This document shows, one piece after another, positions 1 through 64,000 of a stretch of 64,000 nucleotides of DNA; position 1 is the first letter of the stretch, and each line of letters starts with the position of its first letter. Both the position numbers and the translations under genes were made by a program. Source of the stretch: Anaerolineales bacterium (GTDB lineage Bacteria; Chloroflexota; Anaerolineae; Anaerolineales; E44-bin32). The stretch is taken from positions 9,240-73,239 of the forward strand of contig DAOUDW010000079.1 of NCBI GenBank assembly GCA_034430895.1, written 5' to 3'. The notes below the pieces were generated by a model. That model saw only the letters and a list, made by a program, of their open reading frames with translations, had not been told where the DNA came from and searched no databases.

Positions 1-986
1 CCGAAGCCTTCGATCGTCGAAGGGTAGGTAACCAGGTCGGAGCCCTGGTATGCATCCTTCAAGGAATAGACTTTATGGCCATCCGCATGCGTCGAGCGTG
101 TGTGGTTGACGTACTTGGATCCAAAGATAACCCGTACACGCAGGATCTCGGCGTAGTCGCGTAGATAGCGTTCGTACGCCGATCCTTCATCGCCGGAAGT
201 GTGTGTGATCACCAGGGCGCTGTCAGGGTCTAGTCTTCTTGTCAGCTCAATGGCGAGTTCGATTCGCTTTCGAGGCACGATTCGAGTAGGTTGGAGTAGG
301 AAATTTTGCTCCGGATATATACCCAATGCTTCACGAATATCCTCCGAGTAATCATCTTGTGGTGAAGGAGGATTCTCGAAATCCATGACATTGGGCACAA
401 GCGTTGAACTGGCGCCCGTGCGTAATGCGAGTTGGCGGGCGGCAAAGGAATTAATCACCACGTGGCGAATTGAGGGTAAGAGTGGTGGAAATGCAGCGCA
501 TAGATAATCCTGGGCGGCGTTCGTTGAATAACGTCGACGTTCCCAGGTGAAATCATGATGGTGGGCGATTGTGGGTATATTGGTCTCAGCGATGTATTCA
601 CTCAATGCAAGCCCGAGTGGAACGTTCATGGGGAGCGCGAGTGCGTTCTCAACGATGAGAATATCGATGTCGAATTTGTTTGCGAATTGATAGAGTTCTT
701 TCTTCAAATGAAACCGCAGGCGTTGGATCTTCCCACTGCATTCTGAAGAGCGGATGTAGTCATCGAAAAGATCGGATGTGATCGAAAGGATTTCCGGGTG
801 ATTGAAATGTGCCTCGGTGACGAGATGCGTCCGATCTTCCGGGTGATCCGATTCGCCGGCGAAGAAGAATGATTGGTGCCCCAGATAATTGAGGGTTTGA
901 ACCCACTTTTTCGTCTCCAAGGAAACGCCGTCCGTACCTGCAAATCGTGTAGAAACAAATCCAATATTCCTGGCATATTTACTCAT
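1..986 (-). CDS. GT4 glycosyltransferase, MggA-like (mannosylglucosyl-3-phosphoglycerate synthase family); runs off the window edge
   Basis: Not in the ORF track (no stop in window). Manual translation from ATG 986: MSKYARNIGFVSTRFAGTDGVSLETKKW...AHHHDFTWER; DGVSLE..KW and HHHDF.WER are MggA-type motifs. ATGA overlap with the stop of the upstream phosphatase. Confidence 0.85.
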   Translation of the reverse strand, partial: MSKYARNIGFVSTRFAGTDGVSLETKKWVQTLNYLGHQSFFFAGESDHPEDRTHLVTEAHFNHPEILSITSDLFDDYIRSSECSGKIQRLRFHLKKELYQFANKFDIDILIVENALALPMNVPLGLALSEYIAETNIPTIAHHHDFTWERRRYSTNAAQDYLCAAFPPLLPSIRHVVINSFAARQLALRTGASSTLVPNVMDFENPPSPQDDYSEDIREALGIYPEQNFLLQPTRIVPRKRIELAIELTRRLDPDSALVITHTSGDEGSAYERYLRDYAEILRVRVIFGSKYVNHTRSTHADGHKVYSLKDAYQGSDLVTYPSTIEGF

Positions 987-1546
987 AATTGCTCCACTTC
1001 GAGGGATTTGGGATTGGCGTTGGCGGGGATATGATCCCACACGGTTTCGATCGGTAGTCCCTTCGCTTCCACCTGGATGATCGCCAATGCCAGGCCGTGA
1101 GAGACAATGGCGACGGTTTCCTTCGGGTGGTGCTTGATGATATCACGTATCGCTTCAAGCACGCGCTGCCGAACCTCTCCAACGGTTTCCCCTCCGGGCG
1201 GAGCGACTTCCAGCGGCGCGTTTTTTCGTTCTTCCCAGGCTTGCCGATATCGGGCGCGGATTTCATCGAAATGAAGCCCTTCCCATTCGCCCTGGTGAAT
1301 CTCGCGTAGGCGTGGATCGAGGTAAAGTGGAACAGCGCGGGCGGCTAGCAACCGCATCGCCGTTTCACTGGCACGCTGCAGATCGCTGCTGTAAATTGCA
1401 TCAATTTTGTCTACACATTCATTCGAAGCGAGTGTATCGGCTTGCTGGAGTCCGCGTGTATTGAGGGGAATGTCCGATTGACCTGTATAACGGCCTTCGA
1501 TGTTCCAGTCTGTTTCACCGTGTCGTATCAGGATCAGTGTTGTCAT
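983..1546 (-). CDS. Histidine phosphatase family protein, probable glucosyl-3-phosphoglycerate phosphatase (GpgP-like)
   Basis: RHGETDWN and VSHG motifs; directly downstream of gpgS. Confidence 0.85.
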   Translation of the reverse strand: MTTLILIRHGETDWNIEGRYTGQSDIPLNTRGLQQADTLASNECVDKIDAIYSSDLQRASETAMRLLAARAVPLYLDPRLREIHQGEWEGLHFDEIRARYRQAWEERKNAPLEVAPPGGETVGEVRQRVLEAIRDIIKHHPKETVAIVSHGLALAIIQVEAKGLPIETVWDHIPANANPKSLEVEQL

Positions 1547-1553
1547 TATTTAA

Positions 1554-3404
1554 TTATGCCGCACTGTCTTCCCCCTGGCGAGTATGGTATTCCGGAATTT
1601 CGATCATCGGTGGCCTTTGTAACTCGGCGATCCTTTCAACTTCGAGGAAGAAACGACTTTCCTCGTGGCGGATCAGTTTCATGGCTCGGTTGACATCTTG
1701 TAGTAATTGTAGCCCATCTCGTCGATCGATTTTGCGGATAACCGCCTGGATGATTGCAAAAGACATCTTGCTGAGAGAGGATAATGGTTGATTTCGGTGA
1801 AGCCGTTTTATGAGATTGACTTGCCCCAGGGCTTCGAGTCCATAGCGATCGAGAATGTCAATCAAAAGTCCGATTTCCACCCCGTAGCCACATGAAAAGG
1901 GGAGCTGTTCCAGCACTTGCCGGCGGCCACCATACTCACCGGAGAGAGGTTGTATGAATCCGGAAAGGGCAGGGTAAAAGAGGTTCAACAGCGGCCGAGC
2001 GGTTAGTTCGGTGACTCTGCCTCCGCCTCGAGCGTGGGTCGTATCGCCTACTCGAATAGGTCTTAAATAAAAGCCCTTGATGAACTTCAAGTTCGGTCGG
2101 TGAAGAAGTGGTCCGATCAATCCATAAACAAAATGAGGATGGATGTTGGTGATATCCGTGTCGATCCAGATCACGATATCTCCATGTGTAACGTAGAGAC
2201 TCTTCCAGAGGGCCTCACCTTTGCCGTGGCGTTCGCCGTATTGTGGGAGAATATTCTGGTGAGTGTAAACCGGGATGTTGTATCTACGCGCGATTTCGCG
2301 TGTGCCGTCGGTTGAGTTTGAGTCGATCAAGATCATTTCGTCGAGTAAGGGAATTTCATCCATTAGCTTTTGTTTAATGGTACGGATGACATTTCCGATG
2401 GTTTCCTCTTCGTTGAGCGTGGGTAGAGCGAGGCTGATTGTCAGACCTTGTTCCAGTTTACGATTGTATAGGCGCTCGAGATTGTCGAATTCATTGGCTG
2501 AAAATGTATTCTCGGCGAACCACTTGTCGACAAGGATCGAGATTGCCTCGATGCCCTCAAAATCCGGTTGTGGCTGGGGTACTGATTGTCTACCTGAACA
2601 TGTGTACAAGATGGGGATGTGAGATTCTTTAAAAAGGCGAGAGCTAAGTGGCTCATACAACCCATCTCCCACATCGTCGGTTTCACACGCGCCGACGATA
2701 AGCAGATCGAATTTCTCGGCTTGCTTGATGATGGCATCTACAGGGTCTTCGGAGATGAGTAAGGCATCTTCAATTTGAGGTAAGTGTTCGAGTACTTGAT
2801 CGAGGCCGGGGATGGTATCGCCGGTACTGAGATCGTCGATCGAGGTCTCTGAACGGATGGTGGACAATGTGTAACCGCCGCTGCGAGCGAGATTGAGTCC
2901 GAGGCGTAAGGCCAACTCGCTGTCGGGGCCGGGCCGTAGGACAACGAGAATGCGATCCCCTTTCGATGGTGCACTTCCCTGAAGAAGCGCTATCGGGCAT
3001 GACGCGTACTTCAATAAGGATTCCACAATCTCGCAATACTCGGGATTTTTCGTTGTCCATGGCAGCACAAGTAGATTGACGTTTTGTTTTTTGATAAATG
3101 TGGTGAGGTCAAATGCCGGATGGGTTGAAGCGATGATCTTGGGCCACTGCTGACCCCCATAGGCTCGTATCGCTTTACGCACGCGTGTGCGTAATTCTTG
3201 CGTGAGAGATGATGCCAGACTCAAAGTCTCATCGCTCTCAACGGCAACCACACCCAAGACCTGCACCATCTTTCCATCACTTAATTGGTGTGCAAGCGAG
3301 ATCATCGGTTCGCCAAGAACGTTGTTGAAAATCGGAACGAGAACGCGGCTTCGCTTGCGTCGACCTCTGCGTGGTTTTGCTTTTTCTATCTGTCTCTCAG
3401 TCAT
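1554..3404 (-). CDS. gpgS: Glucosyl-3-phosphoglycerate synthase with N-terminal tandem USP-like region
   Basis: C-terminal half has LPTLNEEETIG, GKGEALW, WIDTDI, GGGRVTEL, QPLSGEY, GYGVEIGLL, HRNQPL; N-terminal ~270 aa is USP-like (RILVVLRPGPDSELALRLG...DLLIVG). Confidence 0.88.
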   Translation of the reverse strand: MTERQIEKAKPRRGRRKRSRVLVPIFNNVLGEPMISLAHQLSDGKMVQVLGVVAVESDETLSLASSLTQELRTRVRKAIRAYGGQQWPKIIASTHPAFDLTTFIKKQNVNLLVLPWTTKNPEYCEIVESLLKYASCPIALLQGSAPSKGDRILVVLRPGPDSELALRLGLNLARSGGYTLSTIRSETSIDDLSTGDTIPGLDQVLEHLPQIEDALLISEDPVDAIIKQAEKFDLLIVGACETDDVGDGLYEPLSSRLFKESHIPILYTCSGRQSVPQPQPDFEGIEAISILVDKWFAENTFSANEFDNLERLYNRKLEQGLTISLALPTLNEEETIGNVIRTIKQKLMDEIPLLDEMILIDSNSTDGTREIARRYNIPVYTHQNILPQYGERHGKGEALWKSLYVTHGDIVIWIDTDITNIHPHFVYGLIGPLLHRPNLKFIKGFYLRPIRVGDTTHARGGGRVTELTARPLLNLFYPALSGFIQPLSGEYGGRRQVLEQLPFSCGYGVEIGLLIDILDRYGLEALGQVNLIKRLHRNQPLSSLSKMSFAIIQAVIRKIDRRDGLQLLQDVNRAMKLIRHEESRFFLEVERIAELQRPPMIEIPEYHTRQGEDSAA

Positions 3405-4638
3405 TGTCTACACTCTCTAGTAGGGGGATGATCATCTTGGAAACGATGGTCTCCCACGTGTACTCGTTTAACACATGGCGGCGCAGGAGAAAACTGGTTT
3501 TTGTAAACAAATTCTCTGCGATGTCCTTCGCCACGCTTTCTGGTGAATCGTCCAAAGCAAAGTAATCTGCGCGATCATCCACACTTTCGTGGAACGGTTC
3601 AATATCGCTGCAGAAAATGGGCAGACGTGTAAATCCTGCTTGTAAGAGTGGAATCCCGAATCCTTCCTGAAGGCTTGGAAAAAAGAGCGCGTCACTCAAG
3701 GCGTATAGATTCGCCATTGTGGCTTGATCGATGTGCTGATATTCCTGTGTGCCAGATTCGTAGAGAAAATGGGCATATTTCTCAATTTTTAATGCACGCC
3801 GTTGCGCGAGCAGACGCTCGAGATAAGCAACATTGGCCGGGTTATGGGGCCCTGGAGGGCCCGTTACGATCAGGCGAACATCTTGTTGCGAAAGTGAACG
3901 AAGCTCGGCAAGCACCTGCAGCGCAAAACCGATGTTCTTACGCTGAGTGATTCTGGCGGGCAGTAAAAGGATCGCATCCGCTTCGAGTAAATTGAGTTCT
4001 GCCACCAGGTAGCGCGTCCGGTCGGTCCAATTGCCGATCACGCTGGGGTCGATCCCTGGCGGGATGACATGAATGGAAGTGGATTCCATCTCATACATTT
4101 CTGCCAGACGAGTGCATTGTGCTTTGGATACAACGACGTTGATTGTCTCCGGCCAGGGTTTACGTAACAAATCCCAGGGGTATGCACACTTCAATTCATC
4201 CCGATACTGTTCTCGATCCCAGGCGAAATCATGATGCCAACCGATGATTGGCGGCGATTGGCGAGAGGTATGCAGTTCCCAGAGAGCCGCTGTGAGCGGG
4301 AGGTTCTTGTGCAGCGTCATTGCGTTATGCACGATCAAGATGTTGAGGTTTTGGATGACGGCTTTCAATCGCTCTTGGATGGTTGCACGCAATTTTTCGA
4401 ATGAATGGCTGCATTCACCTCGGTCCAATTCTTGTTTAACCGTGAGAACGGCAGGGTGTTTTGAATAGAGTTCTGGAACCACATCCACGGGGATGCGTTG
4501 ATCATACCTTTCTCCCGCGCCCACGATCAACCGCGTTGTATGTCCAAACTCGGTTAAGAGTGAGCTGTGGTGATACAGGGTTTGCTCGACTCCACCGATG
4601 GTAGGAGGACCGCTGTAGTGTAACAACCCGATCTTCAT
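3397..4638 (-). CDS. GT4 glycosyltransferase, second MggA-like paralogue
   Basis: GWHHDFAWDR, PARITQRKNI, EGFGIPLLQA (GT4 E-x7-E motif, second Glu replaced by Gln). Confidence 0.85.
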   Translation of the reverse strand: MKIGLLHYSGPPTIGGVEQTLYHHSSLLTEFGHTTRLIVGAGERYDQRIPVDVVPELYSKHPAVLTVKQELDRGECSHSFEKLRATIQERLKAVIQNLNILIVHNAMTLHKNLPLTAALWELHTSRQSPPIIGWHHDFAWDREQYRDELKCAYPWDLLRKPWPETINVVVSKAQCTRLAEMYEMESTSIHVIPPGIDPSVIGNWTDRTRYLVAELNLLEADAILLLPARITQRKNIGFALQVLAELRSLSQQDVRLIVTGPPGPHNPANVAYLERLLAQRRALKIEKYAHFLYESGTQEYQHIDQATMANLYALSDALFFPSLQEGFGIPLLQAGFTRLPIFCSDIEPFHESVDDRADYFALDDSPESVAKDIAENLFTKTSFLLRRHVLNEYTWETIVSKMIIPLLESVDND

Positions 4639-4640
4639 CT

Positions 4641-6392
4641 TTAGTCGCTCCCATCGAGTTTTATCCAGCGAACCTGATAGGGATCCAGGGGACAGTTATC
4701 GAGGGAAACGGTGTCACCGGAGAGGACGTCTTCCGCCCGTGGCAGTGAGTAATCAGGCAGGTTTATCCTCGCGCGGAACGCCTCCCCTGAAATTTCCTGC
4801 AAACAGAGCATGATGCTTGGGCTGTTTGGCGCATATCGCATGAGTGCGAAGATGGATGGATCGACCTCGAGGACACGCTGTTCGCCATGCGGATGGAAGG
4901 CCGCAAAGCGTCGGCGTGCGCGCAGGAGTTGTTTGTATTCACGGAATACTCGAGCACGAATAGTAGTGTGGTCGGCGAGTTGATCTTCGAGCTGGGCAAG
5001 CTTGAGTCTCTCCCGATTGATGCTGCGCAGTTTGCCGGTTTTTTCTACGTCTTGCAGGTTACTACGAGAGCCAAACAGACTGTGGAAATATATTCCCGGC
5101 ACCCCGATGAGGGAAAGCATGATCGCTTGTGAAACCATGAATCGCGCCACTTGTCGATCCGATCCGGGATTTTGCGCGGTTTGCTCGACAAGTGCATCGT
5201 AATAATTGATATTCAGTTCGTATGGCTGACGCTCGTCTTCGTTTACTTGCCGATAGGAGATGCCGCCACCATTTGCTTTCGTTTGTCGGATCAGTGCCTC
5301 GATCTCATCCGCAGCGAGGATACCCTGGACCGGGCGAAGGCCGATACCATCGTGGGATGCCAGGAAGTTGAAGAAGGTTACCTTTTTAGAGGGAAGGTGA
5401 ATACCGGCAGCCCAATCCGTAAGGCGGGACGCGTCGCCGGAGAGTAATGTGTGCAGCACCAACGGCGGCAGCGCAAATTGATAGACCATATGCGCTTCGT
5501 CGTTGCCGTCGCCGAAGTAGGAGATGTTTTCGGAGTGGGGCACATTCGTCTCGGTGACGATGTGTACCCAGGGCGCGACGGTATCCAGCACAGAGCGGAT
5601 CACTTTCACAACGCGATGGGTCTGGGGTAGATGGATGCAGGATGTGCCTACTTGTTTCCAGAGAAAGGCGATTGCATCCAGGCGAATGATCTGGGCACCG
5701 CGGCGAATGTAGAAGAGCAAAAGTTCCAGAATTTCCAGGAGAACGTCAGGATTGGCAAAATTGAGATCGATTTGATCGGCGCTGAATGTCGTCCATACGT
5801 ATTGTTCCCCTTGCGATGTCCTGACAGGGGTCAGCAAGGGCAGATCGCGCGGGCGAACGACATCGTCGAGATCGGTGTTGGGATCGAGGCGGATGAAGTA
5901 ATCCAGGTAGGCGGGATCCCCGGAGAGAAATTTCTGGAACCAGTCGCTCTGCGCAGATACGTGGTTGATGACGGCGTCTATCATCAGACGAAACACATCG
6001 GCGATCTTTGTGATTTCGGACCAATCTCCCAGATCGCTGTCCACAGCTCGATAGTCGGTCACCGAAAATCCGTCGTCTGAAGAGTACGGGAAGAAAGGTA
6101 GAATGTGAACGCCGTTGACTGTTCCTTCAAGCTGATTCGACAGCAAATTAAACAATGTTGTTAACGGTTTTTCACCGCTTTGCCTGACCATTTCGCCATA
6201 GGTAATCAGAATAGCGTCGCGTTCGGATAGTGGGTTGGCAGCAGGTGGTTTTTCTCCAGCGGTAAGCAGGTGTTTTTCGAGCGCGTTCTCAATCCGCGTA
6301 AAGGCCATCGTGCGCTGCTCTTCGGAGTAGAGCTGTGCAAGGTGCGTTTTGATATGCGCTCGTTGTACTTGGGTCAAGTTATTCGCTGTCAA
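4641..6392 (-). CDS. GH13_18 sugar phosphorylase, probable glucosylglycerate phosphorylase (YcjM-like)
   Basis: HILPFFPYSSDDGF, WTTFSADQIDLN, RLDAIAF, TETNVPH, SHDGIG, PYELNI; the ETNVP and YELN residues match the glucosylglycerate-specific subgroup. Confidence 0.85.
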   Translation of the reverse strand: MTANNLTQVQRAHIKTHLAQLYSEEQRTMAFTRIENALEKHLLTAGEKPPAANPLSERDAILITYGEMVRQSGEKPLTTLFNLLSNQLEGTVNGVHILPFFPYSSDDGFSVTDYRAVDSDLGDWSEITKIADVFRLMIDAVINHVSAQSDWFQKFLSGDPAYLDYFIRLDPNTDLDDVVRPRDLPLLTPVRTSQGEQYVWTTFSADQIDLNFANPDVLLEILELLLFYIRRGAQIIRLDAIAFLWKQVGTSCIHLPQTHRVVKVIRSVLDTVAPWVHIVTETNVPHSENISYFGDGNDEAHMVYQFALPPLVLHTLLSGDASRLTDWAAGIHLPSKKVTFFNFLASHDGIGLRPVQGILAADEIEALIRQTKANGGGISYRQVNEDERQPYELNINYYDALVEQTAQNPGSDRQVARFMVSQAIMLSLIGVPGIYFHSLFGSRSNLQDVEKTGKLRSINRERLKLAQLEDQLADHTTIRARVFREYKQLLRARRRFAAFHPHGEQRVLEVDPSIFALMRYAPNSPSIMLCLQEISGEAFRARINLPDYSLPRAEDVLSGDTVSLDNCPLDPYQVRWIKLDGSD

Positions 6393-6754
6393 AATGTTCC
6401 CTTTTTACAGGTCAGGTGAGAGCGTGTCGTTTTGTCCACGATCAATTACAAGCCTCTACTCGAATGCGTGCGATTCGATGAAGCTGCGATGCTGGCGACG
6501 TGAAATGAAGATGCCGCCATCTCACTGCGCAGAAAATGGACATTTGTTCCGACGAAACCCCACGGACGATGGCAATTTCAATGTCTTGTCGATCGTAACG
6601 ATTGTAATGGCAAATACCCGTCCGTTGACGAAATCCCCATTCGATGCGGAGGGCTATTTCATGGGTGTGTAGCTTCCGGGATAGTTACAAACGATCGCCA
6701 GGGCGCTACACAATTCGATAGAACTCATTTGTACTTGTTAATATTTACTTGTTT

Positions 6755-6777
6755 GACTCGATTATACTTATCGAGTC
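6755..6777. promoter_or_regulatory. Palindrome GACTCGAT-TATACTT-ATCGAGTC enclosing a -10-like TATACT; candidate operator for the DsrE gene
   Basis: Perfect 8-bp arms, 7-bp spacer, ~65 bp upstream of ATG 6844. Confidence 0.45.
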
Positions 6778-6843
6778 TTTTCGGCGAAAGTCGTTCGAAG
6801 TGTGACTTTGGGGCATGAGTTATCATTTGGAGGGTCAATATCC

Positions 6844-7188
6844 ATGGAGCGATCTATCGTTTATATCTTTACAAGCGATGGAATGGGGCAGACACACGAT
6901 CAGGAATTGCGCCAGATGCTGGCGGGCAAGCTATTCCAGTTGTTGATGATGGCTGATCCACTGCCAAAAGCGGTATGTTTTTACACGGATGGCGTGAAAC
7001 TGGCTTGTGAGGGATCTCCCGTTCTGAAAGAACTAGTAACGTTGGAGAGGCAAGGTGTCCACCTGGTGCTGTGCAATACATGTCTTAACCGATTGGGATT
7101 GAGTGATGCTGTCCGTGTTGGAATCGTCGGTGGTATGACGGATATCATCACTGCAATGAACACAGCCGACAGTGTAATTACGTTGTAA
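6844..7188 (+). CDS. DsrE/YedF-family sulfur-transfer-like protein
   Basis: FYTDGVKLACEGS, LVLCNTCL, VGIVGGM; GAGGG RBS before ATG 6844. Confidence 0.8.
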   Translation: MERSIVYIFTSDGMGQTHDQELRQMLAGKLFQLLMMADPLPKAVCFYTDGVKLACEGSPVLKELVTLERQGVHLVLCNTCLNRLGLSDAVRVGIVGGMTDIITAMNTADSVITL

Positions 7189-7215
7189 CTTCCTGGATTG
7201 ACCGGGCTATTTAGC

Positions 7216-7902
7216 TCAAGTGGCCTTGCCAGCGTGCAATAAACGACCCGCCAGCCCGGATCCGATAAGTGCCAAACCGTATGTGGTCAGGTACTGATCG
7301 GAGGCTGCGTCGAAAAGAATGGATGCATGGGTAGGGAAATCCTCATCGCCCGGCCACAGTGCTGCCGCCATACGGATGCGCGGTAAGGGTTGAAATGCAT
7401 AGGCGAAAGACGCAAGTGCGGAAAGGCGCCAGCCATCCAGTTTCTGTGCAGCGAGATCGAAATCTTCAGGGCGTTCTCCGAATCGACGTGCCAATCGATT
7501 TCCGCTGTATCCCTGGAATGCCTGGTGGTAAAAAGCCCCGTCGGGAAGTTCGCGGAAGGCAATCCACCGGTCGGCAAGGCTGGTTCCTTTGGCGGTGTGC
7601 AGGTAGTAAATCAACATCGCACTATCGAATATAGAGCAGGGTTTGCCTTTTTCCACGAACACGGGTGCCAAGGTGTCCCAGGGAATGGCGATGTTTTGCC
7701 CCCAATACTCGAAGCGAATGCTGCCATCTCGATACAATCCGCCGCATCGATCGGCTACGATTTGAGGTTGGCGGGTATGCAGTTCGGAGCGCAGTTCGTC
7801 CAAACGGCGCAGCATGCTTTCCTGCCATGCCTGCCGCGCTTGATCGACGATGTCTTCCCCGGAAGCGTGGTGATCTCCTGTTTGGTCCGTTAGTCCTGGC
7901 AT
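7216..7902 (-). CDS. DUF3786 domain protein
   Basis: LIYYL...WIAFRELPDG..Y..AF, ALWPGDEDFP..ASILFD pattern; start placed at ATG 7902. Confidence 0.75.
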   Translation of the reverse strand: MPGLTDQTGDHHASGEDIVDQARQAWQESMLRRLDELRSELHTRQPQIVADRCGGLYRDGSIRFEYWGQNIAIPWDTLAPVFVEKGKPCSIFDSAMLIYYLHTAKGTSLADRWIAFRELPDGAFYHQAFQGYSGNRLARRFGERPEDFDLAAQKLDGWRLSALASFAYAFQPLPRIRMAAALWPGDEDFPTHASILFDAASDQYLTTYGLALIGSGLAGRLLHAGKAT

Positions 7903-8074
7903 GCGGATGTATTCCTGGAAACAGTCTCTGTTTCCCCGGACAATCGGCATTGTTGACCGATCGATAGATATCGCGAGCGTTGCTGGAGTAACGTCGCCTG
8001 ATACGGGTATTTCCGTTCGAGCGAATGTCGGTTTTAGATTGCACTCGTGTGGTTGGCGGGTGCGAATCTACTTC

Positions 8075-8836
8075 TTACTTGCCGCTGATCAGGTCTCCCA
8101 GAATTTGACCGCCGAGTCCGGCGATGCCCTTGCGTTCGCCAGTTTGATGGCGTGTGGCTGCCATAACGCGGTCTGCAATTCGCGAGAAGGGCAAGCTCTG
8201 CAAGTAGACTTTTCCAGGTCCGGTAATTTTCGCCAGGAACAACCCTTCTCCACCGAAGAGGGCATTTGTGAAACCACCGATGAATTGGATGTCATAGTCG
8301 ATGCTGGTCGAAAAGGCAACCAGGCAGCCGGTATCGACTCGCAGTGTTTCCCCGGCAGCAAGGTCTTTTTCGATCACCGTGCCGCCGGCGTGCACGAAGG
8401 CCAATCCATCGCCTTCGAGGCGTTGCAGGATGAAACCTTCGCCGCCAAAGATCCCTGCGCCGATTTTCTTGGTGAAAGCAACTTCGATCTCGATGCCCTG
8501 AGCGGCGCATAAGAAGGAATCTTTTTGGCAAAGAATACTGCCGCCAAAATCTGTCATGGTGATCGGGATGATCTTGCCCGGGTAGGGAGCTGCAAACGCG
8601 GCGTGTGATTTGCCGCTGCCGTTGTTGAGAAATGTGGTGATGAAAAAACTCTCGCCTGTAACGGCGCGCTTCAAGCCCTTAAAAAGACCTCCACCGGTCG
8701 AAGTCTCCATTTCGATGGCGTTTTCCATGTACGTCATCGTGCCTGCCTCTGCACGGACCCCTTCCCCGGGGTCAAGTTCGATCTCGACGAGTTGCAGGTC
8801 ATCTCCGAAAATTTTATAGGCGACTAAATCAGCCAT
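8075..8836 (-). CDS. TIGR00266 / AIM24 family protein
   Basis: GEGVRAEAGTM, GESFFIT, QKDSFLCAA, GGEGFILQ, GPGKVYLQSLP; GGAGG RBS. Confidence 0.9.
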   Translation of the reverse strand: MADLVAYKIFGDDLQLVEIELDPGEGVRAEAGTMTYMENAIEMETSTGGGLFKGLKRAVTGESFFITTFLNNGSGKSHAAFAAPYPGKIIPITMTDFGGSILCQKDSFLCAAQGIEIEVAFTKKIGAGIFGGEGFILQRLEGDGLAFVHAGGTVIEKDLAAGETLRVDTGCLVAFSTSIDYDIQFIGGFTNALFGGEGLFLAKITGPGKVYLQSLPFSRIADRVMAATRHQTGERKGIAGLGGQILGDLISGK

Positions 8837-8932
8837 GTCGATCCTCCATTGTGGAATTATTAGCCCTCCGTAGTCTACCAGACTTCGAAGAGGTTGTCGG
8901 TAAAAAATTAGGCATTTTAATCGTGGTTGGAT

Positions 8933-9160
8933 TCATTCTTCCATTTCATCCGGTTGGTCGCGCCGTAGTAATCGAAAGCGTTGTGCTTGTCGAGCCCTGC
9001 TGCGGATCGCACGTCGGCGTAACAACAACCCAATCAAGGAGATGCAAGCTCCCACCAAAAGTACCTGGGGGTCTCCTTCTTGATTGGATGCGCTGGTGAT
9101 GTAAACCAGCAGGGTGATCAACCCGATCAAGATCAGCGCCAAACTTACACGATGTGCCAT
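8933..9160 (-). CDS. Small two-helix membrane protein
   Basis: Two hydrophobic segments and a basic tail; fits the gene order. Confidence 0.6.
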   Translation of the reverse strand: MAHRVSLALILIGLITLLVYITSASNQEGDPQVLLVGACISLIGLLLRRRAIRSRARQAQRFRLLRRDQPDEMEE

Positions 9161-9306
9161 GAAAGTCCTGTTATTTCAGACCGCGGTGATGGGTCCGGTG
9201 TGAATGTTCCGATTTGTGACACTCCCGCATGACAACATTTCCTCCATGTGAGCATAGGTTGTGCGACGCCCGAGAAGATCTGTCTCTCAGGCGTCGGAGT
9301 GTGATA

Positions 9307-10923
9307 TTAAACCGGTCGGATCAAGGTTCGGCTTTGCTCATGCATGTAGAGCGTGAGATAGTAATGACCACCGGCGTTCTTGCCTGAAGATCCCGAGCCT
9401 TTCCACCCACCGAATGGCTGGAACCCCGGCCAGGCACCCGTCGTCGAGCCCTGCGGTCGATTGGCGTAAGCGACGCCGACGTTGATCTCTTCGAAGAACC
9501 ACCGGGCTTCTTTCTTTGATCCATAGAAGCCGCCCGTCAAGCCGTATTGACTATCGTTGGCCAGAGTCATTGCCTCCTGGATATCGGCGACCGGATGGAT
9601 CATGGTGATCGGCAGGAACATCTCGTGTTTCCACAAGCGGTGCTTCAGCGGCACGTTGGCGGCGATTGTAGGTTGGCAGAAATAGCCTTTCTTCATCTCG
9701 CCCTCGGTGATGACGCTGCCGCCAGTGGTGATGCTGCCTGCGTCGGCCAACTGCTTCGAGAAGCGTTTGAAATCTTGATAGGACTTCTTGTTGATCACCG
9801 GTCCCATGAAAACTGTGCGATCCGTCGGATCGCCGACGGAAAGTTTGTCGGTGAGTTCAATCAACTTATTCAGGAGCGTCTCGTAGACGTTTTTGACGAC
9901 ATAAATGCGTGAATTCGCGGAACATTTCTGTCCTTGCAAACCAAATGCGGAGCGGACGATTCCGGCCGCGGCGTGATCGAGGTCGGCGTTTTCAGAGACG
10001 ATGGCGGCATTTTTGCCACCCATCTCAAGGATGATCGGGCGCGGGTATTTGCCTTCGGCAAACGACTTATAAATTTTCATGCCAACGTCGTACGAGCCCG
10101 TGAAAGTGATTCCGTCCGCTTCGCTGTTCGAAATTAATGCCTCTCCGGTTGTGCTTCCGGGGCCGGTGACGTAATTACACACACCGGCGGGGATGCCCGC
10201 GTCGTGGAAGCACTCAGCCAGGAGACGAACTGTCCAGGGTGTGTTTGAGGCCGGTTTCATGACCACGGTATTGCCGGCGAGCAGTGCTGCACCAACTGGA
10301 CCGCCGGTTAAAGCACCGGGAAAATTGAATGGACTAATAACCAGCCAAACGCCGTACGGTCTCAATATGGAAGTATTCTTTGCTTTGTATCCCTTGAGGG
10401 GATCCTTGCCCATGCGTACGATGTAGCCGTTGTTCTTTTTCATCTGCTTGCAGGCGTAGCGGATCAAATCTGCTGCTTCTGCAATATCTCCCAGGGCTTC
10501 CATGCGATTCTTGCCGACTTCGAGCGAGATAACGGCGGCAAATTCGAAGATGCGTTTATCGATCTGTTTGGCTGCCTTGCGCAACAGCTTGACACGTTCT
10601 TCCCAGGGTTTTCGTGACCAGGCGGGAAACGCCTTGCGTGCAGCTGCAAGGGCTTTCTTGACATCTTTGTCCGTTCCTTGCTGGAAGGTTCCCAGCAGCC
10701 AATCTTGGTTGATCGGTGAGCGGACCTCGAACTTCTCCGAAGCACTGACTTCCTTGCCGTCAATGATCATTGGATGTTCGGCGCCCATGTTGCTTTTGAT
10801 TTGTGCGAGAGAACTTTCGTAACTTTCGTGGAGTTCTTCGGGTGGATCGAACATCGTGGCATAGGTTAATTTGAAACCGTCCGCTGCTTTTCCATCCTTC
10901 ATTTTGGATTTCTTTTTAGTCAT
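9307..10923 (-). CDS. Aldehyde dehydrogenase, 1-pyrroline-5-carboxylate dehydrogenase (RocA/PruA)-like
   Basis: PFNFP, FTGS, LEMGGKNA, GQKCSA, EMFLP, PFGGWKGSG; AGGAGG RBS before ATG 10923. Confidence 0.85.
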   Translation of the reverse strand: MTKKKSKMKDGKAADGFKLTYATMFDPPEELHESYESSLAQIKSNMGAEHPMIIDGKEVSASEKFEVRSPINQDWLLGTFQQGTDKDVKKALAAARKAFPAWSRKPWEERVKLLRKAAKQIDKRIFEFAAVISLEVGKNRMEALGDIAEAADLIRYACKQMKKNNGYIVRMGKDPLKGYKAKNTSILRPYGVWLVISPFNFPGALTGGPVGAALLAGNTVVMKPASNTPWTVRLLAECFHDAGIPAGVCNYVTGPGSTTGEALISNSEADGITFTGSYDVGMKIYKSFAEGKYPRPIILEMGGKNAAIVSENADLDHAAAGIVRSAFGLQGQKCSANSRIYVVKNVYETLLNKLIELTDKLSVGDPTDRTVFMGPVINKKSYQDFKRFSKQLADAGSITTGGSVITEGEMKKGYFCQPTIAANVPLKHRLWKHEMFLPITMIHPVADIQEAMTLANDSQYGLTGGFYGSKKEARWFFEEINVGVAYANRPQGSTTGAWPGFQPFGGWKGSGSSGKNAGGHYYLTLYMHEQSRTLIRPV

Positions 10924-11029
10924 GATCTCCTCCTGATGGGTATTCCCGCCTGAATGCAAAGTATAGCCGCGAGCCTCGCCGTCGTCAAAAGGTCAATGTA
11001 TACTGAGAAGACGGGTGCGGGAAGGTGAG

Positions 11030-11467
11030 ATGACCTGGATTCACGATCAAATCTACGCCGCAGGTGGAAAACACATTCCTGCAACGTGGGATGATTTTAT
11101 GGATCAGACGGGGATATCCGTCATCCTTCATTTTAAACCAGAATCTCCGGAGGATTTTTCCGGATCGGTTCCGGAACAATTCCTCTGGATGGATGTGGCG
11201 GATGAGTCACAAGCGGGACTTGACGAGCGCTTGTTGGCGGCCGTTTTTCTACATACTTCCGTCTCCGCAGGATTGCGTGTCTTGCTGCACAGCAGTTTAG
11301 GCCTTCATCGGACCCGATGGGCGTATGTGGCCTATTCAATCATGGCTGGACGTTCAGTAAAGTCGGCGCTGCGTACGGCAGCGGAACCGCCTTGGCTTGC
11401 TCCCTACCATACCGATCGGGAAGTATGGGAAGCATTCGCTGTCGCCTGTCGGGCTGAATCCGTTTGA
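11030..11467 (+). CDS. Dual-specificity phosphatase-fold protein with catalytic Cys replaced by Ser
   Basis: RVLLHSSLGLHRT aligns to VLVHCxxGxxRS; WMDVAD general-acid loop; AY..M.G.S...AL helix. Confidence 0.7.
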   Translation: MTWIHDQIYAAGGKHIPATWDDFMDQTGISVILHFKPESPEDFSGSVPEQFLWMDVADESQAGLDERLLAAVFLHTSVSAGLRVLLHSSLGLHRTRWAYVAYSIMAGRSVKSALRTAAEPPWLAPYHTDREVWEAFAVACRAESV

Positions 11468-11506
11468 CGATGACGTGTTTCGTAAACACGTCTGGGGTGG
11501 GAGGAC

Positions 11507-12286
11507 ATGATGCTTTTTTCAGATGTCGCATATATGGGAATCGATCCAACGGCGGGGACGCGTCCTATCAACTACGCTGTCATCGATAAACGAAAACAAA
11601 TATTGGCATTGGACCAGGGGGATATCGAATCCGTGTTGGCATTCGTGGCGGGACTGGAAAACGTCATCGTCGCTATAGCCGCACCACAAGGTCCAAATAT
11701 AGGTCTGATGCGACAATCTAAAATCCGTCGTCGACACAATCTGCAACCGGATGGAAAAACCTGGGCGAAGTGGCGTGTGTGTGAATTTATACTTCGTCAG
11801 CGGAACATACGCCTTTACAATACACCGGCAGACGAACAAAAGGCACCTGGATGGGTTCGGAATGGGTTTCGTCTTTTTCGCCGCTTGCAAGAAATGTCCT
11901 TTCAGCAATTTCTCATCGGCGAAGAACCTGTTGGGCATACGCTCCTGGAAGTCAATCCGCATGCTTGCTTTTCCGTCATCCTGGAGCACCGGCCGTTGTT
12001 GAAGCGAACCCTCGAAGGACGCATGCAGCGCCAGTTGGTTCTCTATCAAGAAGGATTCGATATTTTTAATCCCCTGCGCGTGCTCGAAGAAATGACTCGC
12101 CATCACCTGCTGACGGGAAATCTGCCCTTGGATGGTCTCTGCGAAGCAGATGCTTTAGATGCTTTGGTGGCTGCCTACACCGCCTTTTTGGTGGGAGAAG
12201 AGCCACGTCAAGTGACTCAGGTGGGCGAACAACACGAAGGCTTGATTACCCTTCCGGTGAACGAACTGAAGGATTTCTATCCGTGA
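11507..12286 (+). CDS. DUF429 family (RNase H-like fold) protein
   Basis: YMGIDPT, AIAAPQG, RVCEFIL, LEVNPHACF, DALDALVAAYTA. Confidence 0.75.
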   Translation: MMLFSDVAYMGIDPTAGTRPINYAVIDKRKQILALDQGDIESVLAFVAGLENVIVAIAAPQGPNIGLMRQSKIRRRHNLQPDGKTWAKWRVCEFILRQRNIRLYNTPADEQKAPGWVRNGFRLFRRLQEMSFQQFLIGEEPVGHTLLEVNPHACFSVILEHRPLLKRTLEGRMQRQLVLYQEGFDIFNPLRVLEEMTRHHLLTGNLPLDGLCEADALDALVAAYTAFLVGEEPRQVTQVGEQHEGLITLPVNELKDFYP

Positions 12287-12383
12287 TTGGATCCTTTAGC
12301 TCATCGATATCCTAGCCCGGGGCGAATCTCGGGTTGTGTTTATGATTCGCAGGTCAGCTCAAACTTCATGAAAGGAGAATACG

Positions 12384-14255
12384 ATGAAGCTGCGAGGCCT
12401 TGATTCGGTCGTGTCTGTATCTGTCTTTCTCTTTTTACTGCAAGCTTTGCGGGTGGTTTTCTCCGTGTTGTTTGGCATTATCTACGATCAGATATTCGAA
12501 GGGCCTGCCGATGCCTGGCTCGTGATCAGTAATCTCCTGGTGGTGCTGGCCTTTGCTGCGCCGCTCTGGACTCCGAAAAAGAATCGAAACCGGTGGGCAT
12601 TGGTCTTTGCAGCAATGACGGCGCTTGCCCGTGTCAGCCTGTCGGTCAATCTTGCCGGTGTACGCTTTTGGGGATCGTTGTTCACCGTTGCTTTTGGGAG
12701 TCTCTACCTGACGACCCGCTTGCAGACCGGTCGACGATCGTTTGTGCAAACTATGCTCAGCGCGTTGGTCCTGGATCAGTTATTGCGCGCCGCTGGGGAT
12801 ACGTATGATATCAGCCTGCGCAGTTCCTGGCTGTCTGTGCAGATCCTGTGGAGTTTCGCTGTAATTACCTTAGCCATCATGCTATTCCGACAACCAGATG
12901 AGGAGAAGATCGAAGTCACTGGTATCCGTGTCGTGGACGGAATCGCATTGTGTGGATTTCTCTTCTTACAGATCTCGCTGCTATCGTTTCCCAACGCTGT
13001 GGCGCGCTGGAGTTCAACCACGTATTTCACTTCGGCTGCAGCACTTATGGGAATGTTGGTCTTGTTTGCCATAACATCGATACGAGATATGTTCGTGCGT
13101 GTTTCCCAAACTTCACTGGCTGGTATTGGTATATCCTTGCTGCTGTTTTTAGGATTGATCGTAGGCTATTTCTCTGAGGGTGGCTTGAGTTTGTTGGCCT
13201 TGCTCCTGGCACAGTTTGCGGCTTTACTCAACTTCGGTTCCGCCTTCGAGAGCACACCGAAAACCCGTCGGATTTCTGGCGGTAACATAGCGTTGGGTAT
13301 GTTGTTGTTCTTGCTGCTAAATTTTATATACGCCTTTACATTCACCTACGCTTATACGCTTCCCATCTTGCGAGGGTATGGGTGGGTCGTCTTTCTAACG
13401 GCGGGCGTGATGGTTGGTGTGGGAAGTGTTGTGCAGGGCGTTGTCGATTCTTACTTCTCGCATCCGAAGTTCCGTCTCGTTACAGATGGTGTGCTCGTCC
13501 TGGGCGTACTCGTTTTCACGCTGGTGACAACCTGGCCGAAGCCGGCGCAGGATTTCCACACCGATGATGTTGTGCGAGTCGCCACGTATAACATCCATTA
13601 TGGCTATGATGACTTATGGCATTTTACGTTGGCGGACACGGCGCGCACGATCGGGGAAGCTGAGGTCGATGTGGTTGTGCTGCAGGAAGTGGATACGGCG
13701 CGTATCACCAGCTACGGTGTGGACGATGCTTATTATCTTGCCCGCCAATTGAATATGAATCAGGTTTATCTGCCTACGGTTGAACATCTCACAGGTATCG
13801 CAGTTCTGTATCGAGGACCCGTGGCGTCTTCTGAACAGCAATGGTTGACGAGTCTGCAGGAACAGACGGGCATCATCCAGGTGAATCTTGAATTCGACGG
13901 AGAGCCTTTGAACGCCTACGGGATCTGGATGGGATTGAGTGATGAAGACACCCAGACTCAAATTTCGGAAGCGCTGGAATTTATCGGCGATCGGCCCAAT
14001 GCGGTCTTTGGCGGCGATTTCAACGTCGATTACCATGAACCCATCCCGCAGGCGATCCTGACGGCCGGTTTCGAAGACCCTTTTATGCTTTTAGGTATCG
14101 ACCCGGCTCCATTAACCAGCCCGGCGATCGATCCACGTTCGCGCATCGACTTCGTCTGGCTGCGTGACCTGAACCCCACTTCCGCATGGGTTTCAACTTC
14201 ACTGGCATCCGATCACCGCATGGTTGTTGTGGAAATCGAAAGTCCGTCGCCATAA
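12384..14255 (+). CDS. Polytopic membrane protein with C-terminal endonuclease/exonuclease/phosphatase domain (Cwh43/PGAP2IP-like architecture)
   Basis: About 11-12 hydrophobic helices followed by TYNIH, LQEVD, GGDFN, IDFVW, SDHRMV. Confidence 0.8.
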   Translation: MKLRGLDSVVSVSVFLFLLQALRVVFSVLFGIIYDQIFEGPADAWLVISNLLVVLAFAAPLWTPKKNRNRWALVFAAMTALARVSLSVNLAGVRFWGSLFTVAFGSLYLTTRLQTGRRSFVQTMLSALVLDQLLRAAGDTYDISLRSSWLSVQILWSFAVITLAIMLFRQPDEEKIEVTGIRVVDGIALCGFLFLQISLLSFPNAVARWSSTTYFTSAAALMGMLVLFAITSIRDMFVRVSQTSLAGIGISLLLFLGLIVGYFSEGGLSLLALLLAQFAALLNFGSAFESTPKTRRISGGNIALGMLLFLLLNFIYAFTFTYAYTLPILRGYGWVVFLTAGVMVGVGSVVQGVVDSYFSHPKFRLVTDGVLVLGVLVFTLVTTWPKPAQDFHTDDVVRVATYNIHYGYDDLWHFTLADTARTIGEAEVDVVVLQEVDTARITSYGVDDAYYLARQLNMNQVYLPTVEHLTGIAVLYRGPVASSEQQWLTSLQEQTGIIQVNLEFDGEPLNAYGIWMGLSDEDTQTQISEALEFIGDRPNAVFGGDFNVDYHEPIPQAILTAGFEDPFMLLGIDPAPLTSPAIDPRSRIDFVWLRDLNPTSAWVSTSLASDHRMVVVEIESPSP

Positions 14256-14642
14256 TGGACTTCCGAATAATGTCGTAGCCCAGCCGAAGCGGGATAGCTT
14301 GTTGTACAAACCATGCTTAACCTGGTGTATGATGTAGAACCAGGTTTGTAGGGTTTCCGTAAGGTCGGTAGCTGGTGGGTTTCTTGTACGATGGAGTGGT
14401 CTAACACGGATAATTTATATCTGTAAATGGTATTGCTATAAGCCGTAAGGTTTTTCTGCGCCAAGAACTCTTGGTAATGCGTATGTGATCGTATATGCCG
14501 TTGGTGGTGTCGTGAAGCGTCCTCTGAACATCGCAGCATTCATTGGAATGGCCCAACATTATAGCCCGGATCTTCATGCGTTCGAGAGTGTGTGAATGGA
14601 GTACACATGGCGAAGTTCATTAGATTCTGAAGGGTGGGTGAG

Positions 14643-16427
14643 ATGACGAACTCGCACGAGATCAAGGTGCTGGTCGTCGAGGGTGATCCTCATGATGCCG
14701 GGCTTATGCAAGGAATGCTCGAGGAATCGAATATAAAAGGCTTCTCGTTTCATCATGAGAAAGTCTTTAAGCGAGCGATTGATCGTCTGCGGGAGAACTC
14801 CTTCGATATTGTATTACTCAATCTTACCCTGGCTGATGCGAAAGGCGTGGAATCGATCCGTGTGATCAATTCCGAATTTCCAAACCTGCCGATTGTGGCC
14901 TTGAGTAATGTCTCCGATGAGCAGGTCGTTGTACAAGCGATCAAAGCAGGGGCACAAGATTGTCTGGTGAAGGGACAGGGGGACGGCAACCTGCTCACGC
15001 GGTCGCTGCGTTACGCCATCGAGCGCAAGCAGGTCGAAGAGCGACTGTCTTATCTCGCCCAGTACGATCATCTAACCGGATTGGCGAATCGTACGTTATT
15101 CAAAGACCGTTTGACGCAGGCGCTGGCGCATGCCAATCGAAATAATGAACAGGTGGCGTTGATGTTCCTCGACCTGGATAATTTCAAGGTGATCAACGAC
15201 ACGCTCGGGCATGATGCTGGAGATATCATCCTGCAAGCTGTTGCCGAAAGACTGAAGAAATGTGTACGAGTGACCGATACCGTCGCCAGATTGGGCGGTG
15301 ATGAGTTCATCATTATCCTCGACGGTCTCTCGAAGGGTGATGTGCCGGTTATCGTGGCGCAGAAGATCAACAATATGCTGGCGCCGCCATTTCACGTGGG
15401 CGAGCGTGAGGTCTTTATCACCACGAGTATCGGTATCTCTCTTTATCCGATGGATGCCGACAACGCCAAAGATTTACTGAAATTTGCGGATCGGTCGATG
15501 TACCGCGCAAAAGAGAAGGGTTGCAGCAATTACCAATTTTACGCTGCAGAGATGAATCTGCGCGCGACGGAACGGCTGACGTTCCGCAGCAGCCTTTATC
15601 ATGCCTTGGATCGCAACGAGCTTGTACTTCACTATCAACCCATCGTGAACATGCGCAGCGGCAAAATCATTGGTCTGGAAGCATTGCTGCGCTGGAATCT
15701 GCCTAATTATGGATTGCTATCACCAGGCCGCTTCATCGATCTTGCAGAGGAAACCGAGTTGATTATTCCTATCGGGGAATGGGTTATTCGCAAGGCTTGT
15801 GAGAGTGTGCAGGAGTGGATGGACCTTATCCTAACACCTTTTCGAATCTCGGTTAATATATCGGCGCGTCAATTCCGACAGGGTGCATTTTATAATGTCG
15901 TCGAGCGAATTTTGCTGGATACCGAACTCGAACCGGGACGCTTAGAATTGGAACTCACGGAAGGCACACTCATGGAACAAACGGAAACCAGCAGTTCAAC
16001 GTTGATGAACCTGAAAGACTTGGGTGTGCGCATCTCAATTGATGATTTTGGCACCGGTTATTCGTCTTTGAGCTATCTGCGGAGGTTCCCCATCGACACC
16101 CTGAAAATCGCGCAAACTTTCGTGAAGGATCTAACCAATAATTCGGACGATGCGGCAATATCGAAGGCGATCATCGCTATGGCTCACAGTATGCGATTGG
16201 AGGTCATCGCCGAGGGGGTCGAAACGGTGGATCAGCTCTCGATCCTCTATGCCCAGGGTTGTGATGCTGCGCAGGGGTACTATCTGGGAAGACCTATCGA
16301 TGGAAAGGACATTCCCGCTGTGCTGGCGAAAGGCTCTCTGATCGAAAGCATAGAATCTCCTGAAGAGATAACGCAGCCGGGATTAAAGAGAACCAGGAAG
16401 GGAAATCCTGTCCGAAAAATTGCTTGA
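14643..16427 (+). CDS. REC-GGDEF-EAL cyclic di-GMP enzyme with atypical receiver domain
   Basis: GGDEF intact with RVTD I-site; EAL, ELTE, DDFGTGYSSL, AEGVET present; receiver reads DIVLLNL. Confidence 0.92.
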   Translation: MTNSHEIKVLVVEGDPHDAGLMQGMLEESNIKGFSFHHEKVFKRAIDRLRENSFDIVLLNLTLADAKGVESIRVINSEFPNLPIVALSNVSDEQVVVQAIKAGAQDCLVKGQGDGNLLTRSLRYAIERKQVEERLSYLAQYDHLTGLANRTLFKDRLTQALAHANRNNEQVALMFLDLDNFKVINDTLGHDAGDIILQAVAERLKKCVRVTDTVARLGGDEFIIILDGLSKGDVPVIVAQKINNMLAPPFHVGEREVFITTSIGISLYPMDADNAKDLLKFADRSMYRAKEKGCSNYQFYAAEMNLRATERLTFRSSLYHALDRNELVLHYQPIVNMRSGKIIGLEALLRWNLPNYGLLSPGRFIDLAEETELIIPIGEWVIRKACESVQEWMDLILTPFRISVNISARQFRQGAFYNVVERILLDTELEPGRLELELTEGTLMEQTETSSSTLMNLKDLGVRISIDDFGTGYSSLSYLRRFPIDTLKIAQTFVKDLTNNSDDAAISKAIIAMAHSMRLEVIAEGVETVDQLSILYAQGCDAAQGYYLGRPIDGKDIPAVLAKGSLIESIESPEEITQPGLKRTRKGNPVRKIA

Positions 16428-16454
16428 CCTCGGTTGTAGATGGATGAATTAAAT

Positions 16455-16486
16455 AATAAGCGTCGAATTTGCAATCGACGCTTATT
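16455..16486. terminator. Bidirectional hairpin between convergent genes
   Basis: AATAAGCGTCGA-8 nt-TCGACGCTTATT, 12-bp stem. Confidence 0.7.
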
Positions 16487-16516
16487 TACGTTTATCTCCC
16501 AGGCTTGTCGTATCGA

Positions 16517-17263
16517 TTAGTTCTCGAGTTCGTTGTCAATAATTTTCATAAATTCTGAAATGGGCTGTGCGCCAACGAGGGGAATGCCGTTGATGAAAAA
16601 AGTCGGGGTTCCATTGGCACCCAAATTAAACGCATACTGGGCATCCGCTTCAACCTCCTCGGCATATCGTTCTTCCGTGACGCATTCCATGAGTGAATCG
16701 GCGTCAATGCCGATCGTCTCTGCATAGTCGCGGTAAGCGTTTTCGTCAAATCCGAGCCCGCCTGAGAATAGTAGATCGTGAAAGTCCCAGAAAGCACCTT
16801 GTTCATCAGCACATTCTGCTGCCTGTGCGGCTTCATAGCCGCCGGAGACGGGGAGATCACGATAGACAAATCGGATTTGGTCCGGATATTTTTCGAGCAG
16901 TGTCTGGAAAGTCTGTACGTGGAAACGTCGGCAATAACCGCAAGTATAGTCGCTGAATTCAACGATCGTGATGGGCGCGCTTTCGGGACCTATGGCAGGA
17001 TCATCGTCGACGTCAATGTCGAAGCGAGTCTGGGGTTGTGCTGTGGCGCTTTCTGGTTGGGGGCTTGGGGACTGCACTTCGACGGTCTTGACTTGATTCG
17101 GGGTTTGGTTGCCCCAAAATAAAAAACCGACGGCAATTCCCGTGACGAATGCCAGTGGCAGCAAGGCGGCATAAAGTTGGCTGCGGTTTAAGAGAATCAC
17201 GTTGGATTCTGGTAAAGTACCATTGGCGCTGTTCGCGGCTTGTGTTTGCGATTGTTTTTCCAT
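16517..17263 (-). CDS. Membrane-anchored DsbA-family thioredoxin
   Basis: N-terminal TM helix, EFSDYTCGYC, GTPTFFING, GAQP. Confidence 0.88.
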   Translation of the reverse strand: MEKQSQTQAANSANGTLPESNVILLNRSQLYAALLPLAFVTGIAVGFLFWGNQTPNQVKTVEVQSPSPQPESATAQPQTRFDIDVDDDPAIGPESAPITIVEFSDYTCGYCRRFHVQTFQTLLEKYPDQIRFVYRDLPVSGGYEAAQAAECADEQGAFWDFHDLLFSGGLGFDENAYRDYAETIGIDADSLMECVTEERYAEEVEADAQYAFNLGANGTPTFFINGIPLVGAQPISEFMKIIDNELEN

Positions 17264-17269
17264 GCAGGG

Positions 17270-17278
17270 ATTATAGCA
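17270..17278 (-). promoter_or_regulatory. Extended -10 (TGCTATAAT) 6 nt before the DsbA ATG; probable leaderless promoter
   Basis: Minus strand reads TGCTATAAT-CCCTGC-ATG with no SD sequence. Confidence 0.6.
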
Positions 17279-17299
17279 CAATGACATGTTTGATCGTGC

Positions 17300-17328
17300 T
17301 TGACTAAAAAAAGAAATGCGAATATAGT
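17300..17328 (+). promoter_or_regulatory. Sigma70-type promoter of the methyltransferase-corrinoid operon
   Basis: TTGACT-17 bp-TATAGT. Confidence 0.75.
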
Positions 17329-17333
17329 CTAAA

Positions 17334-17351
17334 AGACTGACTGGTCAGTCT
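17334..17351. promoter_or_regulatory. TetR-type operator AGACTGAC-TG-GTCAGTCT
   Basis: Perfect 8-bp arms just after the -10; 15-bp core repeated at 20769-20783. Confidence 0.8.
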
Positions 17352-17377
17352 ATTATCCATTACCAAGGGGATGCACA

Positions 17378-26006: not shown

Positions 26007-27428
26007 ATGCGAGAGAAACGAATCCTTTGGCTGCTCATTGGCATTGTCCTGATCGCTGGATCGCTGAGTGCCTGTGACAGCAGCGGGTCAGATACCCTGC
26101 GCGCATCCGGCGTGGTCGAAGCCGTCGAGGTGGTTGTGGCGCCGGAATTGGGCGGACGTGTGATCGAAGTGTTTGTAGAGGCGGGAGATGCCGTCCGGGA
26201 GGGAGATGCACTCTTCTCAATGGACGATGAGGTGATAACCCAACAAGTTGCGCAGGCCGAAGCGGGCTACAAAGCCGCGCTGGCCAGTCAGGATGCGGCG
26301 CAGAGTATGCTCGATTCGGCGGAGGCGGGATTGTCTGCCGCGCAGGCGGGTATGGAGTTGGCCGGCGTGCAGTATGAAATGGAATTGGCGGTCGCTCGAG
26401 CGCAGGAATCTCCCGCACGCACGCAGGCCTGGGCGCAGGTGTATCCCTACAGCTTCGATCTTCCCACCTGGTACTTCGAGCAATCGGAGTATCTCGCGGG
26501 CGCCGAAGCTGAGATTGAAGCGGCTAATGAAATGCTGGCGGATGAGCGGGCCAATTACGAAGCGGTTCTGGAAACGTCGGGCTCCGAAGATTTGATCGCC
26601 GCAGAAGAGCGGCTGTTAAAAGCACAGGCTGCGTTTGAAGTTGCCAAGGAACTCTGGGATCGACAGGTCGCTTCGCAGAAACGAAGCTACATGGATGATT
26701 TCATCGACGATCTCTACGATGAGGCGAAGGATGAGTTGGAAGCGGCGCAGGATGATTACGATGTACTGCTCAACGAAGACGCCGCTGAAGAAGTACTCGA
26801 AGCACGCGCTCGCCTGGCTGTAGCGATAGAGCGACTCGAAACAGCTTTGGATCAACGCGATCAACTTCTGGTCGGACGGGACTCGCTGCGCGTGCAGGCC
26901 GCACAGGCTGGAATCGTGCAAGCCGAAGCGAACCTGACTGTGGCGGAAGCTGCCGTCGAACAGGCGCAGGCTGCGGTCATACAGGCGGATACCGTCGTGA
27001 CGCAGACGCAGGCCGCCCTGGATTTGCTCGATATCCAGCTCGATAAACTCACTGTGAAAGCATCTGTGTCGGGCGTGCTGATGACGCGCAGCGTCGAACC
27101 CGGCGAGGTGGTCGTGCCTGGAATGACCTTGATGACCATCGGGCAACTGGAGCGCCTGACCATTACGGTTTATCTGCCGGAGGATCGCTACGGCCAGATC
27201 TCGCTCGGGGACGAAGCGGAGGTAAGTGTGGATTCGTTTCCCGATGAGACCTTCGAAGGCGTCGTGGTCCGCATCGCTGATCGGGCGGAGTACACACCAC
27301 GTAACGTGCAAACCGAGGAGGACCGCCGCACAACGGTTTACGCCGTCGAGTTGACGGTGGATGATCCGGGTGATTCACTCAAACCCGGCATGCCGGCGGA
27401 TGTGGTCTTTAGCGTTGTAGAAGAATGA
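26007..27428 (+). CDS. HlyD/YbhG-like membrane fusion (adaptor) lipoprotein with long coiled coil
   Basis: LSAC lipobox, ELGGRVIEV lipoyl motif, AEYTPRNVQT, LKPGMPADV. Confidence 0.88.
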   Translation: MREKRILWLLIGIVLIAGSLSACDSSGSDTLRASGVVEAVEVVVAPELGGRVIEVFVEAGDAVREGDALFSMDDEVITQQVAQAEAGYKAALASQDAAQSMLDSAEAGLSAAQAGMELAGVQYEMELAVARAQESPARTQAWAQVYPYSFDLPTWYFEQSEYLAGAEAEIEAANEMLADERANYEAVLETSGSEDLIAAEERLLKAQAAFEVAKELWDRQVASQKRSYMDDFIDDLYDEAKDELEAAQDDYDVLLNEDAAEEVLEARARLAVAIERLETALDQRDQLLVGRDSLRVQAAQAGIVQAEANLTVAEAAVEQAQAAVIQADTVVTQTQAALDLLDIQLDKLTVKASVSGVLMTRSVEPGEVVVPGMTLMTIGQLERLTITVYLPEDRYGQISLGDEAEVSVDSFPDETFEGVVVRIADRAEYTPRNVQTEEDRRTTVYAVELTVDDPGDSLKPGMPADVVFSVVEE

Positions 27429-27662
27429 CTCGGGTCGCCATCTGAGCGATTCAATATTGTGGAGCTGTCCGTCCAGGACGGCTCCATTTTTTTCTGGTGA
27501 AGGCTAATTAAAAACATCGCTTTCGAGTAGTTTATACGGTTACTTTCCGGTAACTTTCGGCGTGTAGGAATGCTTAAGTATCCATCCGAGATCGACCATA
27601 TTGTCTGGAAAGATATCGTCCTGTAATATCTAAGCTGAACGCTTATGCGGAGAGGTTGTCCC

Positions 27663-29804
27663 ATGAATCTACTTGTAAAGCGTTTTCGGGATCCTTTCGT
27701 AAGAGGAATTCTCATTGGTTTGGCTTCATTGATTTGCGTTACTTGCACAGCTCATAAGGAGGATATAAGCAGTATTCGCAAGGCCCCAACATTACCCCCA
27801 AGATGGACTGACACCCCGGCTCCATCGACACCAACAGCGACAGACAAGCCGACGCTCACCCCGTCAGCTACGCTCACAGCAACAGCTACAGAGCCTATTG
27901 CCCCTACGGTATCCGAGATTGATGGGATGGAGATGGTGTACGTGCCGGAGGGAAAATTCTGGATGGGTGACGATTATGACCGACATCAGATTCATCTCGA
28001 TGCATTCTGGATTGACCGCACCGAGGTCACCAATGCTATGTTCGCAAATTTCCTGAATGCGGAGGGGAACCAGATGAGTGGGGCTCGGATGAAATGGTTG
28101 AACACAGAAGGTGATGGTGCGCTCATTGAAAAGTCGGGAGGGGTATGGCGCCCGTTGTCGGGGTACGAGAATCATCCGGTAGTCAATGTGAACTGGTATG
28201 GTGCACAGGCTTACTGTGCATGGGCGGGACGGCGTTTGCCGACGGAGGCGGAGTGGGAGAAAGCGGCGCGTGGGAACGATAGCAGAGAGTATCCATGGGG
28301 GAATGAGTTCGAAAGCAGTCTGGCGAATTTCAATGACGATACCACCACATGCAGTGCAGCAGGCTGTGATGGTTTCGAACGGACATCACCCGTTGGAAGT
28401 TTTCCGGGTGGCGAAAGCCCTTATGGCGCATTGGATCTGATGGGGAATGTTAGCGAGTGGATTTGGGATTGGCATGGGTGCAATTACTATTTTGAGTCAC
28501 CTGCGGAGAACCCACCCGGACCCAATACTGGATACAGGCGGGTGATCCGTGGAGGCTCGTGGAATGACAATCCTCAATACATGAAGAATTCCATTAGCCT
28601 GGACCTCCTTCCGGATATGTCCGCCATTGACATCGGGTTTCGTTGCGGTTTCTCATCTTCCACGTCTATTCCTTCGGAGAGAATGTTCGAACTGACTTCT
28701 ATCCATATGGCCAGCGAAACGGAAGGGTGGGGAATCAATAAAACGATTGTTATGATCACCCGAGATGGCGGTCAAACATGGCTCGATGTAACGCCATCGG
28801 AAAGTCTAACTGGCGGAAAACCCATTGAAGTGTATGGCGATTTTATCGATGCGGATCATGCCTGGCTGCTCTTTAGCACAGAATTACGGAACCCATTACT
28901 CAATACGAGTTGTATGAAGTCCAATGCATCTGTTATCTATACAGTGAACGGCGGTCAAACCTGGAAAGCCAGCAGCCCACTTATGCATGAATTATCTCAG
29001 TTCCCCTGTGCGGCGACAGTCAGGATGGTCGATACACGAACAGGTTGGCTGCGGATTTTGGGCTGGTATACGGGTGCCGGAGGACATGTCCCCACCCAAT
29101 ATTTCCACACAACGGATGGGGGTGCCACTTGGAAGATGTTGGTGCCGTCCTGGTGTGGTTCCTCGGGGGATTCGTGTTACGCCCAATCGACGCCGGAATG
29201 GCTAGATCCCTCGGGCATAGACTTTGTGAAAGAACAAACCGGTTGGATACTCCGGGAGACATTGGATCCGTATGTGCCTTTCGCGCCCGTATATCATGTA
29301 ACCACTGACGGGGGACTGACATGGAGAAGCCTTTCTTTCCCGGCTCCCTTGGATGCACCGGATCTATTTTCTGAATTTGAGGAATGTGAACCATACCAGC
29401 TTAACTTACTCACAGAGGAGACCGTGCGTTTGAAGGTTACGTGTCGGAAGAAATTTAAACGGGGGCCAGATCCGATCGCGTATATTTATGCCAGTGATGA
29501 TGCTGGCTATACATGGAATGCATACCCGCTTCCACTTTCGACTGCAGATAACGACGAGTATTACCAACGGATGATATTCATTGACGCGGATTTCGGTCTG
29601 TTTCTTGGCCAAGAAATGTTCCAGACATACGATGGCGGAGCAACTTGGCAGCAGATAAATACCGTTGACTGGGAGGGTGTATTTAGTTTTGTGGATCGCT
29701 CGCGAGGTTGGGCGATTGCAATGGAGGGTGGATCGATTAGTCTCATGACTACGGCTAGTGGTGGCGCGGATTGGCAAATCCTGAATCCCGTGGTGGTCCC
29801 ATGA
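27663..29804 (+). CDS. Exported protein: FGE-sulfatase (SUMF1)-like domain plus BNR/YCF48-like propeller
   Basis: RLPTEAEWEKAARG, DLMGNVSEW, RGGSW, GFRC, followed by repeated T.DGG.TW boxes. Confidence 0.82.
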   Translation: MNLLVKRFRDPFVRGILIGLASLICVTCTAHKEDISSIRKAPTLPPRWTDTPAPSTPTATDKPTLTPSATLTATATEPIAPTVSEIDGMEMVYVPEGKFWMGDDYDRHQIHLDAFWIDRTEVTNAMFANFLNAEGNQMSGARMKWLNTEGDGALIEKSGGVWRPLSGYENHPVVNVNWYGAQAYCAWAGRRLPTEAEWEKAARGNDSREYPWGNEFESSLANFNDDTTTCSAAGCDGFERTSPVGSFPGGESPYGALDLMGNVSEWIWDWHGCNYYFESPAENPPGPNTGYRRVIRGGSWNDNPQYMKNSISLDLLPDMSAIDIGFRCGFSSSTSIPSERMFELTSIHMASETEGWGINKTIVMITRDGGQTWLDVTPSESLTGGKPIEVYGDFIDADHAWLLFSTELRNPLLNTSCMKSNASVIYTVNGGQTWKASSPLMHELSQFPCAATVRMVDTRTGWLRILGWYTGAGGHVPTQYFHTTDGGATWKMLVPSWCGSSGDSCYAQSTPEWLDPSGIDFVKEQTGWILRETLDPYVPFAPVYHVTTDGGLTWRSLSFPAPLDAPDLFSEFEECEPYQLNLLTEETVRLKVTCRKKFKRGPDPIAYIYASDDAGYTWNAYPLPLSTADNDEYYQRMIFIDADFGLFLGQEMFQTYDGGATWQQINTVDWEGVFSFVDRSRGWAIAMEGGSISLMTTASGGADWQILNPVVVP

Positions 29805-29929
29805 GGATTGATATACGGGGGTTCATCTCTTCGGTAACTCAACGGTAACTTTTTACGAGTAAGATTTCAGCGAGGTGTCCAACAAGGATTTCGCCTGCGG
29901 GCGATGAGGAAGCATCGGTGAGGTAGAAG

Positions 29930-31762
29930 ATGTTCGCAAGAAAGAAATCGTTCCGAAAAACGAGTTTCAAACTTGGTTTCGTTATCCTGCTTGTCGCGTT
30001 CATCGGCGGTTGTGCGGGATTAACGGACATGCCGTTCAGCATCAACGTGGATGAGATTATGCGACGGCTCCATCAGGCGCCGTCCTCAAACTCGTGCCGG
30101 GTCACGGAGGTCCTGAGGGCACCTTTCTCATCCGGATTGAATGCGATTACGACGCAGGATGTCTATTCGGGGCCACTTTTGTTGACCGTGATGGGGACGG
30201 GACAGGCCTCGGCGACATCCTATACGGATGCGTTTTACGTATTTACTGACTTTGAGGGGACCTCGATATCCCCGCAACACCCGGATGATGATTGGATTCT
30301 GGCGATCAACAGTGAAGTGGCGGAGATGTATATTCCGGATGGGCAGATTCCCGCGTTTAACGCCGATCATCGCTATACATTTGAAATCAATGCCCCGGGC
30401 GGTGTATTGACCTTCGGGGTAAGGGATGAATACACGTCGGATAATTCTGGGGGTTACTTGATATCTATCTGTCAATACGCTGATGAACTTGCAGAGAGCG
30501 GTATTCCTGAAATCGCCGCCCAAACCGCGGCGTTCACCGATTTTCAAGCTACACCCACACCAAGCCCGATGCCGCAGGTTACTTCAACTCCACTAATCCG
30601 TCCAACGACGACGCCCGCTTTCAGGGCTGGGAATCCTGTGAAGTTGGAATCGATCCACATGCTCAGCGATACGCAGGGGTGGGGCACCAGCGGGGACTCG
30701 TTTTTAATCACGCGGGACAGCGCCCAAACCTGGCACGAGCTGCGGCTTCCCGCAGCCCCGGAGAAATATACCGAAGAATATGGTTCAAAGGTGTACTTTG
30801 CGGCAACCGACGCCGAGCATGCCTGGCTGCTCTATGCGCCAAAACCTTTTGCTTCGATTCATGGCTGCGTCGCCGCTGACGCGCCGGTTTGGTACACCAC
30901 GGATGGCGGCCAGACCTGGAATGCCAGCCAGCCGCTCATGCATGAATTGTCGAACAAGGATTGTGAGGCGACTTTTATCACCATGGACGCCCAACAGGGG
31001 TGGATGAGCCTCGATGGTTGGTATTTCGAAGCCGGCCCTCAGAAGGATATGCAATTATTCCGAACCTTGGATGGTGGGAAAACCTGGAAACCACTCAAAG
31101 TAACTTGGTGCTTGCACGAGTTAAAGGATTCGTGCTTTTCTAATCCACCCGGGTGGATTTCGGAGAGGGCGTTCCATGGTCAAACCGGATGGCTGCTGGG
31201 AAACTGGTTCGGCCACATTGTATCGAACGAAGGCGTACCACCACCCGTATTCTACGTCAGTACGGACGGAGGAGAAAACTGGTACCGTCGTGATCTGCCT
31301 CCACCGACGGACAACCCGCGCTTCTACGAGCAGTATTTCTATTGCCAACCTTACAATCTCAATTTATTGACGGAAAACGTTGTTCGCCTGAAGCTTTCTT
31401 GTTCTCAATATGAGCCCGATGCAAAGCCTGAAGCGGTGGATTATATCTATGCCAGTGAGGATCTCGGCGAAACATGGGAGACGTACGTGCTGCCAGTCTC
31501 ATCTGAAGAGATGGATACACAGTTGAAGTTCTTTGATCCGGATTATGGTTTGCTGTTGGGTCGAACAATGTGGCGCACGGAAGATGCTGGGGAAACCTGG
31601 CAGCAGATCAACAGTGTAACTTGGGATGGGCAGTTCGGTTTCGTCGACCGCGATCACGGCTGGGCGATCGCCAGAAGCGGAGTTGAGACTGCTCTTGTAT
31701 ACACGGTCGATGGGGGGGCGAGTTGGCAGATCATTCATCCGGAGATCTCAGCGGATGAATAG
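29930..31762 (+). CDS. Lipoprotein: unknown (possibly LecA-like) N-domain plus BNR/YCF48-like propeller paralogous to the upstream gene
   Basis: IGGC lipobox, Thr/Pro linker, T.DGG.TW repeats. Confidence 0.78.
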   Translation: MFARKKSFRKTSFKLGFVILLVAFIGGCAGLTDMPFSINVDEIMRRLHQAPSSNSCRVTEVLRAPFSSGLNAITTQDVYSGPLLLTVMGTGQASATSYTDAFYVFTDFEGTSISPQHPDDDWILAINSEVAEMYIPDGQIPAFNADHRYTFEINAPGGVLTFGVRDEYTSDNSGGYLISICQYADELAESGIPEIAAQTAAFTDFQATPTPSPMPQVTSTPLIRPTTTPAFRAGNPVKLESIHMLSDTQGWGTSGDSFLITRDSAQTWHELRLPAAPEKYTEEYGSKVYFAATDAEHAWLLYAPKPFASIHGCVAADAPVWYTTDGGQTWNASQPLMHELSNKDCEATFITMDAQQGWMSLDGWYFEAGPQKDMQLFRTLDGGKTWKPLKVTWCLHELKDSCFSNPPGWISERAFHGQTGWLLGNWFGHIVSNEGVPPPVFYVSTDGGENWYRRDLPPPTDNPRFYEQYFYCQPYNLNLLTENVVRLKLSCSQYEPDAKPEAVDYIYASEDLGETWETYVLPVSSEEMDTQLKFFDPDYGLLLGRTMWRTEDAGETWQQINSVTWDGQFGFVDRDHGWAIARSGVETALVYTVDGGASWQIIHPEISADE

Positions 31763-31834
31763 CGAGCGACCGCAAGATCGTTTCTACCGCATGGAAATGC
31801 CAATGGCGTGGATGTGACTCCGGTGGGACGATAT

Positions 31835-32947
31835 CTACCCCATACGCCGCAGCTTACGGGTAGCGAAGCTCCAGCCTATAGCCAATGCCCCCGCAGCGAA
31901 GGCGCTTGTGATCGTCAGCGCGGACTTCCAATCCACAGGCCAGGCATTGAAAAGGATCATGTCCCGCAGGGGATCGACGGCGTAGATGTAGGGAAAGAGC
32001 CACGAAAACCAGTTGACGTTATGTGCGTTCCAACGCCATAGATTTAAGCCCCCACTAACGAAGAAGACGAGCAGTGCCCCCAGCACAGCGCCGATGGCGC
32101 CGGCCATGTAATTACGGGCACGGAGACCAACGACCAGGGCCAGCGCGATCCAGAACAGCGCCACCAATCCGAAAAGCAGCCACACCGCCCATAAATAAAT
32201 CCCTGGCCAGACGCCCAGCCAGAGATACAGAATCCCGAGAAAAGCTGTGCCTGTGACGATCCCCGCAAGCAGCGCCAGTATGGTTTTGGGTAGCAGTACC
32301 CAGAGTAGCGAGCGGGGTGACAGGCCGAACTCAAGCGTCAGCCTGGAAATCTGTTCCTTGTAAGTCAAGGCGTAGACGTTGAACGCGCCGCCCAGGGTAA
32401 CCGCCAGCAGAGTCACACCAACGGCGATCACCGGGAACCAGTGCACCATTTCCGAACGGGGATATTCCTCGGCCAGCTCGATCGTCGGCGCAGGCTGGCC
32501 GATCTTCTCATAGAAATGCCACAGGATTTCGGCCGAGTAGATGCGGTGGTTCTTGGCACGGTCGTTGTTGTAGTTGATGAAATACATTTCAATCTCGGGG
32601 TTATTCCCGGCTTCCAGTTTTGCCGAGAAGTCTTCCGGGATAATCCACATTCCGTCGATGCGGTAGGCGCGGTAGGTTTCCCAGGCTTCTTCTTCGGAGA
32701 GTTCGAGGACGCCGTAGTAAGGGACGCCGAAGGGCGACTCCACTTCAGCGAGTGTCTCACGAAGTACTTCGCCGTAGGATCCCGCATCGTGGTTGATCAC
32801 GGCTAGCTTGAAATTCAGGCGGCCACCCAGAAGCAGACCGAAAGCGATCAGGATCAAGGTGGGGGGAATGAAGCCGCCCAGAGCGGTGATCGGGTCGCGC
32901 CGCCAGGCTTTGAACTCCGTGCTGAGCAGGATGCGGAAGCGTTTCAT
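31835..32947 (-). CDS. ABC-2 permease
   Basis: TM pattern, YAVDPLRDM; operonic with the ATPase. Confidence 0.8.
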   Translation of the reverse strand: MKRFRILLSTEFKAWRRDPITALGGFIPPTLILIAFGLLLGGRLNFKLAVINHDAGSYGEVLRETLAEVESPFGVPYYGVLELSEEEAWETYRAYRIDGMWIIPEDFSAKLEAGNNPEIEMYFINYNNDRAKNHRIYSAEILWHFYEKIGQPAPTIELAEEYPRSEMVHWFPVIAVGVTLLAVTLGGAFNVYALTYKEQISRLTLEFGLSPRSLLWVLLPKTILALLAGIVTGTAFLGILYLWLGVWPGIYLWAVWLLFGLVALFWIALALVVGLRARNYMAGAIGAVLGALLVFFVSGGLNLWRWNAHNVNWFSWLFPYIYAVDPLRDMILFNAWPVDWKSALTITSAFAAGALAIGWSFATRKLRRMG

Positions 32948-32952
32948 CTTTG

Positions 32953-34011
32953 TTACTCCTGACAAGTCAGTACTCGGCGACGGTAGGCAAGCGCAGCCAA
33001 ACCCAAAGCCACGGCGCTGAAAATCGTCAGGGCGAGGATCGGGCGAATGCTGTCGCCAATGGTGGTGTCGTAGTAAAGAGGGAAGAGCAGTTCCACGGCG
33101 TAGGAATTGGGGACGAACCGGCTGACGAATTCGTACGCCCCGCTAAAACCGGCGGGCAGTCCAAAGGCGGCGCCCAGGATCCAGCAAGCGAATGCTGAAC
33201 CCAAGCCGATTACGAATGCCGGCAAGCTGCTGCGCAGCAGCAAACCGGCGCTGATGCCGATCCCTCCACCGACGAGAGCGATAGGGATGAGGATCAGGGT
33301 GACGGCCAGGATGGAGGCCGGCCAAACGTCGTTGAGCAGGCCGATGACGGTGAGTAGAATTCCCGCCGAAAGCCAGCTTATTAGAACCAAACGGACGAGT
33401 CGTGCGGTCAACACTACTGCCGGTGAAACGGGGGAGAGGCGGTATTCGAGGATCGTGTCGAATTCGAACTCTTGGGCGGTGAGGAAACCGCCGATCAGCG
33501 ACGCGGCCAGGAAGGTGGTCATGGGCAGCATGGCCATTCCGAAGTACAAGTTGTACGTAGGATCATGCGGCAGCCAGGGGCGTTCGATGATGGTCACCGC
33601 ACGCCCGTCGAGTGAGTCGTCCCACACGCGTAATGCCGCCGCGGTCAATCGGTTACGCAGGTTTTTTACGATATTGCTGTCGATCAATCCGTAGCGGTAG
33701 ATGGCGGTAGGCTGATCGCCAATTTCTTCGACCGTGACAATCCCCGCGCCGATGGGATCGTTATCGTCCAGGAACACGGGGTTGATGTAGGGCACACCGT
33801 CCGGTGAACCGACGTCGTACATGGCCTCCAGTAAGCGCTTCCCGGCATCATCGGTGGGCTCGGTGATATTAACCTCGAACGTCGGGTGTACGAGCACGCT
33901 GGCCATGATCAGGTACATCAATGCCGGCTGGAATACAGCGATGAGGTGAATCGGCAGCGCCGTACGGACCATCTTTAATTCGTTCAGGATCAGCAGTAGT
34001 AAGCGTCTCAT
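32953..34011 (-). CDS. ABC-2 permease
   Basis: AQEFEFDTILEYRLSP, FVPNSYAV; start moved to ATG 34011. Confidence 0.8.
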   Translation of the reverse strand: MRRLLLLILNELKMVRTALPIHLIAVFQPALMYLIMASVLVHPTFEVNITEPTDDAGKRLLEAMYDVGSPDGVPYINPVFLDDNDPIGAGIVTVEEIGDQPTAIYRYGLIDSNIVKNLRNRLTAAALRVWDDSLDGRAVTIIERPWLPHDPTYNLYFGMAMLPMTTFLAASLIGGFLTAQEFEFDTILEYRLSPVSPAVVLTARLVRLVLISWLSAGILLTVIGLLNDVWPASILAVTLILIPIALVGGGIGISAGLLLRSSLPAFVIGLGSAFACWILGAAFGLPAGFSGAYEFVSRFVPNSYAVELLFPLYYDTTIGDSIRPILALTIFSAVALGLAALAYRRRVLTCQE

Positions 34012-34015
34012 CGCA

Positions 34016-34957
34016 TTACTCCCGCAGTGCTCGACCGGTGTGATGTAGGAAGACGTCGTCCAACGTGGGTCGGGTGATACGGACGGAATCGAGGCTGTGG
34101 CTGGTGGTGGCGCGGGCGACCAACTCGCCCACAATCGACTCCGCATTGGTTACTTCCAGACGGAGTTGATCGGCCTGGGAGTAAGTGGCGGCCTGCACCC
34201 CCAATCCGCGGAACAAGTCTTCCGGGTCTTCGATGACGGGTGTCGTTCGCAGCATGATCACGTCGCGCGCCAGCGCAGCTTTGAGGCGCTCGGGGGTATC
34301 CATGGCGATGGCCTTGCCGTGATCGATAATTACCAGACGGTCGCAGAGGGTATCGGCTTCCTCCATGTTGTTGGTGGAGACGATGAAGGTCTTGCCTTGT
34401 GCCTGCTGCTTTTTAATGTGTTCCCAGAGGACGTGTTTGCCCTGCACGTCTACGCCCAGGGTGGGTTCGTCGAAGAGGATCACCAGGGGGTCATGCAGCA
34501 AAGCGCGCGCCAGGGCGAGACGGCGTTTCATGCCGCCGGAGTACGTACGAACGGGATCGGAGTGCCGCTCCCAGAGATTCATCAAGCGCAGCATGGTTTC
34601 AATGTGCTTCTCAATGCCGGAGAGATCAGCGCAGTACAGCGCGGCGTGGTGCAGCAGGTTGTCGGTGCCGCTCAAGTCGGTGTAAACGTTGGTGTCCTGC
34701 GGTACGAGACCGATGCGGCGCCGCACCTCGCGGGCCTGGGTTTGGGGGTCGAAACCCAGGATCCGGATCGCACCGTCGTGGCGCTTGAGCAAGCCGGTGA
34801 TCAGGTTGATGGCCGTTGTTTTACCGGCCCCGTTGGGTCCCAGCAGTCCGAAGATCTCGCCCTCCTGGGCGGTGAAAGAGAGTTCATTGACCGCGGTCAG
34901 TGAACCAAAGCGGCGTGTGACCGAGTTTACCTGTACGGCGGGTTGTGTGGATTCCAT
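34016..34957 (-). CDS. ABC-2 (DrrA-like) ATP-binding subunit
   Basis: GPNGAGKTT, YSGGMKRR, LFDEPT; H-loop reads STNNM. Confidence 0.9.
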   Translation of the reverse strand: MESTQPAVQVNSVTRRFGSLTAVNELSFTAQEGEIFGLLGPNGAGKTTAINLITGLLKRHDGAIRILGFDPQTQAREVRRRIGLVPQDTNVYTDLSGTDNLLHHAALYCADLSGIEKHIETMLRLMNLWERHSDPVRTYSGGMKRRLALARALLHDPLVILFDEPTLGVDVQGKHVLWEHIKKQQAQGKTFIVSTNNMEEADTLCDRLVIIDHGKAIAMDTPERLKAALARDVIMLRTTPVIEDPEDLFRGLGVQAATYSQADQLRLEVTNAESIVGELVARATTSHSLDSVRITRPTLDDVFLHHTGRALRE

Positions 34958-34980
34958 CGGTTCCTCCAAAGACCGGAGTG

Positions 34981-35589
34981 TCAATCTCCGCTCCGAATCG
35001 TTCCGTTGACGAAAATATCTACAAATTGCTGGATCAAATGGTCGATTGTCGTTTCCAGCGCCATGCTTTCGCCGAAGATGGCCTGGGCGACGTTGTAGGA
35101 GAAAAACATACCGAAGAAGGCCTGCGCCATCACTTCGGGATCCATATCCTGGACGTTCCCGGCGGCGATCTGGCGGCGCAGGTAGGCGGCCAGTCCGTCG
35201 CGCAGCCCGCGCGGCATCTGTCCCAACACTTCGCTGACTTCCTCGAAGTGCCCTGCCTCGCAGAGCATCATGCGCATGGCTTCGCGCCGCTCGATGAGCA
35301 CGCGCATGAAGTGGCGGCCGAGGGTGAGCATGTCCTGGTGATAATCGCCGCTGAATTCACCGGCGAGTGTTGAGCGCATATCCGGCGTACCGGCATATTC
35401 TTCCAGCACGGCGGCGAAGAGATTCTTCTTGGACCCGAAGTGTCGGAAGAGGGTCACCTCACTGACCCCGGCATCGGCGGCGATCTTGCGCGTGGTCGTT
35501 CGGGCGTAACCTAGGGTGGAGAAGAGCTCGGCTGCGGCTTGAATGAGGCGCTGGCGGGTGTCGGTGGGTTTGATCGGGTTTGGAGACAT
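34981..35589 (-). CDS. TetR/AcrR family regulator
   Basis: TTRKIAADAGVSEVTLFRHFGSK. Confidence 0.93.
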   Translation of the reverse strand: MSPNPIKPTDTRQRLIQAAAELFSTLGYARTTTRKIAADAGVSEVTLFRHFGSKKNLFAAVLEEYAGTPDMRSTLAGEFSGDYHQDMLTLGRHFMRVLIERREAMRMMLCEAGHFEEVSEVLGQMPRGLRDGLAAYLRRQIAAGNVQDMDPEVMAQAFFGMFFSYNVAQAIFGESMALETTIDHLIQQFVDIFVNGTIRSGD

Positions 35590-35604
35590 GTATTAACTCA
35601 ATGT

Positions 35605-35650
35605 ATGTAAGTGCTTGCTAACATTATAAGCTAAGATTATGATATGTCAA
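35605..35650 (-). promoter_or_regulatory. Promoter TTGACA-16-TATAAT with downstream imperfect palindrome ATGTAAGT-GCTT-GCTAACAT (candidate TetR operator)
   Basis: -35 at 35650-35645, -10 at 35628-35623, palindrome 35605-35624 (6/8 arm match). Confidence 0.6.
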
Positions 35651-35816
35651 GCGCGGATTGAGATTAATGCTATTGTGTTGGATCGTATTGGATCGATGCA
35701 GTTGATGATTTCCTCAGGGTGGACAAGGAAATCCTTTAAGCCTGCAATTTTGTTATTTACTCGTCACCTCATCGCATAATCGGTGTATAGTAAGAGCGCA
35801 TCATGAGGAGGAGCCT

Positions 35817-37310
35817 ATGAATCTTTTTCGACAATCCAACATATTTGTCTTGATATTGATTACAGCTTCCCTACTCACCGCCTGCGGCACGGATGAAGCC
35901 ACACTCGAATTCGACGAGGACGCCATCTCCACCAGCGTGGCTGAGACACAGGCGGCCGCGGCGGCCGAAACCGCAGCCGCCGGAGATGTAGAGGATACGG
36001 GCGCGGCGGTCGAAGGCGATCTACAGCCGCTGGATGCGGCCGAATGTGATGCGTTGGCGGATGCGCTGGCCGGGACGCTGGCTGTATCGGTGGCCCAGGC
36101 CAACGTCGCCGTCGATTTCGAGGGGAAGTCAGGCGGGGGTTGCCAGGCCACTGCGGTGGGAACGGGCGTCGATTTCGCAGACATGCCCAGCGTCGAAGCG
36201 GCAATGCGCGGCCTGCTGGAAGTGCGCGGCTGGGCGGAGTATCAAAGCGTTGAGGCCTGCCTGGGAATCGGGGGCTGGGGGCCGGGCGCCGACGTCACCT
36301 GCTACTCCCGCGCGAATAATTACTGCGCAGTGTTCGTGCACATCGATCCGGCCGACCCGGCGCTCTGCTCGAACGACGAACCGATCTCGGTTTGTTTTTC
36401 CGAATTGGATCCCGAGCAGATTGTCTATTCCATCGACCTCACCTGTGCCGAAGATACTACGATCGGTCCCGCGGATGCCGAGGATGAGATCGTCGATCCG
36501 GAGCCGATCGACATTTACTTCGCGCCGGGGAACGACAGCCTGCGTGTGCCTGGCGATGTGCCCGCCGGTGGAATCGACCGGTATGTTCTGACGGCCATGG
36601 AAGGCCAGGAGATGACGGTGAACCTGCTCGATCCAAGTGGGGCACAGATCGCCTATGACACAGCCGTGCTGGTCATCTGGGGCGCTGACGGTACCGTGCT
36701 AATCTCGGACCACGCCGATGCCCTCACCTGGGCTGGGCAACTGCCCTTCACGCAGGAATACACCATCGACGTGAAATCGATCAGCGCGGAGACGGTCTCC
36801 TACATTCTGGAAGTTATCATCCCGCCGCCCGAGGGCGCTGGGGAAGTGTTTCCCAAAGTAGAGCCCTTCCCCTTCGGCGAGATGCAGGCCATCGTGATTA
36901 CCGGCATACCGCCCATGCTGCCGGCGGAATTCCCTGTGGAAGAAGGTCAACTCGCGATCGTGGCGGACCTGCTTACCCTGGGCGATCTCTACGAACTTGG
37001 GTTGGAATATGGAACGGATTGTCATGGGGCGGGTGCCTGCCATTACGGCACTGCGTATGGCAAAAAGGCGGCTTCCACGGTTCCCGTTGGGACGAGCACT
37101 TTTCAATTCGATATCGACGAGGCACAGCCCGTCGAACTTGCCTACGGTCTCACAGGATATTTCATTCAGGGAGAATGCGGCGCCAGTTGCGACGACAGCC
37201 GCGTACGCTGGGTCTACGGAGGATACGAATACATGATGGGGCTCAAAGGGGGGCAGCTCGAAGACGTAGTCGCCCTGGCCAACGCGGCGATCCTGAATTC
37301 GATTCCGTAG
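35817..37310 (+). CDS. Acidic multidomain lipoprotein (8-Cys domain, PPC-like domain, CGASC domain)
   Basis: LLTAC lipobox; IYFAPG...YVLTAMEGQEMTVNL...WAGQLP PPC-like pattern. Confidence 0.75.
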   Translation: MNLFRQSNIFVLILITASLLTACGTDEATLEFDEDAISTSVAETQAAAAAETAAAGDVEDTGAAVEGDLQPLDAAECDALADALAGTLAVSVAQANVAVDFEGKSGGGCQATAVGTGVDFADMPSVEAAMRGLLEVRGWAEYQSVEACLGIGGWGPGADVTCYSRANNYCAVFVHIDPADPALCSNDEPISVCFSELDPEQIVYSIDLTCAEDTTIGPADAEDEIVDPEPIDIYFAPGNDSLRVPGDVPAGGIDRYVLTAMEGQEMTVNLLDPSGAQIAYDTAVLVIWGADGTVLISDHADALTWAGQLPFTQEYTIDVKSISAETVSYILEVIIPPPEGAGEVFPKVEPFPFGEMQAIVITGIPPMLPAEFPVEEGQLAIVADLLTLGDLYELGLEYGTDCHGAGACHYGTAYGKKAASTVPVGTSTFQFDIDEAQPVELAYGLTGYFIQGECGASCDDSRVRWVYGGYEYMMGLKGGQLEDVVALANAAILNSIP

Positions 37311-37329
37311 ACGATTCAGATGTGGATAC

Positions 37330-37360
37330 AGACCCTGAAGGTTGAAACCCCTCAGGGTCT
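37330..37360. repeat. REP-like palindrome / terminator
   Basis: AGACCCTGA...TCAGGGTCT 9-bp arms; related to 38161-38192. Confidence 0.6.
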
Positions 37361-37489
37361 GAATGATTCGACTGGTATTGTCAGAACGGATGGCGAACCG
37401 GACTTCTCTAGTGTTCTCTGGATTTCGTCAGTTTCATTTCCTCATCAAAAATCATTTGTGTTGTATAGAAATGCCGATAGGAGGATGCA

Positions 37490-38128
37490 ATGAAAATAAA
37501 AATTCGAGTAAGACACATATCTGTTCTCTTGTTAATCGCATTTCTACTCGCTGCATGTGATTCGGTTCCGGCAACACCCTCAATGGAAGATGATACCAAT
37601 GCCAGCGACATGGCCGAGACGCCAGTCACCGCTGGAGAGGGAGACAGGGAAATGCCGGCCGATGTATCTGCAGAAGATCTACAGCCTTTCAGTTCTGAAG
37701 AATGCGATGCGTTGGTCGCTGTTGTAAAGGAAGCGTTTTCGCTTTCGGTGGGGCAAGCCTATGCTTCGTACGATTTTGGGGGGGAGCTGGGAAGCGTCTG
37801 TCAGGCGACGATGAATGCAACCGGGCTCGATTTTACTGACACCGCCTGCATCGAAACGACCATGCGTGAGGCGTTGACCGGGGACGGTTGGACTGCAGAT
37901 GGAAATGGCAGCTCCTGTCAGGATATCAAAGGTTTCGGGCAGGGCACGATCAACCTGTGTTTTACCAAGGATACGGCGAGATGCGGGTTCGTCGTGAAAG
38001 TTGAACCGGCGGATGACGCGCTCTGCTCGGACGCCGAATCGCTGGATGCATGCCTCGAAACGCTGACCTTGGAAGAGATTGTCTATCAAGTCGCGTTGAC
38101 TTGCGATCGGAATACAGGCGAATCCTGA
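37490..38128 (+). CDS. Lipoprotein consisting of a stand-alone 8-Cys domain, paralogue of the upstream N-domain
   Basis: LLAAC lipobox; LQP....ECDAL, CQAT, PAD.ALCS, EEIVY...LTC shared with 35817. Confidence 0.75.
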   Translation: MKIKIRVRHISVLLLIAFLLAACDSVPATPSMEDDTNASDMAETPVTAGEGDREMPADVSAEDLQPFSSEECDALVAVVKEAFSLSVGQAYASYDFGGELGSVCQATMNATGLDFTDTACIETTMREALTGDGWTADGNGSSCQDIKGFGQGTINLCFTKDTARCGFVVKVEPADDALCSDAESLDACLETLTLEEIVYQVALTCDRNTGES

Positions 38129-38160
38129 AGCAGATGAGATCGAATATTATCTGCTTGAAG

Positions 38161-38192
38161 GACCTGAAAGGTTTCTAGAAACCTTTCAGGTC
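38161..38192. repeat. Perfect 32-bp palindrome, REP-like / bidirectional terminator
   Basis: GACCTGAAAGGTTTCTAGAAACCTTTCAGGTC equals its own reverse complement. Confidence 0.7.
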
Positions 38193-38223
38193 TTTTTGAT
38201 TCCTCATTGAGGAACGACGAGGA

Positions 38224-40044
38224 TTAATCCTCATCCGGACATGCGCAGTACGGTGACCTGTTAACGCTTTCGACCCAGGTCCCTCCTGCCTCGATGCACA
38301 ACTCCTCGTTGAGATCCGCGCTGCAGGTCAGCTCCGGCTCGGGCTCCGGCAATTCAGGCGGTATGATGACCGACAGGGATTCGGCATCGCCATGGAACTG
38401 TCCTACTGAATCAGAGATCCAGCAGTTGAATTCCCCGATCCACCACCAAGTGTTGTCCTCGTTGCGCCCATCGACGTTGAGCACGGTTCCGGCAGTGAAA
38501 GCCGTCACGTCTTGGTATCGCGTATCGGGACCAAGCCGGCAGAAGCCATTCGTGTCGAGGTGGAAGCTCGGGGGACCTTCCGTCGGAGTCGCAGTCGGCA
38601 GCAGGGGCTGCAGGGGCTGCAGGGTGACGACGGGCGAGATTTCAACCACAGGTGTCAGCACTTCCAGTTCGTACGCGCCCAGATCGCACTCCGCACCTTG
38701 CGGCCGGAAGACGCCGCGCTGATCGATAGGCAGGCTGTCATATGGCGCCGAGCCGTCGATGGCCGGGCTGCCGGTCAGCAGGGCGTGGGTCTGCGTTGGG
38801 CCGCCGTTATCGGCGAGCGGTCCCAGAAAGGGGTTTCCGGTTAGGCTGAAGCCGGTGCAGCTGCTGTCGGAGTCCAGGTTGTTCCCCGTGATATTGAATG
38901 CTGTTGAGGGAGCAGAAAAATCGCAATCGCCTCCGGTGTTCATAGCGATGATCAAGTTATTAAACGCTACGCCGAATCCGCTATTAATATCGACGGCGGG
39001 TCTGTCCCCGGATCCCGAATTGCCCGTGATCGTCGTGAAGCTGATCATCAAACGTCCGACATCATGGATGATTGCAGAGCCTTGGTTTTCTGGCCCTGGG
39101 GCGCTGGTGAGCGAGTTTCCGGATAATGTACAGTTGACCAGCCATAGATCCCCGATATTCTGGATTCCGCCGCCTGAGTTAGCCGTGTTGTTGGCAATCG
39201 TGCTGCCGCGGATGTCCAACGCTGCGTAGTTGATGAACGCGCCGCCGCGCGAGGCCTGGTTGTTGAAGAACGAACTATCGTCGACGTCCATGTGGCCGTT
39301 TTGTCTGTTGCCAATGGCGCCGCCGGTGAAAGCCACGTTTCCGGTGAAGGTGCTGCCCATAATCGTCGCCATCGTGCCTGTATCCTGATGGCTGTTGTTG
39401 ATGGCGCCGCCTCTGCCGGTGGAGGCGATATTGTCGCTGAACTGTGAATTGCTCACCGTAAGATCGCCGCCCTGATTGTAGACGGCGCCTCCACTCTGAT
39501 TGGCGACGTTGTCCGTGAAGGTGCTGCTCGTGATTGTCACCGTGCCGAGAAAATTGCGGATGGCGCCTCCAAGATCGGCCTGGTTGTTTAAGAATGTACT
39601 GCTGGCGACTGTCAATTCACCCTGATTCGAGATCGCGCCGCCGATGATGATTCCCGTATCGTCCGCCGGGCTTGCGGCGCCGTTCGCCAATGTGATGTCC
39701 GAGACGAGAAGTTCGCCCGTCTGAGCGACTTTGAACAGCCGAAACTGGGGCGTTCCTGCGGCGCTAGCGCGTTGGATCGAAGCGCCGTTGCCGATAATGG
39801 CGATCGGCGAAGTGATCACCGGCAAGCCGTTGTTGCCAAGTGTGTCGCTGTTGTCTACGGCTGTGAGCTCGTAGATACAGTCCGCGGCCAGCGCGATATT
39901 GTCCCCGGTTGTCGGTGTTGCGTTGGCGTCGTTGATGGCGTCGATCAATTCGGTCACATCGCAGCCGATGGTCTCGATCACCGGGAATTCGCAAGCGCAT
40001 AAGGCAAGCAGAATACAGATGGTAAATAATAATTTGGTATGCAT
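38224..40044 (-). CDS. Lipoprotein with polymorphic-membrane-protein GGAI beta-helix repeats, choice-of-anchor Q-like domain and SH3-like tail
   Basis: LCAC lipobox, repeated F..N.A..GGAI.N, LGPLADNGGPTQTHALL.GSPAID, DQRG..RPQG..CDLGAYE. Confidence 0.82.
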   Translation of the reverse strand: MHTKLLFTICILLALCACEFPVIETIGCDVTELIDAINDANATPTTGDNIALAADCIYELTAVDNSDTLGNNGLPVITSPIAIIGNGASIQRASAAGTPQFRLFKVAQTGELLVSDITLANGAASPADDTGIIIGGAISNQGELTVASSTFLNNQADLGGAIRNFLGTVTITSSTFTDNVANQSGGAVYNQGGDLTVSNSQFSDNIASTGRGGAINNSHQDTGTMATIMGSTFTGNVAFTGGAIGNRQNGHMDVDDSSFFNNQASRGGAFINYAALDIRGSTIANNTANSGGGIQNIGDLWLVNCTLSGNSLTSAPGPENQGSAIIHDVGRLMISFTTITGNSGSGDRPAVDINSGFGVAFNNLIIAMNTGGDCDFSAPSTAFNITGNNLDSDSSCTGFSLTGNPFLGPLADNGGPTQTHALLTGSPAIDGSAPYDSLPIDQRGVFRPQGAECDLGAYELEVLTPVVEISPVVTLQPLQPLLPTATPTEGPPSFHLDTNGFCRLGPDTRYQDVTAFTAGTVLNVDGRNEDNTWWWIGEFNCWISDSVGQFHGDAESLSVIIPPELPEPEPELTCSADLNEELCIEAGGTWVESVNRSPYCACPDED

Positions 40045-40379
40045 TTTTGATCTCCCTGCTTGTGAGTGTACTACGAAATATTTATCGTGATACGTAGTCT
40101 TGATCCTGCTCCGCTTTCAGATGGGCATTTGGAGGTTTGAATGGTGAAGTGTGTAATCCCCTGGCTCTTCTTCAAGTCAAGAGCGGATCGATCGTATGAG
40201 GTCAGTATTTGCGCCTCTACCCTCTAGAACGGATTCGTTGTGCAGATTGTGACAGAAGGTGAAGATCAAATTGAAGAAGAGGAGATTCGCCAGTTCTAGA
40301 TGGGCTTACAGAAACATTCGACCGACAGTTGATCAGGCCCGTTGGATCGTGAAAGAAATATGTACCGTTCGGATGGTGT

Positions 40380-40976
40380 TTAAAACAGTTTGGGGATCAT
40401 TGCGCCTGAATGACGCATGTATTCCACGTACTGCTCCCCAAATGCGGCGATCAACTTCTTCTCCTCGGCAGGGATCACCAGCAAACGAAAAACGAGCGTC
40501 CCCGCCAGGCAGAAGGCGAGAATGATCCAGTCGCCAAGCATCAGGCTTACCGAGATGAGTATCAGCAGTGATGCGCTGTATAGCGGATGGCGAATCCTCG
40601 CATAAGCGCCGTGCGTGACCAGAGCGTGATCGCCCTTGGTAAGCACCGTCTCAGAAATATTGCGCCCGATGCTGAGAAAAACCCAGCGAATGAAGGGTAC
40701 GTAAAACAGCGCAAGAACTGCGGCGAGGATGCACACTACGATGGGCAGTTCGAATTTAGACCAGGTCAGGGTGCTGGGGAAGAATATGTTCAACATCAAC
40801 ACGGAGAGGAAGGTCAGGCCGAAAGCCATGCGAGCGGCCAGGACGAGCGTGCCTTCTTCCCGCCGAGCAATCACCTCCCCGGTCTCTCGTGCCTGACGCC
40901 GATAGTAAGCCGAGATCGAAAGGGTGAGCATTAAAACGATCAGGACCAGCATTCGAAATACGAGATCTGTGTCCAT
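40380..40976 (-). CDS. Isoprenylcysteine carboxyl methyltransferase (ICMT/Ste14) family membrane protein
   Basis: LVTHGAYARIRHPLY, EEKKL...FGEQY..Y. Confidence 0.85.
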   Translation of the reverse strand: MDTDLVFRMLVLIVLMLTLSISAYYRRQARETGEVIARREEGTLVLAARMAFGLTFLSVLMLNIFFPSTLTWSKFELPIVVCILAAVLALFYVPFIRWVFLSIGRNISETVLTKGDHALVTHGAYARIRHPLYSASLLILISVSLMLGDWIILAFCLAGTLVFRLLVIPAEEKKLIAAFGEQYVEYMRHSGAMIPKLF

Positions 40977-40996
40977 GAGTATGCTCCTGTAGAGGA

Positions 40997-41284
40997 TTAG
41001 TCCCCAGCCAATCGCAGCAACTGCGGCCGGCTGCCGGGGATGCGCTTGATGATGCCCCGCGCTTCGAGATCCAATTTCACTGTAGTCACATACCAGGGTA
41101 TAGAACCATCTAATTTTCCGCGTAGTTTTTGTTTGACCTCTTCGGTAAGGTTTCTAAAAGTGAGTTCTCCGCGTTCGCGAAGAGAAGTGACAATCGCTTC
41201 ATGCGTGAGATCGTACTTCTGCTGGCTGATGTTCACGCCCTGTTTTCCATGTTCGGGGTGCCGGGTCATGATGCGCGCTTCCAT
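40997..41284 (-). CDS. Small winged-helix-like conserved protein (DUF6958-like)
   Basis: HPEHGKQGVNISQQKYD...WYVTTVKLDLEARGII; start moved to ATG 41284 with GGAGG RBS. Confidence 0.7.
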   Translation of the reverse strand: MEARIMTRHPEHGKQGVNISQQKYDLTHEAIVTSLRERGELTFRNLTEEVKQKLRGKLDGSIPWYVTTVKLDLEARGIIKRIPGSRPQLLRLAGD

Positions 41285-41417
41285 TTTTCTACCTCCACAA
41301 TCTTTATCACGAGTGTACCGCGGGAAGAACCCATTCGATGACATGTACAGGGTTTCCCGATCGCCAGGGGCTGGCTGCGGATTTAGGTATTGACAGATTT
41401 TGTGATTTCCCATAAAA

Positions 41418-41449
41418 TTCCAGAGCTGGAGTATTCCAGAGCTGGAGTA
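41418..41449. repeat. Tandem 16-bp direct repeat TTCCAGAGCTGGAGTA x2, each internally palindromic; candidate PadR operator
   Basis: Exact duplication ending 3 nt before the padR ATG and covering its GGAG RBS. Confidence 0.7.
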
Positions 41450-41452
41450 TCT

Positions 41453-42028
41453 ATGACAGAAGAAGCCCTGACCGATGCTGAATTGGTGATTCTCAGCCTG
41501 ATTAGCGAGCAGCCCATGCACGGCTACCAGCTCGAGCAGGAGATCACCCAACGCAACATGCGCACGTGGACCGATCTTTCCACGTCTTCGATCTACTACA
41601 TCTTGCAGCGATTGGAGGAAAAGGGCTTCATCGAACGCAGCCAGGATCAAACGCATACTGCGGGCGTGCCGCGTAAAGTCTATCGCATCACGCCCGCTGG
41701 TAGAAAGCAGTGGCATGGGTCCACGCTGCAGGCGTTAACACAGCCCAAGATCACCTACACCAATTTCCTCATGGGGCTGCACAACCTGTGGGGCATTCCG
41801 GTCGAGGATGCGCTGCAGGCTGTGCGTACGTATCGGGATTGGTTGGCCAGTGATCTTCAACGCCAGCGGGAGGAACTGGAAAAACTTGGCGAGCCCGTTT
41901 TTCCACTCGATGTTCTTTTTCAATACGGTTTTGTGCTGGGGGAAGCCGAACTGACTTTCCTGGCGGACCTGATCACCCGCCTGGAGGAGATGGCCGGCGA
42001 ATCCCAGGATAGAGCGAAAGACGAATGA
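41453..42028 (+). CDS. PadR family transcriptional regulator
   Basis: ILSLISEQPMHGYQL, SIYYILQRLEEKGFI, RKVYRITPAG. Confidence 0.92.
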   Translation: MTEEALTDAELVILSLISEQPMHGYQLEQEITQRNMRTWTDLSTSSIYYILQRLEEKGFIERSQDQTHTAGVPRKVYRITPAGRKQWHGSTLQALTQPKITYTNFLMGLHNLWGIPVEDALQAVRTYRDWLASDLQRQREELEKLGEPVFPLDVLFQYGFVLGEAELTFLADLITRLEEMAGESQDRAKDE

Positions 42029-42531
42029 AAACCCGGGAGATGAATGAAATGGATGAAATAAGAATCGAACTGAAGCCGATCGGCAGGGTGGAAACCGCGG
42101 ATGGCCAGGGGCCTTTCCAACTGCAGATCGAGGAAGCCTATCGCCCTGCACTGCAGGGACTGGGCAGCTGCACGCACGCTATCGTAATCTGGTGGGCCGA
42201 TCAAGTTGATGAGGGGGATCTGGTGGTCGAACTGCCCTACGCCCCGGGCGTGAAAAGCGGTGTGTTCGCCAACCGGTCCGAGGCGCGGCCGAATCCCATC
42301 GCCATCACCACGTGCTTTCTGTTGAATGTAGACGAAGATGCGGGAACGGTTGATCTTGCATGGATCGATGCCTTCGATGGTACACCCCTGTTGGATATCA
42401 AGCCCTACCTGCCCATGTCGGATCGGGCGATGGACGCGCAATACCCCGAGTGGCTGGATGGTTTTCCGGAGTCCATGGAAGACGCCGCCGCGTTCTTCTC
42501 CGATCCCCAGAACGCGGCGAAGTTCTCTTGA
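42025..42531 (+). CDS. TsaA/TrmO-like SAM-binding domain protein (short form)
   Basis: LKPIGRV, GVFANRSEARPNPI, DAFDGTPLLDIKPY. Confidence 0.85.
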   Translation: MKTREMNEMDEIRIELKPIGRVETADGQGPFQLQIEEAYRPALQGLGSCTHAIVIWWADQVDEGDLVVELPYAPGVKSGVFANRSEARPNPIAITTCFLLNVDEDAGTVDLAWIDAFDGTPLLDIKPYLPMSDRAMDAQYPEWLDGFPESMEDAAAFFSDPQNAAKFS

Positions 42532-42628
42532 ATCTGGGAGATGAGTGCATCGAATACAAAGGGACTGCCCTTCATGGGCAGTCCATTGTTGAATCTGAAA
42601 ATTCGCCTGAGAACGTGTACGTTAGTCG

Positions 42629-45600
42629 CTATTCCGGTTCGATCTTTACCTGAATGGCTCGCACGATGAGGCGATAGCGATATGAATCACTGGCTTCATC
42701 GTAGCCCTGGCAAGTGATCAACGTTATCCATGGATACTCCTCATGTTCGAAGACGTTCGTATCGGGCGTGACGTTTCGACAGGAGCGTACCTCATAAATA
42801 TATCGTTGGCCAAAGGCGTGGATGATCACCTGGTCGCCCGAGCGTAACTTGTGCAGGTTGACAAATGGACCAGGAGATCCGTCCGCCAGATAGACGTGGG
42901 CTGTGATGGCTGAATTACCCGACCAGGTGGGAAAGGCGGTGCCCTGAAGGTAACCGGCCTGATCCCACAACCAGGTTACGTCCCAGCCTGTGCCCGATCG
43001 GGGAATGCCGATGATAGTTGTATTCACACCCAGGCTTGGGATTTCCAGCCAGATACCACCGAGAGGCGTATAGACAACTTCTGGCGGTTGTGCAGGCAAT
43101 ACGGTTACTTGCCCGGGTGCAAAGCCAGTTTCGGGTATTTCCTCCACCGGACTCGAGGTCCCGATCGTTACCGAATCGCTGATTCCATAACTGTTGACAC
43201 CGGCAGGCGCAGTGGGATCATACCAACGTTCCGTTGAGTTTGGATTGTATGGTGATCTCTGCACCGGGACTGGCGGCGGTCCAGGAGTGGTAGGATCGAT
43301 CTCCAGACTCGTCCATTCCGCGCTTGAAGAATTGACAACCGGAGGTGGTCCGAGATAGGTCGCCTGGAAGGTTACGCTTGCGGTCTCAGTGAGACGGATC
43401 ACGTCCCAAGTAATCGTGAGTGTATTGGTGGCAGCATCGTAGTAGGGCGGTGGCTCTGGATTGACCGTAGCTGTGCCCCCGATTACCAGGGTAGCCGGAA
43501 GGAAGGTCAAGCCGGTGGGGATCTGATCTCGAACAACCACGTCGAAGGCATCCGCGGTACTGGCGGCATCGTGGGTGAGATCGATCGTGAACGTGACGGA
43601 TTCGCCAATCGAAACCGAAGTCGGTGCGGCGTCTTTATCTATTACCAACTCTGGCTCGATAATCTGTACGGGCGGCGCGTTGGTTGATCTCGTTCCACCT
43701 AGCCAGGTCCAGGTTACGTCGTTGGACAGGCTGTCGCCGTCCTGGTTGGCCAGGATATCCAAAACAATCAGCGTGTATCGAACTCTCACAACCTGGGCTG
43801 ATGCCGATGTACTTGTGATGGTACCGAAATCGAAGGTAATCAGCTCGCCGGAATTTTCGATCAACGGATTGCTCCCGGGAGTTGTTCCGTCCAGCGTACC
43901 ACAGGCAACGACACCTGTTCCGAAGGTGCTGCTGCTGACGTTGGCGGGCATGGTGATGGAGATACAATCCGTGAAGGCGAGACCGGCTTGTGGCGTATCC
44001 ACCAGCTGGACAGCGTCCAAACTCGCTCCGGCGGGGATGGTCATGCCGATTTCGTAGGTGATGATCTCTCCGATGGTTACGTTGGGGTCGGTCGTATGGC
44101 TGGCATCGGTAGAGACAATCGTCTTCGACAGATTTGTGACAAACCCGAAGTCAACCGTAGGGTTGTACGTCGTTCCGGTGACATTCGTGACCACGTTGTT
44201 CGATGCAGCGCCGGAGCTGCCGGGCGTCAGGGTGACGAGATTGCTGGAGATGACACCACTGCCCGTCCCAACGCCGTTGTCGTTATTGTCTATATTGCTA
44301 TTCGGGTTGGCGGTGTCAGCAGGATTGGCGGTATCTACGGTACTGGGAGAACCGGTGGGTAAGACTCTGACAACATAACTCCCTGCGGGGAGCCCGCTGA
44401 AGCGGTATTCCCCACTCCCGTTGGAGAGCATTCCACCCGGGGCATCATCCGCGCTTCCTAAGATTCCGTCCGGGCCGACGTTGAGTTCAGTTGTGCCGTT
44501 GCCGGTAAATAATTGTACAGTCGCGCCTGGCAGCGGTGAGTCGCTGCCGTCGAAAGCACCGCTTTCGTCGAGGTCCTGGAATATCAGGTTGCCCAATTCC
44601 TGGCGGTAGAAACCAAAATCTACCGTGCGATTGCTTTGCTCATCCACTGCTTCGCCTGCTTGGGGATTGGTCGTTGGGTCGATCTCGCCGGTCGGCTCGA
44701 CGCCACTTGGTCCGAGCGTGACGGTCTGCGCCGAAACGTAGTTGACCGTATTCCCTGTGAATTGGGTCACCCCGTTATCGTCGCTGTCTGTGTTGTTATC
44801 CGGATCGGGACCGATGCTGTCCGTGGTTGTTCCACCCGCGGCGATGCTCGTACCGCTGCTCAGGTAACCAGCCAACGGATCGCTCGGGTTCGTATCGCCC
44901 GTCCCAACATCGCGGAAGTTGTCAGCGGGGATGACCACGATATAGTCGTCTGCGCCCAAATCATCGAAGCGGTAGTATCCATTACCAATGGTGTTGAGAA
45001 AACCGATGGATGTGTCACCCGCGTCAAAGACGCCCGGTGTGGTTCCGTCATCCAGATATAGCTCTACACGTACACCACTAATTCCGATCTCACCTACATC
45101 CAGGATGCCGTTGTTGTCCGTGTCGAACCAGACCCGGTTGCCCAGGCTGTATGGGGTTAGGGTCAGCGTGTCTGTCGCCGGCTGGATGTTGGTCACATTC
45201 TGTTCGTTCGTCAGGCTGCCTGGCGGGATTGTATTCGTATAGATGCCAGGATTCGCACCCGTAACAGGAATAGTAAGTTGGCAGTTGTCGAATCCTATCG
45301 GCAGGGAACCACCGGAAAGCTGGATCGTGGTATCGCTTGGGGATGCCGAAAGCGTGCCCCCGCAGCCATTGGTCGGTGCAGGCGCCGCACCACCCGCGAC
45401 CTGCAATCCGGCGGGCAACGTGTCAACCAGGCCTACGTCGGTTATTGCCACAGTAGCAGTGGTGCGAATGGTGATTGTCAGAATGGAATAGCTGCTCAAG
45501 CCTGCGGAAATCGGGTTGGGTGCAAAACTCTTGCTGATGCTGGCGCCTGCCAAGTTGGTCAGTGTGGCGGCAGTGGGGGTCTGATTCTGGGCCCCGTTGA

Positions 45601-48600
45601 AGGAGGTGACGGCCAGGGCGGGAATTGTGTTGGTACGGTTCCCGTTGACCACCATAGTCACATCCAGCGTGAGAGTACATTCATCGCCCGGCGCCAGGTA
45701 GCCACCGCTGAACGAAAACGTACTCGAACCGGCTGTGCCTGTCAAAGTTGCCTCCGGGCCACAATCTGAGGCATCGAAATTGGGAGGATCGACGAGGATC
45801 ATCTCGCCGGGAGGATAAGCGTCCGGATCGGGAGGATCGAGCCACATGTTATCGGTAAACGAAATGTCGATTAATTCCGCTCCTGTATTTGGATTTCGCA
45901 GAATAATACTCATCTGTGAGTTTGCACCACCATAGACCAGCTGCGGATTGAAGCCTTTCACGACCTCGAGATCCAGGTTGCGAACGGTCAGCGGAGCGCT
46001 TGCAGGCGCATCGGAATTCATTGTTGAGGGTGATTCCTCGATGCGTGCCACCACATTCGTGGGGGGGATGGTGTTGGTGTGTGTAGCTGGAACTGCCCCG
46101 TTGGTGGATTTGCCCTGAACGTCCACATTAATGGTGCAAATGCCGTTGATACCACCCACTTGAGCTGGGATCGTGCCGTTCGTCATGGATATTGTCTGAG
46201 AACCGGGAGTGGCAGTGATCACAGCACTGCCGCAAGTTGTGCTGGTATTGGGGATTGGTGCAACCACCACACCATTTGTGGTGGTCCCCGGGAGCGTATC
46301 CGAGAGTGTCGCATCCACCAGGTTGGCCGGATTCGAATTCTCCAAGGTGATCGTCAGGGTCGAAAGCCCATCTGGATTGACGATATCGGGGTAGAACGCC
46401 TTGCTGATGGTCAAGGTGCTGGGGGTGTGTACCGTGAGCTCAGCGCTGACATCGCCCGGAGGGTTTCTGTTCTCGTTATTGGTAACATTACCGGGTAGGA
46501 TGGTGTTGTTGTAGACGATGCCCGGTCCGGTGCCGGTGTCGCTGGTTACATACACCTCCACCGTGCAGGTCTCCCCTGCCAGAATAGAACCGCCGCTGCC
46601 CGCAATCGTGGTTGCCCCATTCGCCGGGGGCCAGGCGCCGCCCAGCGGGCCGCATTCGAGGGAAGCTGATGGAGGTGTGGAATTGCTGACATATACGTCT
46701 CCATCTCCCCCGGTGGGCAGGGTATCCGAAAATGTGAAATTGGTAAGATTGGTATCCGCAGGAGCGGTGAAAGTCAACTGTAGAGTCGAATCATCGCCTA
46801 TGTCGATTGTGCTTGGTGTGAAAGTCTTTGTAGTAGCCACGCCGGTGGTAAGGGTGTATACACTCACAGGGGCGGACGCCGCTGTGGTGTTGCTGGGGCC
46901 TTCTGCCGTCGTCAGGCCGCCGACGGGGATGGTATTGGTATAGGAAGCCGAGAGCGCACCCGGCGCTGTTGTCACTGTGGCGGTAATGACACAGGTGCTG
47001 TTGGCTGGGATGGTGCCGCCCGTCAGGGTTACAGTTCGGGTAGTGGGCGCCCCAGAAAGAGCAACCGATCCCCCGGGGCAGGTGGTGCTGGGGGTGCTGG
47101 GGGTGCCCGTGAACACCAGGTTGTTGTTGGGAGCGATCGGCAGGGTATCACTCACTGCCACGTTTGTGTAATCTGAGTCGGTCGAGTTCGTCAGGGTGAT
47201 GGTCAGGAGGTTGGTATCCCCCGCCTGAAAAGCGGAATACTGAAAAGCTTTGCTGACGCTGACAGCATTGACGAGCAGGCTCCGGCTGCCGGTATTGCTG
47301 TTCGTTGGGCCCTCGGTGGTCGTCACAGATCCGGGTCCCAGTATGTTCGTGTATGTGCCGCTTGAGGTGCTTTGAGTCGGCCGGACGTACACGTCGATCG
47401 TACATGATGACGGCCCAGCCGGAAGCGTACCGCCTGTGAGTCGAATTGACGTGTCGCCCGACTCGAGGGAGCCACCTCCCCCGTCGGTGATCGAGCCGCC
47501 GCTGCATGTCGTGGATGGGGCTGGTGATGGTCCTGGGGGAAGTTCGACAGCATGGGGCGCAACTTCGATTCCCGCCGGAAGGTTGTCGGTAAGCGTGATT
47601 CCGGTAAGCGGGCCGCCCGTGGCGGGGTTACTGATCGTGATACTCAATAGACTGGCATCCGGATAAGACACCGTGAGGGGAGAGAAGCTTTTCGCTACGC
47701 TGATGGTAGATACATTTACCGTGTCGCTGGCTGGAGATGCGTTCGTTCCCCCCTGGGTTGTAGTGAGAGTACCGTGCAGTATGGTGTTGGTGTAGTCGCT
47801 GGCTGCCGGGTTGCCCGGATCGGTGGTCACCGTGGCGCTGATGGTGCAGGTGCTGGGAGCGGCGATCGATCCACCCGGGATGGTGCCGCCTGTCAATTCC
47901 ACCGTCCGTGGAGGAGGTCCACCCGTCAAGTTCACTGCACCGCCGCAGGTAGTCCCTGCGCTTCCGGGAACGAATTCCAGGTTGTTGTTGGGAGCGATCG
48001 GCAGTGTATCCGAGAGGTTGGCGCCGGTAAATGCATAGGGTGATGGATTGCTGATCGTAATTGTCAGGGTGGTCGTTTGTCCCGCGGCAAACGTGTCTGG
48101 GGAGAAGAGTTTGGTAATCGAGAGCGATTCGACATCCACGCTGTCGGAAGTCGAGGAGTGATTGGTCGCTCCCTGGTCGGTATTCAATGCGCCGGCCAGG
48201 ATTGTATTCGTATAGGTGCCTTCCGCCGTACTAATCAACGCTCTTGCAAAGGCTGTGATGGTACAGGTTGAGTTGGCGAGGAGCGTGCCGCCTGTCAAGC
48301 GGAGGGTATCATTGGTGTTCGTCGTGGTAACGATCGACACTGTCGCCCCGCCATTGCAGGTCGTCAATTCGGTGCCGATGACATATTCCAATCCGGCCGG
48401 CAAGACGTCATCCAGCGCGGCGCCGGTGTAGTCGAAAGACGCATGATTCTGGATGGTGATGGTCACCGGGCTGGTATCACCGGCTGCGATCGGAGAAGTC
48501 CCAAATGCTTTATTCAGCGTGAAGGCCTGGACATTGAGAGGAGCACTTGCTGAATCGGTATTGGTCACCCCTTCGCGAGTCTGAATGGAGCCGGGTCCGC

Positions 48601-49516
48601 CAGGGCCAGCGGGTATGGTATTGATATAGGCGCCTTGGACTGCGGAAGTGACATCCACGGTTATGTCGCAGTTGGAACTTGGGGCAATCGTGCCGTCATT
48701 CAATCTGATGGAAGTGTCGCCGGGATCCAACGAACCCCCACCGCCGTCGCTGAGGGTTCCTGCACCGCAGCCGCTGAGGCTGGCGTTGACCGGGTCAGCC
48801 AGTTGAATATCGCCATTTCCACTTGTGGGCAGCGTATCGGTGAGCGTAGTTTCTGTCAGCGGATTGTTGGGGTCGCTGTTCTGAATAGTGATCGTCAGTG
48901 TGCTGGTCCCTCCGGCAAAGATCGTGTTGGGGGCAAAACTCTTGAAGAGGGAAGGCTCATCTACCTCGATCACGTTCAGCGTAGCGCTCGCTGGCGTGGT
49001 GTTCGAAATAAAAACCGGTGTGGGTGGGATGCCTGTATCCTCCGGGTCAATGGTGTATGAGGACAATGCACCGGTAGGAATGGTATTGATCAGGTTTCCA
49101 GGAGTGGTGGAGGTGACGGTAACTTCCACCGAGCATTGGCCGGGGAGGCCACCCGATTCTCCGGGGACCGTGCCGCCGGTTAACATGACCGAAGTGTCCC
49201 CGGGGCCAAGTGCTCCTCCTCCCCCATCGGTGACTGTACCGCCGCAGGTGTTCACGATAGTTGAGCTGGCGATCGAAAGTCCCGGCTGGATGCTGAGCAG
49301 ATCATCCGTCCAGCTGGCGTCTGTGAGCGGGTTTTGATTGAGGTTGTATACGGTAACCCGCAATGTGGAAGTTCCTCCCGAGACGATGGCAATCGGATCG
49401 AAACTCTTGTTAATTTCGGCCGGGACGGTTACTGCATAAGCTGTTTTTGGTGGAGGGAAGATAAAGGAGAGGATTAACACACTGGCGCATACGATTGCAC
49501 GAACGGCATTCCTCAT
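42629..49516 (-). CDS. Giant repeat surface protein (10 isopeptide-type Ig repeats, 2 SdrD-B-like domains, DUF11-like domains) with internal IPETG and C-terminal sortase domain
   Basis: Signal peptide from ATG 49516; K.F.P..I..G..S.LTITI.N repeats; SLGNRVWFD and ELGNLIFQD; IPETG at 43138-43124; sortase TAH, TLITC and RLIVRA. Confidence 0.9.
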   Translation of the reverse strand: MRNAVRAIVCASVLILSFIFPPPKTAYAVTVPAEINKSFDPIAIVSGGTSTLRVTVYNLNQNPLTDASWTDDLLSIQPGLSIASSTIVNTCGGTVTDGGGGALGPGDTSVMLTGGTVPGESGGLPGQCSVEVTVTSTTPGNLINTIPTGALSSYTIDPEDTGIPPTPVFISNTTPASATLNVIEVDEPSLFKSFAPNTIFAGGTSTLTITIQNSDPNNPLTETTLTDTLPTSGNGDIQLADPVNASLSGCGAGTLSDGGGGSLDPGDTSIRLNDGTIAPSSNCDITVDVTSAVQGAYINTIPAGPGGPGSIQTREGVTNTDSASAPLNVQAFTLNKAFGTSPIAAGDTSPVTITIQNHASFDYTGAALDDVLPAGLEYVIGTELTTCNGGATVSIVTTTNTNDTLRLTGGTLLANSTCTITAFARALISTAEGTYTNTILAGALNTDQGATNHSSTSDSVDVESLSITKLFSPDTFAAGQTTTLTITISNPSPYAFTGANLSDTLPIAPNNNLEFVPGSAGTTCGGAVNLTGGPPPRTVELTGGTIPGGSIAAPSTCTISATVTTDPGNPAASDYTNTILHGTLTTTQGGTNASPASDTVNVSTISVAKSFSPLTVSYPDASLLSITISNPATGGPLTGITLTDNLPAGIEVAPHAVELPPGPSPAPSTTCSGGSITDGGGGSLESGDTSIRLTGGTLPAGPSSCTIDVYVRPTQSTSSGTYTNILGPGSVTTTEGPTNSNTGSRSLLVNAVSVSKAFQYSAFQAGDTNLLTITLTNSTDSDYTNVAVSDTLPIAPNNNLVFTGTPSTPSTTCPGGSVALSGAPTTRTVTLTGGTIPANSTCVITATVTTAPGALSASYTNTIPVGGLTTAEGPSNTTAASAPVSVYTLTTGVATTKTFTPSTIDIGDDSTLQLTFTAPADTNLTNFTFSDTLPTGGDGDVYVSNSTPPSASLECGPLGGAWPPANGATTIAGSGGSILAGETCTVEVYVTSDTGTGPGIVYNNTILPGNVTNNENRNPPGDVSAELTVHTPSTLTISKAFYPDIVNPDGLSTLTITLENSNPANLVDATLSDTLPGTTTNGVVVAPIPNTSTTCGSAVITATPGSQTISMTNGTIPAQVGGINGICTINVDVQGKSTNGAVPATHTNTIPPTNVVARIEESPSTMNSDAPASAPLTVRNLDLEVVKGFNPQLVYGGANSQMSIILRNPNTGAELIDISFTDNMWLDPPDPDAYPPGEMILVDPPNFDASDCGPEATLTGTAGSSTFSFSGGYLAPGDECTLTLDVTMVVNGNRTNTIPALAVTSFNGAQNQTPTAATLTNLAGASISKSFAPNPISAGLSSYSILTITIRTTATVAITDVGLVDTLPAGLQVAGGAAPAPTNGCGGTLSASPSDTTIQLSGGSLPIGFDNCQLTIPVTGANPGIYTNTIPPGSLTNEQNVTNIQPATDTLTLTPYSLGNRVWFDTDNNGILDVGEIGISGVRVELYLDDGTTPGVFDAGDTSIGFLNTIGNGYYRFDDLGADDYIVVIPADNFRDVGTGDTNPSDPLAGYLSSGTSIAAGGTTTDSIGPDPDNNTDSDDNGVTQFTGNTVNYVSAQTVTLGPSGVEPTGEIDPTTNPQAGEAVDEQSNRTVDFGFYRQELGNLIFQDLDESGAFDGSDSPLPGATVQLFTGNGTTELNVGPDGILGSADDAPGGMLSNGSGEYRFSGLPAGSYVVRVLPTGSPSTVDTANPADTANPNSNIDNNDNGVGTGSGVISSNLVTLTPGSSGAASNNVVTNVTGTTYNPTVDFGFVTNLSKTIVSTDASHTTDPNVTIGEIITYEIGMTIPAGASLDAVQLVDTPQAGLAFTDCISITMPANVSSSTFGTGVVACGTLDGTTPGSNPLIENSGELITFDFGTITSTSASAQVVRVRYTLIVLDILANQDGDSLSNDVTWTWLGGTRSTNAPPVQIIEPELVIDKDAAPTSVSIGESVTFTIDLTHDAASTADAFDVVVRDQIPTGLTFLPATLVIGGTATVNPEPPPYYDAATNTLTITWDVIRLTETASVTFQATYLGPPPVVNSSSAEWTSLEIDPTTPGPPPVPVQRSPYNPNSTERWYDPTAPAGVNSYGISDSVTIGTSSPVEEIPETGFAPGQVTVLPAQPPEVVYTPLGGIWLEIPSLGVNTTIIGIPRSGTGWDVTWLWDQAGYLQGTAFPTWSGNSAITAHVYLADGSPGPFVNLHKLRSGDQVIIHAFGQRYIYEVRSCRNVTPDTNVFEHEEYPWITLITCQGYDEASDSYRYRLIVRAIQVKIEPE

Positions 49517-49969
49517 CGTTGTTATCCACGATTTAATATGAAGCGAAACCGGATACCGTCGGTTTCGCTGCTTGCTCCCCAAAATCCTGACTTGCAAGGC
49601 AAGTTACGATCAACTTCAGGTTTTGGAACAATATGTAGTGACGTGGGAATATCGGTATTATTGTACACGAAGCTTTCCATCTCGACCATACCCAATCTGC
49701 CATAATCTTGCTTGTCCGAAAATCTGAATACGAATGGGCATCTCTCTGCTGCGATACCCGCGATGGATTGGGAGAAGCAGGTGCGTGAAATCAGGAAGCG
49801 TTTTTCAATTCCGAAGGCTTATCGAACTCAATAAACTTTCTCGATTGGTGTCCTGCGGGGGAAGCCGTTACTCGTCAGGGCTGTGTGGTGCAGTGGAGTA
49901 CAATTAAGAATATCTGAGGCGATCCCCACTCACAGGGCGCGGTGATCGCAGAAGAGGAGACGGCCCGAG

Positions 49970-50287
49970 ATGATCACCTGTAAAATCACCGTGCTGAAGA
50001 CTTCTTTTAACCAGGATCTGGTAGATGAATATGTCGAGTCAGAACGGAAGAAGACCCTGGGCCCGTGTGAGGTGTTCGAAGAGGGACAGGAATTCGTCAC
50101 AGACGTGTGGTCGGGAATTCCGCAGGGCTTCTGCCCGTGGGCGTGGGACGATATTTATAAGGCGCTGGTCGGTTTCGCTGCGGACGGCAACTTCGGCATG
50201 TGGTACGAAAATCCAAACACGATCATCGCCTGCTGCTCCGACGGCACCCGGCCGGTCTATTTCAAGATCGAGAAGATCGAAAGCTGA
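49970..50287 (+). CDS. TIGR04076 family protein
   Basis: GPCEVFEEGQEF, FCPWAW, ACCSDGTRPVYFKIE. Confidence 0.85.
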   Translation: MITCKITVLKTSFNQDLVDEYVESERKKTLGPCEVFEEGQEFVTDVWSGIPQGFCPWAWDDIYKALVGFAADGNFGMWYENPNTIIACCSDGTRPVYFKIEKIES

Positions 50288-50336
50288 CCGTTCTTCGAAT
50301 CGAGATTAACGCTGCAGTGGGCTTTACTCCGTAGGA

Positions 50337-50948
50337 GTGATCGTGGTGAGCGAATTGCGTAATGAGATAAACCAATTGATCCGGGATCGCTGGTCTTCGC
50401 GAAATTATGATCCTGAAAGGTCGGTTCCAGCGGAGATGATCGACCGGCTGCTCGAAGCAGCCCGCTGGGCGCCCTCCGGTCGTAATCGACAGCCCTGGCG
50501 TTACATTGTCTTCGACGAGCGCAACGAAGGTGCCCTGGCGCAAGCGCGGGCTTGTCTTGATCCTGGAAACCAGGAGTGGGCCAACCGGGCTCCTGTCCTT
50601 CTGCTTGCCGCGGCAAAGACAATGCTCCCTAATGGCAAGATCCTTTCGACGGCCACTCACGATCTGGGTTTAGCCAATGAAAATTTGTTACTGCAAGCAA
50701 TCAGCATGGGATTGCATTGTCGTCCGATGGGAGGATTCGACCGCGAGTGCGCTCGCAAATCATTTGACATTCCTGATGAATACCATCCTATGGTAATGAT
50801 CGCTGTCGGTTTTCAGGGAAGGATTGATGATCTATCGGAAGATGTCCAGTCGAAGGAATCGACACCACGTACGCGACGTGAGATCGAGGCATTTGCGTTT
50901 CTCGGCGCATGGGAGGCGAAATATCCGACAGGACGTGAATCGGCATGA
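50337..50948 (+). CDS. Nitroreductase family protein
   Basis: RWSSRNYD, ARWAPSGRNRQPWR, HDLGLA, MGGFD. Confidence 0.9.
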   Translation: MIVVSELRNEINQLIRDRWSSRNYDPERSVPAEMIDRLLEAARWAPSGRNRQPWRYIVFDERNEGALAQARACLDPGNQEWANRAPVLLLAAAKTMLPNGKILSTATHDLGLANENLLLQAISMGLHCRPMGGFDRECARKSFDIPDEYHPMVMIAVGFQGRIDDLSEDVQSKESTPRTRREIEAFAFLGAWEAKYPTGRESA

Positions 50949-51126
50949 ATAACATCCTCCATCGGGTCATCGTTCCCATACGAATGTCCTCAATGATAAG
51001 GTACGAGTTGCAGATGGAAGATCCGTTTATGCCCATATACAATGAATGCCAGTCTTGAGGTGATTTGGTTATTGTTTTGTGAATCCACTGACGGTATAAA
51101 AGTCTCACGTTGAGGAGGATGTCGGT

Positions 51127-52164
51127 ATGCAGAAGCTGAGTCGAAGAGAAGTCTTACGTTGGATCTCCCTTCAAATTGCCGCTTTGACCGGAGCCCATAT
51201 TTTGGCTGCCTGCGGGGAGGGAGCGTCTTCAACAGAGGTTCGAGATGGAGTGCCGGGAAGTTCTCCTACGGAAACCATCGCTGCCCCATCCTCAGATGAT
51301 GGTGCTCTGCAAGATATCCAATCTGTGAAAGCGACGGAAACACCAGAGGTGTATCCGCACCTGACGGTTGCTCGAGGCGGAGAGCCCGAGGCGCTGGTAC
51401 GCAGCGCGCTGGCGGCGCTGGGCGGCATGGGACGTTTCGTTCACCCGGGAGACGACGTGATCGTCAAGCCCAATATCTGCGTCTCGTATCACACCTTCAA
51501 ATACGCCGCAACGGCCAATCCCTGGGTGGTTGCGACTTTGGTTAAACTTTGTTTCGAAGCTGGCGCAGCGCGAGTGCGCGTGATGGATTATCCCTTCGGG
51601 GGCACCTGCGAACAAGCCTACGCACGCAGTGGCATTGCGGAGCAGGTTCAGGCTGCCGGGGGTATCATGGAGACCATCTCGAGCATCAAATTCGTCGAGA
51701 CAGAGATCCCCCAGGGTCAGGACTTACGCACATGTTGGATTTATGACGATATACTCCAGGCAGATACCGTGATCAATGTGCCCATCGCCAAACATCACAG
51801 CCTGGCGCGACTGACACTGGGGATGAAGAATTTGATGGGCACCATTCGCGATCGTCCGCCCATGCACATCAACTTGGGCCAGCGCCTGGCCGATCTGGTA
51901 AGCCGCATCCAACCCGCGCTGACCGTCGTGGATGCGGTGCGTATACTCAAAACGCATGGTCCCACAGGCGGGAATCTGGATGACGTGCAGAAATTGGACA
52001 CCGTGATCGCCAGCCCCGACATTGTGGCCGCGGACAGTTATGCTGCTGGCTTGTTTGGCATGCAGCCCAACGAATTGGGCTATATCAACGCCGGTGTGGA
52101 GATGGGTCTGGGCCGCAGCGACCTCGAAAACCTGGAGATTGTGGAGTTGCCCTATGCAGCATGA
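51127..52164 (+). CDS. Tat-exported DUF362 domain protein
   Basis: SRREVL twin-arginine signal; VIVKPN, INVPIAKHH, TLGMKNLMG, D.VAADS. Confidence 0.87.
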   Translation: MQKLSRREVLRWISLQIAALTGAHILAACGEGASSTEVRDGVPGSSPTETIAAPSSDDGALQDIQSVKATETPEVYPHLTVARGGEPEALVRSALAALGGMGRFVHPGDDVIVKPNICVSYHTFKYAATANPWVVATLVKLCFEAGAARVRVMDYPFGGTCEQAYARSGIAEQVQAAGGIMETISSIKFVETEIPQGQDLRTCWIYDDILQADTVINVPIAKHHSLARLTLGMKNLMGTIRDRPPMHINLGQRLADLVSRIQPALTVVDAVRILKTHGPTGGNLDDVQKLDTVIASPDIVAADSYAAGLFGMQPNELGYINAGVEMGLGRSDLENLEIVELPYAA

Positions 52165-52171
52165 GTTAAGT

Positions 52172-53323
52172 ATGAGCTGCAACAGATTGTTGTTCGTACT
52201 GCTGTTTGTGTTTGTCGTTTCCGGGTGCGGTGTGATCGGCTCTCCGGATGCAACAAAGCAACCGACGTCGACTTTGAACATAAGCGTCGTCACGCCCGAA
52301 ACGCGTCTGCCTCCGACGGCAGTAGAAACGCCATCTGATACTTCCGGACCCGTACCGACAGCGACTCCGATTCGCATTTCAACCGGCAACGTTGCCTTAC
52401 TTTCTCCACTGCGAACTTTGATGGGCCACGACGCAGACGTGACCGATGTGGCGCTTTCGGCGGATGGTGGGCTTCTTGTCTCCGCTTCCCGGGACGGTAC
52501 GCTGCGTGTCTGGCGAATCGCCGACGGGAAGTTAATCCAGGAGCTATCGGGGCACTCGGATGTAGTGCACAGCGTCGATATTTCAGCGGATGGATCGCTG
52601 ATCGTGTCCGGTTCCGACGATCGCACGGTAGGGCTTTGGCGTGTAGCGGATGGCACGCTCGTCCGCAGCGTGCGCAATGAATTATTGGGACGGGTTATGA
52701 AGGTTGCCTTCTCACCAGATGGCAATCTGATCGCTATGGGCGGTCATCGCTGCATTGTGGAACTGCGCTCGACGTGGTCCGGAACGCTGCGGCGCACGCT
52801 GGCCCAGCCATTCTGCAGCGTAACGGGAGAAGGGCAGGTTGATTATTGGGGGCTGGCATTCAGCGCAGACGGTTCACAGATCATCACCGGCGAAGGGCGA
52901 CCATGCTGTGGCGGTTCGCTGCAGCGCTGGCAGGTGGAGGAATCGGTCGAACCGACGTTAATCCGCGGCTACGATCTGGTGATCCGCGACGTGGCGATCT
53001 CACCGGATGGAGAGACATTGGCCGTAGCGCTGGTGGGCAGCCCTTCCTTCTGGCTGTTGGACATGGAGGGGGATGAGCCACAGCGCACTCTGGAAGGACA
53101 CAGGCTGCGCGTGAACGATCTCGAGTTTTCACCCAACGGCGAGATCATCGCATCGGCTTCGCGTGATGGCAGGATTGGACTCTGGGAGGTCGAGAGCGGT
53201 ACATTGTTTCGTTATCTCGAGGGTGATGGAGAAATCGTGACCAGCCTGGATTTTTCGGCGGATGGGAGTTTACTCGTTTCCGGATTGGAGGGGGGAGGCA
53301 TTATCCTGTGGGGGCTGCCTTGA
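52172..53323 (+). CDS. WD40-repeat lipoprotein
   Basis: VSGC lipobox; GH...V..VA.S.DG..L.S.S.D..VR.W repeats; start moved to ATG 52172. Confidence 0.87.
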   Translation: MSCNRLLFVLLFVFVVSGCGVIGSPDATKQPTSTLNISVVTPETRLPPTAVETPSDTSGPVPTATPIRISTGNVALLSPLRTLMGHDADVTDVALSADGGLLVSASRDGTLRVWRIADGKLIQELSGHSDVVHSVDISADGSLIVSGSDDRTVGLWRVADGTLVRSVRNELLGRVMKVAFSPDGNLIAMGGHRCIVELRSTWSGTLRRTLAQPFCSVTGEGQVDYWGLAFSADGSQIITGEGRPCCGGSLQRWQVEESVEPTLIRGYDLVIRDVAISPDGETLAVALVGSPSFWLLDMEGDEPQRTLEGHRLRVNDLEFSPNGEIIASASRDGRIGLWEVESGTLFRYLEGDGEIVTSLDFSADGSLLVSGLEGGGIILWGLP

Positions 53324-53403
53324 TCGGAAAAGAACCATGGGGGTGACGGGTAAGTTGTCTCATATTGCAGTTTCACTCACTGACCATTATAATGCTCACA
53401 CAA

Positions 53404-53477
53404 GGGCGGTTAGCTCAGTTGGTTAGAGCGCATGCTTGACATGCATGAGGTCGTTGGTTCAAATCCAATACCGCCCA
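53404..53477 (+). tRNA. tRNA-Val(GAC), CCA not encoded
   Basis: Acceptor GGGCGGT/ACCGCCC, D arm AGCTCAGTTGGTTAGAGC, anticodon arm CATGC-TTGACAT-GCATG, T loop GTTCAAATC. Confidence 0.95.
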
Positions 53478-53478
53478 C

Positions 53479-53502
53479 AAGCCGTCGAGTTCCGACGGCT
53501 TT
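53479..53502 (+). terminator. Hairpin after tRNA-Val
   Basis: AAGCCGTCG-AGTTC-CGACGGCTT. Confidence 0.7.
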
Positions 53503-53520
53503 AGTATTTTATCGTTTGTG

Positions 53521-53548
53521 TTGACAACGACCTTTCGTCCGCTATAAT
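53521..53548 (+). promoter_or_regulatory. thrS promoter
   Basis: TTGACA-16-TATAAT. Confidence 0.75.
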
Positions 53549-53554
53549 GTAGCC

Positions 53555-53822
53555 ATCAAACGAATACGATAGGTGATGACCGGGACGAGTAACCGGCAGC
53601 TGACCCGACAGGGAAAGGGGATCGTGGATTGAGAGTCCCCTGCGGAGTCGAGCTGGTGAAAACCCCCCGCGAGCCTGATCCGGAAAGCCCTGCATGTAGA
53701 TGAAGGGTGATTATGGTGAACGGTTCAGCCCCGTTATCGGCTGTCCGAGATGGTCGTTTAATGCGATCAATCTGGGTGGAACCGTGTGAGTGTAAACTCT
53801 CGCCCCAGAAGCGAGAGTTTTT
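53555..53822 (+). ncRNA. T-box riboswitch leader of thrS
   Basis: T-box TGGGTGGAACCGTG near 53773, terminator AAACTCTCGC...GCGAGAGTTTTTT, AGGGA and TTGAGA stem I motifs, candidate Thr specifier ACC at 53662-53664. Confidence 0.8.
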
Positions 53823-53849
53823 TACGTTAATGGTGTTAGGAGGAAGTGT

Positions 53850-55646
53850 ATGGCTGCAAGAAAGAAGGCCGAATACGAGGAATCAAAATTGTATCGTGTG
53901 CGTCATTCTGCTGCGCACGTGATGGCACAAGCGGTAACAGAGATGTTTCCGGCTGGCGAGGCAAAGGTCGCCATCGGGCCGCCGATCGATGACGGTTTCT
54001 ACTACGATTTTGATCTGCCGCGTGCTTTGACACCGGAGGATCTGGAGAAGATCGAACAACGAATGCGCGAGATCATCAAGGGTGATTTTACCTTCGAACG
54101 GCGGGTGCTCTCGGCGGACGAAGCGCGGGAGATTTTCAGGGATCAGCAGTACAAGATCGAATTGATTGACGGGCTCGAAGAAGGTGGCCTGGATGAATAC
54201 GGCGAACCGATCAAGGAAAAGCCGGAGATTTCCATCTACACCCAGGATACCTTCGTCGATTTGTGTCGGGGGCCGCATGTTGACCGTACGAGCGAAATCA
54301 ACCCGGACGCCATCAAATTACTCAACGTCGCCGGCGCCTACTGGCGTGGCGATGAAAGTCGTCCCATGCTGCAGCGAATCTATGGCACAGCCTGGACGTC
54401 CGCCGACGAATTGGAAGAATATCTCTGGAAGTTGGAAGAAGCGCGCAAGCGCGATCATCGCAAACTCGGGCGTGAACTTGATTTGTACAGCATCAACGAA
54501 GAGGTCGGGGCGGGCTTGATTCTCTGGCATCCCAAGGGCGGCATGGTACGCAAGCTTGCGGAGGATTTTCTTCGTGACGAGCACGAGCGCGGTGGTTATG
54601 AATTTGTTTACTCGCCGCACATCGGCAAGGCCAATCTCTGGGAGACGAGTGGACATCTGGATTGGTATAAGGAAAACATGTACGCCCCATTGGAAATCGA
54701 GGGTCAACAATACTACCTGAAGCCGATGAACTGTCCCTTCCACATGCATATCTATAAAAGCCGCACGCGTTCTTACCGCGATTTGCCAATGCGTTACGCC
54801 GAGTGGGGCACAGTCTATCGCTATGAACGCAGCGGTGTGCTGCACGGTTTGATGCGTGTGCGCGGCTTTACGCAAGACGACGCGCATCTTTTCTGTCGAC
54901 CGGATCAGATGCCCGAAGAAATCGACCGTGTACTGGAGTTCAGCCTGGAGATACTGCGTGCCTTCGGTTTCGAGAATTTCCAGGCCTATCTCTCCACGCG
55001 CAATCCGGAGAAAGCCGCGGGATCACCCGAGGCGTGGGAAGCACCCACAGAAGCGCTGCGTCAGGCGCTCGAACGAGCGAAGGTGCCCTACCAGGTCGAT
55101 GAAGGCGAAGCCACGTTTTACGGCCCGAAGATCGACTTGAAGTTGTGCGACAGTCTGGGCCGTGAGTGGCAGCTTACGACGATTCAATTCGACTTCACGC
55201 TGCCTGAGCGATTCGATTTGGCATACGTGGGAGAGGATGGCCAGGAACACCGGCCGTACGTGATCCATCGCGCCCTGGTGGGTTCGATGGAACGCTTCAT
55301 GGGAGTCCTGATCGAACATCACGCCGGAGCTTTTCCGGTGTGGTTGTCGCCGGTACAGGCGATCGTGATCCCCATCGCCGACCGTCACATTGACTACGCT
55401 GATGAGGTTGCTGAGAAACTTCGCGGTGCCGGGTATCGTGTGGAAGTCGATTCGCGAAGCGAACGTATGAACGCCAAGATTCGCGATGCACAGCTTCAAA
55501 AGATACCCTACATGCTCGTCGTGGGAGATCGTGAAGCGGAGGCCGGGGCAGCCGCGGTGCGATTGCGCAGCGAAGAGGATTTGGGTGCCATGCCGATCGA
55601 AGACCTGCTCTCAAAAATACAGGATGATATTCAAGCGGGTGTTTGA
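53850..55646 (+). CDS. thrS: Threonine--tRNA ligase
   Basis: RHSAAHVMA, DLCRGPH, RDHRKLG, KPMNCP, RVRGFTQDD, FYGPKID, QLTTIQ, HRAL. Confidence 0.98.
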   Translation: MAARKKAEYEESKLYRVRHSAAHVMAQAVTEMFPAGEAKVAIGPPIDDGFYYDFDLPRALTPEDLEKIEQRMREIIKGDFTFERRVLSADEAREIFRDQQYKIELIDGLEEGGLDEYGEPIKEKPEISIYTQDTFVDLCRGPHVDRTSEINPDAIKLLNVAGAYWRGDESRPMLQRIYGTAWTSADELEEYLWKLEEARKRDHRKLGRELDLYSINEEVGAGLILWHPKGGMVRKLAEDFLRDEHERGGYEFVYSPHIGKANLWETSGHLDWYKENMYAPLEIEGQQYYLKPMNCPFHMHIYKSRTRSYRDLPMRYAEWGTVYRYERSGVLHGLMRVRGFTQDDAHLFCRPDQMPEEIDRVLEFSLEILRAFGFENFQAYLSTRNPEKAAGSPEAWEAPTEALRQALERAKVPYQVDEGEATFYGPKIDLKLCDSLGREWQLTTIQFDFTLPERFDLAYVGEDGQEHRPYVIHRALVGSMERFMGVLIEHHAGAFPVWLSPVQAIVIPIADRHIDYADEVAEKLRGAGYRVEVDSRSERMNAKIRDAQLQKIPYMLVVGDREAEAGAAAVRLRSEEDLGAMPIEDLLSKIQDDIQAGV

Positions 55647-55671
55647 TACCGGGAACGAAGAAAGCAACGTT

Positions 55672-55712
55672 CAAATAAGCGGGGACGCGCTCAGTGCGGC
55701 CCCGCTTATTTG
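55672..55712. terminator. Hairpin after thrS
   Basis: CAAATAAGCGGGG...CCCCGCTTATTTG, 13-bp stem. Confidence 0.7.
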
Positions 55713-55874
55713 TACCGAATATTTTGGATGGTGAAAGTCATTCGGCAAACTTGCCAGGAGAAGGACGCTGCGGATATGGATGGGGCAAATTGAGTGCTTC
55801 AGCTTTTGGAGCTGCGCATATGTTGCGGATATAATATAGATCATCTTGGGAAAAGATGGGATGAAATAGAACAG

Positions 55875-57032
55875 ATGCTGAAACGTTTTCTGGGGTTGAG
55901 TGTCGGATTGCTGTTGGCTTTCCTGGCCTTCTCTATGGCGATGGCAGAAGGGATGCCATCTATAGCCATCGATAATGGATCTGCAGTCTGTACCAACCGG
56001 CTGCAATTACGCCATCCACAACGATGTGCCAACGGTACCGCGCGGAGTTCCTTAACCGCCCTGGCCAACGAAGGTCTCTATCCGGAGCATCCTATTCCGG
56101 TTGGTGAAGTGGACTTGTCGTTGGGTCAGGTGGATTTTACCTATTTGCGTTCCGGCCGTAAGGATGGAACGCCGCTCTACAACAGTCTCGATTCGGTGAT
56201 TAAAGGTCGTGATGCTTACCGCACGATCGAGTCAGGTTTCGTCTATTTTTCCTGGATTGATCGCATCGAGCAAAATGGCAAGGTGGCCTACATGATTGCC
56301 CCGGGTGTCTATATCCGTGGCGATGGGGTGAGTCGTGTATCGATCCCTAACTTCCGCGGTGTGACGTTGACGCATACGCCTGTCCAACCTTTTGGTTGGG
56401 TGATGACAAACGTGGAAACTCGTGTCGGCCCAGGTTCTGATCAAGCCAATACGGGACGGTGGAAGTACCGCTACAACATGGTTTGGATTTTCGATGTCGA
56501 GAATGTGGGAGGATTGGATTGGTACAAGATCGGACCGCAGGATTGGATTGAGCAGCGTTTGCTGGCTATCGTTTTCCCCGATACCGACCAACCGGAGGGT
56601 GTCCCGGACGATCACTGGATTTCGATCAATTTGTATGAACAGACCATGATGGTTTACGAATCGGGTGAGATGATCTATGCCACGTTGGTCTCAACAGGTT
56701 TACAAGGATGGTGGACACAACCCGGGGATTTCCAGGTATACAAGAAATTGGAACGCGATTTCATGGGAGGTGCCTTTGAAGCCGACCGTTCCGATTATTA
56801 CTACCTGGAGGACGTGCCCTGGATCCTGTATTTCGACGAATCGCGCGCGCTGCATGGTGCATACTGGCACAACGGGTTTGGCTATCCGCGTTCGCACGGC
56901 TGTGTTAATCTCTCTTTGCCGGATTCCCACTGGATATACAATTGGGCACAAGTGGGAACGTGGGTGCACATATTCGATCCATCCGGCGAGACACCGACCG
57001 ATCCGAATGCGTATGGGTCTGGCGGCGTCTAG
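55875..57032 (+). CDS. L,D-transpeptidase (YkuD) family exported protein
   Basis: Signal peptide; VSTG, ALHGAYWH...PRSHGCVNL. Confidence 0.88.
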   Translation: MLKRFLGLSVGLLLAFLAFSMAMAEGMPSIAIDNGSAVCTNRLQLRHPQRCANGTARSSLTALANEGLYPEHPIPVGEVDLSLGQVDFTYLRSGRKDGTPLYNSLDSVIKGRDAYRTIESGFVYFSWIDRIEQNGKVAYMIAPGVYIRGDGVSRVSIPNFRGVTLTHTPVQPFGWVMTNVETRVGPGSDQANTGRWKYRYNMVWIFDVENVGGLDWYKIGPQDWIEQRLLAIVFPDTDQPEGVPDDHWISINLYEQTMMVYESGEMIYATLVSTGLQGWWTQPGDFQVYKKLERDFMGGAFEADRSDYYYLEDVPWILYFDESRALHGAYWHNGFGYPRSHGCVNLSLPDSHWIYNWAQVGTWVHIFDPSGETPTDPNAYGSGGV

Positions 57033-57191
57033 GCGAATCTTAAAACTATAATGTAAAATATTAAAGGAAACTTGATTTAAGGTCGAAAAGTGAATTTGGT
57101 ACTAAAGTACTCTGCTGTAGATAAGGTTGAATCTCTAAAATGTAGTCAAATTGGAACTCTTTTATCCTAGTCAGAGGGGGTCGGCGCTATC

Positions 57192-57551
57192 ATGTATGCA
57201 GAGAATGAATTACTCTTTCCACCCAGCGTAATCCCGCGACTGCGCACTGCGCGGGGTGAGCCATGGCGAGATTTGGTCGATCGGGTTTCCCGACTGCCGC
57301 AGGACGATCCGGAGAATCTCGCCTTTCAATTGATGATGATCCGCTTGAATGGCTGTCTCAAGTGCGAGACGGACTCCTATCGAGCGATGCGAGGTTGTCT
57401 GGCTTGCACGCATCAGACACTGCGCAGGCATAAACCGCCCGATGAGGATTTGATCCATTGTTACAATGTAGCTTTGGATGACGTGATCGCACATTTAGAG
57501 ATGGAACCCGGCAAGGGTGTACAACAAACCCCGGCAGCAAAAGCCGCTTAA
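57192..57551 (+). CDS. Conserved hypothetical protein with two CxxC motifs
   Basis: GCLKCETD...GCLAC; GAGGGG RBS; terminator follows. Confidence 0.7.
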   Translation: MYAENELLFPPSVIPRLRTARGEPWRDLVDRVSRLPQDDPENLAFQLMMIRLNGCLKCETDSYRAMRGCLACTHQTLRRHKPPDEDLIHCYNVALDDVIAHLEMEPGKGVQQTPAAKAA

Positions 57552-57571
57552 TGCGAATCATGATCCACGAA

Positions 57572-57601
57572 CACAAAGGGCGCCTTTTGGCGCTTTTTGT
57601 G
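57572..57601 (+). terminator. Intrinsic terminator
   Basis: CACAAAGGGCGCC-TTTT-GGCGCTTTTTGTG. Confidence 0.65.
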
Positions 57602-57773
57602 TTTCCAGAGCAAATGCGATGTGAGACAAGATGCCGGGATATGCTTTCAATGATGATTTAATGGCATGTGGCATATTTCTGTTCTGTAAAATTGTAGTGT
57701 GCAGCGATCGGCATATTTATTTTTGGTTCGGATAAGGGAGATGTAGAAATTTCAGTGGATGACGTCGTAATCG

Positions 57774-58202
57774 ATGGCGCAAACTCTACTCGGTTTTTCT
57801 TCCGCTGTTGATTGTGCGGTCAATCATCTTGTTGGGATTGGCGATCTCGGTCTCGACACAAGCGTGGGTCGGGTAATCGGCTGTAGCTTGCTGCTGCTCA
57901 CGCTGTACAACTTCCGGTCGGCGGGTAGATATTTTAGTGTGGCCCGGGCGCTCGGAGGTGATCACTTTCGGTTGAAATATCGTGCTATGCCGCTCGTGCC
58001 CCGGAGCGCATTCCGCTGGAGCCGGAATGCAATGTATGCCTTTGTATTCTTGGGCCTTTGGTCGATTGCATTGTTCGCCAATTCCGCAGCCGCCTTGATT
58101 CTGGCGATATTCGAGCATGCCTACGTTTGGGTTCATTACTATGCCACGGAGAAGTCGGATATGGATCTGATCTACGGGTCGCATTCGAATTCGTTGTTTT
58201 AA
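57774..58202 (+). pseudogene. Probable 5'-truncated PEMT-like (phospholipid methyltransferase family) membrane protein
   Basis: Only the C-terminal motifs are present (ARALGGDHFR...MPLV...NAMYAF.FLGLW...HAYVWVHYYATEK.DM..IYG); N-terminus looks non-conserved and has no RBS. Confidence 0.5.
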
Positions 58203-58255
58203 GCAGATATTTTCTATAAAATTAGAGATAGAACATGTAGAATGGAGAATAACAT

Positions 58256-59125
58256 ATGCAAATCGTGACAGATAGTGGTGCTGACCTGTATCTGCCCGCG
58301 GAAGAACTGGAAGGATTGGATATCCACATTGTTCCGCTAAACGTGACTCTTGGCGACAAAACATATCGTGAGGGCGTGGATATCAAAAAGGATGAATTCT
58401 ATCGTTTGCTCGCAGAAACGGAGAGCATGCCCTCAACATCTCAACCTTCATCCGGCGATTTCGCGGACACATATCGCCGTCTGGCCGAGAGAGACCCCGA
58501 AATACTCTCGATTCACATCTCCTCGGGTTTGAGCGGCACATACAACGCGGCACGTACGGGAGCTGAGCTTGTTCCAGAGGCCAATGTTACCGTCGTCGAT
58601 GCAAAAACCCTATCCGCAGCTGCAGGTTGGCAGGTGCAGGCGGCAGCTCGGGGAGCGAAGGTCGGTTGGTCGAAGGAACAGATTCTAACGCTCATGAAGC
58701 GTATCAGTGACGCCAGCGACAGCTTGTATACCTTGCGAGAATTGAAGTATCTGATTCACGGTGGACGTATTAGTCACATGAAAGGCTTGATCGCTTCCTT
58801 GTTGCACATTTTGCCCCTGATCGGTGTGGAGAAGGAAGGTGGGACTTACGTTCAGCGTGGACAGGCGAGATCGTTTACGAAAGCAATCGCAGGACTTGTG
58901 AATTTGATCTCCAAGCAGCATGCGCCGGGAAGCAGTTTGCGAACCCAGGTGCTGCATTCGCACAACCCTGAAGGCGCGGCCATGCTGCAGGAGCAGATAA
59001 ATCAGCGTTTCGACTGTTCGTGGTTGCCGGTCGGTCCGATGTCTCTGGTACTCGGTGCGCATACAGGTCCAAGTATGATCGGCGTTGCCTATGCTCCCCA
59101 AGCGATTTTCGCAGGCATCCCCTAG
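58256..59125 (+). CDS. DegV family fatty-acid-binding protein
   Basis: IVTDSGADL, PSTSQPS, SIHISSGLSGTYN, LIHGGRI, LGAHTGP. Confidence 0.93.
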   Translation: MQIVTDSGADLYLPAEELEGLDIHIVPLNVTLGDKTYREGVDIKKDEFYRLLAETESMPSTSQPSSGDFADTYRRLAERDPEILSIHISSGLSGTYNAARTGAELVPEANVTVVDAKTLSAAAGWQVQAAARGAKVGWSKEQILTLMKRISDASDSLYTLRELKYLIHGGRISHMKGLIASLLHILPLIGVEKEGGTYVQRGQARSFTKAIAGLVNLISKQHAPGSSLRTQVLHSHNPEGAAMLQEQINQRFDCSWLPVGPMSLVLGAHTGPSMIGVAYAPQAIFAGIP

Positions 59126-59203
59126 AATGATAGAGGACGTTGCTGCGCAACAGGATTGACGGGCTGCCTGGAATAATATGGTGTTAAGGGTGTTGGTCAC
59201 CGA

Positions 59204-59878
59204 CTATGATCGGGCGATGATCTCCCACCCCTTTTCTTGGGCAACGTCTTCCAGGAGTGGGTCGGGATGCACAGCAACCGGATGGCCGACACTTTCGAGG
59301 ACGGCCAGATCGGTGATGCTGTCGGCATAGGCGAAGCTTTTCCCTAGATTGATCTTCGAATCGTCCGCAAGATGTCGTTTTAGCCAGGTGACCTTGTGCT
59401 GCCCCTGGCAGGCAGGACGTTTGCTGCCGCCCGTGTACCTGCCATTTTGGGTGATCAGGGGCGTCCCTACAACTTCGGTCACACCCCAGAGTTGTCCGAT
59501 TTCTGACAGGAGGGGAACAAAGGTTCCCGAAAGCAGGATCACCCGATGACCGGCGTCTTGGTGTTCCCGCAGCCGTGCAATCATGTGCTCTCGTACACGA
59601 GGGCGGACGTACTCTTCGGCGATCCAACGGAATGCGGCTGCCGCATTTTCGATCTTCATGCCTCGCAACGTCCAACTCAGATTTCGTGCCCAGATGGCAC
59701 GACCGGATGATTCCGAAAGAATGCCGGCCTTCACGAATCCCCACATGGGCCAATGCAAGGCCATAAATGCATAAAGTGGGACGCGTTGCATTCGGTGTGT
59801 CCGGTGGTGTTCGGAAATGGCATAGGTGAGATGGCCGGTGTAGAGCGTTCCATCGAGATCGAAGATGGCAGCGATCAT
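59204..59878 (-). CDS. HAD-IB (SerB-like) family hydrolase
   Basis: FDLDGT, LLSGT, GQHKV, AYADSITDL..LESVGHP.AV.PD; TATAAT at 59921-59916 and AAGGAG favour ATG 59878. Confidence 0.88.
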   Translation of the reverse strand: MIAAIFDLDGTLYTGHLTYAISEHHRTHRMQRVPLYAFMALHWPMWGFVKAGILSESSGRAIWARNLSWTLRGMKIENAAAAFRWIAEEYVRPRVREHMIARLREHQDAGHRVILLSGTFVPLLSEIGQLWGVTEVVGTPLITQNGRYTGGSKRPACQGQHKVTWLKRHLADDSKINLGKSFAYADSITDLAVLESVGHPVAVHPDPLLEDVAQEKGWEIIARS

Positions 59879-60331
59879 GGTGCTTGTCGACTCCTTTGGC
59901 TCCAATGGTTCGTACATTATATGCCCAAGGGGTGGGCGATACATCACGAATGGCGTATCGGGGGAAAACGCCGTAGAAACCCCCTCAGTCAGTTATTGTC
60001 GGATGGTGACGAATGAATTATAGCACCGTCAACCCACATGCCGGAGCTATTAATCGCATTTCGTATATAAAGGCTGTAGAGTGAACATGGTGTCACGCTG
60101 ATCGTAAAAGGCGGAACACGATCTGTGTCGTGAGGGTATTATTAGTGCACTGGCATTTGGTTGAATATGTCCATACAATATACGAGAATCTCTTTTTACG
60201 TAATCTTGGAGATATTCCATCGAAAAGTATCTAGAGTACGCAATCGACAAGGCTAACAACTGATTCCTGAAGCCACCGACGTATAATTTAGCGGGTTCTT
60301 CGGGGCCAATAAACATCCCAAGGAGTACATC

Positions 60332-60952
60332 ATGAAATCACGTCTGGTTTTTTTCGTCTTACTTTGTATCGTAGCTATCCTGGCTACAGCGTGTACGCCT
60401 GAAGCCGACTGGGTTATTCCAGAAGATTTCAATACGTTTGAGGACGATTCAGGGTTTTTCAGTATCTCGTACCCCTCGAATTGGCGGGCGAATCTAGAGA
60501 TCATAAGTCAATTAGAAAGTTACATTGGCGAATATATGAAGGAAATCGATGAAGAGATTCCCGTAGACCAGACTTCATTACTCTTCCTTGCGGGGATCCC
60601 GGAAGGCTCTGGCTACCACCCGAATGTCAATATCGTCATTGAACCCTTGCCGGGAAGTATACGGACCATTCGAGGTGTAGTAAATGGACAGGTTACCGGG
60701 CTTAAATCATTCGCTGAGGACTTCCATGAAATCGCACGCGAAAAGGTGAAGGTTGGCGGAAGAGATGCATACATTCTTGAATACGAGGCAACTTTTCCCG
60801 GCTTAGGGTCCGTTCATGCCCTCATATTGATGACCATGGCTGGCAGTAATGCGTGGACAGTGACATGTACCTGCCTGGATGGAATGGATGATTTCGATCA
60901 ACATGCGGATGACTTTCAATCCATCGTCCGGAGTCTGCGTATTTATAAGTGA
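60332..60952 (+). CDS. PsbP-like lipoprotein
   Basis: LATAC lipobox; FSISYPSNW, PNVNIVIE, F..IVRSL. Confidence 0.7.
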   Translation: MKSRLVFFVLLCIVAILATACTPEADWVIPEDFNTFEDDSGFFSISYPSNWRANLEIISQLESYIGEYMKEIDEEIPVDQTSLLFLAGIPEGSGYHPNVNIVIEPLPGSIRTIRGVVNGQVTGLKSFAEDFHEIAREKVKVGGRDAYILEYEATFPGLGSVHALILMTMAGSNAWTVTCTCLDGMDDFDQHADDFQSIVRSLRIYK

Positions 60953-61169
60953 GTTTGTGTTTAGGACTGCAAAGTCTGCTGTAGGCGTGTGATACGCACG
61001 CATGGCTTTGCAGTCGGAGAACTGAATCTCGAAACCGCCTTTGTGCAATAAATATTGCCAAAATGTAAATACTGGCAATAGATAGTTCTCGGGGAGGCCA
61101 ACAGATGTAATCATCCGGGTTTGTCCAGGGGTCAGGATGATAAGGTGTTTCTGTGCACGCATGGGCTCG

Positions 61170-61203
61170 AAAAGACGGCGATCGTTCTACGGCGCCGTCT
61201 TTT
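61170..61203. terminator. Intergenic hairpin
   Basis: AAAAGACGGCG-12 nt-CGCCGTCTTTT. Confidence 0.6.
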
Positions 61204-61350
61204 ACTTTAGTATCTCAGGCGATAATGATCATCCCAACTTCGGGCGATATTTAGGGAAAATAATTTCTTGAGCCACAAGCATCGTTTGCTTTTGCGCGTT
61301 TCAACACAGTTCAGTATTATCTTGTGTATCGGATGAGAGGGTTGACCGGT

Positions 61351-62943
61351 ATGCTTGAGACAAAAACTAAGTGGGAACGTTGGCGACAAGCTCTACCGTG
61401 GGAGCACGTGCGATTTTATATCGTTGCGACTCTGGTATCACTTGTCGTCTCCGCTTTGTATCTAACTGGCGATGCGGCTGGATCTGATTGGGCATGGAAG
61501 GGATTGCCACTCGATGATAATTGGATCCACTTGGTTTACGCTCGATCTCTCGCAGAGAATGGATGGTTTTACTACAACCCGGGTGTGGCAGAAGCCGGGA
61601 TGTCGAGCCCTTTGTGGGTTGTGTTACTGGCTCTTGTTTATAAGATCGGAACCTTTCTCGGCGTTTCCCCTCAGTGGTGTGCCAAAGGGCTCAGTTTGTT
61701 CTTCACATTGGGTGTGCCCATTGTGGTTTACCACCTCGTTTTGGCCCTGCGCCTGCGATCGAGATTGGCCTGGATTGCCGGATTGCTCGTCGCCTGTGAG
61801 CCCAATCTGGCCTACGGTTCCGTCGCCGGTATGGAAGTTCCTTTGTTCAGTCTGCTCACCTTGGGTGCGTTGTTATCCAGTTGGCGTAAAAAGGAGATCC
61901 TCACAGGTGTGTTGCTCGGATTGCTGGTTATCACACGAGGAGAAGGGGTTTTAAACGCCCTGTTAATCGGGGCAGGGATGCTGGTGCCGCTTTATTTACG
62001 ACGCAAGCGCGTTTCGATAATCACCAAGCGTGAAAGACGCATCGCCACACGTCTCTTCCTTCCCCCCTTGATTCTCGGCGGTGCCTGGGCGATCTACAAT
62101 TACAGCATCAGCGGCCAATGGCTGCCGAACAGCTACTATGTCAAGCACTACTTTGGGCTCGGGATTATCAACCTTACGAATTTGTGGAACGTACTGCGGG
62201 GGTATTTCCATCATCTGGCCATGTTCCAGGGGTTCTTGTTCCTTTTTAGTGTAATCCTCCTGGTCGGTGCCGGGTGGGCAATCTATCGCAATCGAACAAC
62301 GCTTAAGCTGCTGCCTCTGCTATTGATCCCGCTGGTACAGGTTTATGCTTTCTCGATTAACATCAAGGTCCAGGCAGTAGACGATCCATGGACGTACTTC
62401 ACTCGTCGTTATCTGGACTATCTGTTGCCGATGATTGTGATCCTTATGGTTCTCGGTGCGGATTTTTTGTGGAAGGAAATGCGCAAACGGCGGGAACGCT
62501 GGTTGGTGATCGCCGCGCCGGTTATCGTAGTGCTGTGTTTGGCGGTGGGTGTGGTAAATGTGGTGCGTCTGAATGAGTACTTCATCGAACAATGTAGCTG
62601 GAACGCGCGCAATATCGAGGAAGTCGACGTCGCCATGGGTCGCTGGTTGGGGGAAAATCTACAAGGTGAGACGATTATCGGTCTCACCGACGCAGGGGCA
62701 GTACGATTTTTTAGCGATCCGGTAAATAAGGTGATCGATTTTCCCGGTTTAAACTGCTGGCAATGTATCGGACGCCCGATGAGTGAACTGATCGATGAAT
62801 ACCAGCCCGAATATCTGGTTGTGTTCCGCCAGGCCTTGGACGGAAGTTTTAGTTATGAGGAAATCATGAATTTCAAAACGGAACGCAATACGATTTTAGG
62901 GGGGAATGACCTGGTGCTCGTACGATTGGTTCAAACCGAGTAA
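61351..62943 (+). CDS. Polytopic membrane protein, probable GT-C fold glycosyltransferase
   Basis: LPLDDNWIH..YARSL..G acidic first loop, SSPLW, GMEVPL, TRGEG, RRYL; about 11 TM helices. Confidence 0.7.
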   Translation: MLETKTKWERWRQALPWEHVRFYIVATLVSLVVSALYLTGDAAGSDWAWKGLPLDDNWIHLVYARSLAENGWFYYNPGVAEAGMSSPLWVVLLALVYKIGTFLGVSPQWCAKGLSLFFTLGVPIVVYHLVLALRLRSRLAWIAGLLVACEPNLAYGSVAGMEVPLFSLLTLGALLSSWRKKEILTGVLLGLLVITRGEGVLNALLIGAGMLVPLYLRRKRVSIITKRERRIATRLFLPPLILGGAWAIYNYSISGQWLPNSYYVKHYFGLGIINLTNLWNVLRGYFHHLAMFQGFLFLFSVILLVGAGWAIYRNRTTLKLLPLLLIPLVQVYAFSINIKVQAVDDPWTYFTRRYLDYLLPMIVILMVLGADFLWKEMRKRRERWLVIAAPVIVVLCLAVGVVNVVRLNEYFIEQCSWNARNIEEVDVAMGRWLGENLQGETIIGLTDAGAVRFFSDPVNKVIDFPGLNCWQCIGRPMSELIDEYQPEYLVVFRQALDGSFSYEEIMNFKTERNTILGGNDLVLVRLVQTE

Positions 62944-63116
62944 TCTATAGTAAGTATCCACATTCTCCGTGACGTGAAGTGGATCCTTAATTCCACCCGG
63001 GATAAAATCGCCAATCAACCAAAGCTCTAACAACTTCCGTTATACTATGTTGTTAATCTCGCTTTTCCATCGAGTGAAGAAAACGCATGATAAATCGGAG
63101 GTGGGCTATTCAAAAA

Positions 63117-64000
63117 ATGTATCGCAATCCTATCTTGCCGGGGTTTTATCCCGATCCTTCGATTTGTCGGGTCGGTGAAGACTACTATTTGGTCACATCG
63201 ACCTTCGAGTTCTTCCCGGGTTTGCCCGTATTTCACAGCCGTGATCTCGTACACTGGCAGCAGATTGGACATGTCCTCGATCGACCATCGCAGCTGCCGC
63301 TGGATGGCATCGAACCCTCCGCCGGTTTGTACGCACCCACTATTCGCTATCATGAAGGCACTTTCTACGTTATCAACACGCTCGTTCGCGGGCTGAAGGA
63401 ATCGGGTAACTATATCGTCACAGCGACTGATCCCGCAGGGCCATGGTCAGAGCCATACTGGTTGGATGACGCGCCGGGAATCGATCCTTCCCTGTTTTTC
63501 GACGATGACGGTCGGGCATGGTACACCGGCAACCGTATTCCGCCGCAGGGGGAAGGCTACACCGGCCAGCGTGAGATTTGGCTCCAGGAATTGGACTTGA
63601 AGAAGATGCAGTTAAAGGGGAAGAAGTACGCCCTCTGGGACGGTGCCGTCAAAGGCGCTGTACACGCCGAGGCGCCGCATCTTTACAAGATCGAGGGATT
63701 GTATTACCTCATGGTGGCGGAGGCTGGAACCGGTCACAACCACGCAGTAACGATCGCCCGCAGCGAAAAGATCAGCGGCCCGTATGAGAACAACCCACGC
63801 AATCCCATCCTCACGCACCGACATCTGGGTCTCGATTATCCTATCGTGGGAACCGGTCATGCTGACCTGGTCCAGACCCAGAATGGCGAGTGGTGGATGG
63901 TGTTATTGGCGATGCGTCCGTATGGTGGCTATTTCTATAATCTGGGCCGCGAGTCTTTTCTGGTCCCGGTCATCTGGGAGGAGGGTTGGCCGATCGTCAG
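63117..64000 (+). CDS. GH43 glycoside hydrolase (beta-xylosidase / arabinofuranosidase); runs off the window edge
   Basis: Not in the ORF track. Manual translation: MYRNPILPGFYPDPSICRVGEDYYLVTSTF...YAPTIRY...GIDPSLFFDDDG...EAPHLYK...GHADLVQT. Confidence 0.92.
   Translation, partial: MYRNPILPGFYPDPSICRVGEDYYLVTSTFEFFPGLPVFHSRDLVHWQQIGHVLDRPSQLPLDGIEPSAGLYAPTIRYHEGTFYVINTLVRGLKESGNYIVTATDPAGPWSEPYWLDDAPGIDPSLFFDDDGRAWYTGNRIPPQGEGYTGQREIWLQELDLKKMQLKGKKYALWDGAVKGAVHAEAPHLYKIEGLYYLMVAEAGTGHNHAVTIARSEKISGPYENNPRNPILTHRHLGLDYPIVGTGHADLVQTQNGEWWMVLLAMRPYGGYFYNLGRESFLVPVIWEEGWPIV

Follow-up and report, generated by a model that had tools for sequence, protein, structure and literature searches.

A C-terminal module that carries both a sorting motif and a sortase domain in giant secreted proteins of Anaerolineae: a candidate self-sorting device

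Background

The closest described counterpart of the protein analyzed here is canonical sortase A of Gram-positive bacteria together with its LPXTG signal. The two have in common the fold, the catalytic triad (His-Cys-Arg, including TLxTC), a pentapeptide whose X varies and, apparently, the way in which the first residue of the pentapeptide (P4) is read, i.e. by an equivalent position of the beta6/beta7 loop (SaSrtA V168/L169). They differ in that the module encoded in our window (64,000 nt of Anaerolineales contig DAOUDW010000079.1, the whole stretch that was analyzed) unites enzyme and substrate in a single polypeptide without a membrane anchor; its motif lies 165 aa from the C-terminus and is followed by the sortase domain, whereas the canonical motif lies within the last ~35-50 residues and is followed by a helix and a basic tail, and the turnover of the module would be single-use. 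Among solved structures, class C sortases are the nearest relatives in sequence (24rr_A, E = 7e-16), and in fold they belong to the best matches. Like them, the module is predicted to place a segment located ~22-25 aa upstream of beta1 over the active site, but it has LPxTGF where the class C lid has DP[WFY]. Unlike the class C systems, it has neither a C-terminal TM helix nor a pilin gene cluster, a conserved neighbor is absent, and the passenger is nearly free of Lys outside the isopeptide positions.

A self-cleaving sortase fusion tag was reportedly engineered by Mao in 2004. Engineered SrtA-LPXTG-target tags, in which a single chain cleaves itself (BISOP, PMC2901362; PMC4658790), provide a proof of principle and make the chemistry of self-cleavage plausible. 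These constructs are artificial, with the motif placed C-terminally to the enzyme and a designed flexible linker, whereas in the natural module the motif is N-terminal and the connector is conserved and predicted to be ordered; moreover, they serve hydrolytic or Gly-triggered release and not anchoring. A similar logic is known from the Hedgehog Hint domain, which excises itself from the C-terminus via a (thio)ester and transfers its passenger to an acceptor in a single turnover; there, its own Cys undergoes an N-S acyl shift and cholesterol serves as the acceptor. Since its fold and chemistry are unrelated to those of the module, which is a sortase, this is an analogy only.

In the full-text literature we found engineered fusions only, and no descriptive or biochemical paper on a natural sortase-substrate fusion, in agreement with the original prediction, whose author knew of no biochemical characterization. 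The papers of Cavalier-Smith mention sortases in general terms only. Published surveys of sortase-anchored adhesins restrict the motif search to the final 50 residues (PMC9210967, PMC12617251) and therefore miss the whole module family.

Results and discussion

The gene and its passenger

The mechanically delimited ORF (42629-49597, minus strand) opens with a TTG codon at 49597 and comprises 2,322 codons; its translation includes SSPVEEIPETGFAPGQVTVLPAQPPEVVYTPLGGIWLEIPSLGV and, further on, ITAHVY, and closes with WITLITCQGYDEASDSYRYRLIVRAIQVKIEPE. The true start is likely the ATG at 49516, which yields the signal peptide MRNAVRAIVCASVLILSFIFPPPKTAYA, predicted to be cleaved before V. The gene and the parts of its passenger are as follows:

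42629..49516 (-): whole gene; probable start ATG 49516, stop codon 42631-42629, precursor of ~2,295 aa
49433..49516 (-): Sec-type signal peptide, from the translation; predicted AxA cleavage before VTVP
45158..49420 (-): ten DUF7933 repeats, limits approximate; Pfam 516 bits, 10 stretches
44318..45148 (-): SdrD_B / CnaB-like prealbumin-fold domains, limits approximate; Pfam SdrD_B 68 bits, 2 stretches
43298..44260 (-): DUF11/CLIPPER isopeptide-type domains, limits approximate; Pfam DUF11 123.6 bits, TIGR01451 112 bits, TIGR04226 67 bits
42553..42584 (-): intrinsic terminator GGACTGCCC-ATGAA-GGGCAGTCC, then CTTTGTATT; narrower limits 42584-42562; 45 nt past the stop

The passenger of ~2,100 aa thus contains ten DUF7933, two SdrD_B and up to four DUF11/CLIPPER matches in Pfam, with additional sub-threshold matches to CarboxypepD_reg and SpaA in the SdrD_B region. 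DUF7933 is regarded as a family of isopeptide domains (PMC12617251), and each of the repeats has two Cys and an initial Lys in a K-x-F motif (at aa 64, 219, 363, 496, 636, 783, 924, 1066, 1214 and 1356), the Lys, a candidate member of the Lys-Asp-Asn isopeptide triad, occupying an equivalent place in 10/10 repeats; we predict that they form stalk domains of the type stabilized by intramolecular isopeptide and disulfide bonds. The mature passenger has 13 Lys per 2,102 aa, ten of which are the K-x-F residues that open the repeats and are presumed to be consumed in intramolecular isopeptide bonds. As all domains detected are of the stalk type, the label "adhesin" is a guess. The DUF11/CLIPPER region is closed by a conserved segment (EWTSL..D, continuing to SPYNPNSTERWYDP) that extends to about 43214 and is common to many homologs. 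Beyond the terminator the transcription unit encodes nothing more.

The C-terminal module

One C-terminal module carries both the sorting motif and a complete sortase domain, with the following elements:

43124..43138 (-): sorting motif IPETG (family consensus LPxTG); P, T and G invariant in 75/75 aligned sequences
43049..43123 (-): connector FAPGQVTVLPAQPPEVVYTPLGGIW, conserved, predicted ordered (logo, AF2 pLDDT 94-96, class C lid alignment)
42632..43048 (-): catalytic domain of the sortase (aa 2184-2322, numbered from the TTG start), an eight-stranded beta-barrel (PF04203, AF2, Foldseek)
42896..42898 (-): catalytic His (ITAHVY), invariant in 75/75; aligns with SaSrtA H120
42749..42754 (-): Val-Phe of the beta6/beta7 loop, corresponding to SaSrtA V168-L169 (substrate P4 pocket); covary with the first residue of the motif
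42710..42712 (-): catalytic Cys of TLITC, invariant in 75/75; aligns with SaSrtA C184
42671..42673 (-): catalytic Arg (YRYR, followed by LIV), invariant in 75/75; aligns with SaSrtA R197

The coordinates originally given for IPETG, His and Cys proved exact on re-translation. The assignment to the sortases (MEROPS C60 superfamily) is supported by Pfam PF04203 (75.2 bits against a cutoff of 26.6, aa 2184-2314), by TIGR01076 on the isolated module (41.6 against 39.35), and by the alignment of 75 sequences, in which H135, C197 and R210 are the invariant catalytic positions. The AF2 model has a pLDDT of 88.9 overall and of 93-98 over the sortase domain; Foldseek returned 128 PDB matches at E<=0.001, and 50/50 of the matches listed are sortases with a probability of 1.0, the best being lidded sortases. 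None of the NCBIfam sortase class models (A-F and GN, cutoffs ~140-166 bits) is reached by the window protein, the best class scores being C 44.7, F 44.0, E 38.4, D 26.6 and GN 21.7 bits (the class C model, NF033745, thus gives 45 bits against a cutoff of 160), and the LPXTG-anchor models of NCBIfam do not match it. From the tripartite CWSS only the pentapeptide is present, while the helix and the positive tail are absent and a 165-aa segment comprising the connector and the sortase domain takes their place. The claim that no hydrophobic helix or basic tail follows IPETG was borne out. The ORF stops 26 aa past the Cys; the enzyme, which comes after the secreted passenger, lacks a membrane anchor.

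Cleavage is predicted at the bond that joins Thr (43129-43127) to Gly (43126-43124). Among representatives of clusters of <=50% identity the motif logo is L83 P100 x T97 G99. P, T and G match the catalytic His, Cys and Arg in invariance, while X is hypervariable (A26, E13, D13, S10 and others); with this pattern the motif behaves like a real sorting signal. By a rough estimate ~0.2 occurrences of [LIVMA]PxTG are expected by chance in a protein of this length, and the position-specific invariance across homologs excludes a chance occurrence. Conservation of the motif among homologs, the lack of which was one of the two grounds for refutation named in the original prediction, was found in 75/75 ORFs from genome loci and in 137/140 distant representatives (taken from the clusters of <=50% identity).

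The survey of motif-to-sortase spacing that had been suggested gave a practically fixed distance: 141-146 aa separate the motif from the catalytic Cys in 75/75 genome ORFs and in 135/137 representatives, and the family pattern upstream of the Cys is [L]PxTGF-APGxVTxLPxQP. The "Pro-rich linker of ~30 aa" described earlier does exist; it is, however, no floppy spacer but a connector of 25 aa (F60-W84) that is conserved in length and sequence and predicted to be ordered. Its family consensus is F-A-P-G-x-V-T-x-L-P-x-Q-P-x4-Y, with a modal spacing of 24 residues from the Phe of the motif to LEIP, and in the logo its conservation equals that of the domain (F97 A91 P93 T92 P81 Q81 Y79). The AF2 pLDDT is 87-96 for the connector versus 54-73 for the passenger tail that precedes it, and in a second family member 80-91 versus 47-51 for the C-terminal tail of that protein. 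When aligned by profile with 24rr_A, the class C sortase of Ebp, the connector falls at the position of the lid, the lid DPF being 22 aa ahead of LTIP in 24rr_A and TGF 24 aa ahead of LEIP here. We judged the placement of the motif at the active site from the pLDDT values, the lid alignment and the covariation described below. The fixed spacing and the conserved, predicted ordered connector are what one would expect if the motif docks in cis; a free substrate would give no reason to expect them.

Distribution of the family and genomic neighborhood

The module family comprises 1,604 clusters at 50% identity (E<=1e-30). A scan of genomes representing GTDB species, with a 10-sequence alignment as the query, gave 396 stretches that match the module, confirming the earlier statement that such fusions occur in Anaerolineae; 79 genome loci yielded 75 module-bearing ORFs. 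The module is invariably located at the extreme C-terminus, while the passengers range from roughly 400 to 6,000 aa and vary widely in their domains (DUF11, DUF7933, DUF7507, FG-GAP, Calx-beta); most complete ORFs possess signal peptides. One member, of 674 aa (L058), comes from the isolate Ornatilinea apprima P3M-1. At some loci (L006, L071, L020, L083) module-bearing genes form tandem pairs. Two apparent standalone "sortases" of ~160-180 aa (P0058, P0083) are in fact the tail ends of giant genes frameshifted in long-read MAGs. An assembly artefact or a chance fusion as the source of the architecture was ruled out by its identical occurrence in hundreds of independent assemblies.

Once the module gene and the shadow ORFs on its opposite strand had been set aside, the comparison of the 79 loci revealed no conserved neighbor gene and nothing that might serve as an acceptor or helper; the commonest neighbor families look by eye like syntenic housekeeping genes (e.g. 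aminotransferase-like and ROK-kinase-like). The locus flanks, 1.3 Mb in total, contain neither a standalone sortase nor a classical substrate with LPXTG, TM helix and basic tail. The extended motif PxTGF-APG occurs there 82 times, each time in the same ORF as a sortase domain.

Matching of motif and enzyme

A mean-field DCA of 296 modules places I55 (P4) with F184 in 7th and I55 with V183 in 33rd position among all pairs, although phylogenetic inheritance may inflate such covariation. Leu at P4 is accompanied by Leu184 in 165/232 modules, Ile by Phe in 17/20 and Ala by Phe in 15/15. The association of P4 with position 184 persists among clusters of 65% identity (p=4e-6), the only informative level, as coarser clusterings (16 or 2 clusters) leave the test without power. 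The SaSrtA residues V168 and L169, to which V183 and F184 correspond in the alignment, bind LPXTG and are changed in engineered APXTG-specific sortases; in the laboratory-evolved variants F40 and F1-21 (APXTG/FPXTG-specific) the change of P4 specificity maps to the same two residues (PMC9126251). Where P4 is Ala or Ile, the natural modules have Ile/Val-Phe at the equivalent positions; they differ from the evolved variants in that the variation is natural and occurs within a fused enzyme-substrate pair. As P4 covaries with a residue of the LPXTG-reading loop (the SaSrtA L169 equivalent), every enzyme appears to be tuned to its own motif. On the sequence evidence, the covariation reflects a match of motif and enzyme within one protein species, which fits action in cis and action in trans between identical molecules equally well.

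Proposed mechanism and alternatives

We favor, with somewhat better than even confidence, the interpretation that the last ~170 residues constitute a self-contained, single-use sorting module, with which each molecule would cut and attach itself. That cleavage takes place, that it is intramolecular, and which acceptor is used are the parts that we infer from sequence and models. According to this scheme, Sec would export the precursor by means of its N-terminal signal peptide, and the C-terminal sortase domain would be the last to emerge and fold. The connector would then wrap back in the manner of a class C lid, setting the molecule's own (L/I)PxTG in the substrate groove with the P4 residue packed against the beta6/beta7 loop. 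Attack of the catalytic Cys on the Thr-Gly bond would link the ~2,100-aa stalk to the Cys as a thioester; the sortase fragment, now 165 aa long and beginning with GFAPG, would remain as a mere carrier. An envelope amine would resolve the thioester. As the acceptor we consider lipid II or a stem peptide of the peptidoglycan most likely, at the membrane face from which the domain has newly emerged. The stalk would end up attached through its C-terminal Thr and the spent fragment would be freed. The idea of self-processing in cis, put forward in the original prediction, is supported to the extent that the computational tests that could have spoken against it all favored it. Against self-sorting, it should be noted that an anchorless sortase has no obvious means of remaining near lipid II, and that a tethered Gly leaving group would favor re-ligation.

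The alternative to be taken most seriously, though we regard it as unlikely, is a polymerase acting in trans, in which the sortase of one molecule would cut the motif of its neighbor and couple it to an amine of a further subunit (at a Lys or the N-terminus), building covalent fibers similar to class C pili. The relationship to the class C pilin sortases as the closest solved relatives by sequence, the pilin-like isopeptide domains of the passenger (TIGR04226) and the tandem genes at some loci are in line with this scenario, and so is the covariation. Such a polymerase would, however, have to find its acceptors among 13 Lys in 2,102 aa, ten of them presumed to be used in isopeptide bonds (PMC12617251); the near absence of free Lys also disfavors the earlier suggestion of "another subunit" as the acceptor. 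Moreover, a pilin motif was not seen in the passenger, passengers are unrelated across the family and thus offer no conserved acceptor site outside the module, and a substrate in trans needs neither fixed spacing nor an ordered, conserved connector.

Self-cleavage might also end in hydrolysis. The sortase would then be an intramolecular chaperone or a C-terminal pro-domain that is removed, and the stalk would be released or matured without ligation. Sortases are known to hydrolyze the acyl-enzyme when no nucleophile is available. A loop-swapped SrtA chimera hydrolyzes only (PMC9126251), and the module lacks a membrane anchor that would keep it near lipid II. We nevertheless consider this outcome quite improbable, as a protease built on a transpeptidase fold that forms thioesters and has an invariant Arg would be costly, the full sortase triad is kept across the family, and a secreted stalk of 2,100 aa, otherwise unanchored, would escape to the medium.

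The position of the motif at the class C lid, together with the lidded sortases among the best Foldseek matches, could alternatively mean that LPxTG is an uncleaved, autoinhibitory pseudo-substrate and that the sortase, carried at the stalk's end, works on other proteins. Known lids, however, have DP[WFY] in place of a perfect sorting motif, a true LPxTG kept in the groove should undergo cleavage, separate substrates with the extended motif are absent from the 1.3 Mb of flanks, and the covariation of P4 with the loop points to productive recognition, all of which makes this explanation highly improbable. Least likely, by a narrow margin, is a covalent harpoon that would be held on the producer by its N-terminus and whose distal C-terminal thioester would capture amines of another cell, of the shared sheath or of a foreign surface to achieve covalent adhesion: giant DUF11 proteins do form grappling-hook filaments with an N-terminal hydrophobic anchor in another member of Chloroflexota (PMC13319060), and the enzyme is devoid of a membrane anchor, but the signal peptide of the window protein has a standard AxA cleavage site and no N-terminal anchor was found in it.

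Conclusions

If the favored interpretation of a self-sorting module is true, this would be the first natural sortase joined with its substrate in one polypeptide, altering the textbook picture of a membrane-anchored housekeeping enzyme that acts in trans. A more far-reaching version, which we consider distinctly unlikely, is an "auto-sortase", i.e. a single-turnover, membrane-independent self-ligating tag in which an ancestral class C-like lid became the substrate, and whose extracellular thioester store would attach giant fibrils to some acceptor that is not lipid II, e.g. the mature wall, a foreign surface, or the filament's shared sheath or outer layer. In that case class C lids could be degenerate former substrates; the module also offers a concrete evolutionary link between sortase lids and sortase substrates. 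A self-ligating tag of ~170 aa, possibly independent of calcium and membranes and available in matched LPxTG, IPxTG and APxTG pairs, would also suit protein engineering. Anaerolineae are abundant filamentous bacteria of sediments and wastewater sludge with a poorly understood envelope, and the module decorates their largest surface proteins; if the "auto-sortase" is real, their covalent surface display would be carried out by a per-molecule enzyme instead of a housekeeping sortase.

Architecture of the gene and its product

Translation of the minus strand reveals an ORF of 2,322 uninterrupted codons (49597 to 42629) with a probable start codon at ATG 49516, where a typical Sec signal peptide opens (MRNAVRAIVCASVLILSFIFPPPKTAYA, followed by VTVP). 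Pfam matches in the passenger comprise ten DUF7933 repeats (516 bits), two SdrD_B domains and up to four DUF11/CLIPPER domains. The positions originally predicted for IPETG, the His and the TLITC Cys proved exact when read off the sequence ruler and, as had also been claimed, the translation has neither a hydrophobic helix nor a basic tail past IPETG; 26 residues lead from the Cys to the C-terminal end.

Features of the window gene and its product (nucleotide positions from the sequence ruler)
aa 64, 219, 363, 496, 636, 783, 924, 1066, 1214, 1356: K-x-F Lys residues
aa 2184-2314: Sortase domain (Pfam, 75.2 bits; gathering cutoff 26.6)
43138-43124, minus strand: IPETG
42898-42896, minus strand: catalytic His
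42712-42710, minus strand: Cys of TLITC
42673-42671, minus strand: catalytic Arg
42631-42629, minus strand: stop codon
42584-42553, 3' of the gene: GC-rich 9-bp hairpin with T-tract

The mature passenger (43127-49432, minus strand) comprises 2,102 residues with only 13 Lys, ten of which are K-x-F Lys, one where each DUF7933 repeat begins, and each repeat contains exactly two Cys. The defining feature of the DUF7933 family is an intramolecular Lys-Asp-Asn isopeptide bond (PMC12617251), and the observed pattern fits one disulfide and one isopeptide bond per domain. About 25 residues ahead of the motif (about 43214-43260, minus strand) lies a segment, SPYNxxSTERxYDP, that is conserved in the DUF11-type subfamily and absent from the DUF7507-type subfamily; its AlphaFold2 confidence is low (pLDDT 64-73).

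Inspection of the sequence 3' of the gene found no additional coding sequence in the transcription unit, and the 64-kb window contains no sortase signature or IPETG-like motif beyond this gene. The nearby genes are unrelated (TrmO, DUF6958, ICMT-like, nitroreductase, DUF362, WD40, ThrRS, YkuD), and the remainder of the window is ordinary chromosome (glycosyltransferases, aldehyde dehydrogenase, a GGDEF-EAL regulator, FGE-sulfatase/BNR proteins, ThrRS). The window comes from a MAG of Anaerolineae type of an uncultured bacterium (GCA_964606275.1), and its sequence is found in JGI metagenome assemblies too. A 606-aa ORF 2.6 kb downstream (38224-40044, minus strand) gives a weak match to Chlamydia-PMP repeats (23 bits) and may encode a further surface protein. 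Two neighboring paralogs, 27645-29804 and 29930-31762 (both plus strand), encode BNR/Sortilin-type beta-propeller proteins, the former with an N-terminally fused FGE-sulfatase (formylglycine-generating enzyme-like) domain.

Conservation and distribution of the module

A word-indexed protein search with the C-terminal 205 aa of the window protein retrieved 284 relatives, chiefly annotated as sortases and chiefly from Anaerolineales metagenomes. Among the best 120 of these, 107 match the strict pattern xPxTG[FYWL]-spacer-LEIPxLGV, with a 24-residue spacer in the great majority; the 13 misses mostly start within the module or possess the motif in a form outside the strict regular expression. A 75-member alignment has 19 invariant columns, including the motif residues P56, T58 and G59 as well as the triad H135, C197 and R210 (module-alignment numbering). 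A scan of genomes representing 185,579 GTDB species revealed 396 stretches that encode relatives, the best 79 of which come nearly all from Anaerolineae or other Chloroflexota, including the cultured Ornatilinea apprima P3M-1. In the fetched loci, each of the 75 module ORFs caught by a Cys-context pattern has xPxTG[FY] 141-146 residues N-terminal to the catalytic Cys, i.e. at a fixed spacing, and a stop 24-37 residues past it; modules missed by this pattern and recovered by profile search have the motif as well. Module ORFs in the genome loci range from 395 aa to >3,500 aa, and most complete ones start with a signal peptide.

A profile search run exhaustively over 1.84 billion representatives yielded, at E<=1e-30, 1,604 clusters with the module; the best 150 all have it at the extreme C-terminus, in proteins of up to 6,026 aa. 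The motif is at the fixed distance in 137 of 140 new sequences, and the remaining three deviate only trivially. The family logo reads L83 P100 x T97 G99 F97 A91 P93 [GN] x [VI] T92 x L75 P81 x Q81 P75 x4 Y79, with A, E, D, S, G or R at the X position of the motif. Because the motif is constant across the alignment, the genome loci and the cluster representatives, a lack of conservation among homologs, which would have spoken against the original prediction, is ruled out.

One database relative, P0187 (648 aa), is the sole member seen in which the motif Thr is replaced (LPDVGF), with the His/Cys/Arg triad intact; this could reflect a sequencing error or a natural variant that cannot be cleaved. 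Apparent "standalone sortases" of 160-180 aa (P0058, P0083) were rejected, since they proved to be the terminal pieces of giant genes that frameshifts had broken up in long-read assemblies. In long-read MAGs such genes are called as 3-7 successive same-strand ORFs (e.g. 193-10546 in locus L083 and 677-10489 in L084), probably due to indel frameshifts, which gives rise to the spurious entries. Modules with 55-58% identity to the first sequence of the query alignment were also found on contigs binned as Phycisphaerae (L033) and Acidithiobacillus ferrivorans (L053), for which mis-binning seems a likelier cause than horizontal transfer.

The connector and the position of the motif

The original prediction described the region between the motif and the enzyme as a Pro-rich linker of about 30 aa; its conserved length and sequence, predicted order and lid position show that it is not a loose one. 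Among the best relatives and in the family logo, the connector is of near-constant length and as conserved as the catalytic domain. The AlphaFold2 model calculated from the 75-sequence alignment (mean pLDDT 88.9) has values of 54-73 for the passenger tail, 87 for the motif block, and 96 and 94 for the following two blocks; the only regular secondary structure in the connector is a single helical turn. In P0114, a divergent member with the motif APGTGF, the motif/connector region scores 83, 91 and 80, and the C-terminal tail 47-51.

By profile, triad and predicted fold, the enzyme is a genuine sortase. The top Foldseek matches in the PDB are lidded sortases (C. diphtheriae SrtA, Actinomyces oris SrtC) and class E sortases, and the top sequence matches are class C sortases (24rr_A, 7e-16). 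In class C sortases the lid is the element that occupies the substrate groove. In the alignment with 24rr_A, the lid DPF precedes LTIP (beta1) by 22 residues and the TGF of the module precedes LEIP by 24; this agreement places the motif, as judged from alignment and model, at the topological position of the class C lid.

Matching of motif and enzyme

A set of 321 extracted modules was filtered at 90% identity, and mean-field direct-coupling analysis was carried out on the 296 that were left (effective number 255). Among pairs at least 5 residues apart, I55 (P4, the first motif residue) and F184 form the 7th strongest coupling, and I55 and V183 rank 33. Of the 232 modules with Leu at P4, 165 have Leu and 32 have Phe at position 184; Phe accompanies Ile in 17/20 and Ala in 15/15, with Ile at position 183 in 13 of the latter. 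The association of P4 with 184 persists over 111 clusters at 65% identity built on the domain sequence without the tested positions (Fisher p = 4e-6); coarser clustering is powerless. HMM-guided alignment with S. aureus SrtA, using a reference sequence checked via H120, C184 and R197, equates V183 and F184 with V168 and L169. In that enzyme Val166, Val168 and Leu169 of the beta6/beta7 loop, the primary specificity determinant, bind LPXTG, and laboratory-evolved variants accepting APXTG carry V168M/L169H or V168F/L169H (PMC9126251). The same P4-to-loop relationship in the natural family indicates that every sortase domain recognizes the motif of the protein it belongs to. Some weaker couplings are suggestive only: A61, two residues past the scissile Gly, is coupled to A134, which adjoins the catalytic His (rank 70), and Tyr77, a conserved residue of the connector, to the beta6/beta7 loop (rank 63).

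Self-sufficiency of the module

In the 1.3 Mb made up of the window and the fetched loci, all sortase-like ORFs are of the fused kind, and no ORF has a C-terminal end made up of LPXTG, a hydrophobic stretch and a basic tail. There are 82 copies of the extended motif PxTGF-APG, each N-terminal to a sortase domain in the same ORF, and one more copy reaches past the end of its locus. Clustering of all flanking ORFs in the fetched loci found no gene family consistently tied to the module. Passenger types vary (DUF11/CLIPPER, DUF7933, DUF7507/CLIPPER_2, FG-GAP, Calx-beta), and the conserved unit is the module alone. Several genomes possess more than one module gene, at times in tandem (Anaerolineae loci L006, L071, L020 and L083). 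In L083 the giant genes 193-10546 and 11375-17519 adjoin and share the same LPxTG-sortase module; in the genome NC_groundwater_1871, two contigs together hold three or more copies.

Proposed mechanism and alternatives

From the observed anatomy, conservation, predicted order and specificity match, and from the finding of no anchor and, within the flanks covered, no partners, we infer cleavage, its intramolecular nature and the acceptor as follows. The precursor would leave the cell through Sec, its sortase domain being the last part to fold, on the outer side of the membrane, whereupon the connector would place the protein's own LPxTG motif into the groove. The Cys would attack the Thr-Gly bond, forming a thioester with the 2,102-aa stalk, and the enzyme part (165 aa, N-terminus GFAPG) would stay as a carrier until an envelope amine, most probably of a peptidoglycan stem peptide or lipid II, resolved the thioester and set the spent enzyme free. 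We consider this model as a whole a little more probable than its failure. Its chemistry is feasible, since engineered single-chain sortase-LPXTG fusions self-cleave (PMC2901362, PMC4658790). Peptidoglycan is probably present in the window organism, because a YkuD L,D-transpeptidase gene (55794-57032, plus strand) is located 13 kb away; this gene probably points to 3-3 cross-linking, which bears on the amine acceptors that the wall offers.

Polymerization of module proteins in trans into fibers agrees with the class C kinship of the sortase domain, but the few passenger Lys, mostly at the DUF7933 isopeptide position (PMC12617251), and the unrelated passengers across the family, hence no conserved acceptor site, make it unlikely. 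Somewhat less likely still, the sortase domain could be a pro-domain that removes itself by hydrolysis. An uncleaved pseudo-substrate lid is improbable, given that nothing is missing from the motif as a substrate and that there are no other substrates nearby. A distal "covalent harpoon", suggested solely by analogy to Litorilinea with its DUF11 grappling hooks (PMC13319060), appears the least probable.

The module would work in the manner of a sortase/LPXTG pair, yet by sequence criteria it is outside every described sortase class and the tripartite sorting-signal family: unlike canonical sortases, the enzyme lacks a membrane anchor, a cell-wall sorting signal has three parts of which the motif supplies just the first, and no class-specific NCBIfam sortase model reaches its cutoff (best 45 bits vs cutoffs of 140-166). 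Full-text searches found engineered fusions only, with no curated model or paper describing a natural sortase-motif fusion. Two recent large surveys, of fibrillar adhesins and isopeptide proteins, confined their search for sortase motifs to the last 50 residues (PMC9210967, PMC12617251) and would therefore miss this entire family, scoring it as anchorless. Judged by its distribution, the module behaves as a portable C-terminal sorting domain that supplies its own enzyme.
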